From NCBI GenBank assembly GCA_964637115.1, contig CAZWVL010000001.1, forward strand, positions 96,001-160,000: a stretch of 64,000 nucleotides of DNA, written 5' to 3'. Each line of letters starts with the position of its first letter. Position 1 is the stretch's first letter. Below the pieces are notes generated by a model. It did not search any database, had not been told where the DNA came from, and saw only the letters and a list, made by a program, of their open reading frames with translations. Made by a program: the position numbers and the translations under genes. Below are positions 1-64,000 of the stretch, piece by piece. Source of the stretch: an uncultured Methanosarcinales archaeon (GTDB taxonomy: Archaea > Nanobdellota > Nanobdellia > Woesearchaeales > ARS49).

Positions 1-1103
1 CGCTTTCAAGAACAGAACACAAAGATGTTGAGTTAGGAATGAACGACAACGGCTTTTACATTAATGGAACCAGGAAACTGAACCCGATAAAAGCAATCAA
101 ACTACTCAAAGCAGACAAGTTAAACATGGTGATGAGCACTGCTATAGAAAAAAGCGAAGTTTTCAAAAGGCGCTTCAGGCACTGCGCGACACGTTCACTA
201 ATGATATTGCGCAATTACATGGGACATCAGAAAAGAGTAGGAAGGCAGCAGGTAAGCTCGATGATATTGATGAGCGCATTAAAACAACTTGATCCGGAAT
301 TTGCAATTCTCAATGAAGCAAAAAGAGAATGTTTGGAAGACGTGATGGACATCGAGAATACAAAAAAAATATTGCACGGCATTGAAGACGGCACAATCAA
401 ACTTGTTGAGATAGAAACAAAGATTCCATCTCCATTCGCTTTGAATTTGGCGCTTATGGGTTATATGGACGTGTTGCGTATAGAAGACAAATATGAATTC
501 CTGCGCAGGATGCACGAGCAGATTCTGGCGAAAATCTCCGGCAAGGAAGCAAAAGCAGTCAGCGGAAGCTCATTTGTAGAAAAATCACGTGGAGAACGCA
601 ATGAATTCAAAGAAATCTTGAAACGAGAAGCATGGAATTTGAAAAAAGTTCCAAAATTCGCCAAAGCAGAGCTCGTGCGCGTTATTGACGGCGAACGAAG
701 CAACATAGACCCGCGATTTATTGAGGGCATCAACACATACCGCGCCGAAATTGAAGCGAACTGGCCTGAAGAGCTGAAAAAGTTTTTATTTACTGTTTTG
801 AACGACCTGAAAACAGGAGATTTCTCCTACCAAGACTTTTGGAATGAAGAAAGCGCAAAAGAAGAAGAAAAAGTAGAGTTAGAGAAGCAGGAACTATTTG
901 AGCAGTTCAACGAAGCAGCGAAAAGAGCAAAATTAGACCCGCAAATACGCTATGACGTCTACAAGATGATTGCAGGAGACAAGGAAGGCTTCAGAGATGA
1001 TACTTTAAAATGGCTCAAACAGCTGTTCTCCAAAACAGTTTCGTCAATGTGGAAGGACGATATAGCCAAGTTTTTACAGAAAAAATTAAAAGAGCTGGCA
1101 TAA
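1..1103 (+). CDS. lhr: Lhr-family ATP-dependent helicase, C-terminal part (5' end outside window), with a duplicated C-terminal extension
   Basis: Contains FKRRFRHCATRSLMILRNY, ILNEAKRECLEDVMDIE and IPSPFALNL, typical of the archaeal Lhr C-terminus; helicase motifs lie upstream of the window. Confidence 0.85.
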   Translation, partial: LSRTEHKDVELGMNDNGFYINGTRKLNPIKAIKLLKADKLNMVMSTAIEKSEVFKRRFRHCATRSLMILRNYMGHQKRVGRQQVSSMILMSALKQLDPEFAILNEAKRECLEDVMDIENTKKILHGIEDGTIKLVEIETKIPSPFALNLALMGYMDVLRIEDKYEFLRRMHEQILAKISGKEAKAVSGSSFVEKSRGERNEFKEILKREAWNLKKVPKFAKAELVRVIDGERSNIDPRFIEGINTYRAEIEANWPEELKKFLFTVLNDLKTGDFSYQDFWNEESAKEEEKVELEKQELFEQFNEAAKRAKLDPQIRYDVYKMIAGDKEGFRDDTLKWLKQLFSKTVSSMWKDDIAKFLQKKLKELA

Positions 1104-1111
1104 AATCATAT

Positions 1112-1987
1112 ATGATGATCACTGTAGTGGGTGCAGGCAAGTTCGGGCAGGCTATTTCCAAATTACTTGGCCAGAACAAGCACCAAATGGTAGACGTAGA
1201 GAAAGACGGTACGTATTCTTCTGATACTGTTGAAAAAATCAAGAAATCAGACAAATTAATCATATGCGTGCCAAGTCCCTTTTTGCAGGATTGCACAAAC
1301 ATGCTCTCAGGCATAATCAAGCCGGACGCAAAAATACTTTCCTGCACAAAAGGCATTTATGACAATTTGAAAACACCATCAGAAATTATCAAAGAACAAC
1401 TTGCAAACCCGGTTGCGGCATTAATGGGGCCAAATCTTGCAGCCGAAATAATGCAAAACAAGCCGGCAATAGCAGTCATTGCAGGAGACAATTCACACGA
1501 ATGGGCAAGCTACTTTAACAGCACAACATTCAAAGCAATTGCTGAAACAGACATTGTCGGAATAGAATTCGGTGGAGCAATCAAGAACGTTGTTGCTTTA
1601 GGAGCAGGATTGCTTGACGGATATTATGAAAAGGACACTTGCAACTCAATGGGAAGTTTTGTGGCATTTGCATTGCGCGAAATACAGCATTTGTATGAAC
1701 ACAAATCAAGCTCAACAATACCAGAATTAAGTTTTATCGGCGATTTATTTGCAACCTGCATGTCAGAAAATTCCAGAAACCACCAGTTTGGACACCAATT
1801 CGGCAGTGTTTTGCGGGAAGGAAAGCCAACACCAAAGCCGGAGCAGACAGTTGAAGGATATAGGACGTTGCAAATTGTGCAAACATATGCTGAGAAAAAC
1901 AAGATAACAATGCCGACGATAACTGCACTATACAATGTATTCTTCAGAAATGGAAAAATTGAGAATATCATAGAGAGTTGGAGATAA
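1112..1987 (+). CDS. gpsA: NAD(P)H-dependent glycerol-3-phosphate dehydrogenase (bacterial GpsA type)
   Basis: GAGKFG Rossmann motif, MGPNLAAEI, GIEFGGAIKNVVALGAG (catalytic Lys), GDLFATCMSENSRN; start moved to ATG 1112 just after the lhr stop. Confidence 0.9.
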   Translation: MMITVVGAGKFGQAISKLLGQNKHQMVDVEKDGTYSSDTVEKIKKSDKLIICVPSPFLQDCTNMLSGIIKPDAKILSCTKGIYDNLKTPSEIIKEQLANPVAALMGPNLAAEIMQNKPAIAVIAGDNSHEWASYFNSTTFKAIAETDIVGIEFGGAIKNVVALGAGLLDGYYEKDTCNSMGSFVAFALREIQHLYEHKSSSTIPELSFIGDLFATCMSENSRNHQFGHQFGSVLREGKPTPKPEQTVEGYRTLQIVQTYAEKNKITMPTITALYNVFFRNGKIENIIESWR

Positions 1988-1989
1988 AA

Positions 1990-3153
1990 ATGTATACGAA
2001 AATATTAGCAACGGCAAGTTACGTTCCTGAAACCAGACGCACAAATGCAGATTTGGAAAAAATGGTTGATACAACAGATGAATGGATAATGGACCGTGTT
2101 GGCATAAAAGAAAGACGAATATCCAAACCACACGAAAGCCATGCGTTCATGGCAACACAATCGGTAATGAAAGTTGTTGAAAAAGCAGGCATACATCCAA
2201 GACAAGCAAGCATAATTCTAACAGGAAACACGCACGTACAAGGACTAATACCGCCAAAATCGCCCCAATGGGCGCTGGGGCCAAACATGGCAGCATATGA
2301 TGTCGTTGCGGACAACACGAGCGGTATTGTTGAGTCAGCAAGAAACCTTTTCAGAACACTTTCAATACGAGGGGACACCAGCTATACAGGAGAAGTAAGC
2401 GGACAGCTTGGACAAGGAGTAATTTATCATCACCAGCAAACAGGCCTTTCACAAGTCATAGCCAAAGAACTTGGAATGAACTCAAAATTCTCATTCGACG
2501 TAATAACGGGCTGCGCCTCATTCAATTATGGATTAGCCCTCGCAGACACTCTTGTAAAAAAAACATATCCAGAATACGTTGTAGTAGCGGCTGTTGACAA
2601 ATTGCTTGGCATCACAAATCCGAAAGACAGGTCAACAATCATATTATTTGGAGAGCTGGCAGGAGCAGCACTGATTGGACCAAGCAAGCAGGAAGGATTC
2701 ATATCACACCACTTAGAAACAGAAGGCAAGCTAAAAGACACGATAGCGATAAAACAAGAGCCGGGATGGGACAAGCCATACTTCTGGCAGGACGGCAAGG
2801 CAGTTTACAAGTGGGCAGTGCCAAAAATAGTTGAACTGACACGAAAAGCTGTTGAAGAAACACGCGACATTGGCGGCAACAGATTGTTTATAGTTCCCCA
2901 CCAGGCAAACCCGCGAATGGTTGAAACGGCAAAAAAGAATACTGTTTTCAAAAATGTCTATGCAACCATTGTAACAGGAGACATGTTCGGAAACAGCTCG
3001 ACAGCCTCCATAGCACACGCGCTTGATGTGTTATTGACAGAAGGCGTGCAGGTCAACGGCCACAAAGCAAAACCAGAAAAAGGCGACTACATCGGCATAC
3101 TTGGATTTGGAGCGGGATTGTCGTCAGCTGTCAATGTGTACCGCTGCGCTTAA
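1990..3153 (+). CDS. fabH: Beta-ketoacyl-ACP synthase III (FabH family) with an insertion
   Basis: N-terminal DTTDEWIMDRVGIKERR; Cys-His-Asn triad in FDVITGCASF, VPHQAN and FGNSSTASI; GFGAGLS near the C-terminus. Confidence 0.88.
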   Translation: MYTKILATASYVPETRRTNADLEKMVDTTDEWIMDRVGIKERRISKPHESHAFMATQSVMKVVEKAGIHPRQASIILTGNTHVQGLIPPKSPQWALGPNMAAYDVVADNTSGIVESARNLFRTLSIRGDTSYTGEVSGQLGQGVIYHHQQTGLSQVIAKELGMNSKFSFDVITGCASFNYGLALADTLVKKTYPEYVVVAAVDKLLGITNPKDRSTIILFGELAGAALIGPSKQEGFISHHLETEGKLKDTIAIKQEPGWDKPYFWQDGKAVYKWAVPKIVELTRKAVEETRDIGGNRLFIVPHQANPRMVETAKKNTVFKNVYATIVTGDMFGNSSTASIAHALDVLLTEGVQVNGHKAKPEKGDYIGILGFGAGLSSAVNVYRCA

Positions 3154-3161
3154 TTTATAAA
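3154..3161 (+). promoter_or_regulatory. Archaeal TATA box (TTTATAAA) of the MFS gene
   Basis: TTTATAAA about 23 nt before ATG 3184, consistent with a leaderless transcript. Confidence 0.55.
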
Positions 3162-3183
3162 CTGTTAATTGTCAATTCAATAA

Positions 3184-4377
3184 ATGAATATTAAGTTCAA
3201 TATTCCTTTAATGTATGCAATTGCGTCTTTGATGTGGGCGCGATTCTTCCTTCCCGTGCTTGCATTATTCTATATTGCATCTCAAGTGTCCATTGAACAA
3301 TTCACTATCATCATGGGCGCGTTTGCGCTCGCGAACTTCATTCTTGAAATTCCAACCGGCGTTATTGCTGACTTGATTGGAAAGAAAAAGACACTTTTGA
3401 TAGGACGCTCCATGTATGTTATTGAAATTTTGATAATTGCATTTATGAATGGCTTCTGGCCTTTTCTTATTGCAAAAGTTATCAGTGGTATTGCCGTTAG
3501 TTTTGTCTCCGGAGCAAATGAAGCGATGCTCTATGACACTCTGAAAAAGCAGGGGAGAGTCCACGAACACAAGAAAGTCACGGGCATTATGTTCACGCTC
3601 ACCAACATATCAATGGCATTTGTGTTCATTATTGGCGCTTATTTGTTCTCAATCAACAATAAATTGCCTGCGTTCGTGTCGTTGCCTTTTATCGTCGTTG
3701 GCGTCATACTCACCTGCTTTTTGCAGGAACCTTACAAAAGCAAAAAGAAGGCGACGTTTACAAATGCCTGGCTCCACTTCAAAGAAGGATTGGCGTGTGT
3801 CCGGCACAACCCTGTCCTGAAATACCTCATCGCGTTCTCCATGGTTATCGTAGCACTTATTGACATTAACACGTCCGTCTCATCGGCTTATTTCGAGAAG
3901 ATTCTCATTCCAGTAGCATATATCGGCGCGGTTGCATTTGCCGCAAGTATGCTCATTGCATTAGTAAGCAGAAAAGTTCACACGCTCGAACACCGAATCG
4001 GAGACAAGCGCAGCCTTCAATTGATACTCGCGCTCATGATACTCGGTATGCTGCTCATGTCGTTGCTTATTCAATATTATGGCGTTTTGTTTTATTTCAT
4101 TATCTCAATATCTGTTGGCTTCTATTTCGTCCTTGTCAATCATTATGTCAATGTGCACGTTGACACGGCACATCGCGCAACAATAATTTCTATAAAGCAC
4201 ATGGCGGTCCAACTGGCCGCATTTCTTCTGTTTCCGATGTTCGGACATGTTACGAAGAAATATTCGATGGGAACCGCATACTGGGCATTCGGCATATTTT
4301 TAGTTGCATATTCAGTATTCTTGTATTTGTATTCACGTAATATAAAAATAGGTGGATTAAACGAGAAAACTGCTTAA
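3184..4377 (+). CDS. MFS transporter
   Basis: About 12 hydrophobic segments; motif-A-like EIPTGVIADLIGKKKTL; SFVSGANEAMLYDTL. Confidence 0.9.
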   Translation: MNIKFNIPLMYAIASLMWARFFLPVLALFYIASQVSIEQFTIIMGAFALANFILEIPTGVIADLIGKKKTLLIGRSMYVIEILIIAFMNGFWPFLIAKVISGIAVSFVSGANEAMLYDTLKKQGRVHEHKKVTGIMFTLTNISMAFVFIIGAYLFSINNKLPAFVSLPFIVVGVILTCFLQEPYKSKKKATFTNAWLHFKEGLACVRHNPVLKYLIAFSMVIVALIDINTSVSSAYFEKILIPVAYIGAVAFAASMLIALVSRKVHTLEHRIGDKRSLQLILALMILGMLLMSLLIQYYGVLFYFIISISVGFYFVLVNHYVNVHVDTAHRATIISIKHMAVQLAAFLLFPMFGHVTKKYSMGTAYWAFGIFLVAYSVFLYLYSRNIKIGGLNEKTA

Positions 4378-4397
4378 AACAAAATACTGCAAAGAAA

Positions 4398-4841
4398 TCA
4401 GCGATTATCAGGCCGAGATGATTCTGCGTTTATTTTATCATCAATCGTGACAGACTCTCCTGTAATTTCCTGCGCCTTTTGTTCTACCACGTTTTTATAT
4501 TTCATCATATAATCCAAAACATTTTTTTTGCGCTTCTTGACAGGAGCTGTTTGAACAAAATTGTCAGAACTAGGAATCATTTCTACCGCAGTCCTAAGTG
4601 TTGCGTTAATTCCAAATCCAAGAGCGATTACAAAAGGCACTGCAACCATATACCAGCGCTTGCCAATGGCTGTCTCGTACACAAAATTCGCTGTTGCTTT
4701 GTACGCACGCGCAACTGAATCAACCGTAACGTTGGCATATCTTGTTACATCATTATGAAATTTCTCAGCATCAACACCTAAGAATATCGACTCTTCGTGA
4801 GGTTTCCACTCTCTGCCTCCTGTGTAAATCCCTGTCTTCAC
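4398..4841 (-). CDS. Hypothetical membrane protein
   Basis: 147-aa ORF filling the gap, one hydrophobic segment (WYMVAVPFVIALGFGI). Confidence 0.6.
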   Translation of the reverse strand: MKTGIYTGGREWKPHEESIFLGVDAEKFHNDVTRYANVTVDSVARAYKATANFVYETAIGKRWYMVAVPFVIALGFGINATLRTAVEMIPSSDNFVQTAPVKKRKKNVLDYMMKYKNVVEQKAQEITGESVTIDDKINAESSRPDNR

Positions 4842-4894
4842 ACCCTTCTTTAAAACAACAGGCTTTTTAAATATGATGACCTAAATATGTCAAC

Positions 4895-5740
4895 ATGCGC
4901 TACCTGTTATTGTTCATTCTTCTTGCATCAATTGTACAGGCACTCCCGCAGCCATCAGGCTGGGTGAATGACTATGCAAACATACTTTCTCTTGATGAAA
5001 AAATGCAGTTAAATTCGCTCATTGACTCGATTGAGAAGAATACGACAGCAGAAATTGCAATCGTAACAGTGTTGAGCCTTGAAGGCAAGCCAGTAGAAGA
5101 AGTTGCGCTCAATTACATGTCAGAATGGGGTATTGGGAAAGAGAAAAATGACAATGGAATTGTAATCCTGGTATCGCCCACAGAACGCCTATATAGAATA
5201 GAGGTCGGCTATGGAGCAGAAGGCGTCATTACAGACGCGCGGGCAGGAAGAATAGGAAGAGAAATACTTGCGCTCTATTTCAAGGAAGGAAAGTACGGCG
5301 ATGGATTATACATTGCAGTGGAAGAGATAGGAGGATTATTGCGGCAGGATCCGAGCATAATGGCAGAATACACTCCGCGAAAGGAGTTTTTCAACATACT
5401 TGCGCCGTGGATATTTTTCCTTGGGTTTTTCATCACAATGGTCATCGCGCGTATCTCAGCACACCAGAAGAAAAAGCAATTCAGGACTTACTGCATATCT
5501 GAAGGAATATTTGTACTAATACTCATCATTATCGGCATCTGGGTGCCGCACATAGCGTTTATTCTTGCAGCGCCATTCTTTCTAATTATAGGACTTATCG
5601 CATACGCTGCGGCAATAGCGCGCGGCAAACAATTCCACGGCTGGATACCGATTGGAGGGCATTTAGGAGGGCGCCCAGGAGGCTTTGGAGGATTTGGAGG
5701 AGGAACAGGAGGAGGCGGCGGGGCGAGTGGAGGATGGTAG
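4895..5740 (+). CDS. TPM-domain (YgcG/DUF477) membrane protein
   Basis: Signal peptide, WVNDYANIL, NDNGIVILV, RIEVGYGAEG, TM helices and Gly-rich GGFGGFGGGTGGGGGASGGW tail. Confidence 0.92.
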   Translation: MRYLLLFILLASIVQALPQPSGWVNDYANILSLDEKMQLNSLIDSIEKNTTAEIAIVTVLSLEGKPVEEVALNYMSEWGIGKEKNDNGIVILVSPTERLYRIEVGYGAEGVITDARAGRIGREILALYFKEGKYGDGLYIAVEEIGGLLRQDPSIMAEYTPRKEFFNILAPWIFFLGFFITMVIARISAHQKKKQFRTYCISEGIFVLILIIIGIWVPHIAFILAAPFFLIIGLIAYAAAIARGKQFHGWIPIGGHLGGRPGGFGGFGGGTGGGGGASGGW

Positions 5741-5797
5741 CATTGTTAAGTGGTAACATCAGCAAGCTTTAAAAGGGCGACTTATTCTTTAGAATTT

Positions 5798-7966
5798 ATG
5801 GGCGGCGATGAAATCATAGTCAAAACCTTGGAAGAACTTCTTCTTCAGCTCACTCCGGAAGAAAGAGCAAAGGCCCTGCCAGAACTCAGGAAACTTGTTG
5901 ACAGAAGCATTGCGAAAGGAGAAACAGTGGTGCTTAAGGGCATAAGAACTGTTGATGTAAACTCAGAAAAAGAGAACCCTGCTGCCACCAATTATTACGT
6001 CATCAAGAGGGAAATAGGTAGAGGCGGAATGGGAATAGTTTACAAGGCTTATGATGCTGAACTCGAGCGCGAAGTTGCACTAAAAATTTTGAGAGGCAAA
6101 GACGAAGAAAGCATTAAACGTTTTGAAAAGGAGCGCAAGATAACTGCGCAACTCGACCACCCAAACTTTGCGCGCGTTCTAACGATCGGCGAAATGGACA
6201 CGCCTGATGGAAAAATGCCTTTCTACACAATGCCTTATATCGTAGGAGACAATCTTGCAGACTTCATCAAGTGGCGCGGAGCGCCTGGAGATAAAGGACA
6301 AAAATTGCGCAGCGAGTTCACGTTAGTTCGTTTGCTGGGAATGCAACAGCTGATTTGTCAGGCGATACAAAGCGCCCACGGCAAAGGCATAATGCACAGG
6401 GACCTAAAGCCAGCAAACATACTTGTTGGCCCATACGGCGAAGTTTATGTAGTTGATTTTGGCCTGACAAAAAGAATCAAGGAAGTCGAGAATGATTCAC
6501 GGTCCTTGGAAGCAAAGGTTGGAAGGGAACTTAAAGACGAACAGGACCTCACAGGTGACGCTGGAATGGGAACCCAGAATTACATGTCTCCGGAGCAGAT
6601 TCTGGAACCAAGAAAAGTAGACCATCGCGCAGACATTTTCGGACTTGGAGGAATACTATATTACATCTTGGCCGGAGAAATACCAAAATACATCGAGCCA
6701 AGCAAAAAAGAGGTTGAGGAATCTGGAGCAACTGGAGGATTTCTTTTGGCTCTATCTTCCTACAGAATCAGATTTACACTGGATAAATGCAAAATAATCC
6801 CTCCGAGTCAGGTTGTTGCAGAAAGACGCGAGAAACTGAAGGTAATCCAAGAAAGCGGTATTGGCGTCATAATGCCAGAACCGGTAGATCCGGCGCTTGA
6901 AGCAATTTGCATGAAAGCACTGAGAAAAAATCCAGAAGAAAGATACCAATCCTGCAGGGAGATGTGGGAGGCGCTGCAACAATTCATCGAAGGCAAACCA
7001 GAAATGATTCTTGAGAACGAAGCCAAAGAACTGACAAAGGTCATGTCCAAGCAAAACCTGGACAAAACACTTGAGAATCTGGAAATGGCAGAAGTAAAAG
7101 TCCAAGAAGCAATCAACAAGCTGGAAAGAATAAAACGTATGGCGCTGGAAGAAAAGCTGAAAATGATAGATCTGCAGATCCTAAAAGCACGAGTTTACGA
7201 CCAGCGCGGACTAAGCGGCCTGATTGTCGAAACCATAGAAAAAGCAAAAACCCTGATAGAAGCGCCACTTAACATTACACAACGGCAATACATACGATTG
7301 CTGATCATGGAAGGGCTCGCAAAATTCAACCAGAAAACCTATGATGAAGCAAAGGAAATACAATTGAAAGCCATAGAGTTGTGCAAATCGCACCCGGAGA
7401 AAAAACTTTTGGTATCAGCGTACCACAATTACGCCATGGCGTGCCTGTATGATTTCAGCAGGAGACAGGATATGGCTGATTTCAACAATGCAAAGCATGC
7501 ATTTGGTGAGTGTTACAAACTCGCAGACCAGCTTACAGATGTTTTTAATGCAGTACACGCACGAACTATGCTGGCCAATTTGCTTCTTGAAAAAAATGAA
7601 TATCGGGAAGAAGTAAAGTCAACCTTGGAAACAGCCTTAAAGATTGCTGCGGGCGATAATTCGCTTACCGCAGAAGTTCATACGTTGCTGAGCTGGTATT
7701 ATTTCAAACAAAACAGCTATCACGAAACGATAACACATGGCGAATTGGCAGTTTCCCTTGCTGATAAGACAGACAACCAGATAAACCTGAACGAATCACG
7801 GCTCGCACTCGGGCAGGCATACCATCACCTTGGCAATGCTGAGAAGCGCATCCAAAACTTGAAGCCGGTGCTATCCTTCAAGTATGCCCGCGAGCCCTTG
7901 TCGTACGAAGATGCCATAAAGGAATTCTACGCGAAGAACAATTTGGATATAACGGAGCTTGATTAG
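5798..7966 (+). CDS. Hanks-type Ser/Thr protein kinase with C-terminal TPR-like helical repeats
   Basis: IGRGGMGIVY, VALK, HRDLKPAN, DFG, GTQNYMSPEQ, RADIFGLG; TPR-like helices after residue ~450. ATG 5798 preferred over GTG 5750 because TTTAAAA lies about 24 nt upstream. Confidence 0.93.
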   Translation: MGGDEIIVKTLEELLLQLTPEERAKALPELRKLVDRSIAKGETVVLKGIRTVDVNSEKENPAATNYYVIKREIGRGGMGIVYKAYDAELEREVALKILRGKDEESIKRFEKERKITAQLDHPNFARVLTIGEMDTPDGKMPFYTMPYIVGDNLADFIKWRGAPGDKGQKLRSEFTLVRLLGMQQLICQAIQSAHGKGIMHRDLKPANILVGPYGEVYVVDFGLTKRIKEVENDSRSLEAKVGRELKDEQDLTGDAGMGTQNYMSPEQILEPRKVDHRADIFGLGGILYYILAGEIPKYIEPSKKEVEESGATGGFLLALSSYRIRFTLDKCKIIPPSQVVAERREKLKVIQESGIGVIMPEPVDPALEAICMKALRKNPEERYQSCREMWEALQQFIEGKPEMILENEAKELTKVMSKQNLDKTLENLEMAEVKVQEAINKLERIKRMALEEKLKMIDLQILKARVYDQRGLSGLIVETIEKAKTLIEAPLNITQRQYIRLLIMEGLAKFNQKTYDEAKEIQLKAIELCKSHPEKKLLVSAYHNYAMACLYDFSRRQDMADFNNAKHAFGECYKLADQLTDVFNAVHARTMLANLLLEKNEYREEVKSTLETALKIAAGDNSLTAEVHTLLSWYYFKQNSYHETITHGELAVSLADKTDNQINLNESRLALGQAYHHLGNAEKRIQNLKPVLSFKYAREPLSYEDAIKEFYAKNNLDITELD

Positions 7967-8039
7967 TACATACAAAAGATTTATATAGGAGTAGGATACC
8001 TTTTTGTATACTAGTGTAGAGATAAAAGAGGTGCTTACT

Positions 8040-8594
8040 ATGAGAAAAGGAAGTGCATTGATTCTGACTATCGTTTTGGCGGTTGCCGTTGTCGGCCTGG
8101 CGTTTATTTTTGCAAATAAAATGGAAACGCCAACCGGGTATACTATAGGAGGCGGCGGCAGCATTCCAGCGCTCTATTTAGATCCGAACTTAAAGGCAGG
8201 CGGTGGACAAGCTATTGGTTACAACCCTTCTGCTCAGGGCGCACTTGCTAACGCCATAAAGCAGTGCTGCGAATTGCTCTGCATGCAAGTCCAGATACCC
8301 ATGGGCAACTGCATTGGAAGTTGTATGAGTGTAAAAGCAGACTTTGACATGAACGGTGTTATCGACTGTGCAGAGGGAACTCCTGAGCCAACAGAAACGC
8401 CCGCACCTACGGAAACGCCTACAACTGTTCCAACTCAGGTGCCAACGCCTACAACAGTTCCGACTCAAGTACCAACGCCTACAACAGTTCCGACTCCATG
8501 CGCTGGAGGATTCGAAAGTTGCAATGAGTTTGCGGATCCCCCGGTCCTGTGTTGCGCCGGCTTTACATGCATTGAAGGACAGTGCTTCACGTAA
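8040..8594 (+). CDS. Pilin-like (class III signal peptide) surface protein with Pro/Thr stalk and terminal cystine-knot-like domain
   Basis: MRKG/SALILTIVLAVAVVGLAFIF, PTQVPTPTTV repeats, C-x6-C-x9-CC-x4-C-x4-C end; GAGGTG RBS before ATG 8040. Confidence 0.75.
   Translation: MRKGSALILTIVLAVAVVGLAFIFANKMETPTGYTIGGGGSIPALYLDPNLKAGGGQAIGYNPSAQGALANAIKQCCELLCMQVQIPMGNCIGSCMSVKADFDMNGVIDCAEGTPEPTETPAPTETPTTVPTQVPTPTTVPTQVPTPTTVPTPCAGGFESCNEFADPPVLCCAGFTCIEGQCFT
8415..8496 (+). repeat. 30-bp tandem repeat, about 2.7 copies, encoding TPTTVPTQVP
   Basis: ACGCCTACAAC(T/A)GTTCC(A/G)ACTCA at 8415, 8445 and 8475. Confidence 0.9.
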
Positions 8595-8616
8595 GATTAC
8601 ATTAAGTCTTCGTGAG

Positions 8617-8636
8617 TTTTTTCTTTTTTCTTTCTT
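8617..8636 (+). terminator. Oligo-T tract, probable archaeal terminator
   Basis: TTTTTTCTTTTTTCTTTCTT just after the 8594 stop, between convergent genes. Confidence 0.5.
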
Positions 8637-8652
8637 GTGGTCCAAAGATTTT

Positions 8653-9771
8653 TCAGTCCTTAAAATACAGAGTTAGATTTGCTTCCATATTGTATAATTT
8701 GTGCCTTGCGGCTGAAAAACAGACCTCTTTCTTTTCTTCTTCAAGCTGATCGCACACTGCTGCTGTTTTGTCTGAGGCGTATTTTCCCATGTACTGCATG
8801 GCTCCCTCGATGCACATGATTTGTTCTTCTTCAGAACCGTGCGAGCAAACTTTCTGAATGCTTATGGTATTTGAAGAAATAAAGCCAGAGTAAGCATTTC
8901 CAATCCCATGAAAACAGCCATGCCTGAATTTCCCATTCAGCTGTTCGCATTCCTGGGCCAGAGCTTGGAGTACACCTTCCAAATCTTTACCTTGGAGATA
9001 GTACCGTGTAGCCACAAGACCTACTTTGCCACGGGCGCATGCGGCAGGATGGTCAAAGGTATCGCACGGATAGAAAAGACTCTTTGTTTTCGCATCCTCT
9101 TTGTCATGCTCTACAGTATACTCCATATAGCCTCCACTTGCACAATAGTATTCCATTTTTTTGTCATCAAACTCAGCACATCCTTTAAGCGCTTCTGCAA
9201 TGTCATAACCCGATAAAAACATAATCGCATGACCAACTCCATGGGCGCATTCTCCAGGGCCATATGAAGTCGTCATTTCTGAATTATTAAAGCAGATTTC
9301 TTTCATCAGCGGTTTTAGCTTATCTAAATCAATGTGGCCTTCTTCATCGGACTGTGCGCCTGTAAATGCTTCCATGAGAACGCCGTGCATGCATCCTGTA
9401 AGACATTTGTTGCTGCAAATACGCAGGCTTTGTTCGATGTTCTGTTTTTTTGCAAAAATTATCTTGCCAAGATCATGCGCTTCTATGTGGCATTTTGGCC
9501 AAAGCGTTTCGATTCCTGACAAAATACCATTCGCACCAATAACGTCGATGTATTCTTCGTACAATGAGCGCTGGTTTTTAGTCATATTTTTCAGCTTTTC
9601 CACAAACTCTGCCTGTTGCTTTTGCATCGTGCTTGGCTCAACGAAAAACGGCAGTTTATCGGTTTGCTCCAATAGCTGTGTGCTCTGATTTTCCAAAGCA
9701 ATACTGCCGGTTGGACTACGACAGGCGATAAGAAACAGAATAACAACCCACCCTTTGCACATGAAGCCCAT
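8653..9771 (-). CDS. Secreted/lipoprotein with repeated Cys-His-Gly motifs, function unknown
   Basis: Lipobox-like LFLIAC; CHIEAHDLG, GCMHG, ECAHGVGH and CFHGIGN repeats. Confidence 0.8.
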   Translation of the reverse strand: MGFMCKGWVVILFLIACRSPTGSIALENQSTQLLEQTDKLPFFVEPSTMQKQQAEFVEKLKNMTKNQRSLYEEYIDVIGANGILSGIETLWPKCHIEAHDLGKIIFAKKQNIEQSLRICSNKCLTGCMHGVLMEAFTGAQSDEEGHIDLDKLKPLMKEICFNNSEMTTSYGPGECAHGVGHAIMFLSGYDIAEALKGCAEFDDKKMEYYCASGGYMEYTVEHDKEDAKTKSLFYPCDTFDHPAACARGKVGLVATRYYLQGKDLEGVLQALAQECEQLNGKFRHGCFHGIGNAYSGFISSNTISIQKVCSHGSEEEQIMCIEGAMQYMGKYASDKTAAVCDQLEEEKKEVCFSAARHKLYNMEANLTLYFKD

Positions 9772-9850
9772 TTGGATAGCTTTTGCTTGTTACCTTAAAA
9801 AATTTGCTTTAGGAGTAAGCTTTTTAAGCACGCGATACAGAACAGACGCT

Positions 9851-10423
9851 ATGGCATTCAAAATGAAAGCATGGATGTGGATTTTATTAATAATCATTAT
9901 TCTCGGCATCTGGTTCTTTTCAAGCTACAACGGACTAGTAAAAAGAGAAATAGCAGTTGACAAAGCGTGGTCAGACATTGAAGTCCAGTATCAAAGAAGA
10001 TTTGACTTGATTCCTAATTTGGTTAATACAGTGAAAGGCTACGCAGGATTTGAAGAACGCGTTATTACTGCAGTTACTGAAGCACGAAGTAGATGGCAAG
10101 GAGCGGTATCTGCAGGCAATACCAATGAGGCAGTTGCAGCAGCAGGACAATTTGAAGGCGCATTATCAAGATTAATTGCAGTTGCAGAGAACTATCCAGA
10201 CTTGAAAGCTTCACAAACATACCTTTCCTTAATGGATGAATTAGCCGGCACTGAAAATAGGGTGGCTGTAGCAAGAACAAGATACAATGAAGCATCAGCA
10301 GACTACAACTATGCAATTAGAAGAATTCCAACAAGCATCGTTGCAGGTATGTTCGGCTTTGAAAAGAAAACACTATTTGAAGCAAAACAAGGCGCAGAAG
10401 AAGTGCCAGTAGTAAAAGTATAA
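9851..10423 (+). CDS. lemA: LemA family protein
   Basis: N-terminal TM, SYNGLV, AWSDIEVQYQRRFDLIPNLV, AVAENYPDLKAS, ELAGTENRVAVAR. Confidence 0.95.
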   Translation: MAFKMKAWMWILLIIIILGIWFFSSYNGLVKREIAVDKAWSDIEVQYQRRFDLIPNLVNTVKGYAGFEERVITAVTEARSRWQGAVSAGNTNEAVAAAGQFEGALSRLIAVAENYPDLKASQTYLSLMDELAGTENRVAVARTRYNEASADYNYAIRRIPTSIVAGMFGFEKKTLFEAKQGAEEVPVVKV

Positions 10424-10448
10424 ATACGAGTTCTTTTTTGCTTCCAAT

Positions 10449-10970
10449 ATGAGTGAAAGACAAGGATTACTTCCGTGGCCAAGCGATGGCATTTGTGATA
10501 AAGTTTCTGCTGCAATGCCACATTCTGAGTACATCCGTGAACAGTTTATTTTCATGGCACAACACAATCGTGTCGTTGCAAGCGAATTGGAACTAACATC
10601 CCGCTTTTTCGAAGAATTCGGAGACTATTGTGGCGAGATGCACTTGTTTGCAGGCCTGCAAACGCACCTTATGCTATACCTTGCATCACAAGAAAACAAG
10701 CAAAAGCTTCCATTCGCAAACCGATCAATCGTTGAAGTTATTGAACACAGCCTTGAAGAAGCTGACGATTATGTCAAGGAAACGTTCGAACGCCTCAAAG
10801 AAGACAACCCTCCTGTTCACGGCTATCTTCACGAGTTATGCAAGTCAAGAGATGCGATAAAAAACGGGCCGGCTGCCATGAAAGCAATCAAAAGCGGAGG
10901 AATATTCGTTTATTCAATGCTTGAATTGCAGGCAGAAGCAGACAAGCTAGGAAAACAGTTAAAGCAGTAA
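10449..10970 (+). CDS. Hypothetical protein (start uncertain; ATG 10554 possible)
   Basis: 173-aa ORF, helical, no recognised motif. Confidence 0.6.
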   Translation: MSERQGLLPWPSDGICDKVSAAMPHSEYIREQFIFMAQHNRVVASELELTSRFFEEFGDYCGEMHLFAGLQTHLMLYLASQENKQKLPFANRSIVEVIEHSLEEADDYVKETFERLKEDNPPVHGYLHELCKSRDAIKNGPAAMKAIKSGGIFVYSMLELQAEADKLGKQLKQ

Positions 10971-11002
10971 ATTTTATATCTTGCACACGCTTTCTAGCCT
11001 TC

Positions 11003-11335
11003 ATGAACGTCAGAGTATTAACCTGGAACAAACCGCGCGTGCCGACAGAAGAAGAACTGCGCGTGCAAATGGTAAAAGAAGGCATGAATCCGGTTGTTGA
11101 AGTCATGGACAAAAATGAGTTTACGGAAGTCCACTCGCACAAAACAGACGAAACACGCATATTAGTCAAAGGAAGCGTAGAATTCTGCGCAGAAGGAAGA
11201 AGCTATGTTTTGAAACCAGGAGACAGGATAGACTTGGAAGCAAATACGGCACATACAGCAAAGAATCTGGAAAGAGGGCAGTCAGTGATGCTTTGTTCTA
11301 CCAAAGGAAAGACGGTTGCGATAGAAATTTACTGA
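11003..11335 (+). CDS. Cupin-domain protein
   Basis: HSHKTDETRILVKG and LKPGDRIDLEANTAH cupin motifs. Confidence 0.85.
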   Translation: MNVRVLTWNKPRVPTEEELRVQMVKEGMNPVVEVMDKNEFTEVHSHKTDETRILVKGSVEFCAEGRSYVLKPGDRIDLEANTAHTAKNLERGQSVMLCSTKGKTVAIEIY

Positions 11336-12441
11336 TACGTTTCTCTGAGCGCCTTTAAAACAAACTCATCGGGAACTTCGGTTGCATACCCTCCTTTAAA
11401 ATCACACATTTCCCCAATATGTTTTGCCAGCGCGTATCGAGCTTTTCCCTGACGCGCCTTTTTGTCAAGTATTGTTGCCTTTTTAAGTTCGTCAATAGAA
11501 ATTTCTGAATGAATTGTTGTCGGCTGACCAAAACGCTTCAACAACACTTCCTCGCGTGCCAATTCTTCCAGCGAGAAAAAGCCCATTTCAATAGCCATCC
11601 TGCCCTCGGCCTGCAGTCCAATGGAAACCGCTTCACCGTGCATCAGATTTCCATATTTCCTTTGTTCCAGCACGTGCCCCACAGTGTGCCCATGATTCAG
11701 TATTTGTCGCAACGCCGTTTCTTCTGGATCAAGCTCGACAACTGTTCCCTTAATGATCGCATTCTCCTTTGCACAATAGATTAAAGTTTCACGATCTTTT
11801 GCAAGAATCTTGTCAACATTCTGTTCCAAAAAGCCAAAAAAGTCAGCACTCCTGATAACTCCGTGCTTAACCCATTCCGCAATACCTTCACGATAGGAGC
11901 GCTCAGGCAGTGTTTCAAGCGTTGCAACATCAACGTAAATTCTTTTCGGCTGCTGAATCTGGCCATACCTGTTTTTTGCCTTTTTCGAATTGACTCCGGT
12001 CTTGCCCCCAATGGCTGCATCAGCCTGCGCAGCAGTTGATGTTGGGAACAATACGCAAGGCACTCCACGCGCATATGTAGCTGCCAGAAAACCGCCTAGG
12101 TCAGTAACCACACCTCCACCAACGCAGCAAACAACAGAATCTCTTCCAAAGCCCTCAGCGTCCATCTGATCGCCGATAGTCTCGTATGTCGCCAGCTGCT
12201 TATTTTCTTCTCCTGCAGGAAAATCAAAAATGTGCGCTTTAATACCCTCATTTCTCAAAGCAGAAGCCAACTTCTCGGCATACGGCTTTACATTTGAATC
12301 GGTTATGATAGCGTGCTTAAACCCATATTTCAGTTCTGCCAGCTCACGCGCGGCCCGCTCGAAAAGATTAACTCCAACAACAATGTCATAAGAATCCTTG
12401 CCCAGCTCCAGTCGCATGACGTCATCTTTGATTGTGACCAT
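11329..12441 (-). CDS. aroB: 3-dehydroquinate synthase (bacterial AroB type, sugar-phosphate cyclase family)
   Basis: GGGVVTDLGGFLAATYARG, DAAIGGKTGVN, LNHGHTVGHVLE, HGEAVSIG, DKK; start set at ATG 12441. Confidence 0.9.
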   Translation of the reverse strand: MVTIKDDVMRLELGKDSYDIVVGVNLFERAARELAELKYGFKHAIITDSNVKPYAEKLASALRNEGIKAHIFDFPAGEENKQLATYETIGDQMDAEGFGRDSVVCCVGGGVVTDLGGFLAATYARGVPCVLFPTSTAAQADAAIGGKTGVNSKKAKNRYGQIQQPKRIYVDVATLETLPERSYREGIAEWVKHGVIRSADFFGFLEQNVDKILAKDRETLIYCAKENAIIKGTVVELDPEETALRQILNHGHTVGHVLEQRKYGNLMHGEAVSIGLQAEGRMAIEMGFFSLEELAREEVLLKRFGQPTTIHSEISIDELKKATILDKKARQGKARYALAKHIGEMCDFKGGYATEVPDEFVLKALRETYQ

Positions 12442-12463
12442 TCTGCTGACGATTTGAGCAACA

Positions 12464-12471
12464 TTTATAAA
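12464..12471. promoter_or_regulatory. Palindromic TATA box between divergent aroB and sod
   Basis: TTTATAAA 23 nt from the aroB ATG and 40 nt from the sod ATG. Confidence 0.55.
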
Positions 12472-12511
12472 CATTTATCGACTTCAACGTAATGATTAAT
12501 GGGGTGAAAAT

Positions 12512-13105
12512 ATGATATACGAAGCAAAAAATTTTGACCATCTAATTGGAATTAAAGGTCTTTCTGACCAATTGATGAAAAACCATTTTACTTTGTATCA
12601 AGGGTACGTTACCAACACAAATAAGCTTGCAGATGCACTTTCTGCAATGGTTAAAGCAGGAAACGTTGCAACACCGGAATTTGCGGAATTAAAAAGAAGA
12701 TTTGGATGGGAGTTTAATGGAATGCGGTTGCACGAATTGTTCTTCAGATGCCTTTCAAAAGAACCCAAAGCAATTTCAGAAGGCAACCTCAAGAAAGCGC
12801 TTGTGCGTGAATTCGGTTCAGCAGAAAACTGGGAAAAAGAAATGAAAGCGATTTGCACAATGCGCGGTATAGGTTGGGGCGTATTGTATTATGATATTTC
12901 AACAGGAAGATTGTTTAATTGCTGGATAAACGAACACGATGTCGGGCATTTGGCAAGCTGTGCGCCGATACTTGTTATCGATGTGTTTGAACACGCATTC
13001 ATGATAGACTACGGCCTAAAGCGAGCAGATTACGTGGAGGCAGTATTCAAGGATGTCAACTGGGCAGAAGTGGAAAAACTCTTTGCGTTAGTCGGCGGCA
13101 AATGA
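12512..13105 (+). CDS. sod: Fe/Mn superoxide dismutase
   Basis: Metal ligands in KNHFTLY, RLHELFF and IDVFEHAF; GIGWGVL. Confidence 0.92.
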   Translation: MIYEAKNFDHLIGIKGLSDQLMKNHFTLYQGYVTNTNKLADALSAMVKAGNVATPEFAELKRRFGWEFNGMRLHELFFRCLSKEPKAISEGNLKKALVREFGSAENWEKEMKAICTMRGIGWGVLYYDISTGRLFNCWINEHDVGHLASCAPILVIDVFEHAFMIDYGLKRADYVEAVFKDVNWAEVEKLFALVGGK

Positions 13106-13623
13106 GAATAGCTGTTGGCAGCAAGAATCCCGTAAAAATAGCGGCAGTAGCGAATGTTGTTAAGAAAATATGGCCGGATGCGGAAGTAATTGGAATTGAG
13201 GTTGACCACGGCATGGGCATACAACCAAACTCAACAGAAGAAGGCATTTCCGGTGCTACAAAAAGAGCTGAACTGGCATTAAAAGAAGGAAATGCCGATA
13301 TCGGATTTGGGCTTGAAGGAAACACGCGTAATATTGAGTACGGCACGCTACTCGACGGCTGGGTGGTTGCAATCGGCAAACAAGGCAACAGGGGCATTGC
13401 CAACTCGGGAAGTATTTTACTGCCGGAAAAAGTAGCGGCAGAAGTCAGAAAGGGAAAAGAACTCGGTCCGGTCATGGACGAACTTATTGGCGAACATAAC
13501 ACAAAACAAAAAGAGGGAACAGTGGGAATATTGACAAAAGGAATGTTAACACGCACACAAGCGTTTGAGAACGGAGTAACGTGCGCATTAGCGCCATTCC
13601 TTAGCCCACAATATTATCAATGA
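13102..13623 (+). CDS. yjjX: Inosine/xanthosine triphosphatase (YjjX/DUF84)
   Basis: VGSKNPVKIAAV, QP...E...GA..RA, GLEG, GTVGILTKGMLTRTQAF. Confidence 0.9.
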   Translation: MRIAVGSKNPVKIAAVANVVKKIWPDAEVIGIEVDHGMGIQPNSTEEGISGATKRAELALKEGNADIGFGLEGNTRNIEYGTLLDGWVVAIGKQGNRGIANSGSILLPEKVAAEVRKGKELGPVMDELIGEHNTKQKEGTVGILTKGMLTRTQAFENGVTCALAPFLSPQYYQ

Positions 13624-14114
13624 AACATAATCAAAAGCGAAATATTCTTTTTATTATGATGATATTGTGCGCGCTACTTGTAGCAGTTGCACTTTATACT
13701 TATTTTGCTTACGAAAAAGTAACGGCTTTGAAAAATCTGGACGTAAAGCTTGTCAGCATCCGCGCAGAAGAATTCAAGATAAATAGGTTCACTCTTGTAA
13801 TTGACTTGGATATTTACAATCCAAACGAAAAAGAAGTTTCTGTAGGAGATTTCACGGCACAGGCATATTCCAATGACGTTCTGCTGGCAACAGTTGACTT
13901 GCCGGCATTCAAAATTCCTTCACAACGCTCACACCCAACAGAATACCATCTTGGCATAAATTATATCGATGTAGGCTTTGCTTTACTGCAGGCACTCAAA
14001 GAAAAAAAGGTAACATGGCAAGTCAATGGAACATATTTTATACAACTGCCGCTTGGCGTAGCGTATCCATACACTTTTGACATAAAACGAGAATGGAACC
14101 CAAGCTCTTCATAG
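13620..14114 (+). CDS. LEA type-2 (WHy) domain membrane-anchored protein
   Basis: Single N-terminal TM followed by IYNPN...VGDF and a beta-rich body. Confidence 0.7.
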   Translation: MKHNQKRNILFIMMILCALLVAVALYTYFAYEKVTALKNLDVKLVSIRAEEFKINRFTLVIDLDIYNPNEKEVSVGDFTAQAYSNDVLLATVDLPAFKIPSQRSHPTEYHLGINYIDVGFALLQALKEKKVTWQVNGTYFIQLPLGVAYPYTFDIKREWNPSSS

Positions 14115-14509
14115 CACCAAAAGCATTCATCGTGCACAACGGAAAAGTGCTCATTCTTCGCGAATCTCCAAAATATGGCGCTGGGACGAATATCGGCAGG
14201 TATGATGTTGTTGGCGGCAGACTCAACCCTGGAGAAAAATGGGATGAAGGATTGTTGAGAGAAATCAAGGAAGAAACGGGATTATCTGTAAAGGTTGGAA
14301 AACCATTTGCGGTAGGCGAATGGCGGCCTGTGGTTAAGGGTGAGCAGTGGCATATTGTTGGCGTGTTCTTTGAATGCCATACAGAATCGCCAAATGTAAT
14401 TATGGACACGGAACACGATGAGCACCAGTGGATAAACCCAAAAGAATATCGGAAATACAACTTAATACCAAACTTGCACCCCATATTTGAGACTTTCTTA
14501 CACAAATAG
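14093..14509 (+). CDS. NUDIX hydrolase
   Basis: Nudix box GGRLNPGEKWDEGLLREIKEETG. Confidence 0.93.
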   Translation: MEPKLFIAPKAFIVHNGKVLILRESPKYGAGTNIGRYDVVGGRLNPGEKWDEGLLREIKEETGLSVKVGKPFAVGEWRPVVKGEQWHIVGVFFECHTESPNVIMDTEHDEHQWINPKEYRKYNLIPNLHPIFETFLHK

Positions 14510-14595
14510 CATCTTATTCTTCACTACTCTACAATACATATTTGTCACAAAGTTTAAAAGATGAACTCATAAAGTGATATAGAAATCGTGGTGGG

Positions 14596-15306
14596 ATGAT
14601 GCGGGAAACTAATGATTCGTTATCTGGATTGATAAACGATTTATTAGGTATAGAATTAAACATTACAGGAGCTAAACTGGCAGCAAGAGCTTCAACTTTG
14701 AAACGCAGAGTTCTAGACGACCAAGATGTTTTTGGTCCTTTCTTAAAAAAAGCAGGAACCGGAAGAGCCACAAGATATGAAATTGTTGATGTTCCCAATT
14801 TCAAAGAAAAACTGAAGAAAGTTCTGGAGGAAGAGAATGAAGATCCTGAGGCAGGAAAATACTCTTTCAGAGAGCTCGTAGGAGAGGCTGTAGTTCAAGT
14901 GGCTGGAGAACTCACAAAACCAGAACTTAACAGTTTGATAACAATGTACATGTCAATGTACAAAACAGACTCACAAGTTGCGGAATGTATGACAAAAGGC
15001 CGAGTAGATTTCAGATATACAGTTCATCATCCTAAACAACTCAAAGAAAGATTAGTGGAGCTCATAAACCAGCACAGACATGGAGATATACACCCACAGT
15101 TGGAAAAAACAAAAGCAGAAGTATACACGATTAATGAGATAAGAAAAACAGCGGGATTAACCTTTGAACGAATGGCCGCATACATGGCAGAACCAAAATA
15201 TGCAAAACTGCTAGGCGATGTTTCTAAAAACAAAGCAGGAGAAATAGGCTATCCCAAGAGAAATGCGGATGACTTCATAAAGGCGGTGCAAAGAAATGAC
15301 GCATAA
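14596..15306 (+). CDS. Putative DNA-binding protein with about three tandem MerR/Xis-like winged-HTH modules
   Basis: Modules ending RATRYEIVDVPNFKEKL, RVDFRYTVHHPKQLKERL and EIGYPKRNADDFIKAV; stop overlaps the sigma-like ATG by 11 nt. Confidence 0.6.
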   Translation: MMRETNDSLSGLINDLLGIELNITGAKLAARASTLKRRVLDDQDVFGPFLKKAGTGRATRYEIVDVPNFKEKLKKVLEEENEDPEAGKYSFRELVGEAVVQVAGELTKPELNSLITMYMSMYKTDSQVAECMTKGRVDFRYTVHHPKQLKERLVELINQHRHGDIHPQLEKTKAEVYTINEIRKTAGLTFERMAAYMAEPKYAKLLGDVSKNKAGEIGYPKRNADDFIKAVQRNDA

Positions 15307-17629
15307 AGGAGAGGAAGTGGGCCTTTCAGCATACAGAAAAGACTACGTCCACCCGATGGAAGCGCCAGAAGTCTTCAGAAGCGTAAGAGCGCTGGACATT
15401 TATGAGGGATTCTCAAGGCATCCAAACCTGCGCAAGACAATCCGCGTTGAAGGAGTAATCCGCGAGGATATGGTGCAAGTGGATGATATAGGATTATTTC
15501 AAAGAGTAAGTTTTGACAAGCTTGCACAAGCATTTGGGCTGAAGGATTTACATTGCCTTCGGCAATTTTTCTTTGAAACCTGGGGAGAAAAAGTAGGCGC
15601 GGCATCAAACGTGCTTGTGGCGGACTTCCTAGCGTACGTCACGCGCGCGCAGAGCAGGCTGTTCCGCGTGTTCCCTGAAAATAATGGACAAATCACGACA
15701 TACCCATTTATGGAAATGCACAATGTCGCACTGCCAGAATATTACAGGGAAAGAGGAAAAATTCCTGTAAGCGTGTTAAAAGACTACCTTGCGGCTGTGC
15801 TTGATGATTTGAAAGAAACAGGAGCGCTACCCAGAAAAAAACTAAGCGGAGTAGTAAACGCGCACTATCAAAACATTGCATTTGTTGAAGGACACGTACA
15901 AGCAGGAGATGAGTTCATTCCAACAAGGCAAGCATTCAGAGCGCTCAGCCCATATTTTACTGGAAAAGAAATCAAACATTACTTGGGCAATGGAAAGATA
16001 ACATCTGAAAAAAGGGGAGTGACAAAATTATTCAAAGTAGCGGATCTGCAGAGCCTAATAAAAGAACACTTAACTACGGGAGACGACATTTCACGACGTG
16101 CACTTGAAAGAGAACTTGCACGGGACGTAACTTTACCGGTATTAAAAGTAGGAATAAAAAACAGCGCGATTCACTATGCCACACTTTTGTTGCAGCCAGG
16201 ACTAAGAAATGCAGACTACGGAAAAATTCAGAGTGTTGTAGAAAAGCTGAACAAACTCGGTATCATGGTTCTAGAACCTGATGCAGAAAAGGTATTCAAA
16301 AATTTCACTTACAACTACAAATTAGACAGTCCGCCGGACGCTTCACAAAACCCGCTCCAGTATTACTTGTGGGATATAGGAAAAATAGAGATTCTTGATA
16401 AAGACTCGCAAAAAGACATTGGAAAAATAATGATACAACAGAGAGAAAAATTCACGTACAAATTACTGCGCAACCCTCACGCGGCAAGAAAAATTGCTGC
16501 AACACTTGCAGATATAATAGAAAAAGGACACGGATTGAAGTCCGCAAGCATATTCACAGGAGAAGACAGCCTGAATAAAGCACTAAAATGGCACGAAGTC
16601 GTTGAAGAACTGGAAAAACTGGAAAGCAAGGCAACAAGACTTGAAAAAGAACTTTCATCCGTACAGGAACGAGGCAAACTTGTAAAAGAGTACCGTTCGC
16701 TTCAAGACAAAATTGAGAACAGAATACGCGGATACGGCCTGCAAACAAGATGGCTGGCAAAAGTTGCAGAAAAATACATAACAGAAGAAATGCCTGTTGA
16801 AGAATTTGACAATAAAACAGAAATTCTAACCAGCCACCAATTATACAAAGATACGAGAGACTGTTTAATCAAGCAGATACTAAAACTGGTAGTGTCGTGC
16901 GCAAAACGCTATGTTTCCAAAAGCCCGTATGGAAGCTTTGCAGACAGAATGCTCAACCTAATCTCGCTCGGCAACATTGGAGCAATAAGTGCAGTTGAAA
17001 GATGGAATCCGGACTTAAGCTCAATCACCACATACGGATACTGGTGGATGAGACAGAGCATTACCAGACACATGTATGAAACAAGAGGAATGCAAGCCGG
17101 CGATTCACACGCAATGAGAGAAGCGGTACGTGTATATGCGAAAGAAAGACGGCGATTCTTCCAAACACACTTCCGAGAGCCAGGCCTGGATGAACTTTCA
17201 AAAAGACTAAACGTGTCAATAGAAAGATTAGCAGAAATAAGACTGTGGTCAAAACGCACCGTATCGCTTGACCAAGCAATAAATGATGATGAAGAATCAC
17301 GAATGGGCGACTTAATAGGCAAAAAAGACCCAGATCTTGAAAAGCCAAAGTACGACGAAGTTGCATTGCAAATGTTGATTCAAAAAATAGTTACGCCCAA
17401 GCAATGGAAAGTTCTGTACGGAAGATTCTATGAGGACAAAACGCTTGAGGAAGTCGCACAAAGAACTGATTTGAGAAAAAACAAGATCGGCGCCACCGGG
17501 CCCATGACACGAGAACGCATACGCCAAATTGAAGCAAAAGCACTTGCCAAACTCCGAGATCCTATCCATCTCAAAAAAATTGAAGGACTAACTGGGGAAG
17601 TTCCTGGCGTTGAAATCCCGCTTGATTAG
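15296..17629 (+). CDS. Group-1 sigma-70 (RpoD-like) factor with ~285-aa N-terminal extension
   Basis: r1.1-like KIQSVVEKLNKLGIMVLE; r1.2 NPLQYYLWDIGKIEIL; r2 LKLVVSCAKRY...GNIG..SAVERW...TTYGYWWMRQSITR; r3 REPGLDELSKRL...VSLDQAINDDEESRMGDLI; r4 TLEEVA...TRERIRQIEAKALAKLR. Confidence 0.9.
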   Translation: MTHKGEEVGLSAYRKDYVHPMEAPEVFRSVRALDIYEGFSRHPNLRKTIRVEGVIREDMVQVDDIGLFQRVSFDKLAQAFGLKDLHCLRQFFFETWGEKVGAASNVLVADFLAYVTRAQSRLFRVFPENNGQITTYPFMEMHNVALPEYYRERGKIPVSVLKDYLAAVLDDLKETGALPRKKLSGVVNAHYQNIAFVEGHVQAGDEFIPTRQAFRALSPYFTGKEIKHYLGNGKITSEKRGVTKLFKVADLQSLIKEHLTTGDDISRRALERELARDVTLPVLKVGIKNSAIHYATLLLQPGLRNADYGKIQSVVEKLNKLGIMVLEPDAEKVFKNFTYNYKLDSPPDASQNPLQYYLWDIGKIEILDKDSQKDIGKIMIQQREKFTYKLLRNPHAARKIAATLADIIEKGHGLKSASIFTGEDSLNKALKWHEVVEELEKLESKATRLEKELSSVQERGKLVKEYRSLQDKIENRIRGYGLQTRWLAKVAEKYITEEMPVEEFDNKTEILTSHQLYKDTRDCLIKQILKLVVSCAKRYVSKSPYGSFADRMLNLISLGNIGAISAVERWNPDLSSITTYGYWWMRQSITRHMYETRGMQAGDSHAMREAVRVYAKERRRFFQTHFREPGLDELSKRLNVSIERLAEIRLWSKRTVSLDQAINDDEESRMGDLIGKKDPDLEKPKYDEVALQMLIQKIVTPKQWKVLYGRFYEDKTLEEVAQRTDLRKNKIGATGPMTRERIRQIEAKALAKLRDPIHLKKIEGLTGEVPGVEIPLD

Positions 17630-17724
17630 TCATAACAGAAACGTATCCAAGCGGTAGTGAATTTTGAATACTGCCTTCCGAAAACTTTAAAAGCGAGAGG
17701 GCTATATACTGTTAAGGGAGAAAC

Positions 17725-18546
17725 ATGAGTGAAACACTATTCGATTTATTGGTTGTAGAGACAGAAATTTCAGGTCCAACAAACTCGGTTCTAGAGAAAG
17801 CTCTGGCCAACATTGAAAAACAAAGAGAAACACAAATCTTCGACAAATTCGGGCGCGACATCAAATCAGCTTCAATTGATTACACGGTCATAATACAGCC
17901 AAAAGCAGAAGGCAAGAAACCAGAAGCAATCACTTCTACAAGCACAAAATCATACGAAGATGCAGTTGCAAAAGCAAGCAAGGATGGCAAGGTAGAATAC
18001 GAAGAAACAGTAACACTAAAACTGGTCGAAAAGTTCAAAGTTCCATACATTCTTGAAAAAGCAAGGGCATCAGCGCCAAGCAAAAGAAGACTGCTTTCGG
18101 CACTCGAACGCGAAGAAAGAACACTGCGCGAACGCTACGGAAACGACATGACAAAAGAGCCAAACGATGTTCACTATTCTGTAGCATTCCATACAGGTGT
18201 GTGGAATGAAGACAAAGGAAGGCCAAACGGTGCTGTTGCAGGAGTAGGAATCAGCAGAACATCACTGGTTGAAGCGATGGATAAAGCTGCAGAGGACACA
18301 GGCAAAGCAAAGCACAGGGGAGAATTATACGCAGGAACACACACGTTCAAAATTTACATGACTGCCCAGGTTAAGGACTTGGTAGAAGCAGAAGCAAGGG
18401 CAAGAGAAGAAGCAAAAGAAGCTAAAGCTTCAAGCGGAGCGCTTGTCGGTGCTGGAGCATCAAGTCGTTCATCGGGTCGTACTTACGGAGGCGGCGGCAC
18501 AATGTCATATGCTGCAAGCGCTCCTACAAAAACAGACCTATTCTAA
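17725..18546 (+). CDS. Hypothetical protein with an internal two-fold repeat
   Basis: 273-aa ORF; TSTKSYEDAVAKASK versus ISRTSLVEAMDKAAE; low-complexity Gly/Ser tail. Confidence 0.75.
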   Translation: MSETLFDLLVVETEISGPTNSVLEKALANIEKQRETQIFDKFGRDIKSASIDYTVIIQPKAEGKKPEAITSTSTKSYEDAVAKASKDGKVEYEETVTLKLVEKFKVPYILEKARASAPSKRRLLSALEREERTLRERYGNDMTKEPNDVHYSVAFHTGVWNEDKGRPNGAVAGVGISRTSLVEAMDKAAEDTGKAKHRGELYAGTHTFKIYMTAQVKDLVEAEARAREEAKEAKASSGALVGAGASSRSSGRTYGGGGTMSYAASAPTKTDLF

Positions 18547-20231
18547 ATTTTAGATTTTCTTAACTTATCAAGAACTCTATCGCGATAGCCGTCTAAGCGC
18601 AGCTGGTTGTAACAATTAGAGGCCATGCCAAGCAATTCTGTGAAAATTCGCGCATAACTGGCAGACATCCAAGCATCAAACTTCTCTCCAAGTTTTCCAC
18701 GCGCATAAGCTTCAAAAGCCTCCATGGAAGAAGTATGAGGAGCGAGAACTTCTTTAGCAAAACAAACCCTATCTGCTGCTTCATAACAAAAGTTTGCCTT
18801 CTTTTCCAAAAGATACAACGCTTTCTCATCACCGTTGCGCAAAGCCCTGAAACGCTGCATGTGCTCATCATCAATCTGTTCGGGAGCCAGCACTCCTAAA
18901 GTGCCTGAACCAAAGCTCATTCCCCCGATGTGAAAATTACCGCTAATGCGCTGATCTATCATTCTTTGCAATCTTTTCATCCGTTTTTCTACATTTCTTT
19001 GCGCGTCAAGTCTTGAAAGTTCGTCTCCGCCATCCTCATTTCTCAAATCAAACTCCACAGAGTGCTCTGACATGGAAAAAAGAAGATCCTTTCTCGCTTC
19101 TTTGCGAGCATTCTGGTAGAGTGCCTCAGCCATAGAAAACTTTCTGACAGAATCATTATTCTTAACTTTGCTGTGAGAATAAATGACGGCTTCCAAGAAC
19201 TCAGGTCTTAGCTGGCTATAATCTCCTTCCAAGTATGAATTCTGAATCTTGTCCTCTAATTTGCATTGCTCTTCAACGGTCAGGCCAAGAAAATCTTCAC
19301 GAAGGGAGCTTATGGTTGCCATCGGCAAGACCATGACTGGAATATTGTCAAGAAATTCTGCCCAGCCGGACTCCCTGAAGAAATAACCAGTGACCTCTTC
19401 CCGTATAATTTTATTGCCGTCAAAAAATATCTTGTTCTCTAAACCGCGCTTTTGCACCAGAAGGCGGTCAAGCGTTACTCCGCTTACAAGCGCCTGCTCT
19501 TTAGGATAATATCTTACAAACCATTCTGCAGGCAAGGGAGTTCTGGTTTTCCAAAAATCAACAGTAGAATAGCCGGCGCGCTGGCCTTTCACGAGCATCT
19601 TGGCAGCACCTTCGTCTGAACGCAAGTATTTGATGCGCTCAAGATATTCTGCTTCAGTAAAAGTGTCAACATAAGTGAATTCAAACTCATCAACCTGGCC
19701 GTGCTCCTCATTCTTAATGGAGAATGTTTTATCATCGTAATTCCAAGTAACTGCGCCAAGAGGCAGCATTTCCTGGCACAAAACCCATAAATTCTCCTCG
19801 CCAACATCAACTTCAACGATTGCGTGAGCAGAAACAAAAGAACTGCCAGCGCGCCTGCAGCCCTCGATTTCTCTGATTACTGGACGCAAGCCGCATTCCT
19901 TTGCAACCACATAATTAGCGACCATCTGCGTGGAGCATATCGCCTCAGACATTTCATGCGGAAGCTGAAAATAAGTACCTTTGCGCAAGGCATCCCCAAA
20001 GCCATACTTGTGGCCGAGGTGTTTTTTAATAACTTGTGCGATAAGCTTCTTGTCATTCAAGATATCTGGACGTTTAGGATGAGAAGGATTGTCAAGAATT
20101 TTTTCAAGATCACGAATCTGGCTTTTAGCGCCTTTTTCTTCCAGCTGTTTAATCTTCATCACGTAAGCAGCGTCGATAATCAACGCACGCTTTTTCACAG
20201 CCCACTCTAAAGTTTCAGGAGGAAAACTCAT
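18543..20231 (-). CDS. Hypothetical protein, possible transglutaminase-like domain
   Basis: ICSTQMVANYVVAKECGLRP...AHAIVEV...W resembles the papain/TGase Cys-His core. Confidence 0.6.
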   Translation of the reverse strand: MSFPPETLEWAVKKRALIIDAAYVMKIKQLEEKGAKSQIRDLEKILDNPSHPKRPDILNDKKLIAQVIKKHLGHKYGFGDALRKGTYFQLPHEMSEAICSTQMVANYVVAKECGLRPVIREIEGCRRAGSSFVSAHAIVEVDVGEENLWVLCQEMLPLGAVTWNYDDKTFSIKNEEHGQVDEFEFTYVDTFTEAEYLERIKYLRSDEGAAKMLVKGQRAGYSTVDFWKTRTPLPAEWFVRYYPKEQALVSGVTLDRLLVQKRGLENKIFFDGNKIIREEVTGYFFRESGWAEFLDNIPVMVLPMATISSLREDFLGLTVEEQCKLEDKIQNSYLEGDYSQLRPEFLEAVIYSHSKVKNNDSVRKFSMAEALYQNARKEARKDLLFSMSEHSVEFDLRNEDGGDELSRLDAQRNVEKRMKRLQRMIDQRISGNFHIGGMSFGSGTLGVLAPEQIDDEHMQRFRALRNGDEKALYLLEKKANFCYEAADRVCFAKEVLAPHTSSMEAFEAYARGKLGEKFDAWMSASYARIFTELLGMASNCYNQLRLDGYRDRVLDKLRKSKI

Positions 20232-20236
20232 TTTGG

Positions 20237-21757
20237 CTAAAATACTTTGCCCATATCAGTGCCTGCCACTTTCTTTTGCGTTTCAGCGCTTGGAGGCCTT
20301 TCAATTTTCTGATATGTAGGTATAGGAGTTACAGTGACAAGCTGCATGCCAAAGCGCTCTTTCTCAGTATTAAGTGCATAGACAAGAGCGCGCTCGTGAA
20401 TGTGCACTCCGCTTTCAGTCCTTATCTGATTCCTCAAATCATTAACGCTAAATGAACCATAACCGAATGTCGGCAAGGCTTTCTGGATTGCCACTCTATA
20501 CTCATCTGTGACAGTTATTTCTGCAAACTCATAAACCCACTTCAAACCGTCTTTTCTCTTTTGCCTGATGCCAAAATCTTCCATGGAAAGAGACATGTTC
20601 CTGCCAACGCTGATAAAATCCAGTGAAATTCCAAGCTCTTTAACACTTTCACCTACGCGTTCAGAAGTGAATTCGTCATAGCCAATGTCCGCTCTAACTA
20701 TTTCCAAAGCCCTTTTAATGTAAAACTTATTAACAGAGGCTCGTTCGATTGGACGCAGGCACGAAATAATTTTCTTGATGAACTCGTCTTCTGGGATCGG
20801 CCGTTGGCCTGTTTTGGAAAACTTGTGTCGTTCTTCTTTGCTGATGCCGAACAAAGCAGGCTCAGAACGAAGGTAACTTCCAATCAAGCCGGCGGTTAAA
20901 ATACAGCCTGCTGGCAAGTCTTTCTTGACACGTCCTGAAAGAAACCGCTGGCCGGTAGCGTAACTGTCAATAACTCTCTTCATTTCCAAAAGTGCGAGCA
21001 ATTCAGGCGGTCTTTCTGTAGGGCCACTGCCAAGAATACCGCTTCTGGCGGGAATTATTTCGGACGTTGGACTGGACTGTGCATACCTTGGAAGCGAGAC
21101 TGCCACTGGATGGACCCTGAAAAGTTCAATTGGAATGCTAAGGTACTCATTTTTCTGCAATTTGTCAAGAATTTCATCAGCGCACGGGATAACGTAATGA
21201 ATCCTGTCAAGGGCAGATAGTTCTGAAATGAAATTAAGCTCTTTAACAGCGCCTTCGAAAGTAGACAATGAGAGCTTCATCTTTGTTGCGTTCTCACGGT
21301 GATTTTCCAAAGGCAGGATTTTGTCCTGCAGGTCTGCAAGCTCAACCAGTTTATCAGAAGTCGGAGCAGCGCCGGGCTTCCTTAAAGCGGTCCATTCTGC
21401 ATCAACTTTTCTTTTAATTTCCTCAAGTTCACCTATTGTCTTTTCACCGGCACTTAGTTCTGAAGCTATTTTTCTCTGCCTTTGGCCTATGGCACCGATT
21501 ACACGGCCAAGATAAGCGCCCTGAACCTCGTTCCATCTGGTAATGATTGGCATTCTGGCTTCGTGGTCGCAGATTGTTGCAAGGCTAGCAGTCCTGTAGT
21601 ACTTGTCACGAGTCTTTTTGTAAAGAACAGGATCAGTATTTTCCAAATCGCGGTTTGAATTCTGGCGCAACTCTTCCCACGATTCCTCAACCCATTTTGA
21701 GAGCTTGCTCTTTGCTTCTGGACTGAGACCTTGAGCAGTTTGATTATCTTCTGGCAT
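20237..21757 (-). CDS. Hypothetical coiled-coil protein with possible C-terminal winged helices
   Basis: 506-aa ORF, 5 nt from the next gene; no family recognised. Confidence 0.7.
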   Translation of the reverse strand: MPEDNQTAQGLSPEAKSKLSKWVEESWEELRQNSNRDLENTDPVLYKKTRDKYYRTASLATICDHEARMPIITRWNEVQGAYLGRVIGAIGQRQRKIASELSAGEKTIGELEEIKRKVDAEWTALRKPGAAPTSDKLVELADLQDKILPLENHRENATKMKLSLSTFEGAVKELNFISELSALDRIHYVIPCADEILDKLQKNEYLSIPIELFRVHPVAVSLPRYAQSSPTSEIIPARSGILGSGPTERPPELLALLEMKRVIDSYATGQRFLSGRVKKDLPAGCILTAGLIGSYLRSEPALFGISKEERHKFSKTGQRPIPEDEFIKKIISCLRPIERASVNKFYIKRALEIVRADIGYDEFTSERVGESVKELGISLDFISVGRNMSLSMEDFGIRQKRKDGLKWVYEFAEITVTDEYRVAIQKALPTFGYGSFSVNDLRNQIRTESGVHIHERALVYALNTEKERFGMQLVTVTPIPTYQKIERPPSAETQKKVAGTDMGKVF

Positions 21758-21845
21758 AATTCCCCCAATATTTCATCACTCAACAATAGTCATTTAAGTG
21801 TCATTTATAAGCTTTTCTGTCTAAATGTATGCCGTAATAGACGAG

Positions 21846-22967
21846 CTAATCCTTATGTTCACGATGCTGTACGCCAAGCGCATCTATGTAGAATTCTCTT
21901 CGCTGATTTTCCATTGATGAATAATCAGCAGGTTTTTTCTTTTCCCAGGTCTGCAAGTCGTTAAGAACTATGTTACAAACGTGCTTGAGAGAATCAAGAG
22001 ACTCCTTGCCCTGGTAGACAAATGTGCCCTTTCCACGCATTACAAGGACTGCGAAAGATTGATCGTGCCAGCGGTAGAATAATGCTGCCTTGTTATTTTC
22101 AAGGCTTTTTCTGTCAACGTGAATGTGCTGGAGAAGCTGCGCCAGAACTCTGAGCGATTCCTTTCTTTCAAGAGCTATTTTTAATCCTTTTTTGATTTCC
22201 CGTTCTCCCTTGTAGCCGAGCTCTTTGAGCATGGAGATTGCTTTTCCATAATTTTTTTCTTCCAAGTGTTGTGTTGCAGTGTCAAGGTCCTGATCGAATG
22301 CACTTTCTAAGTTGTCGAGCTGCACTTCATATGGCGCTTTGAGCTCTCGACGCTTTAGTGCAAGCACATCTGCATAGTTGGCCGCATCTCCTAATTTATC
22401 CTTCACAGCATCCAATGCCTGCTGTTCAGTCTCCCTTATTTTGTGCCGAATATCATCTGTTCTGCGCCTGACGTAAGCATCCCTTATTCCGTTCTCTTCA
22501 ATGAAATCACGTAAATTTTGTACAGCATCAATAATGCCGTCTTTCGTAAGACGCGGCTCGCGGATTCCTGCCACTTTATCATAAACTACAGGATCATCAA
22601 AGCCCCTGTCGCTCAAATCATCTGCAACGCGCGTTAATCCATGCTCATAAGCAAGCTCTTCAAATCCTATTCCGAACAAATCACGCTGCAATTGTTCGCT
22701 CAGCTTGCTTGGATCTTTTGGAGGATCTATTCTTGTCATTACGGCAGTTTCCAGGACGCCTATATCCTTTCCCCTGAAGTCAAGAAGCCGGTCGTATTTT
22801 CCCGGCTCGCCCTTGAGAACGTCAAGAATTTCCCTGAATGTTTGAACAGAGTCATAGCCGCATTGGAATAATAATTCGGCGTAATGCCCTCTGCGCGAAA
22901 GCCTGTGCACCTCTCTTTTGCGCGGGCTTCTCAACAAATCTAACAATACCTCTAGCGGCTCCCACAT
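21846..22967 (-). CDS. Hypothetical coiled-coil protein
   Basis: 373-aa ORF with a heptad-rich middle. Confidence 0.7.
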   Translation of the reverse strand: MWEPLEVLLDLLRSPRKREVHRLSRRGHYAELLFQCGYDSVQTFREILDVLKGEPGKYDRLLDFRGKDIGVLETAVMTRIDPPKDPSKLSEQLQRDLFGIGFEELAYEHGLTRVADDLSDRGFDDPVVYDKVAGIREPRLTKDGIIDAVQNLRDFIEENGIRDAYVRRRTDDIRHKIRETEQQALDAVKDKLGDAANYADVLALKRRELKAPYEVQLDNLESAFDQDLDTATQHLEEKNYGKAISMLKELGYKGEREIKKGLKIALERKESLRVLAQLLQHIHVDRKSLENNKAALFYRWHDQSFAVLVMRGKGTFVYQGKESLDSLKHVCNIVLNDLQTWEKKKPADYSSMENQRREFYIDALGVQHREHKD

Positions 22968-23052
22968 GTCATATCAAATAGTTTTGCAGCTTAAAAAGTT
23001 TGCGCCTATTTTTTACTGGATTTTGGTGAAACTAATCCAATTTGTCATAATA

Positions 23053-23060
23053 TTTATAAA
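23053..23060 (+). promoter_or_regulatory. TATA box of the 23086 gene
   Basis: TTTATAAA 25 nt before the start codon. Confidence 0.55.
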
Positions 23061-23085
23061 TACAGAGTAGGGGCTGTGATGGTGG

Positions 23086-24471
23086 GTGCGGGAAGTGAAC
23101 TGTAGACAAGTATACGGGATTCTTGAAACACTGAAACAGGGAAAAAACCCTGCTTTTGATGAAAAGGCAATAGATTACCTGCAAAACCGCCCGTTAATTT
23201 TGCTGATGTCAGAAGAGGACTATTCTGCAGCAAAGCAGAAAGAAGCGGAATTAGAACGATTGAGAGAACAACTAGACAGCCAGGGAAAGGCAGTCCTTTT
23301 TACTAGCGGAAAACTTGGAGAGCACAGAAAAGTAAAACCAAACGGCATTTTTTCAAGCAAAGCAAAGGAATCATACGACAAGATTGAGTTCGCACTTGAA
23401 AAACGGCTTAAAGATGAAAGGGACAAGTTTGAGCTGGCGCAAATAGAGCACAACCGCGTAAAAGAAGTATGCGATGAAATTATTGGGTATGCCGGAACTG
23501 CTCATGGCTATGTTAAGGTAACCTCTCTGGGTGAAAGAAGAATAGTGGAACTAAAAGCAAGACTGTACAGGCTTGCAGACCAGGAATTTGAACTGCTGGA
23601 AAAAGAAATGAAAGAGACAAACACCCGTCTTGAACAAAGGTTTAATCGATGGCAGACACTTTATGCTATGGTGCGCGCAAACAAAAGCTGTCTTGATGGT
23701 GAAAATCTGCGCGCAGCATTTGCAACTTTATCGCAGCGGGAAGCAGACGGTGAACAAAATCTTGTAAGATTCAAATCAATGCAGCGAGAATTTGACCGGC
23801 AGGGCTTTTATAGCGAAAATGGAGGACTTGGTTACAAAACATATGCGCTTATGGCGCTGGAAGAAGGCAGTCCGGAAGAAATAGTGTCAAGAGTAGACAT
23901 GGCACACAAGATAGCCCTCAAAAATTTCAATCCAGGTCCTGGAACCACAGATCTTGCAGCAATGATTGCCAGAAATACCACAGTGCAGACACTGCCGACA
24001 AAACTTGACAGGTTTTCAGAATTATATTACCGGCTTCCAAACATTGAAAATATTCACTCACGCGGAACTGCGGCTGCAATAATGGCAGAATCAGAAGAGA
24101 CAGAAGCAAGATTGGTCGAGAAATTCGATTCAGTACATCAAAGATTGTGCATCATCGCACAATCGTCAACGTTGCTGCCTTCATTAGTTGAGGCAGCTGC
24201 TCGCTTTTCAAGGTTTGGAGAAGAAGAATTCAAGAAACTGGTGCCAGCATACATCCACACAAAGGACAGAGTGGCTGGGCTATACGGCTACAGCATAGCT
24301 GTAGAACTTGCGCTCAAGCCAGGAAACATTAACGAAATATGCGATATTTTCGACCTGACTGTTGAAAAGGCATGGCAATGCGCAGAAATACCTGCTGTTG
24401 AAAAATACTCCATTTCTGCGCAATTGATGAGCAGCGCGTGGAAACTCGCAGAACTGCAAATGGCAAAATAA
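23086..24471 (+). CDS. Hypothetical protein: coiled coil plus C-terminal helical repeats
   Basis: 461-aa ORF; repeated helical units (LDRFSELYYRL, VEKFDSVHQRL). Confidence 0.7.
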   Translation: MREVNCRQVYGILETLKQGKNPAFDEKAIDYLQNRPLILLMSEEDYSAAKQKEAELERLREQLDSQGKAVLFTSGKLGEHRKVKPNGIFSSKAKESYDKIEFALEKRLKDERDKFELAQIEHNRVKEVCDEIIGYAGTAHGYVKVTSLGERRIVELKARLYRLADQEFELLEKEMKETNTRLEQRFNRWQTLYAMVRANKSCLDGENLRAAFATLSQREADGEQNLVRFKSMQREFDRQGFYSENGGLGYKTYALMALEEGSPEEIVSRVDMAHKIALKNFNPGPGTTDLAAMIARNTTVQTLPTKLDRFSELYYRLPNIENIHSRGTAAAIMAESEETEARLVEKFDSVHQRLCIIAQSSTLLPSLVEAAARFSRFGEEEFKKLVPAYIHTKDRVAGLYGYSIAVELALKPGNINEICDIFDLTVEKAWQCAEIPAVEKYSISAQLMSSAWKLAELQMAK

Positions 24472-24557
24472 TGCTTCTTTCGTAACTACTCCAGAATAGA
24501 AATTCATATAAAAGGGATTTTGAAAGAGTTTGTTAGGTATTAAACGGGGTGGAAACT

Positions 24558-25091
24558 ATGGAAATATCTGATGCAGTACAAGAAGCCATAGAGGCAAATA
24601 AAGGTTTTGTAGTCATTCTTGCTGGCTCGAACAGCGACCAAGGCCATATAGACAAAGTTGCTGCTGCACTAACGAAATATCAACTTCCTCATCAAGTCAG
24701 AATATGCTCGGCCCACAAGCAACCTGAAGCTCTGCAGGGGCTGATAGAAGATTATGACTTTATTGAAGGTGCGCTTGCATATGTCGCGATTGCTGGAGGC
24801 ACTGATGCATTATCTGGCGGAAGTTCATTCAACTCAATACGCCCTGTCATCAGCAACCCGCCAGACGCTCCAAACGACAGCTGTCTCACAAACCCGCCCG
24901 GAAGTTCGAACAGTTATGTCACACGAGCGGATAACGCGGCACGATTCATTGCACAAATGTTCTCACACCTTCCAGGTACCCCTTATGCAGATATTCTTCG
25001 TGAAGAAATCAAAGACAAAATCAAAAAGCTGGAAGACGCAGACAGAAAATTCAGCGTTTTTCCATACGTACCACCAGAGGTGAAAAAATGA
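24558..25091 (+). CDS. purE: AIR carboxylase, class II PurE (PAICS-like)
   Basis: LAGSNSD, RICSAHK, AIAGG, PVISNPP, NAARFIAQMF, resembling the class II PurE of PAICS. Confidence 0.85.
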   Translation: MEISDAVQEAIEANKGFVVILAGSNSDQGHIDKVAAALTKYQLPHQVRICSAHKQPEALQGLIEDYDFIEGALAYVAIAGGTDALSGGSSFNSIRPVISNPPDAPNDSCLTNPPGSSNSYVTRADNAARFIAQMFSHLPGTPYADILREEIKDKIKKLEDADRKFSVFPYVPPEVKK

Positions 25092-26215
25092 ACTACCTGC
25101 GAGTTGTTGAAAACGAAACAAGTGTAAAATCGCTCGGAGTTATTAAAGAGCCAACTGATACAGAAACCGGCGTCTTTGATTTCATATACCGCGACGATTT
25201 CTACAGCATACAAGATTGGGGAAAAATGCCCATACCAGAAGGCGCTACATTAGACAATCGGCCTGTGGCGGTTGTGGCTGCCTTCAATTTTGAAATGATT
25301 CGAGACCTTGGATTTCCAGTTGCATATCTCGGAACTGTTGGAAACGATGGGGAAGCACGCAGTTTTAACGAATTTAAGGCAATGGGAGAAATTCCAAACA
25401 AGCTCCGCCTCAAAATGGTTCACAGAATAAAGCCAGACTACAAGGAAGGAGTCTATGATTATGGCAAATTCAAAAATCCCGGAGTCCAGCACTACGTCAT
25501 TCCATTAGAATTCATCTGGAGAGCAGAAGCAGGACCTGACAGCAGTTTTTGGACACACATAAAGGACAACGATTACAAATTATCAGACTTCGGGCTTCCT
25601 GAGGATTTGAAACCCGGAGATAGGCTCCCCTTTCCAGTCCTAGACCATTCGAGCAAGTATGAAGACCACGACAGATATTTCTCAGGAGCTGTGGCAAAAG
25701 AATTGGCCGGGTTAAGCGCTGGCCAATGGGGATACCTGAACGACATGCGCTTGATAATCAATCACAGGCTAAGCCATCACGCATCACAAATAGGCATCAA
25801 AAGGCCAGACGGAAAACAAGAATTCCTGAGCAATCTGGAACTCGGAGACGTTGCAGGCACTTGGCACGAAGACAGATTTGAATACCAAACAAAAAGCGGA
25901 ATAATGGTAAAGGTCAGCAAACAAACTCCAAGAGATTACAACGCACTGCGCAACCCAGAATGGGCAAAACAATGCAAAGAACTGAAAAAACAAGCGGAAA
26001 GAGAAGGATTCACAGACTGGAGGCAAAGAGTAACTGTAAAACCGGAACCACTTGAGCCAGAATTCTTCAAACAATACAACAACTTGATGTATGCTGCAAC
26101 AAACGCGTGGGTTGGCTGGAGCATTTTCCCAGGCGCGTCAAACTTGGAAGAAGCCTGTGTTGAAGCTGACAAGTACCTGAAAGATTATAAGATGAGGCTG
26201 CAGAAACCTGCATAA
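25088..26215 (+). CDS. purC: SAICAR synthetase, archaeal/halophile-like long form
   Basis: TSVK, DDFYSIQDWGKMP, IPLEFIWR, SSKYEDHDRY, DGKQEF, HEDRF. Confidence 0.85.
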   Translation: MNYLRVVENETSVKSLGVIKEPTDTETGVFDFIYRDDFYSIQDWGKMPIPEGATLDNRPVAVVAAFNFEMIRDLGFPVAYLGTVGNDGEARSFNEFKAMGEIPNKLRLKMVHRIKPDYKEGVYDYGKFKNPGVQHYVIPLEFIWRAEAGPDSSFWTHIKDNDYKLSDFGLPEDLKPGDRLPFPVLDHSSKYEDHDRYFSGAVAKELAGLSAGQWGYLNDMRLIINHRLSHHASQIGIKRPDGKQEFLSNLELGDVAGTWHEDRFEYQTKSGIMVKVSKQTPRDYNALRNPEWAKQCKELKKQAEREGFTDWRQRVTVKPEPLEPEFFKQYNNLMYAATNAWVGWSIFPGASNLEEACVEADKYLKDYKMRLQKPA

Positions 26216-26302
26216 ATGGCAAAACAAATAATTCTGGAACCAGACAGAACATTTCAAACGGAAAAAAGCGAGACAAATTGATAACATATTACGGGTGAGA
26301 AT

Positions 26303-27766
26303 ATGAGCGATCCATACGAAGAAAGATACACGAGCAAGGAAATGCAAGAGTTGCATTCTGACAAAGTGAAGTATGGCACGTGGAGGCGGCTCTGGGTATC
26401 TGTTGCTAAAGTACAAAAAGAAATGGGGCTCGCAGACAAAGCAACTGGAAAACCAATAATTACTGATGAGATGATTTCTGAACTTGAAGCAAATGTCAGT
26501 AATCTCAATGTTGAACGTGCCAAAGAGATAGAGAAGAAAACAAAACACGACGTTATGGCTCATATCAAGGCGTTCAAAGAGCAATGTCCTACAGCAGGCG
26601 GCATACTTCATCTTGCCTTAACGAGCAGGGCAATAACGGACAACCAAGAACTGTATATGATTCGTGAGTCTATGAATCTTGTGCGCAAAAAACTTGTCAA
26701 CGCAATTGACTATATGGCGAAAAGTGCAACGGAGTATTCCGGCATAATGACGCTTGCCTTTACACACTTTCAGCCAGCCCAAGCAACAGTTGTGGGAAGA
26801 AGATTAGCAATGCATGGAGAAGAACTGCTGCTGGCCCTTGATGATCTTGAATACAGAATTGACAATCTTCCGCTCAGAGGCGTTGCAGGAACCGTCGGAA
26901 CTCATACTGATATGCTCTCATTATTTGACGGTGATTATGAAAAAGTCAAGAAACTAGAGGAAAAATTCGCGAAAGACCTCGGTTTCAACAAAGTTTTGCA
27001 GTGCACAGGGCAAACTTATCACCGAATGATAGACTACCAAGTCGGAAGCACTCTATTCAACATAGGCATAGCCGCGCGCAGGTTTGCAACAACCATACGG
27101 CTGTTGCAAGGACTCGAGGAGATGGAAGAACCATTCGCAGAGACGCAGGTTGGCTCAACAGCAATGCCGTGGAAACGAAATCCGAAAAATGCAGAACGGA
27201 TGTCAGGACTTGTATATTGTCTTGACAGCGCCGTGAATGCATTAGGACAAGTGGCCGCAAACCAATGGCTAGAAGGCAGTGTAGAAGACTCCTCTCCGCG
27301 ACGAATCAAGATTCGAGAAGAATTCTATGCCGTAGATGGGATACTTGATCTTTACATCGATATTGCCAGAGGCGTGAAAGTATATAATGAAATGATTTCT
27401 GCGCATGTAAGAGATAAGCTTCCACTGATAGCAACGAATACTTTCATGATGGAAGCCGTAAAAAAAGGAGGCGACAGTCAACAGTTACACGGAGTCGACC
27501 GTCAACAGTTACACGAGTTTTTCAGAGAACACGCGCACGCATCCACCACACAGTATCGTGCAGGAGGAAAAAATGACTTCCTTGAACGCATTGCAAACGA
27601 CCAGCGAATCAACCTCACTAAAGATGAAATTGAGTCAATGCTCAAGAATCCGGCATTGTTTGTTGGAGATGCAATCGAACAGACAAACGATTTCGTTAAT
27701 GCTGCTGCCAAACGAACTCAGCCGTACAAATCAATGCTTGGTTACGTGCCAAACGTAGAGGTGTAA
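26303..27766 (+). CDS. purB: Adenylosuccinate lyase
   Basis: KHDVMAH, LHLALTS, FTHFQPAQ, fumarase-family signature GSTAMPWKRNP. Confidence 0.95.
   Translation: MSDPYEERYTSKEMQELHSDKVKYGTWRRLWVSVAKVQKEMGLADKATGKPIITDEMISELEANVSNLNVERAKEIEKKTKHDVMAHIKAFKEQCPTAGGILHLALTSRAITDNQELYMIRESMNLVRKKLVNAIDYMAKSATEYSGIMTLAFTHFQPAQATVVGRRLAMHGEELLLALDDLEYRIDNLPLRGVAGTVGTHTDMLSLFDGDYEKVKKLEEKFAKDLGFNKVLQCTGQTYHRMIDYQVGSTLFNIGIAARRFATTIRLLQGLEEMEEPFAETQVGSTAMPWKRNPKNAERMSGLVYCLDSAVNALGQVAANQWLEGSVEDSSPRRIKIREEFYAVDGILDLYIDIARGVKVYNEMISAHVRDKLPLIATNTFMMEAVKKGGDSQQLHGVDRQQLHEFFREHAHASTTQYRAGGKNDFLERIANDQRINLTKDEIESMLKNPALFVGDAIEQTNDFVNAAAKRTQPYKSMLGYVPNVEV
27473..27520 (+). repeat. 24-bp in-frame tandem duplication within purB
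   Basis: GACAGTCAACAGTTACACGGAGTC followed by GACCGTCAACAGTTACACGAGTTT (DSQQLHGV/DRQQLHEF). Confidence 0.85.
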
Positions 27767-27767
27767 C

Positions 27768-28949
27768 GTGTCAGACAAACCAAACGTGCTTGTGCTGTTT
27801 TACGACAAGAAGGACAAGGAAAGAATCATAACAGTAAATAGAGAGGGAACTCTGGTTGACGAACAGGCAGCAAAAAAAGCAGGCATAGATGTATTCCATA
27901 CAACGCTTGGATCTGAAATTGAAAGAGGCTTCAGCTACAGCGGAGTAAAGCCTACCATTCGTACAGCTTCGCCAAGCCATGAGCCGGCGCTCGTCAAAAT
28001 GATATTTAACAGGTACAAAGAAAATGATGGTGTAAGATATGACGGCATAATGGTTGTCGCGGGATTATCGTGCACGTTAGATATGCCAAAAATGATTCTT
28101 GATGAACTTTACAATTACGAAACAGTAAAAGCAGAGTCTGTAGATTTCAATCTGAAAGTCGAAATGAAATCCAATTACTACGGACAGCCGAAAAGGATTC
28201 CATTTATCGGCGTGCCAACAAAAGATGCAAGCTCGAATGGACACAGAGCTTTTTTCTCAATGATTGAAGCAAGCGGTCCAAGAGACACGGTATGCACAGG
28301 AGTTGAGCACGGATATGCTGCAGCAAAGCTCATGACAGGAATGCTCACCAACAAATGGGACTATGTTTCCATAATAGTTCCGAATATGACGGGAGGCTTA
28401 GGATATGATACCGGGCTTATTTTGAAGGCAGAGCTTGACAAATGGCTGAAGGATTTTTACCAGCCGCTTCAGGACCCTGTTGTGCAATTTGGTCTAACGT
28501 CATTCGATGACTTTGTAAGAGGACCAAAAAGAGAAGACTTAAGTGACTGGAAACCACCATCAAACATCCTGCCAGTGTGTATATACAGTGATATTTATGA
28601 ATTAAGAAAAATTAACGAGATGGCAAACTTCGTAGTTGGTGTTTCAGCTCTTGAAAGAAAGGTAAGCGACGAAGAATTCGTGAAAGAAACAACAGGATTG
28701 GATCGTGTTTTACACTCGCGAACACGGCACGGAGTAAATCCGGCGAATTTTATCGCAAAAATTTTGTCAATGCAGCCTTACGCTGTCCAGAGGTATGAGA
28801 TTAAACACAACGAGGTTACGGGAAAAACCGAAAAAATGCCCAAAGCGCCAGAAATATTATTGCTGAATCCAAACACATTCAGCAAAGCGCGCGCAGAAAA
28901 ATCAAGGCCGAACTTTGTGGAATATTTGGGAGACGAATTGGTGGCTTAA
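27768..28949 (+). CDS. Divergent PurE-fold protein, apparently two tandem degenerate domains
   Basis: TASPSHEP, IMVVAGLS, PFIGVPT, AFFSMIE, YAAAKL in the first half; GVNPANFIAKIL in the second half. Confidence 0.55.
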   Translation: MSDKPNVLVLFYDKKDKERIITVNREGTLVDEQAAKKAGIDVFHTTLGSEIERGFSYSGVKPTIRTASPSHEPALVKMIFNRYKENDGVRYDGIMVVAGLSCTLDMPKMILDELYNYETVKAESVDFNLKVEMKSNYYGQPKRIPFIGVPTKDASSNGHRAFFSMIEASGPRDTVCTGVEHGYAAAKLMTGMLTNKWDYVSIIVPNMTGGLGYDTGLILKAELDKWLKDFYQPLQDPVVQFGLTSFDDFVRGPKREDLSDWKPPSNILPVCIYSDIYELRKINEMANFVVGVSALERKVSDEEFVKETTGLDRVLHSRTRHGVNPANFIAKILSMQPYAVQRYEIKHNEVTGKTEKMPKAPEILLLNPNTFSKARAEKSRPNFVEYLGDELVA

Positions 28950-28950
28950 A

Positions 28951-30171
28951 ATGGCTGAACGCGGAACAGATATTTCAAAATTCAAGCGAGTGTATAGCAA
29001 ACGCAATGAAGGCGCATTTCCAAATGTCATGGCACTTATGCTTCAGAAAGAATGGGATTTGAAATATGGAGAAAATCCCAACCAGCACGCTGCCATTTAT
29101 TTCATGCAAAACGCCCGCACGATTGCTGAATTAACCAACTTGCAATATGTCCGCTCGGATGGCAAGGGCAAAGGCGGATTGTCATTAACTAATACGATGG
29201 ACATAACGCGCGCGATGGACAACCTGAAATGGTTTTCAGACCCTGCCTGCGTCATAATGAAGCACAATGTTGATGCAGCCTTCAAGAAAAAGAAGAAAGG
29301 AAGCAATGAAACACAAGACCAACTTTACAGAATTGTGCGCGACGTGGATAGAAGAAGCTGTTTTGGAGGAACTGCCGTTTTCAATAGTCCATTAGAAATG
29401 AGAACAGCGGATGCATTGTTTGAATTGTATAAACCAGAAGAAGGCAGCAGATACCGAATGGACGTCATCGCCGCTCCAGGATTTGAGGAAGGCGTTGTTG
29501 GCAAGATTGAGAAATATTCTAATGTCGTCCGCATAGCAGAATTTTCCGGCTGTGACAAACTTCCCAAATTTATCGGCGATGAAACTTACGGCCTTGTTTC
29601 AGTCAAGGAAATGCCAACAGGCAGAATTGGGGTTCAGGACATTTACTTAACCAGCATCAAAGGCGTTGAAAACCTTGTTTTAGACGCGATGATTGTAGAT
29701 AAAGATGGGAAAAAGCACGTTATTGAGCGCGACCCAACAAAACAAGAGCTTGACGACATGCTGACTGCCTGGTGGCTCAATATCACAGGCGCACGAAGCA
29801 ACGGCATTGTAATCGTGAAAGACGGAGTTACTGTTTCAGTTGGGTCAGGACAAGTTGAAAGAGTAGGCGCTGTTGAACAAGCCATTGTCAAAGGCATACA
29901 AAAAGCAATGGATCGAGAAGGTATTGAATACGACCCGTTATATGGAATACAAGGGTATGAGAAGCTCAATGAAAACCCATTAAAAGGAGCAGTGTGCTCT
30001 TCAGACGCATTCTTCCCCTTCCCTGATGCGGTTAAACTGCTCGGCAGAATGGGGATAACTGCAGTAATTCAGCCATTTGGCGCGGAAAATGATGCTTTAG
30101 TCATTGACGAAGCAAACAAATACAAAATGGCGATGACGGCGACAGGAGAACGATGCTTTGGGCACTGGTGA
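28951..30171 (+). CDS. purH: AICAR transformylase (C-terminal half of PurH as a stand-alone gene)
   Basis: LKYGENPNQ, IMKHN, SCFGG, GSGQVERV, SSDAFFPFPD, CFGH. Confidence 0.9.
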   Translation: MAERGTDISKFKRVYSKRNEGAFPNVMALMLQKEWDLKYGENPNQHAAIYFMQNARTIAELTNLQYVRSDGKGKGGLSLTNTMDITRAMDNLKWFSDPACVIMKHNVDAAFKKKKKGSNETQDQLYRIVRDVDRRSCFGGTAVFNSPLEMRTADALFELYKPEEGSRYRMDVIAAPGFEEGVVGKIEKYSNVVRIAEFSGCDKLPKFIGDETYGLVSVKEMPTGRIGVQDIYLTSIKGVENLVLDAMIVDKDGKKHVIERDPTKQELDDMLTAWWLNITGARSNGIVIVKDGVTVSVGSGQVERVGAVEQAIVKGIQKAMDREGIEYDPLYGIQGYEKLNENPLKGAVCSSDAFFPFPDAVKLLGRMGITAVIQPFGAENDALVIDEANKYKMAMTATGERCFGHW

Positions 30172-30175
30172 TTAA

Positions 30176-31756
30176 GTGAGAGACGAAATACTTGTTGTTG
30201 ATTATGGCGGACAGTATACGCAAAACATAGCCAGAAGAATACGCGAGCTTGGCGTTTATTCTCGTATTGTAAGCTGCAATAAGGTAACACCGCGCGACAT
30301 TCAACGGGCAAACGGCATCATCAACTCAGGAGGGCCAAAAAGCTGTATTGATCCAGATGCGCCGCACTATAACCCGCTACTGTTCTCAACAGACACGCCC
30401 TCTCTTGACATATGCTACGGCATGCAACTCAGGGCAAACATACTTCCCGGAGGAGAAGTTGTTCACGGAAAAAAACGTGAGTACGGCAGAAACCTGGTTA
30501 CAATTGTTGAGCGAAATGACCTGCTCTATAAAGGCCTTGAAAAAAGAATCCAAGCCTGGATGAGCCACGGAGACAAGGTAACCAAAGTGCCAGACGGATA
30601 TAGAGTAACGGCAAAAACAGAAAACGACATCATTGCAGCAATGTCTAACCCTGCGCTAAACAGTTACAGTGTGCAATTCCATCCAGAAGTCACGCACACG
30701 CCAGACGGCATGGACATTCTTGCAAACTTTGTGTATCGCATTGCCAAATGCAAAAAAGGAAGCTGGGATCTTGAAAAATATGTTAATAATATCCTGAATG
30801 ACATTGGAAAGAGTGTTAGAGGCAGAGATGTTATCATGTTTGCATCAGGCGGAGTTGACAGCACTGTTGCAGCAGCACTGCTTGCAAAAGCAAAAGAAAA
30901 AGGCAAAGATGTTGGCAGAGTATATGTCGTGCATATTGACAACGGACTAATGCGAACCAATGAAAGCAAGCGAGTTGTAGAATATTTGTCAAAATTAAAA
31001 GGAATGGAAAAAATAATCTTTGAAGATGAGTCTGATTATTTCCTAAATAAACTAAAGGGAGTAGTAAATCCAATCAGAAAGAGAGAGATCATAGGCGATG
31101 CTTTCATCGACGTTCAGCAAAAGATCATAAAAAGACTCAAGTTGTCAAAAAACACAATGCTATGCCAGGGAACGCTTTACACAGACCTAATCGAAAGCGG
31201 AAAAGGTGTTGGAACGCACGCATCAGTCATCAAAATACACCACAACGTAGCCTCTCCCTATGTACTCGCGAAGCGAAAACAGGGATTAATCGTAGAACCT
31301 CTCCGAGAACTCTTCAAAGACGAATCAAGACGCATTGGAAAATATCTTGGCATTCCTGAAGAAATTGTCTGGAGGCAACCATTCCCCGGACCTGGATTAG
31401 GCATCAGGGCTATTGGAAGACCGCTAACCAAAAAACGGCTTGATTCGCTCAGACACGCCACAGACATCCTTGAAGAAGAAATCAAAAAAGCGGGCCTTGA
31501 CAGGAAAATATGGCAATACTTCCCGGCGTTGCTGGGCACGAAAGCAGTTGGAGTTAAGGGAGATGCGGGCACTCATCAGGAAATCTGCGCCATAAGAGCA
31601 GTTACAAGCATAGACGGCATGACTGCAGACTGGTTCAGAATGCCACACCGAGTAATGGACGCAATTTCACGCAGAATCATGAATGAAGTTTCCGGCATTG
31701 GCAGGGTGTTATACGACGTTGGTTCAAAACCGCCGGAAACAATTGAGTTTGAATGA
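30176..31756 (+). CDS. guaA: GMP synthase (glutamine-hydrolysing), fused GATase and ATPPase
   Basis: DYGGQY, DICYGMQ, QFHPEV, SGGVDS, QGTLYTDLIES, HHNV, QPFPGPGLGIR, KPPETIEFE. Confidence 0.96.
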   Translation: MRDEILVVDYGGQYTQNIARRIRELGVYSRIVSCNKVTPRDIQRANGIINSGGPKSCIDPDAPHYNPLLFSTDTPSLDICYGMQLRANILPGGEVVHGKKREYGRNLVTIVERNDLLYKGLEKRIQAWMSHGDKVTKVPDGYRVTAKTENDIIAAMSNPALNSYSVQFHPEVTHTPDGMDILANFVYRIAKCKKGSWDLEKYVNNILNDIGKSVRGRDVIMFASGGVDSTVAAALLAKAKEKGKDVGRVYVVHIDNGLMRTNESKRVVEYLSKLKGMEKIIFEDESDYFLNKLKGVVNPIRKREIIGDAFIDVQQKIIKRLKLSKNTMLCQGTLYTDLIESGKGVGTHASVIKIHHNVASPYVLAKRKQGLIVEPLRELFKDESRRIGKYLGIPEEIVWRQPFPGPGLGIRAIGRPLTKKRLDSLRHATDILEEEIKKAGLDRKIWQYFPALLGTKAVGVKGDAGTHQEICAIRAVTSIDGMTADWFRMPHRVMDAISRRIMNEVSGIGRVLYDVGSKPPETIEFE

Positions 31757-31765
31757 GGTGAAACA

Positions 31766-32413
31766 ATGGTACAAGACCAAATTGAAATCAAAAGAGCATT
31801 AATCAGCGTCAGCGATAAAAGCGGACTTGCAGATTTGTTGAAGAAATTAGATCCGCAGCGAAGAGGAATTGAGATTATTTCAAGCGGCGGCACGGCTGGT
31901 GCCATACGAAAACTCGGCTATACGGCAATCGATGTTGAAATTTACACCGGCTATCCGGAATCACCGGGTGGATATGTAAAAACGCTACAACCAAAAATCC
32001 ACAACGGCATTTTGTTGGATACTGAGGATAGAGTACACACAGAATTTATGGAAAAACATGGTGTACTGTCGATAGATCTTGTGGTCAACAACTTGTATCC
32101 TTTCAAAGAAACAGTCAAAAAGGAAGGAATCACTATTGAAAAGGCAAGAGAAGACATCGACATTGGCGGATCAGCATTAATACGCGCGTCTTCGAAAAGC
32201 TACAAGAGAGTCGCAACACTCATAGACTGGCAAGACCTGGAACTTCTCGAATTGTCTGGCAATTCAATCATTACGCAGTTCGATTCCAGATATAAACTTG
32301 CGCAAAAAGGGTTTGAGCACACTGCTTCGTACGATGCAGCAATTGCAGATTACCTGCTTACTCAAGGCATACAGAACAAAGTGAGGCCATTCTACTTTGG
32401 AGACAAGAAATAA
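31766..32413 (+). CDS. purH: IMP cyclohydrolase (N-terminal MGS-like half of PurH as a stand-alone gene)
   Basis: RALISVSDKSG, SSGGTA, TGYPE..GG.VKTL, VNNLYPF, DIDIGG, HTASYDAAI. Confidence 0.9.
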   Translation: MVQDQIEIKRALISVSDKSGLADLLKKLDPQRRGIEIISSGGTAGAIRKLGYTAIDVEIYTGYPESPGGYVKTLQPKIHNGILLDTEDRVHTEFMEKHGVLSIDLVVNNLYPFKETVKKEGITIEKAREDIDIGGSALIRASSKSYKRVATLIDWQDLELLELSGNSIITQFDSRYKLAQKGFEHTASYDAAIADYLLTQGIQNKVRPFYFGDKK

Positions 32414-32432
32414 TCTGCCTGAACTGAAATAT

Positions 32433-32461
32433 TTGCTATTGTTAAGTAGTTAAAATAGCAA
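32433..32461. promoter_or_regulatory. Inverted repeat (operator or terminator) next to a TATA-like box
   Basis: TTGCTATT-N13-AATAGCAA immediately before TTATTTAA and the wHTH gene. Confidence 0.4.
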
Positions 32462-32494
32462 GTTATTTAAGGTTGTTAGTACTATTTTTCGTCG

Positions 32495-33214
32495 ATGAAA
32501 CCATATTTTGCTCCTGAACTAACGGACAAAGTGAACAGCATATTGTGGAGCATAGGCAATGAGCAGCGCGCCATACTTACCGGAGCAGTGCTTCTTTGGG
32601 AGCAACAGGACACGCGGCAACTGGGCGACGCTTATCATGCATGGAGCGGCAAACGCGACTGCCATGTAATTAAAAAACACCTCACTGACTGCTTAGTGCC
32701 GCTAGACATTGCGGTTCACGACCCAAAACATAATACGTACTGCCTCACCGAGAACGGCGACTATTTTGCAAAGCCAATCGCCGTTGCCGCATTACATTTT
32801 GTTGCTGAAACCAATATTTCCTTATGCGAGATATTCCCAGGATACATGCGTACAAGACGCAATTTACCTCTTGCGCGAAACACAGCTGAATTATTACTGC
32901 AGCTTTCTCTTGGTAATCAAGAAACTGAATCGCTTGAACGAGCCATGATGGTACAAGCGCCAGTAACTTTGCTCGTAAAGAAGCTTTTGCAAAGTGATTT
33001 GAAACGACTAAGCAAAGCAGGCCTAGTTGAGTATTCTACTGATGGCGCGCAACTTACGGGCCGCGGCCGCACAGCGTTGCCATTCTTTTATAAATTAAGA
33101 AACGCCTTTCTTGACGAAGCTTTGCTTAAGGAGTTGCAGTCTAAAACACTTGAATTAACTGCGGACATTACCACAAAAGCAATGGAAATATACCGAAAAA
33201 AATCACCGTATTAG
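32495..33214 (+). CDS. Putative transcription regulator with two winged-helix domains
   Basis: Wing-like motifs YCLTENG and LKRLSKAGLVEY...LTGRG. Confidence 0.6.
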   Translation: MKPYFAPELTDKVNSILWSIGNEQRAILTGAVLLWEQQDTRQLGDAYHAWSGKRDCHVIKKHLTDCLVPLDIAVHDPKHNTYCLTENGDYFAKPIAVAALHFVAETNISLCEIFPGYMRTRRNLPLARNTAELLLQLSLGNQETESLERAMMVQAPVTLLVKKLLQSDLKRLSKAGLVEYSTDGAQLTGRGRTALPFFYKLRNAFLDEALLKELQSKTLELTADITTKAMEIYRKKSPY

Positions 33215-33928
33215 AGATGATAACAATTTCGCGCCTTCAATTAATCTGGGGCCCGGACGATTAAGCAAAGAATCATCAATCACGAACACTTTGTTGTTCT
33301 TGACTGCCTTCAAGTCTTTCCAGCCCTCTCTTTCAGTGATTTTTTCCTTAGGAACTCTTGTGCTTACACCGCACCAAGAAATTACGATGATGTCAGGATC
33401 AAATTTTTTGACATCTTCTGTCGTGATTAAATGGCTGACAATGCCGCTTTTGCCCAAACTAATGCCACCGACAATTTCCACTATATCCGGCACCCAGTTG
33501 CAGGAAACAGTCATTGGCCACTCCTCAACGTAAACTTTAACAGAAGGCGAACGCTTAAGACTTTTCAAAACATCATTCATACCGGCAACAAGATTGTCAG
33601 CTTCAGCAGCCTTGTTTACACATCTGCCGATAGCCACGAAAGAATCGAACACAGACTGCAATGTTCTCGGATCGGTATGAAGCACGTTCATACTGATGGA
33701 CTGCAGCTCACTTGCCAATTTTTCCTGCACGATAGTTGATGTGAAAATGACATCCGGCTTTGCTGCGCGCACCTTGACCAAATCAACATCAACCCAGCCA
33801 CCCATTTTCTGCTTTGCAGTTGCGGCAAGCGGATAATCACAAAACTTTGTCACGCCAACTATGTCATCATCCAAACCAAGCGCAAACAAGAGTTCGGTGA
33901 TGCTTGGCGACAGGGAAACAACCCGCAT
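33203..33928 (-). CDS. BtuF-like cobalamin/metal-chelate binding protein without a signal peptide
   Basis: RVVSLSPSITELLFALG, VGVTKFCDYP, KPDVI, RPGPRL. Confidence 0.88.
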   Translation of the reverse strand: MRVVSLSPSITELLFALGLDDDIVGVTKFCDYPLAATAKQKMGGWVDVDLVKVRAAKPDVIFTSTIVQEKLASELQSISMNVLHTDPRTLQSVFDSFVAIGRCVNKAAEADNLVAGMNDVLKSLKRSPSVKVYVEEWPMTVSCNWVPDIVEIVGGISLGKSGIVSHLITTEDVKKFDPDIIVISWCGVSTRVPKEKITEREGWKDLKAVKNNKVFVIDDSLLNRPGPRLIEGAKLLSSLIR

Positions 33929-33976
33929 ACCGACGACAGAGATGCATTAATATATAAGTTTTTCAAGCCTACAGAA

Positions 33977-34089
33977 CATATCAAGAACCACCAATAATGC
34001 GTATGTTTGTGGTGGTTCTTGAGTATGCTCGGAAACCCCGTGCTTATCCAACCGGATAAAACTAGTGGTTTCCGAGCAGGGGTTTCCGA
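33977..34089 (+). ncRNA. Candidate structured leader RNA with alternative pairings
   Basis: 13-bp perfect inverted repeat (33981-33993/34010-34022); 12-bp stem (34026-34037/34067-34078) enclosing a 6-bp hairpin; alternative 11-bp partner at 34079-34089. Confidence 0.45.
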
Positions 34090-34092
34090 CAT

Positions 34093-34809
34093 ATGCCGAC
34101 CAAACTAGCACCAGGAGTTTATGCAGTAGACGTTTGCACGTATCTGCCAGATGTTAAAACACTCATAATTTCTGATTTACACTTGGGATATGAGGAATCG
34201 CTAGGGAAGCAGGGAGTTCTTGTGCCAAGAACACAATATAAACGGATATTAAAACGGCTTGACTGGATACTTGAGCACGTTGCAGTTGAACACGTTGTTC
34301 TTAATGGAGATGTAAAGCACGAATTCGGCACGATTTCAAAGCAGGAATGGAGAGAAGTAAGAAGATTAATGGAGTACTTCCAGAAGAATAACATTGAGAT
34401 TACTGTCGTCAGAGGAAATCACGATACCATTCTTGGACCAATTGCACGCGTTTTGCAAGTGAAAGAAGTTACAGAAGCGTGTCACAAAAACATCCTGATA
34501 ACGCACGGCGACTATGTTCCAAAGAAATTATCTCCAATTATCATCATGGGGCACGAGCATCCTGCAATAACTCTCCGAGAGAAAGCAAAATCTGAGAAAT
34601 TCAAGTGTTTTATCAAGGGAAAATACAAAAAAAGTACATTGATTGTACAACCATCAATGAATCCCCTTACTGAGGGCACTGATGTACTGAAAGAACAAGT
34701 GTTAAGTCCGCTGATAAAAGATATTCTGAGTTTTGACGTGTTTATTGTTGACGATAAAACGCACGAAGTATTGCCGTTTGGGAAAATAAGAAAACTTAGC
34801 AGTCAGTAA
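34093..34809 (+). CDS. Metallophosphoesterase (Lhr/ligase-associated calcineurin-like family)
   Basis: SDLHLG, NGDVKH, RGNHD, THG, GHEHP. Confidence 0.9.
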   Translation: MPTKLAPGVYAVDVCTYLPDVKTLIISDLHLGYEESLGKQGVLVPRTQYKRILKRLDWILEHVAVEHVVLNGDVKHEFGTISKQEWREVRRLMEYFQKNNIEITVVRGNHDTILGPIARVLQVKEVTEACHKNILITHGDYVPKKLSPIIIMGHEHPAITLREKAKSEKFKCFIKGKYKKSTLIVQPSMNPLTEGTDVLKEQVLSPLIKDILSFDVFIVDDKTHEVLPFGKIRKLSSQ

Positions 34810-34939
34810 GACTCTTTATCGGTGTTGATTCATCATCGTTTGAGAACCATCTGTCGCTGCCGTCAATGTGGCCGCAGCTCTTACAGACTGTCTGCACTTC
34901 GCCAACCTTCAGTTTTTTGCATTTAGGACACTGTATCAT
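34796..34939 (-). CDS. 47-aa zinc-finger microprotein (not in ORF track)
   Basis: Manual translation MIQCPKCKKLKVGEVQTVCKSCGHIDGSDRWFSNDDESTPIKSLTDC; GGTGGA RBS; paralog of 35045-35188. Confidence 0.85.
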   Translation of the reverse strand: MIQCPKCKKLKVGEVQTVCKSCGHIDGSDRWFSNDDESTPIKSLTDC

Positions 34940-35044
34940 GTTATCCACCCTTTCAATAGAGTAATTCAGAATTTACGACTTTATAAGCTTTTCGGTTTTT
35001 GTCACAATAAGGTAGTAAATTACTGTTTATTTTCTATATATAAA

Positions 35045-35188
35045 TTATTCTAACTCTTTAACAGAAATATTCTCATCATCCAGAGTAAACCACCTGTCGC
35101 CACCAGTGTTGAAAGTATACATGCAATACCTGCAGAAACTCTGCATTTCTCCGATGGCCAATTTTCCGCATTGCGGACAATGTGTCAT
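35045..35188 (-). CDS. 47-aa zinc-finger microprotein
   Basis: MTHCPQCGKLAIGEMQSFCRYCMYTFNTGGDRWFTLDDENISVKELE; internal ATG 35188 of the track ORF. Confidence 0.85.
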   Translation of the reverse strand: MTHCPQCGKLAIGEMQSFCRYCMYTFNTGGDRWFTLDDENISVKELE

Positions 35189-35189
35189 T

Positions 35190-35323
35190 TTGTACCCCTT
35201 TGGAACCCCGCGGTCTCTAGAACAAGTCCCGCAGGCACTTGCGCACCTGCGGGATTGTCGTAGTGAGTGAAGACTATGAATCGAGAACATTCGGTTCTCA
35301 GGCATGGAAAACTTTCAGTTTCC
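35190..35323 (-). ncRNA. Candidate structured RNA inside the microprotein array
   Basis: Minus strand CCCGCAGGUGC-GCAA-GUGCCUGCGGG (11 bp, tandem G-U pairs, GNRA loop), plus GAGAAC/GUUCUC and GGAAAC..GUUUUCC hairpins. Confidence 0.5.
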
Positions 35324-35445
35324 TACGCGTCTAACCAATTATACTCGGGCACGTTTCGGTGCTCACAGGCACGGCAGACATACGGATCATTTGCTGCACT
35401 CTTGCCTATGATTTCCCCGCAACCCACGCAGTGTAGTTTTTTCAT
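35323..35445 (-). CDS. 40-aa zinc-finger microprotein (not in ORF track)
   Basis: MKKLHCVGCGEIIGKSAANDPYVCRACEHRNVPEYNWLDA; ATGA overlap with the upstream ORF. Confidence 0.75.
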   Translation of the reverse strand: MKKLHCVGCGEIIGKSAANDPYVCRACEHRNVPEYNWLDA

Positions 35446-35558
35446 CGTCGCATTAACCGGCGAAGAACACTGTCAAAGTGTTCTTCGTCGCTCTGATGTA
35501 GTTTAACAAAATCCCTGATTTCCTCGACGTCCCGGATGAAGACCTTATTCGAATTCAT
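35442..35558 (-). CDS. 38-aa microprotein (not in ORF track)
   Basis: MNSNKVFIRDVEEIRDFVKLHQSDEEHFDSVLRRLMRR; overlaps both neighbours (14 nt and ATGA). Confidence 0.6.
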   Translation of the reverse strand: MNSNKVFIRDVEEIRDFVKLHQSDEEHFDSVLRRLMRR

Positions 35559-35739
35559 CTTCATCCTCCCAGGCATCGACCATTTCGTTGTCTGCTAGCT
35601 CCACCCCCTTCTCAAAGGCAATCTCCCATGGAGCCGCGTCATCAGCCTTATCTTCCATGATCTCAATCTGGTCCTCTTCTTCCACGCCTAGGTGGTCATT
35701 GAAATGGGCCTGCTCAACAAGTACTAGTTTTTGTTTCAT
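35545..35739 (-). CDS. 64-aa very acidic microprotein
   Basis: MKQKLVLVEQ...APWEIAFEKG...DEDEFE; AGGTGG RBS. Confidence 0.75.
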   Translation of the reverse strand: MKQKLVLVEQAHFNDHLGVEEEDQIEIMEDKADDAAPWEIAFEKGVELADNEMVDAWEDEDEFE

Positions 35740-35822
35740 ACACCCCACCTCCTGATTATATTATAACCCTGAGAGTCAATATGGGAGAATTTCATTTATA
35801 TTTTGTCCTGATAGAATATAAA

Positions 35823-35907
35823 ATTTATATAAGATGGCTGAATTTATAATGAGGAGAAAGATTTATATAGAAATGCCATATTTATCAGGCACTATTAACC
35901 ATTTATA
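35823..35907 (+). promoter_or_regulatory. Periodic ATTTAT array in the divergent promoter region
   Basis: ATTTAT at 35823, 35842, 35861, 35880 and 35901 (spacing 19, 19, 19, 21). Confidence 0.5.
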
Positions 35908-35947
35908 GTGTATAAGGGGGCATTGCTAAACTTTAAGGGGGATTATA

Positions 35948-36847
35948 ATGAGGAGAAAAGTTATACAAATAGCGGAATCAACACAACTTATATCACTCCC
36001 GCGCAAGTGGGCGCTCAAACACAGTGTAAAAAAAGCGCAAGAACTTGAGGTTGAAGAGCAAGGAAACAAGCTCGTTATCTCCACAACCACAGAAGACGAA
36101 TCCAAAAAAGGAGTTCTAGATTTAAGAGACCAGCCAAAGCTCAAAAGACGCTCGGTCTGCGCAGCATATCTCAGAGGTTATGACGAGCTTGAAGTTCTGT
36201 ATTCCAAGCCAGAATACATCCAAATCATCCAAAGCATCATCCCAGAATTCACTGGATACGATATTATCAAACAAGACAAGAACAGTTGCGTCATCAAGCA
36301 AATTTCAAAACCAACAGCCGAAGAATTCGAGAATGTGTTCAATAGACTATTTCTTTTGCTTCACGACACGCTCCAAATGATGACGGACGGTTTAAAGAAA
36401 AATGACCTTGAGCAACTTAAAGGCATCCAGTTCAGAGAAGTAAACATCAACAAATACTCAAATTTCTGCAGAAGACTTGTCAACAAAGGTGGCTATTCAG
36501 CTCCGGAAATTAACAGCAGCATTTATTTCATATTGATGAGTATTGAGTTTCTTGGAGACGAATGCAAGGATTTAACGCGATACATACTTGAAGAAAAGAA
36601 ATTTGACAAAGAGCTTGTACCAATTCTTGAAGAAATGAGCCTTTTATATGAAAACATGTATTTAGCATTCAAAACAAGGAGCAGAATGAAATGCGCTGAG
36701 AATGCTCTGGTGTATGACAAGCTGCATTTGCATGTTGAAAACATGTTTAGAAAGGCCAAAGCAGACCATATCGTTTACCACTACGTATCCCGCATAATCC
36801 AAATCATTGTTCAAATGCAGGAAGCAGTGCTGTTACTTTCGGTATAA
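35948..36847 (+). CDS. Archaeal phosphate-uptake regulator (AbrB/SpoVT N-domain plus PhoU-like domain)
   Basis: RKVIQIAESTQLISLPRKW, AAYLRGYDELEV, EREV-like FREVNINK, SIEFLGD. Confidence 0.85.
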   Translation: MRRKVIQIAESTQLISLPRKWALKHSVKKAQELEVEEQGNKLVISTTTEDESKKGVLDLRDQPKLKRRSVCAAYLRGYDELEVLYSKPEYIQIIQSIIPEFTGYDIIKQDKNSCVIKQISKPTAEEFENVFNRLFLLLHDTLQMMTDGLKKNDLEQLKGIQFREVNINKYSNFCRRLVNKGGYSAPEINSSIYFILMSIEFLGDECKDLTRYILEEKKFDKELVPILEEMSLLYENMYLAFKTRSRMKCAENALVYDKLHLHVENMFRKAKADHIVYHYVSRIIQIIVQMQEAVLLLSV

Positions 36848-37570
36848 TCCGAAAATCTCTTTTAGAATCAGCCTGTAGCTGGCAAATCCAGCATATACTT
36901 TTTTCGCGCCGGCCTTTTTCATCTCTCCGCCCGTATATTTACTTGCGTGCAGAACACCGATTGGTATCGCTTCAACCATTTTAGCTGCTTTCATATCATT
37001 CAATGAATCTCCAAACACCGCAACTTCAGCATGATTGAAATCATGCTTGTATTTTTCCTCAAGCATGCCAACACAACTTTCAATTGCGCGAACACGATCG
37101 CTTGCAGATACTATTGCGGTAACGTATCTACGAATTCCAGTGGCGCGCAATATTGATATACACGCTTCCTCAGGCCCGCCTGTATAAACGCCAATTGGAA
37201 TATCCGCGCTTCTGAGCTCCCTAAAGAACTCCTCTACATTTTCGCATAAATATTTATTCGGATTTTTCTCGGCCCTTATGCGCCTTGCCAATCCAGATTC
37301 GTACTCATTCTTGCACGCCAAAAATCGCCCGAATGAAGCGTCTTCTGGAACAAACACCTTATTTGCTTTCTTGTATGCGAGTTCCAAGACATCAATTATG
37401 ATTTGAGTCATCGACACACCACAATATGCATTTCTTTTCAGCAAAGTCATATCCCCGTGAACTTTGAAATTTCTCCAAAGAGATTCAGCCAATGCCTTAT
37501 TTGCAACATCTGTAATTTCAACCAACGTCTTATCACAATCAAATAATGCGACCTTTGCTTTAAACATCAT
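36833..37570 (-). CDS. HAD-superfamily phosphatase
   Basis: LFDCDKTL, YTGG, FGDSLND. Confidence 0.88.
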   Translation of the reverse strand: MMFKAKVALFDCDKTLVEITDVANKALAESLWRNFKVHGDMTLLKRNAYCGVSMTQIIIDVLELAYKKANKVFVPEDASFGRFLACKNEYESGLARRIRAEKNPNKYLCENVEEFFRELRSADIPIGVYTGGPEEACISILRATGIRRYVTAIVSASDRVRAIESCVGMLEEKYKHDFNHAEVAVFGDSLNDMKAAKMVEAIPIGVLHASKYTGGEMKKAGAKKVYAGFASYRLILKEIFGLYRK

Positions 37571-38301
37571 TACACCTTCACACCAAACACTTCGTAAATT
37601 ATTTTCTTATAATCACGGAAACTTTCATAAATTTTGAAAGGCTTCTCATTCTGCAAATCCTTCTCTGAAAACAAGCTTTTTTCCAAAATGCCAACACTCT
37701 TGGCCTTGTATTTATTGGCTGAGCGAATATCATTGGGTGCGTCGCCGAACACAGCAATGTTATTTGTCGGCAGACTCCCGATTTTGGGCCGCAGGTCCTT
37801 GATGCACATGTTAATGAGCTGAACGCGGTCTACTGCGCTTTTGTGATCGCTTGTGCATGTAGCTTCAAAATAGCCTCCAAGGCCTGTTACTTCCAGAACT
37901 TTTTTATGTACATCGGAAATTCCTCCAGTAAACACCCCGCGATGAATTCCTGTTGCACGAAGAGCATCTAGGAACTGATAAACCCCAGGGCATACAAGTC
38001 TTCGCGGCTGTGTGTGCTCTGTAAGATGAGAATTCAATGCTCCTACATAATTTCTCATAGCGTCCTCAATTTTTGAATCAATGTACCAGTGTTCATAATC
38101 AGTTTTTTTTTCAACAAGCCGTGCAATTATGTATGCCATGTGCTGGCCTGCATATTCAGAAGGGCTAAGATCGCCCAGCACACCGTGAATCCCGAACACC
38201 TTGTGCATTGTTTCGTCCAGCGCGCGGTCTACAAGGTGCGAAATCTCAATCAATGTCTTATCGGTATCGAACAGTGCAATCTGCTTATGTGCTTTTATCA
38301 T
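37570..38301 (-). CDS. HAD-superfamily phosphatase (paralog)
   Basis: LFDTDKTL, FTGG, FGDAPND; TAATG coupling to the next gene. Confidence 0.88.
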   Translation of the reverse strand: MIKAHKQIALFDTDKTLIEISHLVDRALDETMHKVFGIHGVLGDLSPSEYAGQHMAYIIARLVEKKTDYEHWYIDSKIEDAMRNYVGALNSHLTEHTQPRRLVCPGVYQFLDALRATGIHRGVFTGGISDVHKKVLEVTGLGGYFEATCTSDHKSAVDRVQLINMCIKDLRPKIGSLPTNNIAVFGDAPNDIRSANKYKAKSVGILEKSLFSEKDLQNEKPFKIYESFRDYKKIIYEVFGVKV

Positions 38302-40999
38302 TTTGTGCAAGATCTTTCCAGCCAATGTAATTGATCAGGAAGTTACGGAGTCTAGATATGTTGAGATCCTCAAGGCGTCTCTTCACATAACCCATATGAT
38401 GTGTCTTGTCGGACAACAAGTCTTCACAGAACGCTTTGTATTTGCTATATGCTTTAAGAGTCTGATAATTGTCTTTTCGTTCGCTTCCCTCAAGCTTGTC
38501 CAAGCGGTCATATTCCTGTTTAAACGTTCCAAGCGGTTTGTAACGCTCGAGTTCTGGGTACTTCTTTTCCATTTGGCTTATCACTTGGCTTACAAGTTCC
38601 ACCTCACCGTCTTTGTCACCGACAATTGTCATATGCCTGAACAATGATTCGATCTGCTGCAGGCGCCTGAACTTATCAAGCGTGAAATTTGGCTGGATGC
38701 GCGGAAGATAAGTTGTAAGCAATTCGCGTATGTTTGCCCTGCGCTTGCCGTTGGTTTCTGTGTCCAGCACTGCAGTCGCCCTCTGCTTGAAATCATCATA
38801 CGCCTTGTGCCGCTCCTCAGATATCTGTTCTGCGCAATTTTTCCAGTATCCCTGCAGGCGGTCAATGACAATTCGCGCGAGCCACCTGTTAAGCAAATAA
38901 TCAGTCATAACTGATTTAGAAGGCGTGTTAAACCCGACCAGTTCGTGCTCAACCGCAGTAATCGCGTCTGCAATACCAAGACGTTTGTCCCTGTTCTCAA
39001 GATCAACGCGCGATTTCCTGCTGTGCGTAATCAAGTCCACGTGAATGTTTGGATTTTCACCCGTATACTCAACCAGATAATTGCGGATGTTGCTGTCGGT
39101 ATAGAACAGCCAGAGCCACTCAGGAGAACGCAGAAGCTCATCTTCCAAATTGCTGAGTATATATCTCAATTCTTTTTTCTTTTCTCTTCCCAAAAGAATG
39201 CGCGGTTTCCTTTCATCCTGCAAAGTCGCTGGGCGGATTTCGCCTTCAACAAGCTTGGTAAAAACGCGCTTGATGTAAAAGCCGACTTGACGATAGCGGG
39301 TGCCTCCCAGATGTATCGCATGCCTCGTTTTTCGCACGTCAGTCAAATTTGTCAAATGTTCTGTTCCAACAACCTGAAGCTTTGCACAGGCATCAATAAC
39401 CCACTCCAGATGCCCGACTTTTGTTTCATCAATGCTTGCCTTGAGCTTTTTCTCAGCTTCAGGATCTTTTGCGAGTGCGTTCAGGTCCTCAAAGTATTTC
39501 GCCAGCTGCCTGCCGCGCACGCGTGGCATTATTTCGAAAATGTCATAGAACTCAGTGTCTGATGGCTTTCCCAGCAAAGTTGCAGAGCCAGGCAGTCCGA
39601 GCTGTTCTTCTTCAGCGCCAATCTTGATTTTCAGTTTGTCGGCCTCTCCGGCAAGCTCGTTAAGATTCTTGCATTCATTTAATGCACGGTCAACGCTCAC
39701 TGGAGCTTTATAACGCTTGGCGACCAAGTCATCGCTCAGCTCATATACCCTGTTCAGGCCTGTCAGCTGCATAAGGCGTGAACCCTGCACATTAACTTCG
39801 CGCTGGTCAAAAATCTGCACGATTTCCAATTCAACATTTGAGCGCGGCGTCAAGGGTTCGGAAAGAGGATCGGCCTGCTTGATGATGCGCTTGATTAAAT
39901 CATTCGCCCTTGCCGCATTTTCAGGCGAACCCTCAAGAACATACGCCTGCACCAAATATGCGAGCGCGTCATAATTGTAGTATGCACGCGGATCTGATTT
40001 CATGTACTCGTGCAGGTGGCCAAGGCCTTGCTGCAGGAGCACCTCATTATCTTTCTTTGTCTGTGCGCGCTTTGATATCGGAGTGATGGCATTTTTCTCA
40101 TCATAAAGAATTACAAACGCCTTGCCCAGCAGGTAGCTAATTTCTGTAACTGAAGAGGCTTTTCTCTTCTCCTGCAGGAAACCGATAAGCCCTTCCAAAC
40201 CGTCAGAGAATTCCTTTGGCAGCGCATCCCTGCGCATTTTACGGCGCAGGAGCAATCCAGCATATGCAGTTATTGAACGCATCTCATAGCGGTGAATTTG
40301 CAATATCTGCGAATACAGAGCAACTGCTTCCCTCCACATCCCTTTCCTTCGCTTCCATTCTGCTTCTTCGCGCATCTTCGGGATGTCTCGTCCTTGCTCT
40401 TCGGAATCATCTATGCGTACGCGCACCACGGTATCGTGCTGCGAATGCTGTTCAGCTAGCCGCAATTCTCCGAAAATTTGATCAAGATCTTGATGGACTT
40501 TCAAAACGGGCGGGAAAGTGTGCGCAGGATAATTTTTGAATGTTGTATTAAACTCGGTTTCACGGTGAGTTATTGAAATGCATGGCGTCACTGTTTTTTC
40601 CAGGATGTTTTGAACGACCATGAAGCGCTCCCGTCCTTCTTCCGCGCTTTCGTACCCTGCGATTATGCCTGTAAGATGAAACTCTTCAGTCAACCTGTCA
40701 TTGTAAAACTTCGTAAGTTCTTCAACAGTATGTCCTGGAATAACGCGATAATTTTCAGCGCTTAATCTAAGTTTTAGCGCCTCGGCAAGCTTCTGATTAG
40801 GTTCAGAGATGAGAACAGATTTCTTTGTGTGTTCCATAAACAGCGCCATCGATTCTTTAATCATTGTTTTTTCATCAGTAGAACGACTTCTCAGAACATA
40901 TTCAACGCGACGTGTGATCTTTCTAAGCTCCTCAGCCGCTTCTGAGTTGAGCGTGAACATCGCGATTATTTTCTCTTCTAAAGATGGCGTATCACTCAT
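38285..40999 (-). CDS. Multidomain protein: pseudo-receiver, TPR and APH/choline-kinase-like domain
   Basis: SVLISEPNQKLAEAL (REC-like, no phospho-Asp); TPR helices; LVAKRY, MPRVRG, YTDSNIRNYLV, HVDL. Confidence 0.7.
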   Translation of the reverse strand: MSDTPSLEEKIIAMFTLNSEAAEELRKITRRVEYVLRSRSTDEKTMIKESMALFMEHTKKSVLISEPNQKLAEALKLRLSAENYRVIPGHTVEELTKFYNDRLTEEFHLTGIIAGYESAEEGRERFMVVQNILEKTVTPCISITHRETEFNTTFKNYPAHTFPPVLKVHQDLDQIFGELRLAEQHSQHDTVVRVRIDDSEEQGRDIPKMREEAEWKRRKGMWREAVALYSQILQIHRYEMRSITAYAGLLLRRKMRRDALPKEFSDGLEGLIGFLQEKRKASSVTEISYLLGKAFVILYDEKNAITPISKRAQTKKDNEVLLQQGLGHLHEYMKSDPRAYYNYDALAYLVQAYVLEGSPENAARANDLIKRIIKQADPLSEPLTPRSNVELEIVQIFDQREVNVQGSRLMQLTGLNRVYELSDDLVAKRYKAPVSVDRALNECKNLNELAGEADKLKIKIGAEEEQLGLPGSATLLGKPSDTEFYDIFEIMPRVRGRQLAKYFEDLNALAKDPEAEKKLKASIDETKVGHLEWVIDACAKLQVVGTEHLTNLTDVRKTRHAIHLGGTRYRQVGFYIKRVFTKLVEGEIRPATLQDERKPRILLGREKKKELRYILSNLEDELLRSPEWLWLFYTDSNIRNYLVEYTGENPNIHVDLITHSRKSRVDLENRDKRLGIADAITAVEHELVGFNTPSKSVMTDYLLNRWLARIVIDRLQGYWKNCAEQISEERHKAYDDFKQRATAVLDTETNGKRRANIRELLTTYLPRIQPNFTLDKFRRLQQIESLFRHMTIVGDKDGEVELVSQVISQMEKKYPELERYKPLGTFKQEYDRLDKLEGSERKDNYQTLKAYSKYKAFCEDLLSDKTHHMGYVKRRLEDLNISRLRNFLINYIGWKDLAQNDKST

Positions 41000-41134
41000 G
41001 CAGTACAAGTCAGGTATCTAAGATACCTCCCCCTTGGTTACTATTGCTAAGTTACTAATACTGGAGCGCCATTTATAAAGTTTTCCTAGTCTGAGCAATA
41101 GATTTAAATACCCAAACTTCTTACATTTATTTGA

Positions 41135-41449
41135 GTGAAGATGATAACGGGGGTAAGCATGACGGGTCCAGGTACACCAGACACTTCAATAGACATTTAT
41201 GTAGCTGCGCTTACGCCTGAAGAAAAGAAAGCAATGTATGACTTGATTATGCATCGCGAAAAAACAAAAAAGACCTGGCCAGAGTTGCGCGAATCTTATC
41301 AGCGTACTGCTGATCAGATAGTTCTGTTCAGTATGCGTGGTGATTTAGAAAAAGACATTCAGCGCATTGATATACTTTCCACTTTTGAAAGCAAATATGG
41401 CGATGTTTCAAAATATTTCGCGAATGGCAAGAACGGAAACGGCCATTAG
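41135..41449 (+). CDS. Hypothetical protein
   Basis: 104-aa ORF after a TTTAAATA box. Confidence 0.55.
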   Translation: MKMITGVSMTGPGTPDTSIDIYVAALTPEEKKAMYDLIMHREKTKKTWPELRESYQRTADQIVLFSMRGDLEKDIQRIDILSTFESKYGDVSKYFANGKNGNGH

Positions 41450-41511
41450 TTCTTTCTTTTCAGTAGTAACAGACCGAAAAGCATATAAACCCTCGACGGA
41501 GACCTATATCC

Positions 41512-42336
41512 ATGATTGAACTCGATGTGGCTGTTGAACTGGCGCAGAAAGCAGGCAAGCGCATAATGGAGTTATACAACGACACAACTGCGGGCATCCA
41601 GGAATGGGCAAAATTAGATCATTCAATTCTAACGCAGGCCGATGTTGATTCCAACCGCATAATTCTGGAAGGCTTGAAAGACGCGTTTCCAAGATACGCC
41701 GTTCTAAGCGAGGAAAGTGTTGACGACAAGAGAAGACTTTCCAGCGATGATTTATGGATTGTCGACCCATTGGACGGCACAAAAGACTTCAAAGGAGGAA
41801 CAGGAGATTTTTCAGTACTGATAGCGTACGCCTGGCAAAAACATCCTATTGTTGCTGTCGTTTATGCGCCGGCTCTTGGCAAACTATACACTGCAGAGCT
41901 CGGAGGCGGTGCATATCTTCTTGAAAAAGGACAACAAACAAGATTGAAAGTCTCATCTCATCCGCTTGAAGAAGCAATCATCACGCTCAGCAGAAAAGAA
42001 TTTGCTCCAGATGCGGCAGAAGCAGTCAGACAACTCCTTGGAATGAAGGGATTCATACAAGCAGGCAGCATGAGCATCAAAGTCGGATACATTACGGAAG
42101 GCAAAGGAGACCTTTACGTAAATAACGATCCCGGCGCGGGCGAATGGGATTCATGCGCACCAGATCTTATCCTGACAGAAGCGGGTGGCAAAATAACTGA
42201 CTACGATGGCAAACCAATCGCCTACAATAAAGAAGACCCGCACATGCCGCGCGGCATTGTTTGTTCAAACGGACCAATTCATGATGACATCCTAAAAAAG
42301 ATTGAACCGATAATCCCACTCAAGCGGACATCGTGA
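41512..42336 (+). CDS. cysQ: Inositol-monophosphatase family, CysQ-like 3'(2'),5'-bisphosphate nucleotidase
   Basis: LSEE, WIVDPLDGTKDF, EWDSCAPDLILTEAGG. Confidence 0.88.
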   Translation: MIELDVAVELAQKAGKRIMELYNDTTAGIQEWAKLDHSILTQADVDSNRIILEGLKDAFPRYAVLSEESVDDKRRLSSDDLWIVDPLDGTKDFKGGTGDFSVLIAYAWQKHPIVAVVYAPALGKLYTAELGGGAYLLEKGQQTRLKVSSHPLEEAIITLSRKEFAPDAAEAVRQLLGMKGFIQAGSMSIKVGYITEGKGDLYVNNDPGAGEWDSCAPDLILTEAGGKITDYDGKPIAYNKEDPHMPRGIVCSNGPIHDDILKKIEPIIPLKRTS

Positions 42337-43157
42337 AAATGACAGAACTCGACATCGCGGTTGAACTGACAAAAAAGGCAGGACAAAGGATAATTGAAAT
42401 ATACGACGCAGGAGATGTCATTGCTTGGCAAAAATCTGACAGAACATTCCTGACTCAGGCTGATGTTGATTCAAACGACATTATCGTGGACGAATTGAAG
42501 AAGATATTTCCCTCGCACGCCATTCTTTCTGAAGAAGAGGAGGACAACAGGAGCAGACTCTCCAACGAGCATCTCTGGATTTTCGATCCGCTTGACGGAA
42601 CTTCTGATTTCAGAAGCAGAACAGGAGATTTCGCTGTCATGATTGCTTATGCTCACAAAAACGAGCCAGTATTCGGCGTTGTATATGTTCCAGTACGCGA
42701 CCAGTTATACACTGCAGAAAAAGGAAAAGGCGCGTTCCTTACTGAAAGCGGAAGCACCAGACGGCTACGTGTAATACCACGCCTTCTGGAAGAATCAGTC
42801 ATCGTATTAAGCAGAAAGGAATTCACACCAGAAGAAGCACAAGAAGTTGGGCGCAAATACGGAGCAAAAGGCGCCATTCAGTCAGGAAGTTTTGGTGTAA
42901 AAGTAGGCCTAATAGCAGAAGGGAAAGCAGACTTTTACATCAACAACGACACCAATGCAGGTGAATGGGACAGCGCTGCACCCGGGCTCATTCTGAAAGA
43001 AGCTGGAGGAACAATCACTGATTACGATGGCAAATTGCTAGCATATAACAAACCCGACCCCCACTTGCCGCGGGGAGCAATATGCAGCACGGGCCGAATA
43101 CACGAAGATATCCTTAAAGCAGCCGAGAAATACGCACCACTCAAGCCGCGCAAGTAA
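42333..43157 (+). CDS. cysQ: CysQ-like IMPase, tandem paralog
   Basis: LSEE, WIFDPLDGTSDF, EWDSAAPGLILKEAGG. Confidence 0.88.
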   Translation: MKMTELDIAVELTKKAGQRIIEIYDAGDVIAWQKSDRTFLTQADVDSNDIIVDELKKIFPSHAILSEEEEDNRSRLSNEHLWIFDPLDGTSDFRSRTGDFAVMIAYAHKNEPVFGVVYVPVRDQLYTAEKGKGAFLTESGSTRRLRVIPRLLEESVIVLSRKEFTPEEAQEVGRKYGAKGAIQSGSFGVKVGLIAEGKADFYINNDTNAGEWDSAAPGLILKEAGGTITDYDGKLLAYNKPDPHLPRGAICSTGRIHEDILKAAEKYAPLKPRK

Positions 43158-43198
43158 CGACAGCAACCTTTAAAAAGATACTTCTGATTTTTAGCACT

Positions 43199-44671
43199 AT
43201 GCCAACAGAAGAAGAACTCATAGCAGAACGCAAGAGAAAAAGAGAAGAACTCTTGAAATTGGGAATTAATCCTTATCCTTACAAATACGAGCCGACGCAC
43301 AAGTCAAACGAGCTTCTTGACAAGTACAAAGGATTGCAGCCTGAACAAAGAACTACTGATACAGTGAAAGTTGCGGGAAGAATTGTTGGTCTTAGAAGAA
43401 TGGGCAAAGCGACATTCATGCACTTGCTTGACCAAAACGGAAAAGTGCAGATTTATTTCAAGTTTGATGACATTCCTAAGATTTACGAACAATTGAAACT
43501 AATGGACCTGGGAGACTGGTTAGGTGTTGAAGGAACAGTTTTCAAAACAAAAACAGGCGAGATAACAGTCTGGGCGAATAATTTTGAGATTCTCTGCAAA
43601 GCACTGCGCCCGCTGCCAGAGAAATGGCACGGACTAACTGACATTGAACAAAGGTACAGAAAAAGATACGTTGACTTGTTTGTAAACCCGGAAGTGCGCA
43701 AGACATTCTTCCAACGCACTAAGATACTTAATTCACTTAGGAATGAACTTGACAAAAGAGGATTCCTTGAAGTTGAAACACCAATCCTCCAGCCAATTTA
43801 TGGTGGAGCTGCCGCAAAACCGTTTAAGTCGCACTTGAACTCATTAAAAATGGACGTTTTTTTAAGAATTGCGCCAGAGTTGTATTTGAAACGATTGATT
43901 GTCGGCGGAATTGAACGGGTCTATGAGATAGGTAAGCTCTTCCGCAACGAAGACATAGACAGGACACATAATCCGGAGTTTAGTTCTATTGAAATTTACC
44001 AAGCATATGCAGACTTTAATGACGTAAGAGTACTTACCGAAGACCTATGGGTGGCAGCTGCAAAAGCAATTCATGGAAGCACAAAGTTTGAATTCCAAGG
44101 ACAAGTCATAGATGTAAAAAAGCCATGGCAAACCTACACGATGGTGGAAGCACTGAAAAAGTTTGCAGGCATTGATTCTGAAAAGTTAACAATGCAGGAC
44201 ATGAACAAACTCTGTCAGCAGCACAAGTTGCAAGTTGTTGCCAATCCGTCAAAAGGACAGTTAATTCAAGCCCTATTTGAAGAACTTGTTGAAGATAAAC
44301 TAATACAACCAACATTCATCACACACCATCCTGTAGAAAGCACGCCTTTATGCAAACCGTGCAGAGAAGACCACCTGAAAGAACACTTTATTGAACGTTT
44401 TGAAGGATACATAGCAGGCATGGAAATAGCAAATGCATACTCAGAATTAAATGATCCAGTGTTGCAAAGATCACTTCTTGAAGCGCAGGCAAAAGAACTC
44501 CGCGCAGGCAGCGAAGAAGCACACCCAATGGACGAAGACTTCATCGAAGCAATAGAATACGGAATGCCGCCAACCGGCGGCTTTGCCATCGGACTAGACA
44601 GAATGATAATGCTCCTGACAAACAATCCAAGCATTAGAGACGTACTATTTTTCCCATTTATGAAACAGTGA
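43199..44671 (+). CDS. lysS: Lysyl-tRNA synthetase, class II
   Basis: OB fold VAGRIVGLRRMGKATF, RYRKRYVDL, FLRIAPELYLKRL, FRNE, HNPEF, GMPPTGG.AIGLDR. Confidence 0.97.
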   Translation: MPTEEELIAERKRKREELLKLGINPYPYKYEPTHKSNELLDKYKGLQPEQRTTDTVKVAGRIVGLRRMGKATFMHLLDQNGKVQIYFKFDDIPKIYEQLKLMDLGDWLGVEGTVFKTKTGEITVWANNFEILCKALRPLPEKWHGLTDIEQRYRKRYVDLFVNPEVRKTFFQRTKILNSLRNELDKRGFLEVETPILQPIYGGAAAKPFKSHLNSLKMDVFLRIAPELYLKRLIVGGIERVYEIGKLFRNEDIDRTHNPEFSSIEIYQAYADFNDVRVLTEDLWVAAAKAIHGSTKFEFQGQVIDVKKPWQTYTMVEALKKFAGIDSEKLTMQDMNKLCQQHKLQVVANPSKGQLIQALFEELVEDKLIQPTFITHHPVESTPLCKPCREDHLKEHFIERFEGYIAGMEIANAYSELNDPVLQRSLLEAQAKELRAGSEEAHPMDEDFIEAIEYGMPPTGGFAIGLDRMIMLLTNNPSIRDVLFFPFMKQ

Positions 44672-44675
44672 TACA

Positions 44676-45014
44676 ATGAACAAAATAATCTTAGGACTAA
44701 CGGCCAGAGTAGTGCTCTTTGGCAAAAATGGAAAAAAAGAAGTGATTGCAAGAGTTGACACAGGAGCAACAAAGAGCAGCATAGACCGAGATTTAGCAAA
44801 GGAACTTGACTTGGGGCCTACATTAACGCATACGAGAATAAAAAGCGCGCACGGCACAAGATACAGGCCTGTCGTGACTTCCGATGTGCTTATTGGTGGT
44901 CAGATGATACACGCAGAATTCAACATCGCAGAAAGAGAACACATGAAATACAAAGTACTAATAGGACAGAACATTTTAAAAAAGGGCTTCCTGATAGACC
45001 CGAGCAAACCATGA
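44676..45014 (+). CDS. Retropepsin-like aspartic protease (RimK-associated)
   Basis: ARVDTGATKSSID, RPVV, LIGQN. Confidence 0.88.
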   Translation: MNKIILGLTARVVLFGKNGKKEVIARVDTGATKSSIDRDLAKELDLGPTLTHTRIKSAHGTRYRPVVTSDVLIGGQMIHAEFNIAEREHMKYKVLIGQNILKKGFLIDPSKP

Positions 45015-46084
45015 AAGCAGCACTTATTTCACTCGGAAGTATTTCTTCGCGCTGGACAATAGAAGCGCTGAAAAAACACTTTGATACAGTAGACCACATA
45101 GACATCCAAGAATTAGAAGTTTCTCTGGGTGGCAAGAAAGGACAAGTATTGTACCAAGGCAAACCACTGCCAGAATACGACTGCATCTACGCAAAAGGAA
45201 GCTTCAGATACGCAACACTTTTGCGGGCAGTAACCACTTTACTCCAAAAAACAACTTACATGCCCCTGAAAGCAGCATCATACACAATTGGGCATGACAA
45301 AGTCTTGACTCATTTGAAATTCCAAGAAAACAATGTTCCGCAGCCAACAACATACTTAGCTTCAACAGCTGATGCGGGCAAGAAAATAATCAAAAAAGCG
45401 ACCTTTCCTGTAGTAATGAAGCTTCCAGCAGGCACGCACGGCAAAGGAGTAATGCTTGCGGACAGCGTGGAAAGCGCGAGCTCAATGATAGACGCACTGG
45501 CTCTGCTAAAACAACCATTCCTGATACAAGAATACATTGAAACAGATGGCCGCGATTATCGCGTTATTGTAGTAGGAGACAAGGTAGCTGCAGCAATGAA
45601 AAGAGTGGCTGCAAAAGGAGAAAAAAGAGCAAACATACATTCAGGTGGCCACGGAGAAAAAGTAGAGCTTGACGAAAAAACAGCAAAAATAGCCATTTCC
45701 GCCGCAAGGGCAACTGGGTGCGATATCTGCGCTGTAGACATCTTAAAATCACCAAAGGGCCCCTTGGTGCTTGAAGTAAATTTGTCGCCAGGACTGCAAG
45801 GTATCACTAAAGTTACGAAAATAGACGTTGCAAAAATCATCGCTGATTTTCTCTTCAAGCAGACAAAGGTATTCAGAGAAGGCGGCAAGGAAGCAATACT
45901 GCGAGAACTCGCAGCAGAGCAGGAAATACACGGTCCATTAGACTTCAAAGGAAACAGGATATTGCTCCCAGAAATAGTCACAATGGCATCAAAAATAAAA
46001 GAAGACGATGAAGTCATGCTCAAAGCAAAGAAAGGACATATAGAAATAACAAAAACAGGTTCTGTGGAAAAAGGAAAGGAATAA
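45011..46084 (+). CDS. rimK: RimK-family ATP-grasp amino-acid ligase with C-terminal AbrB-like domain
   Basis: GTHGKGV, LIQEYI, DYRVIVVG, RANIHSGG, AVDIL, LEVNLSPG; tail RILLPEIV...IKEDDEVML. Confidence 0.88.
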   Translation: MKAALISLGSISSRWTIEALKKHFDTVDHIDIQELEVSLGGKKGQVLYQGKPLPEYDCIYAKGSFRYATLLRAVTTLLQKTTYMPLKAASYTIGHDKVLTHLKFQENNVPQPTTYLASTADAGKKIIKKATFPVVMKLPAGTHGKGVMLADSVESASSMIDALALLKQPFLIQEYIETDGRDYRVIVVGDKVAAAMKRVAAKGEKRANIHSGGHGEKVELDEKTAKIAISAARATGCDICAVDILKSPKGPLVLEVNLSPGLQGITKVTKIDVAKIIADFLFKQTKVFREGGKEAILRELAAEQEIHGPLDFKGNRILLPEIVTMASKIKEDDEVMLKAKKGHIEITKTGSVEKGKE

Positions 46085-46095
46085 TTGACTGTTTT

Positions 46096-46557
46096 TTATT
46101 TGGTATGAGTTACTTCGTAATATAATATTCCATATGAACTGCTACCTGGTCTCTTGACAAGTTTAAAATATTCTTCTGTCGGGCGTTTTTGTCTGGAAAC
46201 ATCAAAGGTAAGCTCCACAACCTGGCCTTCTACGCTTTCTCCCAATTCCCACTGCTTCAGTTGAAAGTTCCATTTCTGTAATGCATATTCCTCAACCGGC
46301 CCGTGTTGAACGTCAAAATTTCTTAAAACGCGCACGACAGCTTCAGGAGTGACTTCACTGAGCGCCTGCTTATCAAAAAGATTTGCTGCAGCCTCAAATT
46401 CGCCGTATGCAAGCCGGTCATACCATTCTTCCACTGTTAACATTGCCTCATCTGCTTCCTTTTGACCAGTCTCAATCTGCTTTTGTGTGATTTGAGGAGT
46501 ACAACCTGCAAGGAGAATGAAAAACCCTAGAAAGATTCCTAGTTGCAGCTTAATCAT
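46096..46557 (-). CDS. Putative lipoprotein (NTF2-like/DUF3887-like)
   Basis: Lipobox LLAGC; YGEFEAAANLFD pattern. Confidence 0.65.
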   Translation of the reverse strand: MIKLQLGIFLGFFILLAGCTPQITQKQIETGQKEADEAMLTVEEWYDRLAYGEFEAAANLFDKQALSEVTPEAVVRVLRNFDVQHGPVEEYALQKWNFQLKQWELGESVEGQVVELTFDVSRQKRPTEEYFKLVKRPGSSSYGILYYEVTHTK

Positions 46558-46563
46558 AAGTTA

Positions 46564-46986
46564 CTAGCACTCGCCAATAACAATGGAGACAATCTCTCCG
46601 CCGCAGTTATCTGTGCAGACTCTCTCTGCAGCTTCTCTAGTAACTGAAGTAATTCCCTGCTCCATGCAGTTGCAAGTGTAACAACTCTGGTCAGGCAAAC
46701 CTGTTTCTGCAGCCCTGCCTGCAGGGAAAGCAATAGTACCCGGCGCTGAAACACCGCTAATGCTTCCTCCATATTCCTTTGCAGCAGGAATGACAAAATG
46801 GCCAGTAACAGGGCTTTCAGATTGGACTTCTGAGCTAATCGCCTCGCCAGAGCTTGCCAATGGAAGATAAGCCTGGCCGGATGCAGAGTTGCCCGGTAAA
46901 AGATAGAATATAATGCCTCCCAGAGCAGTAACTGCTACTGCCAGGAAAATCAACAATTCCGCATTACCCTTTTTGGACACCATCAT
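46564..46986 (-). CDS. Class III signal peptide (pilin-like) protein with a Cys-rich C-terminus
   Basis: SKKG/NAELLIFLAVAV; CYTCNC...CTDNC...C. Confidence 0.75.
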   Translation of the reverse strand: MMVSKKGNAELLIFLAVAVTALGGIIFYLLPGNSASGQAYLPLASSGEAISSEVQSESPVTGHFVIPAAKEYGGSISGVSAPGTIAFPAGRAAETGLPDQSCYTCNCMEQGITSVTREAAERVCTDNCGGEIVSIVIGEC

Positions 46987-47012
46987 TCATCACCTGCTTA
47001 ATATGAAAATTT

Positions 47013-47498
47013 TTAAATGTATTGCTGCCTGAAAACACCTGGCGGCAAATCTTCTCTTGACACCTTAGGAATACCTTCTTTTTCCAATTCACGCGGATAC
47101 GTCAACTCAGGACCCCCGCTCGCAATACTATTTTGCTGAACCCTCAAATAATCAATATCATATTTCCCAGGAACCAATTGTGCACCGGCAACACGCCACT
47201 TGTTACGGCACCACGCCAAACACTGCTTAAGAAAATCACCGCCTCTTCTTTCTAAATCCCATTCATGACGCGGTTTCTCTATAGGCGTGCCGTGACAGGT
47301 AGATTGACATTGAAGCAAACCATACTGCATTTCGCCTGGACTGGGCATTGGAGGAACATACGCGGCACCCCAAGTGGACCTTAAGCTGAACATACCTTCT
47401 GCATTATTTTGAGGCAGCAAAACGTAGAATGCGCCTCCAAAAGCAATTACAACAATAACTAAGAATATCCACAACTCTACACTGCCTCTTTTATGCAT
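47013..47498 (-). CDS. Class III signal peptide (pilin-like) protein
   Basis: HKRG/SVELWIFLVIVV; CQSTC...CLAWC. Confidence 0.75.
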   Translation of the reverse strand: MHKRGSVELWIFLVIVVIAFGGAFYVLLPQNNAEGMFSLRSTWGAAYVPPMPSPGEMQYGLLQCQSTCHGTPIEKPRHEWDLERRGGDFLKQCLAWCRNKWRVAGAQLVPGKYDIDYLRVQQNSIASGGPELTYPRELEKEGIPKVSREDLPPGVFRQQYI

Positions 47499-47535
47499 AT
47501 CCTGATTTCAGACGGTTTGATATAAAAAGCTTTCT

Positions 47536-47748
47536 TTATCTATTGTGATTAAGGTGGATAACAAAACCAACAAACATAAACCAAATGACTATAAGGACTG
47601 CCATGAAAGGCGAAATAGGATCAGTGCCTGGAATACCCTGCAACGCTCCGCCAACCTGAATTGAAGAACTTGACGAAAGCCGCCAGAAAAGAAGGAATGC
47701 TGCACTGACAACAATAATCAATGCAGTATACAAATGAACCTCTTTCAT
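47536..47748 (-). CDS. Small two-TM membrane protein
   Basis: Two hydrophobic helices; start moved to ATG 47748. Confidence 0.6.
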   Translation of the reverse strand: MKEVHLYTALIIVVSAAFLLFWRLSSSSSIQVGGALQGIPGTDPISPFMAVLIVIWFMFVGFVIHLNHNR

Positions 47749-47810
47749 ATTGGTCTTCAAGAGCAGTTGTTATAAAAAGGTTTTTAATGTGCTGCCTGTC
47801 CGACGATAGC

Positions 47811-48491
47811 ATGAAGCTTGGCGTATTGTATTCGGGAGGCAAGGACAGCACTCTGGCATTAATTAAGGCACAACAGCACCACGAGGTTGCATGCCTAATC
47901 AGCATTATTTCTGAAAACAAGGAAAGCTTCATGTTCCACACTCCCAATATCGATATGACTTTATTGCAGTCACAGGCACTAGGCATTCCGTTAGTGCGCG
48001 TTACGACAAAAGGAGAAAAAGAAAAAGAGCTTGAAGATTTGAAAAAAGCGATTGATGAAGCAGTTAAGCGGTATCAGATTGAAGGAATTGTTACGGGTGC
48101 AGTCAAAAGCACTTATCAGGCAAGCAGAGTGCAAAGAATCTGCCACGAACTGGGAATCTGGTGCTTTAATCCATTGTGGCTGATGGACCAGGTTGAATTA
48201 TTGCACGAAGTCTTGCAGAAAGGAATAACGGCAATAATATCTGGCGTTTTTGCAGAGCCATTGGACAAAAGTTATCTTGGAGCTGCAATTGACAGTAAAA
48301 TGATTGAACGACTCGCTAAAGTTGGCTCTACTCACCACATCAATCCCGCAGGCGAAGGCGGAGAAATAGAGACAACAGTGCTTGACGCGCCAATATTCAA
48401 GAAAAAAATCGTGATTACGAAGAACTCAACAGAATATGCCAATTACAGCGGTGTGTTTGCGATAGAAGATGCGAGGCTGGAACAAAAATGA
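47811..48491 (+). CDS. dph6: Diphthine--ammonia ligase (Dph6/MJ0570 PP-loop ATPase)
   Basis: LYSGGKDS, SFMFHTPNI, YQASRV, NPLW, GEGGEIET. Confidence 0.9.
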   Translation: MKLGVLYSGGKDSTLALIKAQQHHEVACLISIISENKESFMFHTPNIDMTLLQSQALGIPLVRVTTKGEKEKELEDLKKAIDEAVKRYQIEGIVTGAVKSTYQASRVQRICHELGIWCFNPLWLMDQVELLHEVLQKGITAIISGVFAEPLDKSYLGAAIDSKMIERLAKVGSTHHINPAGEGGEIETTVLDAPIFKKKIVITKNSTEYANYSGVFAIEDARLEQK

Positions 48492-49000
48492 TTCTTATAA
48501 TCTCGACTTGCAAAGAACATCTCAGCGAATCAGAATTTGTAAGACCAATAGCCATGTTAATAGAAAACCACAACATTTTACATTATTCAAAAGTCAAGCC
48601 AGCAGACATTAAAGCAGCAGATAAAATAATCATTGCGGGCACGGCACTGAAAGACTTCGATTATCTTGCAGGAGATTTCAGCTGGTTGAAGAAATACGAC
48701 AAGCAAGTCTTAGGAATATGCGCTGGAATGCAAGTCGTTGCAAAAGAATTTGGAGTACCACTTGAGGAGCATACAACTATTGGACCGCAGAAAGTGGAAG
48801 TAATTGAAGACAATAAGCTTGCAAAAGAGGAATTTAACGCATATTTCCTCCACACTAAGACAGGAACAGGCAATTTTAAGGTACTTGCCACGTCAAATGG
48901 CAAACCGTGCATGATAAAACATAACGAAAAGGAAATATATGGGTGCATCTTCCATCCAGAAGTTATGAACGAAGATATTATCAGGAGGTTTGTACAATGA
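48488..49000 (+). CDS. Class I glutamine amidotransferase (stand-alone)
   Basis: LGICAGMQ and IFHPE triad motifs; 4-nt overlap with dph6. Confidence 0.85.
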   Translation: MILIISTCKEHLSESEFVRPIAMLIENHNILHYSKVKPADIKAADKIIIAGTALKDFDYLAGDFSWLKKYDKQVLGICAGMQVVAKEFGVPLEEHTTIGPQKVEVIEDNKLAKEEFNAYFLHTKTGTGNFKVLATSNGKPCMIKHNEKEIYGCIFHPEVMNEDIIRRFVQ

Positions 49001-49518
49001 GGTGGGTGATTTTGACGTTACTTCTCATTGCTGGGTGCACACAAGGAGAACGCACGGCAAAATCTGAGAACCAACATCAAGATGTCCAAGAAACCTTGCA
49101 AGAAAGCCAACCAGCGGCACAAGAAATAGAGCCCGTTGAACTTAAACTTGATAAAACGAAGTATGAAGAACTGATTAATCGACACTGTGCAGACTTCTTA
49201 CAACTCGAAATACATGCTGGAAAATCCATTCAAATGCAAAAACTGGAAAAGGAAATAATGAAGATGGGAGCAAATAATTGCTACGATGACATTGCGACAG
49301 TTACAAATGAGGAAAAGCTTTGCAAACTAACAGAAGCATTTTCGGCAAGCCAATTACATCACACTACAACGGAAGCGTATGAATATTGCTTGAAAAGCAC
49401 CGGTGCCTATAACTTACGACCTGAACTTTGCGAGCAAATAACAACAGAAGAAATCAGAAAACTTTGCTTTGCAGATTTAGAATTTTACAAGGAGGAAAAG
49501 GCAAATGCCAGTCAGTAA
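48997..49518 (+). CDS. Putative lipoprotein with Cys pairs
   Basis: MRWVILTLLLIAGC lipobox; ATGA coupling. Confidence 0.7.
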   Translation: MRWVILTLLLIAGCTQGERTAKSENQHQDVQETLQESQPAAQEIEPVELKLDKTKYEELINRHCADFLQLEIHAGKSIQMQKLEKEIMKMGANNCYDDIATVTNEEKLCKLTEAFSASQLHHTTTEAYEYCLKSTGAYNLRPELCEQITTEEIRKLCFADLEFYKEEKANASQ

Positions 49519-49816
49519 AGCCTCGTGGATAACAGTGCTGGTGGGCGCAATTATACAATTATTTACTGCTTATAGAATGGTTACGATAAAATACCTGAAC
49601 TTTTTGGCAAAGTATCCCGATTCAGCATATCTTTTTCTTATTGCCGGAGCATTATATTTTGTAATCGGCTTCTTCATGTTCTATACTGTTTTACTTTTAC
49701 GCAAAGAAAAGACGTGCAGACGCGGAAGCATATTCGCAATAATTCTAAGTATACTTGGGCTGAATATTGTTGCTCTTGTAGGAGCCATAATAGGCTTCAT
49801 AAAATCACGCAAGTGA
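49505..49816 (+). CDS. Small membrane protein (3 TM)
   Basis: Hydrophobic pattern, ending LVGAIIGFI. Confidence 0.7.
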   Translation: MPVSKASWITVLVGAIIQLFTAYRMVTIKYLNFLAKYPDSAYLFLIAGALYFVIGFFMFYTVLLLRKEKTCRRGSIFAIILSILGLNIVALVGAIIGFIKSRK

Positions 49817-49857
49817 TTCCCGCAAAACATAAATACTCGAACGCTCCCCGATGGTTT

Positions 49858-50289
49858 ATGAAACTTTCATTTATTCTGTTGATGTTATTTCTTATCAGCT
49901 GCGCGCCAGCTGCACAGGAAGTAACTACAAAGCCAATTGTTGAATCAAAGCCAATGGTGCAGCCGAAAATCGAAGCGCTGGAGCCCCAGGTCAAAGCTCC
50001 CCAAGTCCAGATTACAGAAACACAACCTCCACAGAAAACAACACCGCCAAAATCAAGTTTGTCGCTGGAACAACAATGCATTGATCTTTGCGAGAATAAT
50101 TGCGCAGAAACAGCACAAAATTCCTGCACGCAAAGTGAACGTTCAACGTGCAAAGATTATTGCGGCGACAATCCAGCAGTAGACCCGTCAGCCTGCACGC
50201 AAGCCTGCTCCTATCTCAATCAGCCAAACGTCTGCAAGCAACAGATGGAACAGTTTTGCTCGGCAAATTGTGTATCGTTCTGCCACTAA
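49858..50289 (+). CDS. Lipoprotein with a Pro/Gln/Thr linker and a 12-Cys C-terminal domain
   Basis: MKLSFILLMLFLISC lipobox; symmetric Cys spacing. Confidence 0.75.
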   Translation: MKLSFILLMLFLISCAPAAQEVTTKPIVESKPMVQPKIEALEPQVKAPQVQITETQPPQKTTPPKSSLSLEQQCIDLCENNCAETAQNSCTQSERSTCKDYCGDNPAVDPSACTQACSYLNQPNVCKQQMEQFCSANCVSFCH

Positions 50290-50600
50290 TTAATCAACTT
50301 TACAAGTTTTTTCTTTTGTGTTTTAGAAAGCGCGGACTTGACAGCATTATCCAGCGCGCTTGATTCGCGTTTCACGTAATCGTAAGCAAGTTCAGGACGA
50401 GAAACAAGCTTGCCTGCATGAATGACGTATTTTTTCCACGAGATATTTTTAATCTGGTAAATCAGTTCTGCAAGTTCAGCAGCTTCGGATGAATGTTTTT
50501 TTGCGTGTTCTGGCATGCGGTCCGGACTAAGATACGGTTTTCCCTGTGTTCGCTGCAAATACTGCAGGCGTGTTGCTTCGTATAATTCTCTGTCGCCCAT
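50286..50600 (-). CDS. Hypothetical protein
   Basis: 104-aa ORF co-oriented with SRP54. Confidence 0.6.
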   Translation of the reverse strand: MGDRELYEATRLQYLQRTQGKPYLSPDRMPEHAKKHSSEAAELAELIYQIKNISWKKYVIHAGKLVSRPELAYDYVKRESSALDNAVKSALSKTQKKKLVKLIN

Positions 50601-50618
50601 TCTTCACTCACTATTTTG

Positions 50619-51143
50619 TTATATAAACTCGTCGTCATCAGGAGTTACCTGTCTATATGCTGGAATTAAATTCGGTTTAGGCTTTGGCTGACCATTTTCC
50701 CTGGTATATCCTGCCTGCCATTTCTTGAATTCTGGCGTTTTTTTAACGTCCTCCATCTTGGGAAGAGACGCTTCTGTAATCAACTCAATAGGGCTCTTTG
50801 AATTAATTTTCTTCGGAAGCTGCCAGTTGACAGGATGAAAAGATTCTTTCAGGCTTTTTTCAAGCTCTCTGACTTCGCGAAGAGTTTTGCCTGCGTCCTT
50901 TTCATTTATCATCAAAGAATACCAAGCAGTCAGTCCGTGACCGCAAACAGGAATTGGCTTGAAATAAAACCGTTCTGAACGGATGTAAAAGTCGCCTTTG
51001 TCAATCTGCGTTACAACAACTCTTGTCACCTGTTCAGGCTCGTAGCAATTAAAACAATACTTTCCCTTGTTAAATCCATTATTACCTGTCATTTCACTCA
51101 CCCTGACTACGTCACAAAGCACTTCTTTATCAATGTTACTCAA
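50619..51143 (-). CDS. Hypothetical protein, possible Zn site (CFNC...CGH)
   Basis: Starts immediately after the SRP54 stop. Confidence 0.65.
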   Translation of the reverse strand: MSNIDKEVLCDVVRVSEMTGNNGFNKGKYCFNCYEPEQVTRVVVTQIDKGDFYIRSERFYFKPIPVCGHGLTAWYSLMINEKDAGKTLREVRELEKSLKESFHPVNWQLPKKINSKSPIELITEASLPKMEDVKKTPEFKKWQAGYTRENGQPKPKPNLIPAYRQVTPDDDEFI

Positions 51144-52496
51144 TCAAAACTTCAAATTCGGCCCAGCTTTCTTGGCCATCTTCTTCATCAGCTTCTCAGG
51201 ATTCTCTCCCTTAAGCATTTTAACCATCTTCTTTGACTGCTTGTACTGCTTAATCATGTCCCTAATGTCACCAGTTGAAACACCAGAACCCTTGCTGATT
51301 CTTTCTATTCTCTGCGCGTCAATAACATCCGGCTCTTCCAATTCTCCCTTTGTCATTGAATTCATGGCGTGCTTCCACTTCTGCAGCTTGCCTTCTTGCA
51401 CCTGCAATGCCTCTTTTGGCAGGCTTATGGAGCCCAAACCAGGAATCATTTCCAAAACTTTGCCCAACGGACCCATCTTAGACATAGCTTCCATCTGACT
51501 GTAAAGGTCAATCAAATTAAACTCTCCTTTCAACAGCTTTTTCTCAATATCTTTAGCTTCTTCCTCAGTAATTGCTTCTTTGGCTTTTTCTAATAAAGCT
51601 TCCAAGTCGCCCATGCCTAAAAGTCTGCCAACAAAACCTTTGGGATTAAACTGTTCGAAATCGTCAACTTTTTCTCCAACACCTATGAATTTTATTGGAG
51701 CGCCTGTAACTGCACAAGCGCTTAAAGCTCCTCCGCCTTTTGCAGTACCGTCCATCTTCGTAACAACAACACCAGTTATAGCGCCGGCCTCGTGGAACGC
51801 TTTGGCCTGCGATTGAGCGGCCTGGCCAATGTCTGCAGAGATGACTAATAACGCTTCGTCAGGCTTAGCTAATTCGTGAACTTTCTTTAATTCTTCAATC
51901 AGGTCCTGAGATAAAGCGTCTCTGCCTGCCGTGTCAACGATAATTAAGTCAAACTTCTTGAACTCTGGTTCAAAGTGCTTATAGATTTTTATTGGATCTT
52001 TCTCGCCTTTATTGACAAAAACAGGAACGTTAATTACCTTTCCTACCTGCTCCAACTGGTCCATAGCAGCAGGACGATGAACGTCAAGACCCAACAAGGC
52101 AACACGTTTTCCTCTTTTCATGAAATATTTTGCAATCTTGCCTGAAGTAGTTGTTTTACCTGAGCCAAACAAGCCAATAAGCATAATCTTGTTCGGCATT
52201 TTGTCGCCAAGCTTCAATTCAGATTTCTCTCCGCCCAAGAATTTAGTTAATTCCTCATAAACAATATTGATTAAATGCTCCTTCTTTGTCAAAGCGCCAG
52301 GAGTTTCCTCTTTCAGAATACGGTCCTTGATTTTTTGCGTTAATTCAAACACCAGCTTGACATTAACGTCAGCCTGCAAAAGCGCTCTCTGAATATCTTT
52401 AATTAGTTCATTAATGAGTTTTTCATCTACAAACATCGACTTTGCAATCTTCTGCAAAGTATTCTTCAAGCTCTCAGAAAGCTTTTCCAAAACCAT
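51144..52496 (-). CDS. srp54: Signal recognition particle protein SRP54 (archaeal type)
   Basis: ALLQADVNV, GLFGSGKTTT, DTAGR, TKMDGTAKGGG, GRLLGMGD, M-domain RIERISKGSG; start MVLEKLSESL at 52496. Confidence 0.97.
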   Translation of the reverse strand: MVLEKLSESLKNTLQKIAKSMFVDEKLINELIKDIQRALLQADVNVKLVFELTQKIKDRILKEETPGALTKKEHLINIVYEELTKFLGGEKSELKLGDKMPNKIMLIGLFGSGKTTTSGKIAKYFMKRGKRVALLGLDVHRPAAMDQLEQVGKVINVPVFVNKGEKDPIKIYKHFEPEFKKFDLIIVDTAGRDALSQDLIEELKKVHELAKPDEALLVISADIGQAAQSQAKAFHEAGAITGVVVTKMDGTAKGGGALSACAVTGAPIKFIGVGEKVDDFEQFNPKGFVGRLLGMGDLEALLEKAKEAITEEEAKDIEKKLLKGEFNLIDLYSQMEAMSKMGPLGKVLEMIPGLGSISLPKEALQVQEGKLQKWKHAMNSMTKGELEEPDVIDAQRIERISKGSGVSTGDIRDMIKQYKQSKKMVKMLKGENPEKLMKKMAKKAGPNLKF

Positions 52497-52548
52497 ACAT
52501 AAATGCCTATGAGGAGGGTTTATAAAGGTTATTGCCTGTCTGCAAAAC

Positions 52549-52890
52549 ATGGCGGCTATAGACGAGGTTGTCAAAACAATTGACGAAACCATTTCACAGG
52601 CACGAGCCACTTTTGAAGACCAATTCCAAGCCCTAAAAGCACGCCAAGAAAAACGTTCAGGTCCTGTTGCTTTTTCATCCACAAAGGGTCTAACGCAGCA
52701 ATGCGTTTCTTGCAGCAAGGAAATCGTCAACTATGCCGTTTTTGGCAGATGCATCGAAGGAGAAAGAGAAGGTTTTGTCAACATCAGCTGGAATTGCAAC
52801 AATTGCAAAAAACGTTTTGTTTTCATGGGCCCCAGAAGCTCAGTCGTAGATAAGCTATTGCACTTGTCTTATCAGCTAAAAGCGGCCTAA
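52549..52890 (+). CDS. Zn-ribbon hypothetical protein
   Basis: CVSC...CNNC. Confidence 0.65.
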   Translation: MAAIDEVVKTIDETISQARATFEDQFQALKARQEKRSGPVAFSSTKGLTQQCVSCSKEIVNYAVFGRCIEGEREGFVNISWNCNNCKKRFVFMGPRSSVVDKLLHLSYQLKAA

Positions 52891-52944
52891 ATATTCTTTT
52901 TCAGACGAGAAAAAATTATAAACCTCGCTTATTGACGGCAAGGC

Positions 52945-53706
52945 ATGACTAATTTAGCGGGGGTAGAGCATATCAAGACTCTTGGATTTCCCACAACGAA
53001 AAAGTTCGGGCTTTACCTTCCGGAGAATGTTTACGGAATAGATCTTGATGAGCTTTACCGCGATGCACCATCAGGCGCAACCATTTATGTCAATTACCGC
53101 GGTATCAAAATCGACCACGGCCCAAATGGAATACGACCTATCAAAATAAAAACAAGCAACGGCGTTCCCAGAGAAAAGTTTTTTGAAACATTTGAAGAAA
53201 TGAGGCAAAACTGCAAATTGCCGCTCTATGACCAGATATTCGGCGTCTGCCAAACAATTTGCCAGCTGGATGCCATCATCTCAGGCATCTGCGTCAAAGA
53301 CGACCAAGACGGTTTTGGACGTTTAACAGCAGAAGCAACTTTTGGAATGAGAAAAGGCGACTTTGACCCTCATCTTTCCATTGGAGACCAGATTGTCGGA
53401 GACAGAAGAATAGCCCATAACAGGCAGTTCAATGTCGCGCCTGTCGAAAAAATACCTTCTCAACATCAGCATCTCTATTCTCACAAAGATTTGGCAATTT
53501 ATCATATGCTAGATGTTATGCGAACAACAATGAGAAACTTCGGCGAAGGAATAACTGGCATTGAATTCATGGTTGATTTGCGCAAAAGCGAAATCTTTTT
53601 TGTGGACTTCTACCACTCCAGACATCCGAACCCTGATACGCAAGCAGGAAAACCATCCGTCTATCATACTGCTGAAGAAAAAATCGAAGCAGACAAAGCC
53701 GCGTGA
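52945..53706 (+). CDS. Hypothetical protein
   Basis: 253-aa ORF after a TTATAAA box; weak ATP-grasp-like C-terminus (IEFMV...IFFVDF). Confidence 0.7.
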   Translation: MTNLAGVEHIKTLGFPTTKKFGLYLPENVYGIDLDELYRDAPSGATIYVNYRGIKIDHGPNGIRPIKIKTSNGVPREKFFETFEEMRQNCKLPLYDQIFGVCQTICQLDAIISGICVKDDQDGFGRLTAEATFGMRKGDFDPHLSIGDQIVGDRRIAHNRQFNVAPVEKIPSQHQHLYSHKDLAIYHMLDVMRTTMRNFGEGITGIEFMVDLRKSEIFFVDFYHSRHPNPDTQAGKPSVYHTAEEKIEADKAA

Positions 53707-54339
53707 CTACTTTTCCCTTGCGGCATGTATCGCGTGCTCAATAATGGAAGGAGTCCAGCCCTTTTCTGCGAGCTGCATCCTGATGTCCTTCAAAGATTTT
53801 TGATGCTCAAACTGATGCTTGACAAAATTAATTAATTCGTCCGGAGCAGGATGAATGTGCTCTTCTTTGTGGGTTTCCCTGTGGACATAATACTGCTCTC
53901 TCAGCCAGAATATAAGAATGACGATTACGATAAGCAGTAAAATGTTAAATCCGAGCAAAAAAACAATGTATGTTGGGAACCTAATTTGTGCGGGAGCTTC
54001 TAGCGACGGACGCGCGTCAACCTTATTCGCTATCGCATCAACAGTTGACTGAATCTGCACAACATTTGCCAGCATAGAACGCTGGAAACTGTCCATCTGT
54101 CCCTGCAACTGCGAGATTTCATTTGTACGCTGTTCCTGCCACACTCTGTTTTCGTTTCTTAACTCTGTAACATTGCCGCCCAATGATATAGCTGCATCCT
54201 GCAATCTTAGAATGTGAATATTATCCAACGGAAAATCAGAATACCGCTTGATTTCGCCGGAAGTATTAGTTATAAGATTCTGCTGGGCAAACACTGCGGT
54301 TGCAAGCAACAGAGCTAACAACAAAAGCCTCTTTTTCAT
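53707..54339 (-). CDS. Type I membrane protein: signal peptide, coiled coil, TM, small cytoplasmic helical domain
   Basis: MKKRLLLLALLLATAVFA; DIRMQLAEKGWTPSIIEHAI tail. Confidence 0.8.
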   Translation of the reverse strand: MKKRLLLLALLLATAVFAQQNLITNTSGEIKRYSDFPLDNIHILRLQDAAISLGGNVTELRNENRVWQEQRTNEISQLQGQMDSFQRSMLANVVQIQSTVDAIANKVDARPSLEAPAQIRFPTYIVFLLGFNILLLIVIVILIFWLREQYYVHRETHKEEHIHPAPDELINFVKHQFEHQKSLKDIRMQLAEKGWTPSIIEHAIHAAREK

Positions 54340-54401
54340 TATGAATAATTTTCAGAGGTAAAGGTATTTAAAGGTTGTGCAGGAAATCAACATCGCACCA
54401 C

Positions 54402-54484
54402 GGGGCTGTCTGCTAGTGGTAGGCTACATCCTTGGGGAAGATTCCAAAATGGATGTGACCCCGGTCCGATTCCGGGCAGTCCCA
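54402..54484 (+). tRNA. tRNA-Pro(GGG) with a 12-nt intron at 37/38 (54438-54449)
   Basis: Acceptor GGGGCTG/CAGTCCC-A; anticodon stem CATCC/GGATG; T-stem CCCGG/CCGGG; BHB helix TTGG/CCAA; TATTTAAA upstream. Confidence 0.85.
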
Positions 54485-54494
54485 TTTGTCATAA

Positions 54495-55439
54495 TTATCT
54501 TTTCAACTGATTAAATTCATTCAGAGTTGAGACCATGCCATACCTGCTGCTGCATTCTGCAAAGAATCTGAATGCGACTTGTGCACCTTTTCGAAATCTG
54601 AGGGCGCTACAAACAACAACTGCTCCCATTCCAAGATAGACAAACCCTTTTAGAAGCGCCATGGCTGGAAGGCGTGCATGTTTCAGCACAGGAATGAGCA
54701 TATCAAATTTGGGATTTGGGAAGTAGCGGGAGGAAAAATCCTCACCATGCATTATCCTGATTCGCGTGCGATCTTTGCCCTGTCCGCTAATGATGCGCGA
54801 GTAGTTGATAAGCTTGTTTTCATTAAAATGCCACGAGCTGTTCGACGGAAATTTCCGAATATTAATGCCCTTCTGATGAAGCCGTGCTCCCATCTCAAAT
54901 TCTGCTCCAAAAGGAAGCTCTTCAGCAAAACCTCCCATCGCGTCAAAACATTTTCTTGTCAAGGCTGAATTGTGGAAATCAAAATAATAATCATTCACCT
55001 TATAGCGTTTCAACCGCTTCCTCACGGCATAGAAAAAATTGTCCTGCGCCATAAACACTATTGAATCGCTTGGAACAGATTGAACACCCCCTGCAGCTGC
55101 TTGAATATTCTCCTTTTGGAAAAGTTCAGCGTATCGTTTCAGCCAGATTCTATCGGGATGACAATGCGATTCGATAAAACAGAGAATTTTCCCATATGAC
55201 TGTTTTACGGCTTCATTAACGAGCGCTGCACGATTCTTGCCAGGACATCGGAGGACACGCAAATGCGGATAGCGCTTTTCAATATCAGTAAGGAGCGCTT
55301 TATCTTCTTTGGAAAAGTTGCCGCAATCTGTTAAAATCACTTCATACTTATCAGCATAATCTTGTGTACAGATCGCGTGGATGCACGGCAAAAGCGTACC
55401 CTGCGAGTCCACATCGGACACGATGATGCTGGCCTTCAT
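54495..55439 (-). CDS. Glycosyltransferase family 2
   Basis: ASIIV, EVILTDCG, NEAVKQSYG, FIESH (variant DxD), GGFAEE, EFEMGARL. Confidence 0.8.
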   Translation of the reverse strand: MKASIIVSDVDSQGTLLPCIHAICTQDYADKYEVILTDCGNFSKEDKALLTDIEKRYPHLRVLRCPGKNRAALVNEAVKQSYGKILCFIESHCHPDRIWLKRYAELFQKENIQAAAGGVQSVPSDSIVFMAQDNFFYAVRKRLKRYKVNDYYFDFHNSALTRKCFDAMGGFAEELPFGAEFEMGARLHQKGINIRKFPSNSSWHFNENKLINYSRIISGQGKDRTRIRIMHGEDFSSRYFPNPKFDMLIPVLKHARLPAMALLKGFVYLGMGAVVVCSALRFRKGAQVAFRFFAECSSRYGMVSTLNEFNQLKR

Positions 55440-55499
55440 TTCTTCACGCTCTCATATACATCAGGAGAACACGCGCACTATTTTAAATCCTTTTGTCGC

Positions 55500-55898
55500 T
55501 CAGCCGGGAATTATGAAACCAACAATGCCTCCGATAATGAATCCGAAGATAAAGCCTACAATCGTCACGATTAGCCAGGCAAGTGCTGACTTGCCCCACG
55601 ATAGTTCGTAGAACTTTCGAATGAGCCACAAAAGCACGGCTGCGTTGATAACAAAGAACAACAAATTAAGCAGTGCGTTGCCGACAAGCACCGGATTAAA
55701 GGTTGGAAACAGGCTAAGAACAAAGCTCACTGCACCAGCAACAAAAGAAACACTGAGCGCAGTCTTAAATCCCTTTTTAGCAGAATCGCGGTCTGCACTC
55801 AACAGTTTCTGCGCAGTAAACCACAGCGCAAGCGCGTTAATAAAAATAATGATTACGATTGTCACAATATTGATTAAAAATGTGCTTAACATTGCCAT
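55500..55898 (-). CDS. Four-TM membrane protein
   Basis: Hydrophobic; YELSWGKSALAWL; GAGGTGG RBS. Confidence 0.75.
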   Translation of the reverse strand: MAMLSTFLINIVTIVIIIFINALALWFTAQKLLSADRDSAKKGFKTALSVSFVAGAVSFVLSLFPTFNPVLVGNALLNLLFFVINAAVLLWLIRKFYELSWGKSALAWLIVTIVGFIFGFIIGGIVGFIIPG

Positions 55899-55900
55899 AT

Positions 55901-56494
55901 TCACCACCTCAACTCATGATATAGTTCGCCGTAAATGGAAAAGCTGAAAACTGTGAGCCAGAAGGCCATAAATCCCATGATTAGGAAAGGTCCTACGAAC
56001 GTGAATGAAAGAAGAATGGTTGCAAAGTTCAACAGGATAGCTATAATAGTGCCAATTATGAAGACCAATAACCACGTGGCCAGATATTTCCCAGAAAAAC
56101 ACTTTGCAAATACACTTCTGTCAAACGCGTCCTTAAAACGCCCGTTTGCATATGAAACCCAGGCCATAGGCAAGAAATAATACGCCAAAATTGCAAGAAT
56201 AATGGATGCGACTAAAACTGGAATGTCAAATTCTTCAGTAAAAAAGCCAACTGAAAAAACGATAAGTGCAGGCAGAGCGTAGATAATCATTATTACGGAA
56301 GCAAGAAGGCCTTGAATCCACATAGCTCCAAATTGCCACATTGGCAGTTTTTTTCCATATATTCTTCGAGCGCACTCAAGACCATAGCCGTATGTCATAA
56401 AGTTGACAATTGGAATAAATGACAGGATAATTCCTATAGCGAGCCTGCGCCAGTCAGAAAATGTCAGCCAGAGAGATTGTTTGAATTCAACCAT
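55901..56494 (-). CDS. DUF4013-like membrane protein
   Basis: LAIGIILSFIPIVNFMTYGY...LPMW...G. Confidence 0.8.
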   Translation of the reverse strand: MVEFKQSLWLTFSDWRRLAIGIILSFIPIVNFMTYGYGLECARRIYGKKLPMWQFGAMWIQGLLASVIMIIYALPALIVFSVGFFTEEFDIPVLVASIILAILAYYFLPMAWVSYANGRFKDAFDRSVFAKCFSGKYLATWLLVFIIGTIIAILLNFATILLSFTFVGPFLIMGFMAFWLTVFSFSIYGELYHELRW

Positions 56495-56598
56495 AATAAC
56501 CCCATATAGTACCGCTCTGCCCTGCTTATAAGCTTTTATAGGCACTGAATAGTGAATACTTTATATACTAGATTTGCTCATTTCTTAGTCACTTTATA

Positions 56599-57465
56599 GT
56601 GATTAAAATGGGAAGGTTTATAAATGAAAAGCGCTTCCTCAAAGGCATGTACAGCCTGAAAGAGCTAGAAAGCAAAATGCCAGTTTATCTTGATCAGCGC
56701 GTCAAGATTGATCCGGCAATACTTGCAGAGCAGCTGAACTTAAACGGCTGGCTGGACGAACAACTCGTAGAACAACTTCTTGGAAAGTCCAAAAAATGCG
56801 TTATAACAGTATTTGCCACTGATTACGGTGTTGAAGCGGTTGTGAAAGGCGAGTCTGCCAAAGACAAAGATGAACAATCAACATTTCCAGGATTTTATGT
56901 TGCGGCCAAGGCCAGCGATCTGACGATTCCAAAAGAGCTCGAACGTGCAACAGCTTACATAAGCAGAAAATACACGCCAAAACTCGGACGCTTCAAGATT
57001 GCCCCTGAATCTTTCCGCATTGCACGAGTTGAGCCAGACGTCAAAAACAAACAAGCGCTCGTAGACATAATCTCGGAAAAACTTCCATTTTCAACCGAAC
57101 AGGAATATTGGGATAATTACGTAACCCCAGAACTCACGATAAGATACGATTGCGGCAGGGCAATGCGCGTGCTTGACGAGGCATTTGAACACCACTATGC
57201 CAGTGCAAGAATTCCGCACGACAAAACTGAAAAATGGGCCCGCGGAATGATGCATTCAAGTCTATACAGTTTTGTTGAAATGATGAAACAACACGGCAGA
57301 CAAAATAACAAAGTGATGCAATATAAAACAAGTCAAGGCTTTTTTAACATAAGCAATCTTGACTTCTGCGTCTTTTACAATCCAGAGGTTGAAAAACAGG
57401 TCATTGCAGGCAAACGACAAGTGAAAGTTCCAGTATCATTTATTGTAAAAGCGGAGGAACAATGA
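56599..57465 (+). CDS. Hypothetical protein coupled to the ADP-ribosylglycohydrolase
   Basis: 288-aa ORF; ATGA overlap with the next gene. Confidence 0.7.
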   Translation: MIKMGRFINEKRFLKGMYSLKELESKMPVYLDQRVKIDPAILAEQLNLNGWLDEQLVEQLLGKSKKCVITVFATDYGVEAVVKGESAKDKDEQSTFPGFYVAAKASDLTIPKELERATAYISRKYTPKLGRFKIAPESFRIARVEPDVKNKQALVDIISEKLPFSTEQEYWDNYVTPELTIRYDCGRAMRVLDEAFEHHYASARIPHDKTEKWARGMMHSSLYSFVEMMKQHGRQNNKVMQYKTSQGFFNISNLDFCVFYNPEVEKQVIAGKRQVKVPVSFIVKAEEQ

Positions 57466-58415
57466 AACTTGAAGACCGTTCTATAGGAAGTTTTGTCGGA
57501 GGCGTAATAGGCGATGCATTCGGCATGCCAACCGAAGGAATTGGTCCGGCAGGATTGCTGGAAAACTATGGCGGCTGCGTGTGCGATTTCGTTGACCCTG
57601 TAGCTCCACATCCAAATGGACATCTTAAAGCGGGTCAGTACACTGACGATGGACAGCAAATGATAGCACTTGCTGAGACATTAGTAAATTGCAAGCGCTT
57701 CGACATCCACGATTTTGGCAAGCGCATCGCTGTGTGGGGAAAAAGAAACCTCACAGAGCCTGGTTACGAGCGCTTTCCAGGAGCAACCAGCATGTCTGCA
57801 GCTTATTCCTTGGAACAGGGTATAAGCCCATTTAAATCAGGAAGCACAAGCACGACAAGCTGCGGATCTGCAATGCGCGCAGGACCAATCGGCATTTATT
57901 TCCACAAAAACATCGATGACGTCACAAAATACGCACATCTATCAAGCGTTCCCACACATAATACTCAAGCGTGCAAAGAAGGCGCGGCAGTTGTCGCACT
58001 AACAGTTGCACATTTATTGCGCGATGAAAATCCTTTGGCTGCAGTACGCAAAGTAATTGAAACCGTTAATCATCCGGAATTGCGGAAGCAATGCGAAATG
58101 GCTTACGAACTCAGAGAAGCACAGCCAAAGTTAGTTGCTGACAAAATAGGCACGTCTGCAAGTGTGCTCGATACAGTGCCATTCGCACTTTACAGCTTCC
58201 TTCATTCTCCAAACGATTTTCTACAAGTAATGATAACTGCTGCAAACGCAGTTCCTGGCGACACAGACAGCTTTGGATGCATAGCGGGCAAGTTTGCAGG
58301 AGCGCATCTTGGTCTTAGCGCAATTCCAGAGCGTTTGCAAACAAGGCTTGAAGACGGGCTGAAAATAAGGGAACTTGCACTGCAACTCTACAAGTCTGCA
58401 GAAAGATTTGGATGA
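57462..58415 (+). CDS. ADP-ribosylglycohydrolase (DraG/ARH family)
   Basis: GDAFGMPTE, YTDD, GSAMR, GDTDS. Confidence 0.93.
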   Translation: MKLEDRSIGSFVGGVIGDAFGMPTEGIGPAGLLENYGGCVCDFVDPVAPHPNGHLKAGQYTDDGQQMIALAETLVNCKRFDIHDFGKRIAVWGKRNLTEPGYERFPGATSMSAAYSLEQGISPFKSGSTSTTSCGSAMRAGPIGIYFHKNIDDVTKYAHLSSVPTHNTQACKEGAAVVALTVAHLLRDENPLAAVRKVIETVNHPELRKQCEMAYELREAQPKLVADKIGTSASVLDTVPFALYSFLHSPNDFLQVMITAANAVPGDTDSFGCIAGKFAGAHLGLSAIPERLQTRLEDGLKIRELALQLYKSAERFG

Positions 58416-58420
58416 TTTTT

Positions 58421-58840
58421 TTATTCTGGTGATACCATAATAATGTTTTTTTCCTTAAGCAATCTGCGCAGATTGTCAATGTGCCCTTTGCATAAGTTGA
58501 ATTCATTGATTGCTTCGCTTAGTTTGCCGGCTCTTGCGTGTTCAAGACCTTTGTGTATTCGCTGAACAGAAATGCTAAGCAGATAACGCGCAGCAGCAAA
58601 ATAATCCTGCGGAAGACTTGGAGAAAAATGTTTATTTATCTGCTCGGTTAATTCCCTTGTTGGACTTCTTTCGCATGCATGCATTTGAGCAGCCAGCTGG
58701 TTAGACCGGTTATAGAAGGGTACTACCTTTTCGTTGACAAGCTGAGCTGCAGCATCGTTAGACCTCAGTTTACTAACCAATGCGTCCAGGATGCTGGAAA
58801 AATCTTCCAATGCGTCTGTCATAATAGAATAAAAATTCAT
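58421..58840 (-). CDS. Hypothetical helical protein
   Basis: 139-aa ORF, 5 nt after the giant gene's stop. Confidence 0.6.
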   Translation of the reverse strand: MNFYSIMTDALEDFSSILDALVSKLRSNDAAAQLVNEKVVPFYNRSNQLAAQMHACERSPTRELTEQINKHFSPSLPQDYFAAARYLLSISVQRIHKGLEHARAGKLSEAINEFNLCKGHIDNLRRLLKEKNIIMVSPE

Positions 58841-58845
58841 TTAAT

Positions 58846-61800
58846 TTATAATGATTGCGAAGCCGATTTAAGTTTCCTGAGATTTTCCTTCAAGCGCGCA
58901 AGACGCTTGCTAAAATCATCATCTTTTGCGGAAACTTTCGGTTTTGGCCTGCGAGGACGGAATGCGAATGCCAGGCCAATAAGTACAAGAGAGATGATTG
59001 CAAATCCGGCAATTGGCATTCGAAGATCCCTAATATCCTCTATGAAGCGGCCGGCAATTTCCGGCAGCTTTCCTGACTCCGGAGTGTAACTCCACGTCTT
59101 CAGATCAACAATAACCACTTCATCACCCTCAACAACATAAAAGTCAACGTTAAACATGTGCTGGCCGGGCTCAGAGACATCCGTGATAATATTATCTGGC
59201 ATGCGCTCATGCTTTGCAAACTCGATATCGGGCTCACTCGGCCCTGCTCCTTCTTTGAAACCACGCCATCTTCCCTTTTCGAAAATTTCCTTTTTGAAAT
59301 TATGTCCGTGCCAGGTGCCAATCGGCTTTTTTGCCGGAGAAATAGCACTCTTTCGCAATTCCGAGCTGTGATGATACGCACAATTATCACCCACACAATC
59401 AGGCTTTACGTCTATAAGTCCATCCTCGGTCCAAATGCCACCGCGCTCGGTCTCAAAGTCATTCAAATCATCCACAATTATTTTTCCAACACTATTTTTA
59501 AATTCAGGAGAAGATAACATAGTTAACTCGAGATAAATACGGTATAGATTGACCACAGAAAGCTTGGATTTGGCATCTTCCCACGACTGTGAAACTGGAG
59601 GCAAGTCATACAACGTACGATCTACCGAAGGTTTATTTTTGAGGATATCGTCAATTTTTTCTGTCAATGAAGTACGGTCCAGCTCCTTTGCGTCAACCCT
59701 GAAGAGCAATGGAAGGTCGCGTGTAAGATCCACCTGTTCTCCCAGGTCCTTTAGTTTTTTGATTGTTTCCAGAGCTCTGTTTACTTCTGTCATTGTAACA
59801 TCTTTGAAAGCTATAATAGAATACGCGGAAGGATAGAATCCTGCGTCAGCAAGTGCGGCGAAAACAGGTGAAATTTGTTTAATACTGGACACGAGAGCAG
59901 ATGCCATTAGCTCCTGTGCATCGGCATCAGTTTCTTTCAGGAAAGCATCGTGAAGAATCTTTACGGTTGGGTCATCCCGGAAATATTGAAGCAAAAGAGC
60001 AGCTCTGCCACGAACAGCAGAATCTGAATCTTCCAAAAGTTTCAAAAGAGTATCGACAGAACCCTTAACCTTCTCACCAGGAAGTGATGTGCTGTCCATT
60101 GCTTTAAGGGCGGCCTCACGTACCTTTGGATCTGCATCCTCAAACAGAGGAATGACATTATTTCCTAATTCATCAAGGACTTTCCCATTATCGGAGATAA
60201 CTCGTGCAGCCGCTGCACGAACTTCAGGAACAGAGTCTTTCAAGCCAGCAAGGATGATTTCTTTTGCCTGATCAGTCCATATCGGAAGTCCGGCTGCTTT
60301 ATACATTGACGCGCCCAGTGCCCGCAATACGCTATACCTGACTTGCTGATCAGAATCTTTTGACATCTCAACAATCCGGTTCATGTTAAATTCAATGTTG
60401 TTCAATGCTTCCAAGGCACCAGTCCTGATTGCCGGATCGCTATTCTGGAGCGCCTGTTTAAGCAGTTCAACATTTTGCTGGCCTCCAAGAGCTGCAATAA
60501 CATATCTATGAAGTTTAGGATCCTTCAACCATTCAAGCCAGGATGAATCTGCCTTTACATTGATCAGTACAAGTGCTGCGCGCACTTTTACAGATGAACT
60601 TGTATCTTGAAGAAGTGCTTTTATTGCAAGTTCACGTGCGGTTTTAACAATTGACGCATCCTGACTATTGATAAAGGCTCTAAGATTTAAAACTGCAGTT
60701 GCGCGGATTTTTTCATTTGAGTTCTGCATTGCTTGTACAAGCAAGTCCAGCGCTTCTTTGGAGTCTAAAAGACTCATAAGTGCAGAAAAGGCAGCGTTTC
60801 GTAAATCATTATCGGGACTTGTGGTTTTCTCCATCAGAATCTTGCGTGCTTCCTTGACCTTAAGTATGCCAAGTGCATCTGCGGCAGCAGCCTCTGCAGC
60901 AGAAACACCACTCTCGAGCAAACGCAGCAAGCCAGGCGCTGCCTGCTTCTTGACCTCGTCCAGTTCTGCAGGCTCAAGCGTATTTGCAGTTTCTCTAATA
61001 AAGTCTGCCGCCTTGTACCTGACATATTCATTTTCATCATCAACAAGCTTTGCAACAGTAAGCACAATTTTTTTTGTTGGCTCAACTATTGTGAGGCTTT
61101 TAACCGCTTCAACACGGACTGCACTATGGACGTCTTTCAAACGCTTAAGCATCTCAGGAACAACATTTTGAACATTGCGGGCTCTCAACAATTTCAATGC
61201 AGCCTTGCGAACACGGAAGTCCTTATCTTCAAGTTGTTCAACAAGCTCGTCGTCATCCGGCAAAATGCTTCCTAAATTAACACCCTTTACATCACGCTCG
61301 CTTCCGTCTTTATTGAATATGATCAATTTCAACTGCTGGCCTGTGTCAGCACTAAAGAATTGGTCAACTTCCTTCTGAGACATTGCTCCTCTGTCCAACA
61401 GAGCACTCATAGTTTCCCGCTGTTCAACAGGCCCGCGCCCAGGTTCACCTGGCCCTCTTGACATTAGCGAACAGCCGGCTATGGTGCAGAAGGTTACAAG
61501 CACCATTCCTGCCTTTGCAACCCGGCTTGCCTGCTCAGCAAACCAGTCCTTGAAACCCTGAGTTTCCGGAACTGTTTCCCTGACAATATCGCTTTCGAGT
61601 TTTACTGGAGCTTCTTCAGGCACTTCAGCGGGTGCAACTTCGGCTGGCAGTTCTTCCTTTACAGGCTCTTCAATTTTCGCAGGCATTTCAACCGGCATTG
61701 CAGGCGCTTCTGCCGGCGGGGCAGCAGGAACTTCAACCTTTGGAGCAGGCCTTAATTTGCTTACAATTTTACTACCAACCGGCTTAATCAACATTTCCCA

Positions 61801-63984
61801 CCAGAAGAATGGATTCAGAACCGAGGTAACGTCAAACAGTTTGACTCCTGGTTTGACGGCGACGGGCTTTTCTGGCATTGGTGGTTCAGATTCAGTTTCC
61901 TCTGCCGGCATTGCGGATGGAAGGACTAAGTCGTTCAATAGCTCCATCGCCCTTCTGTATTCCCCGTGCTTCTGGGGAATCACCTTGTTCAGGATAATCT
62001 GTAAGTCACCTTCTGTAATTCCTCCGGGATACTTATTGATGAATTGTTGTACAATCGCAGGAGAAATCTGATGCGATTCATCATATTTCGATGTCATGAA
62101 ACCAAGATTTCCAAACAACAGCGAGAGCAATATCTTTTTCGCTTGATAATAGCGAGGCGCTGACTGGCCGACTTTCAGCAGCGCTTCTGTTCGTGCGCGC
62201 GGAGTGTTCAATTTAATTGCCACTGATATAGTATCAATCTCTCCAGTGGTAAGAGGAGTTTTCTCTCCAAAGATGAAACTGGTTTTTATCTTACCAGCTT
62301 CCTCAAACACGTTGATAGAAACTTGCGTTTCACGCATCGTGCCATCCGGCAGTTTTACGGTTATCGTAGACATAGTTTCAACATCCGAAGGATCAAGAAC
62401 TGGAGCCTGGCTAAGATGAACCTCGACCGGCTGCAAGACAGGAACGTCATCAATGGCTTTTGTAACTGCCGCTAACTTTTCTGCTTCGCTCATCTTGCCC
62501 TCTGCTACTTTGGCTGATGATTCATCATACGCTTTGGTCACCGCGAGGCTTCTGAGCCGCGACTGCATGGTTTCTATTTCATCTTTAACCCGCTCCCTGA
62601 ACACCGGCATGTCTTCTGCAGTAGAATGCGAAACAACTGCTTCAACAGTTTCAAGAATATCAAATTCGCTGCTTTCAAGTATGCCGCCGATGGCTAACGA
62701 TTGTGTCGTATCAAAGAGAACCAGGGCGTCAGGGTTGACGCGCAAAATCGCCTCAAATGCCGCACGCAACGCTTTCTTTGTTTCCTCAACGCCAACCTTC
62801 GCTTGCACTGCATTTTGGTATGCAATAAGCGAATTAATGAATGCACGGGCTTCTGAAATCCAGATGGTAACACCCGGGTTGTGAACAACAAGTTCAGGGT
62901 CAATGCGGATAACATATCGCGGCTTTACAGAACCTTGCACGGAAAGCTTGCCCGTATCCGGATCTGTTGATACAATATAAGCCTCGACGTTCTCAGCATT
63001 AATCTCTTTTGATAATTTCAACAGCCCTGCGCTTTCTTCCTGCACGTCCTTCGGAAGCTCGATATCAACCTCTGGAGTTTCAATAACGTCATAATGGCGG
63101 CCATCAGCTCCAACTACTGACTTGTGGTTTAGAGTTTCAAGCTGTCCAGAATAAACATAGTACATTCTATCTTTTGCACGGTGTTTTAACTCCTTCTCGA
63201 CAGCAGAGTTGAGCAGAACTAGTTCGATCATATATTCTCTCAGCATACTTTCCACATCAGTCAACTTATATTCACGAGGCGACGCGTGCACAACAGGGAA
63301 AAATTCATCAGCTTCAAGCTCTCCAAGACTTACTGGAAGAGTAATCTGTGTGTAATCTGCAACGCCCAACAGTGAAGAAGTTTCAATGCTCGTTTTCTTG
63401 TATGCGAGCAACGCCTCCAGATACAATGGAATTGTTCCAGCGCAGCACGTGTCCAAAAAGCGCAGTTTTTTCTGCTGAAGAAGACCTGACTGCTCAATAA
63501 CACCCCAAGTCACTTCTGCTGACTTCCTGAATTCCGGATTTTTTCCAATTTCTTCCGCGACCAGTCTGAAAAACTCCTTTTTGAAGCGGGCAAAGCCTTC
63601 AGGCGTATCAATATTCTCGCCCTTCATTGTTTTTTCTGTCTTTTTCAGCAATTCTTTTGTTCGTTCATAATTATCATCGCCCATTGATTTGCGACTTACA
63701 TAAAGCGTGCCGAACTTGCGTTTCTGGCCCGTGAGGAACTCGCGAGCCCGTTCGTATTTGTAACCAAGAATCATATCTCTCTCCAGATGAACATTAAATG
63801 GAGGCTCGATGCCTTGTGCAGAAAGCCCGGAATCCACTCCTTCAAGTTTTTCCATGAACTCAGTGATAAGCTCTGCCTGCCTTTGTGCACGCTCATGAAC
63901 GTCTCCAGAGGATTCCAAGATTCTGGTCAAATCCTTTTCATACGCCCTTTCAAGCTCAGCACCCCTGATGTCGAACAAATCCAT
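58846..63984 (-). CDS. Giant membrane protein with HEAT repeats and a JAB/MPN+ (JAMM) domain; possibly 5'-truncated
   Basis: HEAT units (VRKAALKLL, VREAALKAM, VRGRAALLL); E..HGH..SEPD; two hydrophobic segments; reading frame stays open to the window end. Confidence 0.85.
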   Translation of the reverse strand: MDLFDIRGAELERAYEKDLTRILESSGDVHERAQRQAELITEFMEKLEGVDSGLSAQGIEPPFNVHLERDMILGYKYERAREFLTGQKRKFGTLYVSRKSMGDDNYERTKELLKKTEKTMKGENIDTPEGFARFKKEFFRLVAEEIGKNPEFRKSAEVTWGVIEQSGLLQQKKLRFLDTCCAGTIPLYLEALLAYKKTSIETSSLLGVADYTQITLPVSLGELEADEFFPVVHASPREYKLTDVESMLREYMIELVLLNSAVEKELKHRAKDRMYYVYSGQLETLNHKSVVGADGRHYDVIETPEVDIELPKDVQEESAGLLKLSKEINAENVEAYIVSTDPDTGKLSVQGSVKPRYVIRIDPELVVHNPGVTIWISEARAFINSLIAYQNAVQAKVGVEETKKALRAAFEAILRVNPDALVLFDTTQSLAIGGILESSEFDILETVEAVVSHSTAEDMPVFRERVKDEIETMQSRLRSLAVTKAYDESSAKVAEGKMSEAEKLAAVTKAIDDVPVLQPVEVHLSQAPVLDPSDVETMSTITVKLPDGTMRETQVSINVFEEAGKIKTSFIFGEKTPLTTGEIDTISVAIKLNTPRARTEALLKVGQSAPRYYQAKKILLSLLFGNLGFMTSKYDESHQISPAIVQQFINKYPGGITEGDLQIILNKVIPQKHGEYRRAMELLNDLVLPSAMPAEETESEPPMPEKPVAVKPGVKLFDVTSVLNPFFWWEMLIKPVGSKIVSKLRPAPKVEVPAAPPAEAPAMPVEMPAKIEEPVKEELPAEVAPAEVPEEAPVKLESDIVRETVPETQGFKDWFAEQASRVAKAGMVLVTFCTIAGCSLMSRGPGEPGRGPVEQRETMSALLDRGAMSQKEVDQFFSADTGQQLKLIIFNKDGSERDVKGVNLGSILPDDDELVEQLEDKDFRVRKAALKLLRARNVQNVVPEMLKRLKDVHSAVRVEAVKSLTIVEPTKKIVLTVAKLVDDENEYVRYKAADFIRETANTLEPAELDEVKKQAAPGLLRLLESGVSAAEAAAADALGILKVKEARKILMEKTTSPDNDLRNAAFSALMSLLDSKEALDLLVQAMQNSNEKIRATAVLNLRAFINSQDASIVKTARELAIKALLQDTSSSVKVRAALVLINVKADSSWLEWLKDPKLHRYVIAALGGQQNVELLKQALQNSDPAIRTGALEALNNIEFNMNRIVEMSKDSDQQVRYSVLRALGASMYKAAGLPIWTDQAKEIILAGLKDSVPEVRAAAARVISDNGKVLDELGNNVIPLFEDADPKVREAALKAMDSTSLPGEKVKGSVDTLLKLLEDSDSAVRGRAALLLQYFRDDPTVKILHDAFLKETDADAQELMASALVSSIKQISPVFAALADAGFYPSAYSIIAFKDVTMTEVNRALETIKKLKDLGEQVDLTRDLPLLFRVDAKELDRTSLTEKIDDILKNKPSVDRTLYDLPPVSQSWEDAKSKLSVVNLYRIYLELTMLSSPEFKNSVGKIIVDDLNDFETERGGIWTEDGLIDVKPDCVGDNCAYHHSSELRKSAISPAKKPIGTWHGHNFKKEIFEKGRWRGFKEGAGPSEPDIEFAKHERMPDNIITDVSEPGQHMFNVDFYVVEGDEVVIVDLKTWSYTPESGKLPEIAGRFIEDIRDLRMPIAGFAIISLVLIGLAFAFRPRRPKPKVSAKDDDFSKRLARLKENLRKLKSASQSL

Positions 63985-64000
63985 AATTTGCTGCTTTTTG

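Follow-up and report, generated by a model that had tools for sequence, protein, structure and literature searches.

A diverged sigma-70 subfamily in a DPANN-type archaeal phylum, with an added winged helix and a putative partner gene

A sigma-70-family gene on an archaeal contig

The window analysed here, a stretch of 64,000 nucleotides of contig C1 of an archaeal genome bin, carries a gene of a diverged sigma-70 subfamily, which lies in an archaeal-only clade widespread in a DPANN-type phylum. This is very probably a real archaeal sigma-family gene. We propose, with a probability of about 0.45, that its product is a DNA-binding regulator independent of canonical core docking.

15296–17629, + strand: sigma-70-family gene, 777 aa (Pfam and TIGR models; SigA/RpoD alignments)

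A preliminary description of this DNA had proposed an HMM search of the sigma regions. In this search, the Pfam models Sigma70_r2 (aa 524–593, 30.4 bits against a cut-off of 24), Sigma70_r3 (aa 609–677, 41.4 against 25.3), and Sigma70_r4 (aa 700–754, 47.2 against 24.1) passed, as did the sigma-70 superfamily model TIGR02937 (65.6 against 42.9 bits); r1_1 had no Pfam match in the 777-aa protein. Judged by sequence, the ORF product is a predicted sigma-70 superfamily member, in which the putative regions run in the order 1.1-like, 1.2, non-conserved region (NCR), 2, 3/3.2, and 4. The ORF with its group-1 regions in order was thus borne out by Pfam, TIGR models, and alignments, with moderate support for region 1.1. 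The term "primary sigma-70", by contrast, was overstated. The highest family scores of the protein were those of RpoD models, though far under the equivalog cut-offs (NF004208, 131.8 against 555 bits; TIGR02393, 119.2 against 354 bits; NF006666, 113.9 against 572 bits), and region 1.1 is non-acidic. Membership of group 1 (RpoD/SigA equivalog) was excluded by the equivalog scores, the non-acidic region 1.1, the altered core patch, and the absence of a bacterial core from the genome.

Host genome, orthologs, and selection

The bin encodes TBP, TFB, and TFE (TFE-alpha), together with one Rpo1 (a 914-aa frame) adjoining a split Rpo2; one Rpb1_1 match and one Rpb2_6 match, archaeal in size, were found. 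The search for bacterial rpoB/rpoC returned only this single archaeal Rpo1/Rpo2 set, and a bacterial β′ (second Rpb1) and an alpha-CTD are absent from the bin, which is 98% complete. The host archaeon has a small genome.

Full-length orthologs with 31–40% identity were found in three genomes (G017, G167, and G190) and on metagenome contigs, one of which carries TFB approximately 6 kb away. Orthologs are present in four other archaeal assemblies, some of them among housekeeping genes. The sigma gene is under purifying selection, with a dN/dS of 0.12 against the 88% identical ortholog at locus L019 and values below 0.3 in every region. In the phylogeny against bacterial RpoD and DPANN homologs, also proposed earlier, the subfamily (support 99/96) falls inside an archaeal-only clade (support 99/93), and certain other archaeal sigmas cluster with CPR bacterial RpoD. 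Sigma70_r2 occurs in 130 of the 301 genomes of the host phylum.

An artefact or relic, that is, a bacterial contig that is chimeric or wrongly binned, or a transferred gene that has no function and is in decay, is largely refuted and is the least probable of the explanations weighed here. It could draw on the bacterial-looking genes in the window, namely SRP54 (Ffh score above SRP54_euk), LysRS (bacterial class II type), and FabH, on the location of all three sigma genes of the bin on C1, and on a contamination estimate of 4.25%. However, (i) SRP54, LysRS, GuaA, and PurB each occur once in the bin, on C1, with no second SRP54 or LysRS on any other contig; (ii) the tetranucleotide composition of C1 is that of the other bin contigs; (iii) orthologs occur in the other archaeal assemblies, one on the TFB-bearing contig, and sigma and Rpo1 share a contig in two further genomes (G192 and G322); and (iv) the gene is constrained as described above, and its closest bacterial match is only 34–38% identical. 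A diphthamide synthase gene also lies within the window, and the composition of the sigma locus is that of the host. The preliminary description had named a chimeric contig, a bacterial bin, and an unconserved fragment as grounds for rejecting its reading of the gene as domesticated in an archaeon; because of the archaeal machinery of the bin, the C1 composition, the archaeal orthologs, and the low dN/dS, none of the three applies, and domestication is supported.

Regions 1.1 and 1.2 and the NCR

16133–16288, + strand: region 1.1-like domain, non-acidic (aa 280–331; hhalign, structure match, Pfam comparison of a family member)
16352–16450, + strand: region 1.2, YYLWDIGKIEILD... (aa 353–385; start of the TIGR02997 alignment, kept residues)
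16451–16855, + strand: NCR, long helices (aa 386–520; secondary structure of the model)

Alignment of the region 1.1-like domain with bacterial region 1.1 gave a probability of 83% (hhalign, E = 8.6e-6), and structural comparison with region 1.1 of a B. subtilis sigma (5mww) gave a Z-score of 5.8 and an RMSD of 2.5 Å over 55 aa. In one family member (P0007), the Pfam r1_1 score was near the threshold (21.7 against 22.5 bits). We regard the presence of region 1.1 at this position as moderately, not strongly, supported. Its net charge is +1 here and ranges from −3 to +4 across the family, compared with −4 to −13 in 17 bacterial RpoDs (−9 in E. coli); the strongly acidic region 1.1 that serves as a DNA mimic is found neither in the 777-aa protein nor in its family.

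The TIGR02997 alignment begins at residue 355, which places the start of region 1.2 at approximately aa 353, and the counterparts of Y101 and L102 are retained. The protein P0008 had an r1_2 match below the threshold, and other archaeal-clade sigmas exceed the r1_2 cut-off. The NCR (dN/dS 0.275) separates region 1.2 from region 2.1, the position that it has in group-1 sigmas.

Regions 2 to 4 and the core-binding patch

16856–17080, + strand: region 2, melting/−10 residues retained and β′-coiled-coil patch altered (aa 521–595; Pfam r2)
17120–17326, + strand: region 3 (aa 609–677; Pfam r3, alignments)
17261–17314, + strand: acidic 3.2 finger, SLDQAINDDEESRMGDL (aa 656–673; alignment)
17393–17566, + strand: region 4 with the T-R-E-R-x-R-Q recognition helix (aa 700–757; Pfam r4)
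17456–17500, + strand: insert of ~11 aa in the 4.2 HTH turn, before the recognition helix (aa ~721–735; alignment; pLDDT below 50)

Residues were mapped from alignments to solved SigA and to E. coli RpoD. The mapping agrees with the earlier statement that the −10 melting and recognition residues are kept: T429, Y430, W433, W434, R436, Q437, T440, and R441 correspond to T579, Y580, W583, W584, R586, Q587, T590, and R591 here, and W434, Q437, and R441 are invariant in the family (n = 9). It also confirms the reported change of regions 2.1 and 2.2 at the core-binding patch. The five core-binding residues N383, D403, Q406, E407, and N409, which show little or no variation among 26 bacterial RpoDs, read I, N, S, L, and N in the 777-aa protein, which accordingly does not have the canonical 2.1/2.2 set. 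Within the family, N383 is replaced by I, L, or V and Q406 by S, each in 7 of the 9 members, and E407 is variable among them. The alteration is subfamily-specific, and most sigmas of the same archaeal-only clade retain the canonical patch.

As described earlier, the protein retains both the 3.2 finger, which is acidic, and the −35 helix. The TRERIRQIE of this helix matches the bacterial sequence exactly, and all 9 family members have T583, R584, E585, R586, R588, and Q589. Just upstream of region 3, the site of the region 3.0 motif (aa 599–606) reads MxxGDSHA in place of RxxRIPVH. The reported loss of region 3.0 and the 4.2 insert are thus both present in this protein, but in the family alignment neither is family-wide; the insert is confined to the 777-aa protein and its 88% identical relative, and the G017 ortholog does not have it.

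The altered patch bears on where the protein could act. Action on the RNA polymerase or DNA of a bacterial partner or host cell would fit the DNA-reading residues, which suit bacterial −10/−35 reading. It would also fit the sister archaeal sigmas that retain canonical β′-binding residues without any encoded β′, and the grouping of certain archaeal sigmas with CPR RpoD, which points to contact with bacterial gene pools. Yet the β′-binding patch is exactly what changed in this subfamily, the protein, a large one, looks cytoplasmic and has no apparent export signal, and the known hosts of DPANN, as far as they are covered in PMC8204110, are archaea; we consider this explanation very improbable.

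Binding to the archaeal polymerase, as a specificity or initiation factor, is possible but unlikely. The re-shaped patch would be the surface by which region 2 contacts the clamp coiled-coil of Rpo1, the 3.2 finger would reach into the active-site cleft like the B-reader of TFB, and a bipartite promoter would be read by regions 2 and 4. The 3.2 finger, the melting residues, and the region 1.1 fold are all retained under purifying selection, and the archaeal polymerase is the sole one encoded. The clamp coiled-coil itself differs from β′. R275, E295, and A302 are replaced by I, L, and H, and the counterparts of R271, R293, and R297 are D, E, and D; these β′ positions matter for sigma binding. 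The replacement of D403 and E407 by N and L, opposite an archaeal coiled-coil that is acidic at the last three positions, would thus remove a charge clash. The serine at 406 common to 7 of the 9 family members and the wide distribution of the clade in the phylum are also consistent with such docking. On the other hand, (i) position 407 and other patch positions vary in the family, which looks like relaxation and not like a new fixed interface; (ii) the Rpo1 coiled-coil is nearly identical whether the sigma patch in a genome is canonical or altered, that is, it does not co-vary with the patch; (iii) region 2 is among the least constrained portions of the protein (dN/dS 0.23); and (iv) TBP, TFB, and TFE are all encoded, and these factors use the same polymerase surfaces as sigma would. 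Somewhat less probable still is a broader version, in which the archaeal-clade sigmas in general, this one included, dock on archaeal RNA polymerase and confer bacterial-style recognition and melting of bipartite promoters beside or in competition with TBP/TFB/TFE, the winged helix and the partner described below being a targeting or control device of this subfamily.

The N-terminal extension

15296–15895, + strand: N-terminal alpha/beta module, family-specific, fold not assigned (aa 1–200; invariant GLFQR motif; model pLDDT 82)
15893–16093, + strand: excisionase/MerR-type (HTH_17-like) winged helix-turn-helix (aa 200–266; structure matches)

Approximately 270 aa, which were absent from the preliminary description, stand ahead of region 1.1. 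An exhaustive profile search of 1.84 billion proteins returned 8 cluster representatives of this extension, and a search of aa 1–270 against Pfam with E up to 10 gave no match, and hence none to PF12728 or PF13411. Fold comparison of the aa 1–200 module gave no convincing match; in the protein P0009, the same module is fused to an ECF-type sigma.

The modelled aa 200–266 appear to have the excisionase/MerR fold of a short strand, two helices, and a wing. They were matched to excisionase 8c3t_A (Z-score 6.6, RMSD 2.2 Å over 55/57 aa; model pLDDT 82), to Pukovnik Xis (4j2n; Z-score 6.2, Foldseek probability 0.97), and to numerous phage excisionase/HTH models (probability 0.99–1.00, TM 0.6–0.78). 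Solved excisionases and MerR-family (HTH_17) DNA-binding domains superpose on this segment with Z-scores of 5–6.6 and RMSDs of 2.2–3.9 Å; unlike them, it sits within a sigma factor and has no sequence-level Pfam match. Atlas clusters that combine HTH_17 with Sigma70_r4_2 exist, and their match is weak. The extension is the most constrained portion of the sigma protein (dN/dS 0.04–0.05), with values of 0.053 for the aa 1–200 module and 0.042 for the winged helix.

The partner gene and the neighbourhood

14553–14559, + strand: candidate archaeal TATA-like box TTTAAAA, 37–43 nt upstream of the partner ATG (consensus-level match only)
14596–15306, + strand: partner gene, 236 aa, no known family; its 3′ end overlaps the sigma start by 11 nt

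The partner gene and the sigma gene are predicted from their layout to be translationally coupled. A homologous partner ORF overlaps the sigma start by 4–14 nt in each of the 5 orthologous loci that have a nucleotide sequence (phmmer E = 2e-12 to 5e-5); on the P0004 contig, a 317-aa ORF overlaps the sigma start and resembles the partner in layout alone. The partner gene (dN/dS 0.19) is very rare in databases, has no Pfam, PHROG, or PADLOC match, and has no PDB relative. Since no recognised anti-sigma domain was found in it with Pfam, PADLOC, or PHROG, a sigma/anti-sigma pair defined by domain was rejected.

The flanking genes and TATA boxes had been described as archaeal. The immediate neighbours (SOD, DUF84 NTPase, LEA_2, and NUDIX) are not specifically archaeal, and of the TATA boxes the single TTTAAAA listed above stands, as a consensus-level match. 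Sigma-70-type promoter matches numbered 24 in the 12–26 kb segment, against 21.5 ± 4.5 in shuffles, that is, without enrichment in what is a weak test.

A mobile element or a DPANN-archaeal virus might be the origin or current carrier of the gene, which would redirect transcription for the element. DPANN viruses, and in one case a prophage, have been reported to carry rpoS-like genes (PMC12647753). A search of 14 further species of the host genus did not recover the 777-aa form, which is present in other genera; the sigma gene is followed by a 6.7-kb block of five ORFs without family match, which is missing from the 88% identical relative; and winged helices of the excisionase type are common in phages. 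Against this, the neighbours of the sigma gene have no PHROG or PADLOC support except for one marginal match, the L019 operon lacks the extra block and is flanked by NUDIX and purine-synthesis genes, and other orthologs are found amid housekeeping genes and TFB. The composition of the locus is host-like, and the surroundings of the gene showed no integrase, repeat, or tRNA. We therefore consider this origin improbable.

Comparison with known systems

Sigma-70-family genes in DPANN archaea were reported in 2021 by Castelle et al. (fam00359, "particularly prevalent in Woesearchaeota"; PMC8204110). That report and the occurrence in 130 of 301 phylum genomes make the earlier premise that archaea lack sigma factors outdated. 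The present case resembles the reported DPANN sigmas in that an archaeal host with TBP, TFB, and TFE has a sigma-70-family gene, which in C1 lies on a demonstrably archaeal contig, and in that mis-binning is excluded and no anti-sigma is recognised. The likeness holds at the level of the sigma-70 family and does not imply membership of fam00359. Unlike the present analysis, the report, in the portions consulted, describes presence alone; relative to these portions, the new elements are the architecture from region 1.1 to region 4, the clade confined to archaea, the rare N-terminal module and its Xis-like winged helix, the coupled partner gene, and the change of the core-binding patch specific to this subfamily.

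The 777-aa protein shares with RpoD/SigA and RpoS (groups 1 and 2) the region order 1.1, 1.2, NCR, 2, 3, 4, as well as the melting/−10 residues, the 3.2 finger, and the −35 helix. It differs from them in (i) a score far under the cut-off (132 against 555 bits); (ii) 270 extra N-terminal residues; (iii) a non-acidic region 1.1; (iv) the replacement of N383, Q406, and E407 and the loss of Y425 and Y421; (v) the lack of the region 3.0 motif; and (vi) a genome without bacterial core polymerase. MzaA of the MZA anti-phage system is likewise a long sigma-family protein (~700 aa) with a large N-terminal extension. NF041931 (MzaA) aligns with aa 350–765 and the PADLOC MzaA model with aa 514–764; an MzaA identity was rejected, given a score of 104 against a cut-off of 800 bits, a match to the sigma part only, and no hit to Mza components in any of 6 neighbours (PADLOC). 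In archaea, TFB and TFE do the jobs of sigma, namely promoter reading, insertion of a finger into the cleft, and clamp coiled-coil binding (PMC7289017). They are functional analogues of sigma but are not homologous to it, and they are all encoded in the host genome as well. With TBP, TFB, and TFE all present, the sigma-like protein is therefore an addition and not a replacement.

A promoter-DNA-binding regulator as the favoured reading

We favour a role in which the sigma protein would be made together with its family-specific partner from the two-gene operon and would serve the archaeal cell itself as a regulator that binds promoter DNA sequence-specifically. Three elements would recognise its sites, namely the intact −35-type helix in region 4, the intact −10/melting residues in region 2, and the additional winged helix. 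The protein would have given up both the autoinhibition that an acidic region 1.1 provides in bacteria and the canonical β′-clamp docking patch, so that it would not be a classical holoenzyme subunit. The invariant DNA contacts of regions 2.3/2.4 and 4.2 and the extra winged helix count for a regulator, as do the strong constraint on the N-terminal extension and the losses of holoenzyme features, that is, the de-acidified region 1.1, the replaced N383, Q406, and E407 with the variability of position 407, and the differences of the archaeal clamp coiled-coil from β′. In bacteria, the 3.2 finger, the melting tryptophans, and region 1.1 matter only within RNA polymerase; the kept finger, tryptophans, and 1.1 fold would be superfluous for a plain double-stranded-DNA-binding regulator and count against this reading. 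The mostly canonical core-binding residues of the sister sigmas hint that polymerase-type contact is still selected in the clade, and the result of the promoter-match test near the locus is a further, weak point against a regulator.

Bacterial sigma factors and archaeal/eukaryotic TBP–TFB-type factors have been treated as mutually exclusive solutions to initiation. Selected sigma genes in nearly half of the genomes of a phylum constitute a natural test of sigma with or without a non-bacterial polymerase. The subfamily is a clean test case, in that it has intact DNA-reading parts and an additional DNA-binding domain, lacks the classical docking patch and the acidic autoinhibitory domain, and would be co-translated with a putative dedicated partner. 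If docking on the polymerase is true, it would represent a hybrid initiation pathway in a cellular organism.

Domain organization of the sigma protein

The open reading frame (ORF) at 15296–17629 on the forward strand of the window is intact and encodes a sigma protein of 777 aa, in which Pfam places 3 domains above cut-off:

aa 524–593: Sigma70_r2
aa 609–677: Sigma70_r3
aa 700–754: Sigma70_r4

The protein also passes TIGR02937, the sigma-70 superfamily model. The equivalog models for RpoD, RpoS, and MzaA are the top scorers, yet all are far below their cut-offs (the best, RpoD, 131.8 versus 555 bits), and an identity as MzaA was ruled out on its score. Mycobacterial SigA aligns to residues 456–758 with 96 bits (phmmer, PDB chains), and every motif quoted in the preliminary description is visible in this alignment.

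Neither region 1.1 nor region 1.2 is detected by Pfam in the sigma protein. The domain order 1.1, 1.2, non-conserved region (NCR), 2, 3, and 4, which had been read from the sequence alone, is real because the following results support both regions: (i) a profile of the N-termini of the family (the rare subfamily to which the protein belongs) matched a bacterial region 1.1 profile of 17 sequences at residues 280–331 (probability 83%, E 8.6e-6); (ii) the modelled residues 280–331 superpose on the solved region 1.1 of Bacillus subtilis SigA (Z 5.8, RMSD 2.5 Å over 55 residues); (iii) of two family members, P0007 falls just short of the Pfam r1_1 cut-off and P0008 has a sub-threshold r1_2 match; and (iv) the TIGR02997 alignment starts at residue 355, in region 1.2. 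Region 1.1 of bacterial sigmas is acidic (net charge −4 to −13), whereas the 1.1-like domain of the family has lost this acidity, with a net charge of +1 in the window's sigma protein and a range of −3 to +4 across the family members.

The N-terminal module

Approximately 270 residues, absent from the preliminary description, stand ahead of region 1.1. The N-terminal 350 residues, modelled alone with 11 homologs, gave a confident model (pLDDT 82, pTM 0.68). In this model, residues 200–266 form a winged helix of the excisionase/MerR type, which superposes on 8c3t_A (Z 6.6, RMSD 2.2 Å) and resembles Pukovnik Xis (Foldseek probability 0.97) and many phage excisionase/HTH models (probability 0.99–1.00). 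Foldseek with the whole N-terminal model returned nothing from the PDB at E <= 0.001, and the structure searches yielded no assignable fold for residues 1–200; S15-like helical matches (Z 4.5–5) were judged to be background. Searches of the atlas with the N-terminus gave no usable match by feature and weak HTH_17/MerR rows only by shape (TM < 0.3 by query).

The module was found in 5 proteins among 5.8 billion by word-indexed search and in 8 among 1.84 billion cluster representatives by exhaustive profile search. Six of the 8 carriers are 742–784 aa long; the 2 that match most weakly have lengths of 730 and 409 aa. In the 409-aa carrier, the metagenome protein P0009, the first ~200 residues of the module are joined without any intervening region to a sigma of ECF type (r2 and r4_2), and P0009 is the sole carrier without regions 1.1, 1.2, and 3. 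Thus, the module has been joined to 2 sigma classes.

DNA-reading residues and the core-binding patch

Residues were mapped in E. coli RpoD numbering (locus L121) onto 9 family members and 26 bacterial RpoDs. T429, W434, Q437, and R441, as well as T583/R584/E585/R586/R588/Q589, are invariant across the 9 members; Y430 and W433 are retained in 8, and the region 3.2 finger is still acidic. The core-binding patch in regions 2.1 and 2.2, which docks on the beta' clamp in bacteria, is changed. N383, invariant in the bacterial RpoDs, is I, L, or V in 7 of the 9 members; Q406 is replaced by S in 7; and the position of E407 reads L/I/A/H/H/D/A/E/E. Y421 is replaced by P in 8 members, and Y425 is lost. 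Two further changes noted in the preliminary description have a narrower range: the loss of the region 3.0 motif holds for the window's sigma and 3 relatives, the motif being largely kept in family members P0004, P0005, P0007, and P0010, and the insertion in the region 4.2 turn (11 aa) is present, confined to the window's sigma and its 88% identical relative.

The altered patch is a trait of the subfamily and not of archaeal sigmas generally, because most sister sigmas keep the canonical residues. Elsewhere in the archaeal-only clade described below, most sigmas have N383, R385, D403, Q406, E407, and N409 exactly kept, and loci in other genomes of the phylum that keep the canonical beta'-binding residues are L104, L105, L107, L109, L110, L113, L114, and L120. 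The genomes of the sister sigmas with a canonical patch encode archaeal Rpo1 only, and its clamp coiled-coil is not of the bacterial kind. In many of these canonical-patch sigmas, region 1.2 is preceded by an N-terminal extension of 300–620 aa with no family match.

The clamp coiled-coil of archaeal Rpo1 and E. coli beta' 255–309 give a gap-free alignment. The archaeal coiled-coil has I, L, and H in place of beta' R275, E295, and A302, which we take to be key sigma-contact residues, and D, E, and D in place of R271, R293, and R297. The main rival to a role as a DNA-binding regulator is a genuine polymerase-bound factor that docks through a re-shaped interface, which we regard as the less likely of the two. 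Such a factor is favoured by the 3.2 finger and the melting residues, which have been kept, and the loss of acidic D403 and E407 in the window's sigma would fit the acidic archaeal coiled-coil. This fit is a suggestion, because family members differ at position 407 and no co-variation is seen: the Rpo1 coiled-coil is near-identical between genomes with canonical and with altered patches.

Partner gene and neighbourhood

Genes around the sigma gene and elsewhere in the window

5750–7966, forward: Ser/Thr protein kinase domain fused to TPR repeats, 738 aa
14596–15306, forward (strand of the sigma gene): partner ORF, 236 aa, overlapping the sigma start by 11 nt
17725–18546, forward: ORF of the block, no family match
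18543–20231, reverse: ORF of the block, no family match
20237–21757, reverse: ORF of the block, no family match
21846–22967, reverse: ORF of the block, no family match
23086–24471, forward: ORF of the block, no family match
58846–63984, reverse: 1712-aa ORF, weak repeat-type matches only (NblB/HEAT-like)

All 5 orthologous loci with DNA (the window, L019, L010, L101, and L102) have an ORF homologous to the partner (phmmer E 2e-12 to 5e-5) that overlaps the start of the sigma gene by 4–14 nt. The contig of P0004, outside these 5 homology-tested loci, has the same layout with a putative partner ORF. The partner is almost absent from the databases searched and has no relative in Pfam, PHROG, PADLOC, or the PDB; common descent with the N-terminus of the sigma protein, as its paralog, was ruled out (hhalign probability 0.3%). 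The predicted complex of sigma residues 1–760 with the partner scored 0.65, and a control with the sigma chain swapped out scored 0.67. Elsewhere in the bin, a 212-aa frame (L122) has a weak, sub-threshold match, at G000:C8:55707–55907 (reverse), to the C-terminal domain of anti-sigma RskA (23.7 versus 29.4 bits).

A TTTAAAA box lies 37–43 nt ahead of the operon's ATG and is compatible with archaeal transcription of the gene itself. Matches to sigma-70-type promoters near the locus were not enriched, in a weak test. Between the sigma gene and purE lies a 6.7-kb block (17700–24391) of 5 ORFs without a Pfam, PHROG, or PADLOC family. Except for a remnant of the 3' end of the last ORF, this block is missing from L019, the syntenic locus of the 88% identical relative, which points either to loss of the block from L019 by deletion or to an island in the window that varies between genomes. 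The window contains no tRNA genes, and an origin of the sigma gene from a mobile element, to which the excisionase-type winged helix might point, is improbable.

Archaeal host

The host of the sigma gene is archaeal. The bin (1.27 Mb, 98% complete) contains TBP, TFB, and TFE-alpha and a single Rpb1_1 match, a 914-aa frame adjoining a split Rpo2, with Rpo1 encoded on contig C7; SSU rRNA was not found in the bin with either of 2 models. Genome size, gene content, and the literature suggest that the archaeon is DPANN/Woesearchaeota-like. The search for a bacterial polymerase, proposed in the preliminary description, found no second beta'-like match and no alpha-CTD in the bin. Action of the sigma protein on the polymerase of a bacterial partner is very improbable. 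Two further sigma genes, of ECF type and 190 aa each, lie on contig C1 outside the window (L001:1204–1776, reverse; L002:1201–1773, reverse), both with Sigma70_r2 and r4 or r4_2 above cut-off; the archaeon therefore has 3 sigma-family genes.

Mis-binning was tested because all 3 sigma genes sit on C1 and several genes of the window look bacterial:

1978–3153, forward: FabH-like ketoacyl synthase
43199–44671, forward: LysRS of the bacterial class II type, above cut-off
51144–52730, reverse: SRP54 with an N-terminal extension of ~80 aa (Ffh 441 bits, SRP54_euk 390 bits)

A bacterial or chimeric contig was not borne out: the tetranucleotide composition of C1 clusters with that of the other contigs. 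In the bin, SRP54, LysRS, GuaA, and PurB are all single-copy genes, and the window holds a diphthamide synthase gene. On an orthologous contig TFB is located ~6 kb from the sigma gene, and genomes G192 and G322 each carry a sigma and archaeal Rpo1 on one contig. The strongest tetranucleotide outlier of the bin lies just past the window end (G000:C1:160001–180000, PC1 −0.017) and may be foreign or mobile DNA.

Distribution, phylogeny, and selection

Of the 301 genomes of high quality that were surveyed in the phylum, 130 carry Sigma70_r2, single-contig genomes among them; by genus the count is 117 of 224. The 777-aa form is present in 3 other genera of the taxonomic family, whereas a search of 14 further species of its own genus did not find it, and its distribution is therefore patchy. 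The unpublished genomes G010 and G023 enter these two tallies only and were left out of alignments and tree. The best bacterial matches of the sigma protein, among the matches listed, are 34–38% identical.

In a maximum-likelihood tree of regions 2–4 (60 sequences), the family (support 99/96) nests in a clade that consists of 27 archaeal sequences only (99/93). Outside this clade, a small number of archaeal sigmas stand beside either CPR/Patescibacteria RpoD (100/100 and 96/90) or RpoDs of MAGs that carry the label Candidatus Acidiferrum/Acidiferrales. These several placements indicate more than one acquisition. Genome G223 has 4 tandem sigma genes (L106, G223:C3:15000–23200) that group near Patescibacteria RpoD, and the sigma of G038 (L011, G038:C67) is sister to Candidatus Moraniibacteriota RpoD (100/100); in both cases, either the contigs are contaminants or the genes came recently from CPR bacteria.

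As to whether orthologs are under purifying selection, the dN/dS of the sigma gene against the 88% ortholog is 0.12. The pair L101/L102 was too alike (dS about 0.1) to be used for the per-region values.

dN/dS of parts of the sigma protein, against the 88% ortholog

aa 1–200: 0.053
Winged helix: 0.042
Region 1.1: 0.12
Region 1.2: 0.10
NCR: 0.275
Region 2: 0.226
Region 3: 0.095
Region 4: 0.136

All parts are constrained, the added N-terminus most and region 2 among the least. An artefact or relic is the least probable explanation of all.

Earlier work and proposed role

Sigma factors in archaea are already known: Castelle et al. (2021, PMC8204110) reported that DPANN archaea, Woesearchaeota in particular, carry sigma-70 genes, and rpoS-like genes in DPANN viruses have been reported as well (2025, PMC12647753). 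Castelle et al. ruled out mis-binning and detected no anti-sigma, and their study did not clarify the mechanism. No experimental work on archaeal sigma proteins was found in the literature searched. As far as we found, none of the following has been described: the N-terminal module, the partner, the archaeal-only clade, the loss of acidity in region 1.1, and the patch change specific to the subfamily.

These results show that an archaeal gene under selection encodes a protein in which the DNA-reading elements of sigma are intact, a winged helix has been added, region 1.1 is not acidic, and the docking patch is altered, and that a partner is coupled to this gene. Our tentative reading (probability about 0.45) is that, inside the archaeal cell, the sigma protein would bind specific promoter-like DNA and act as a regulator without forming a classical holoenzyme.
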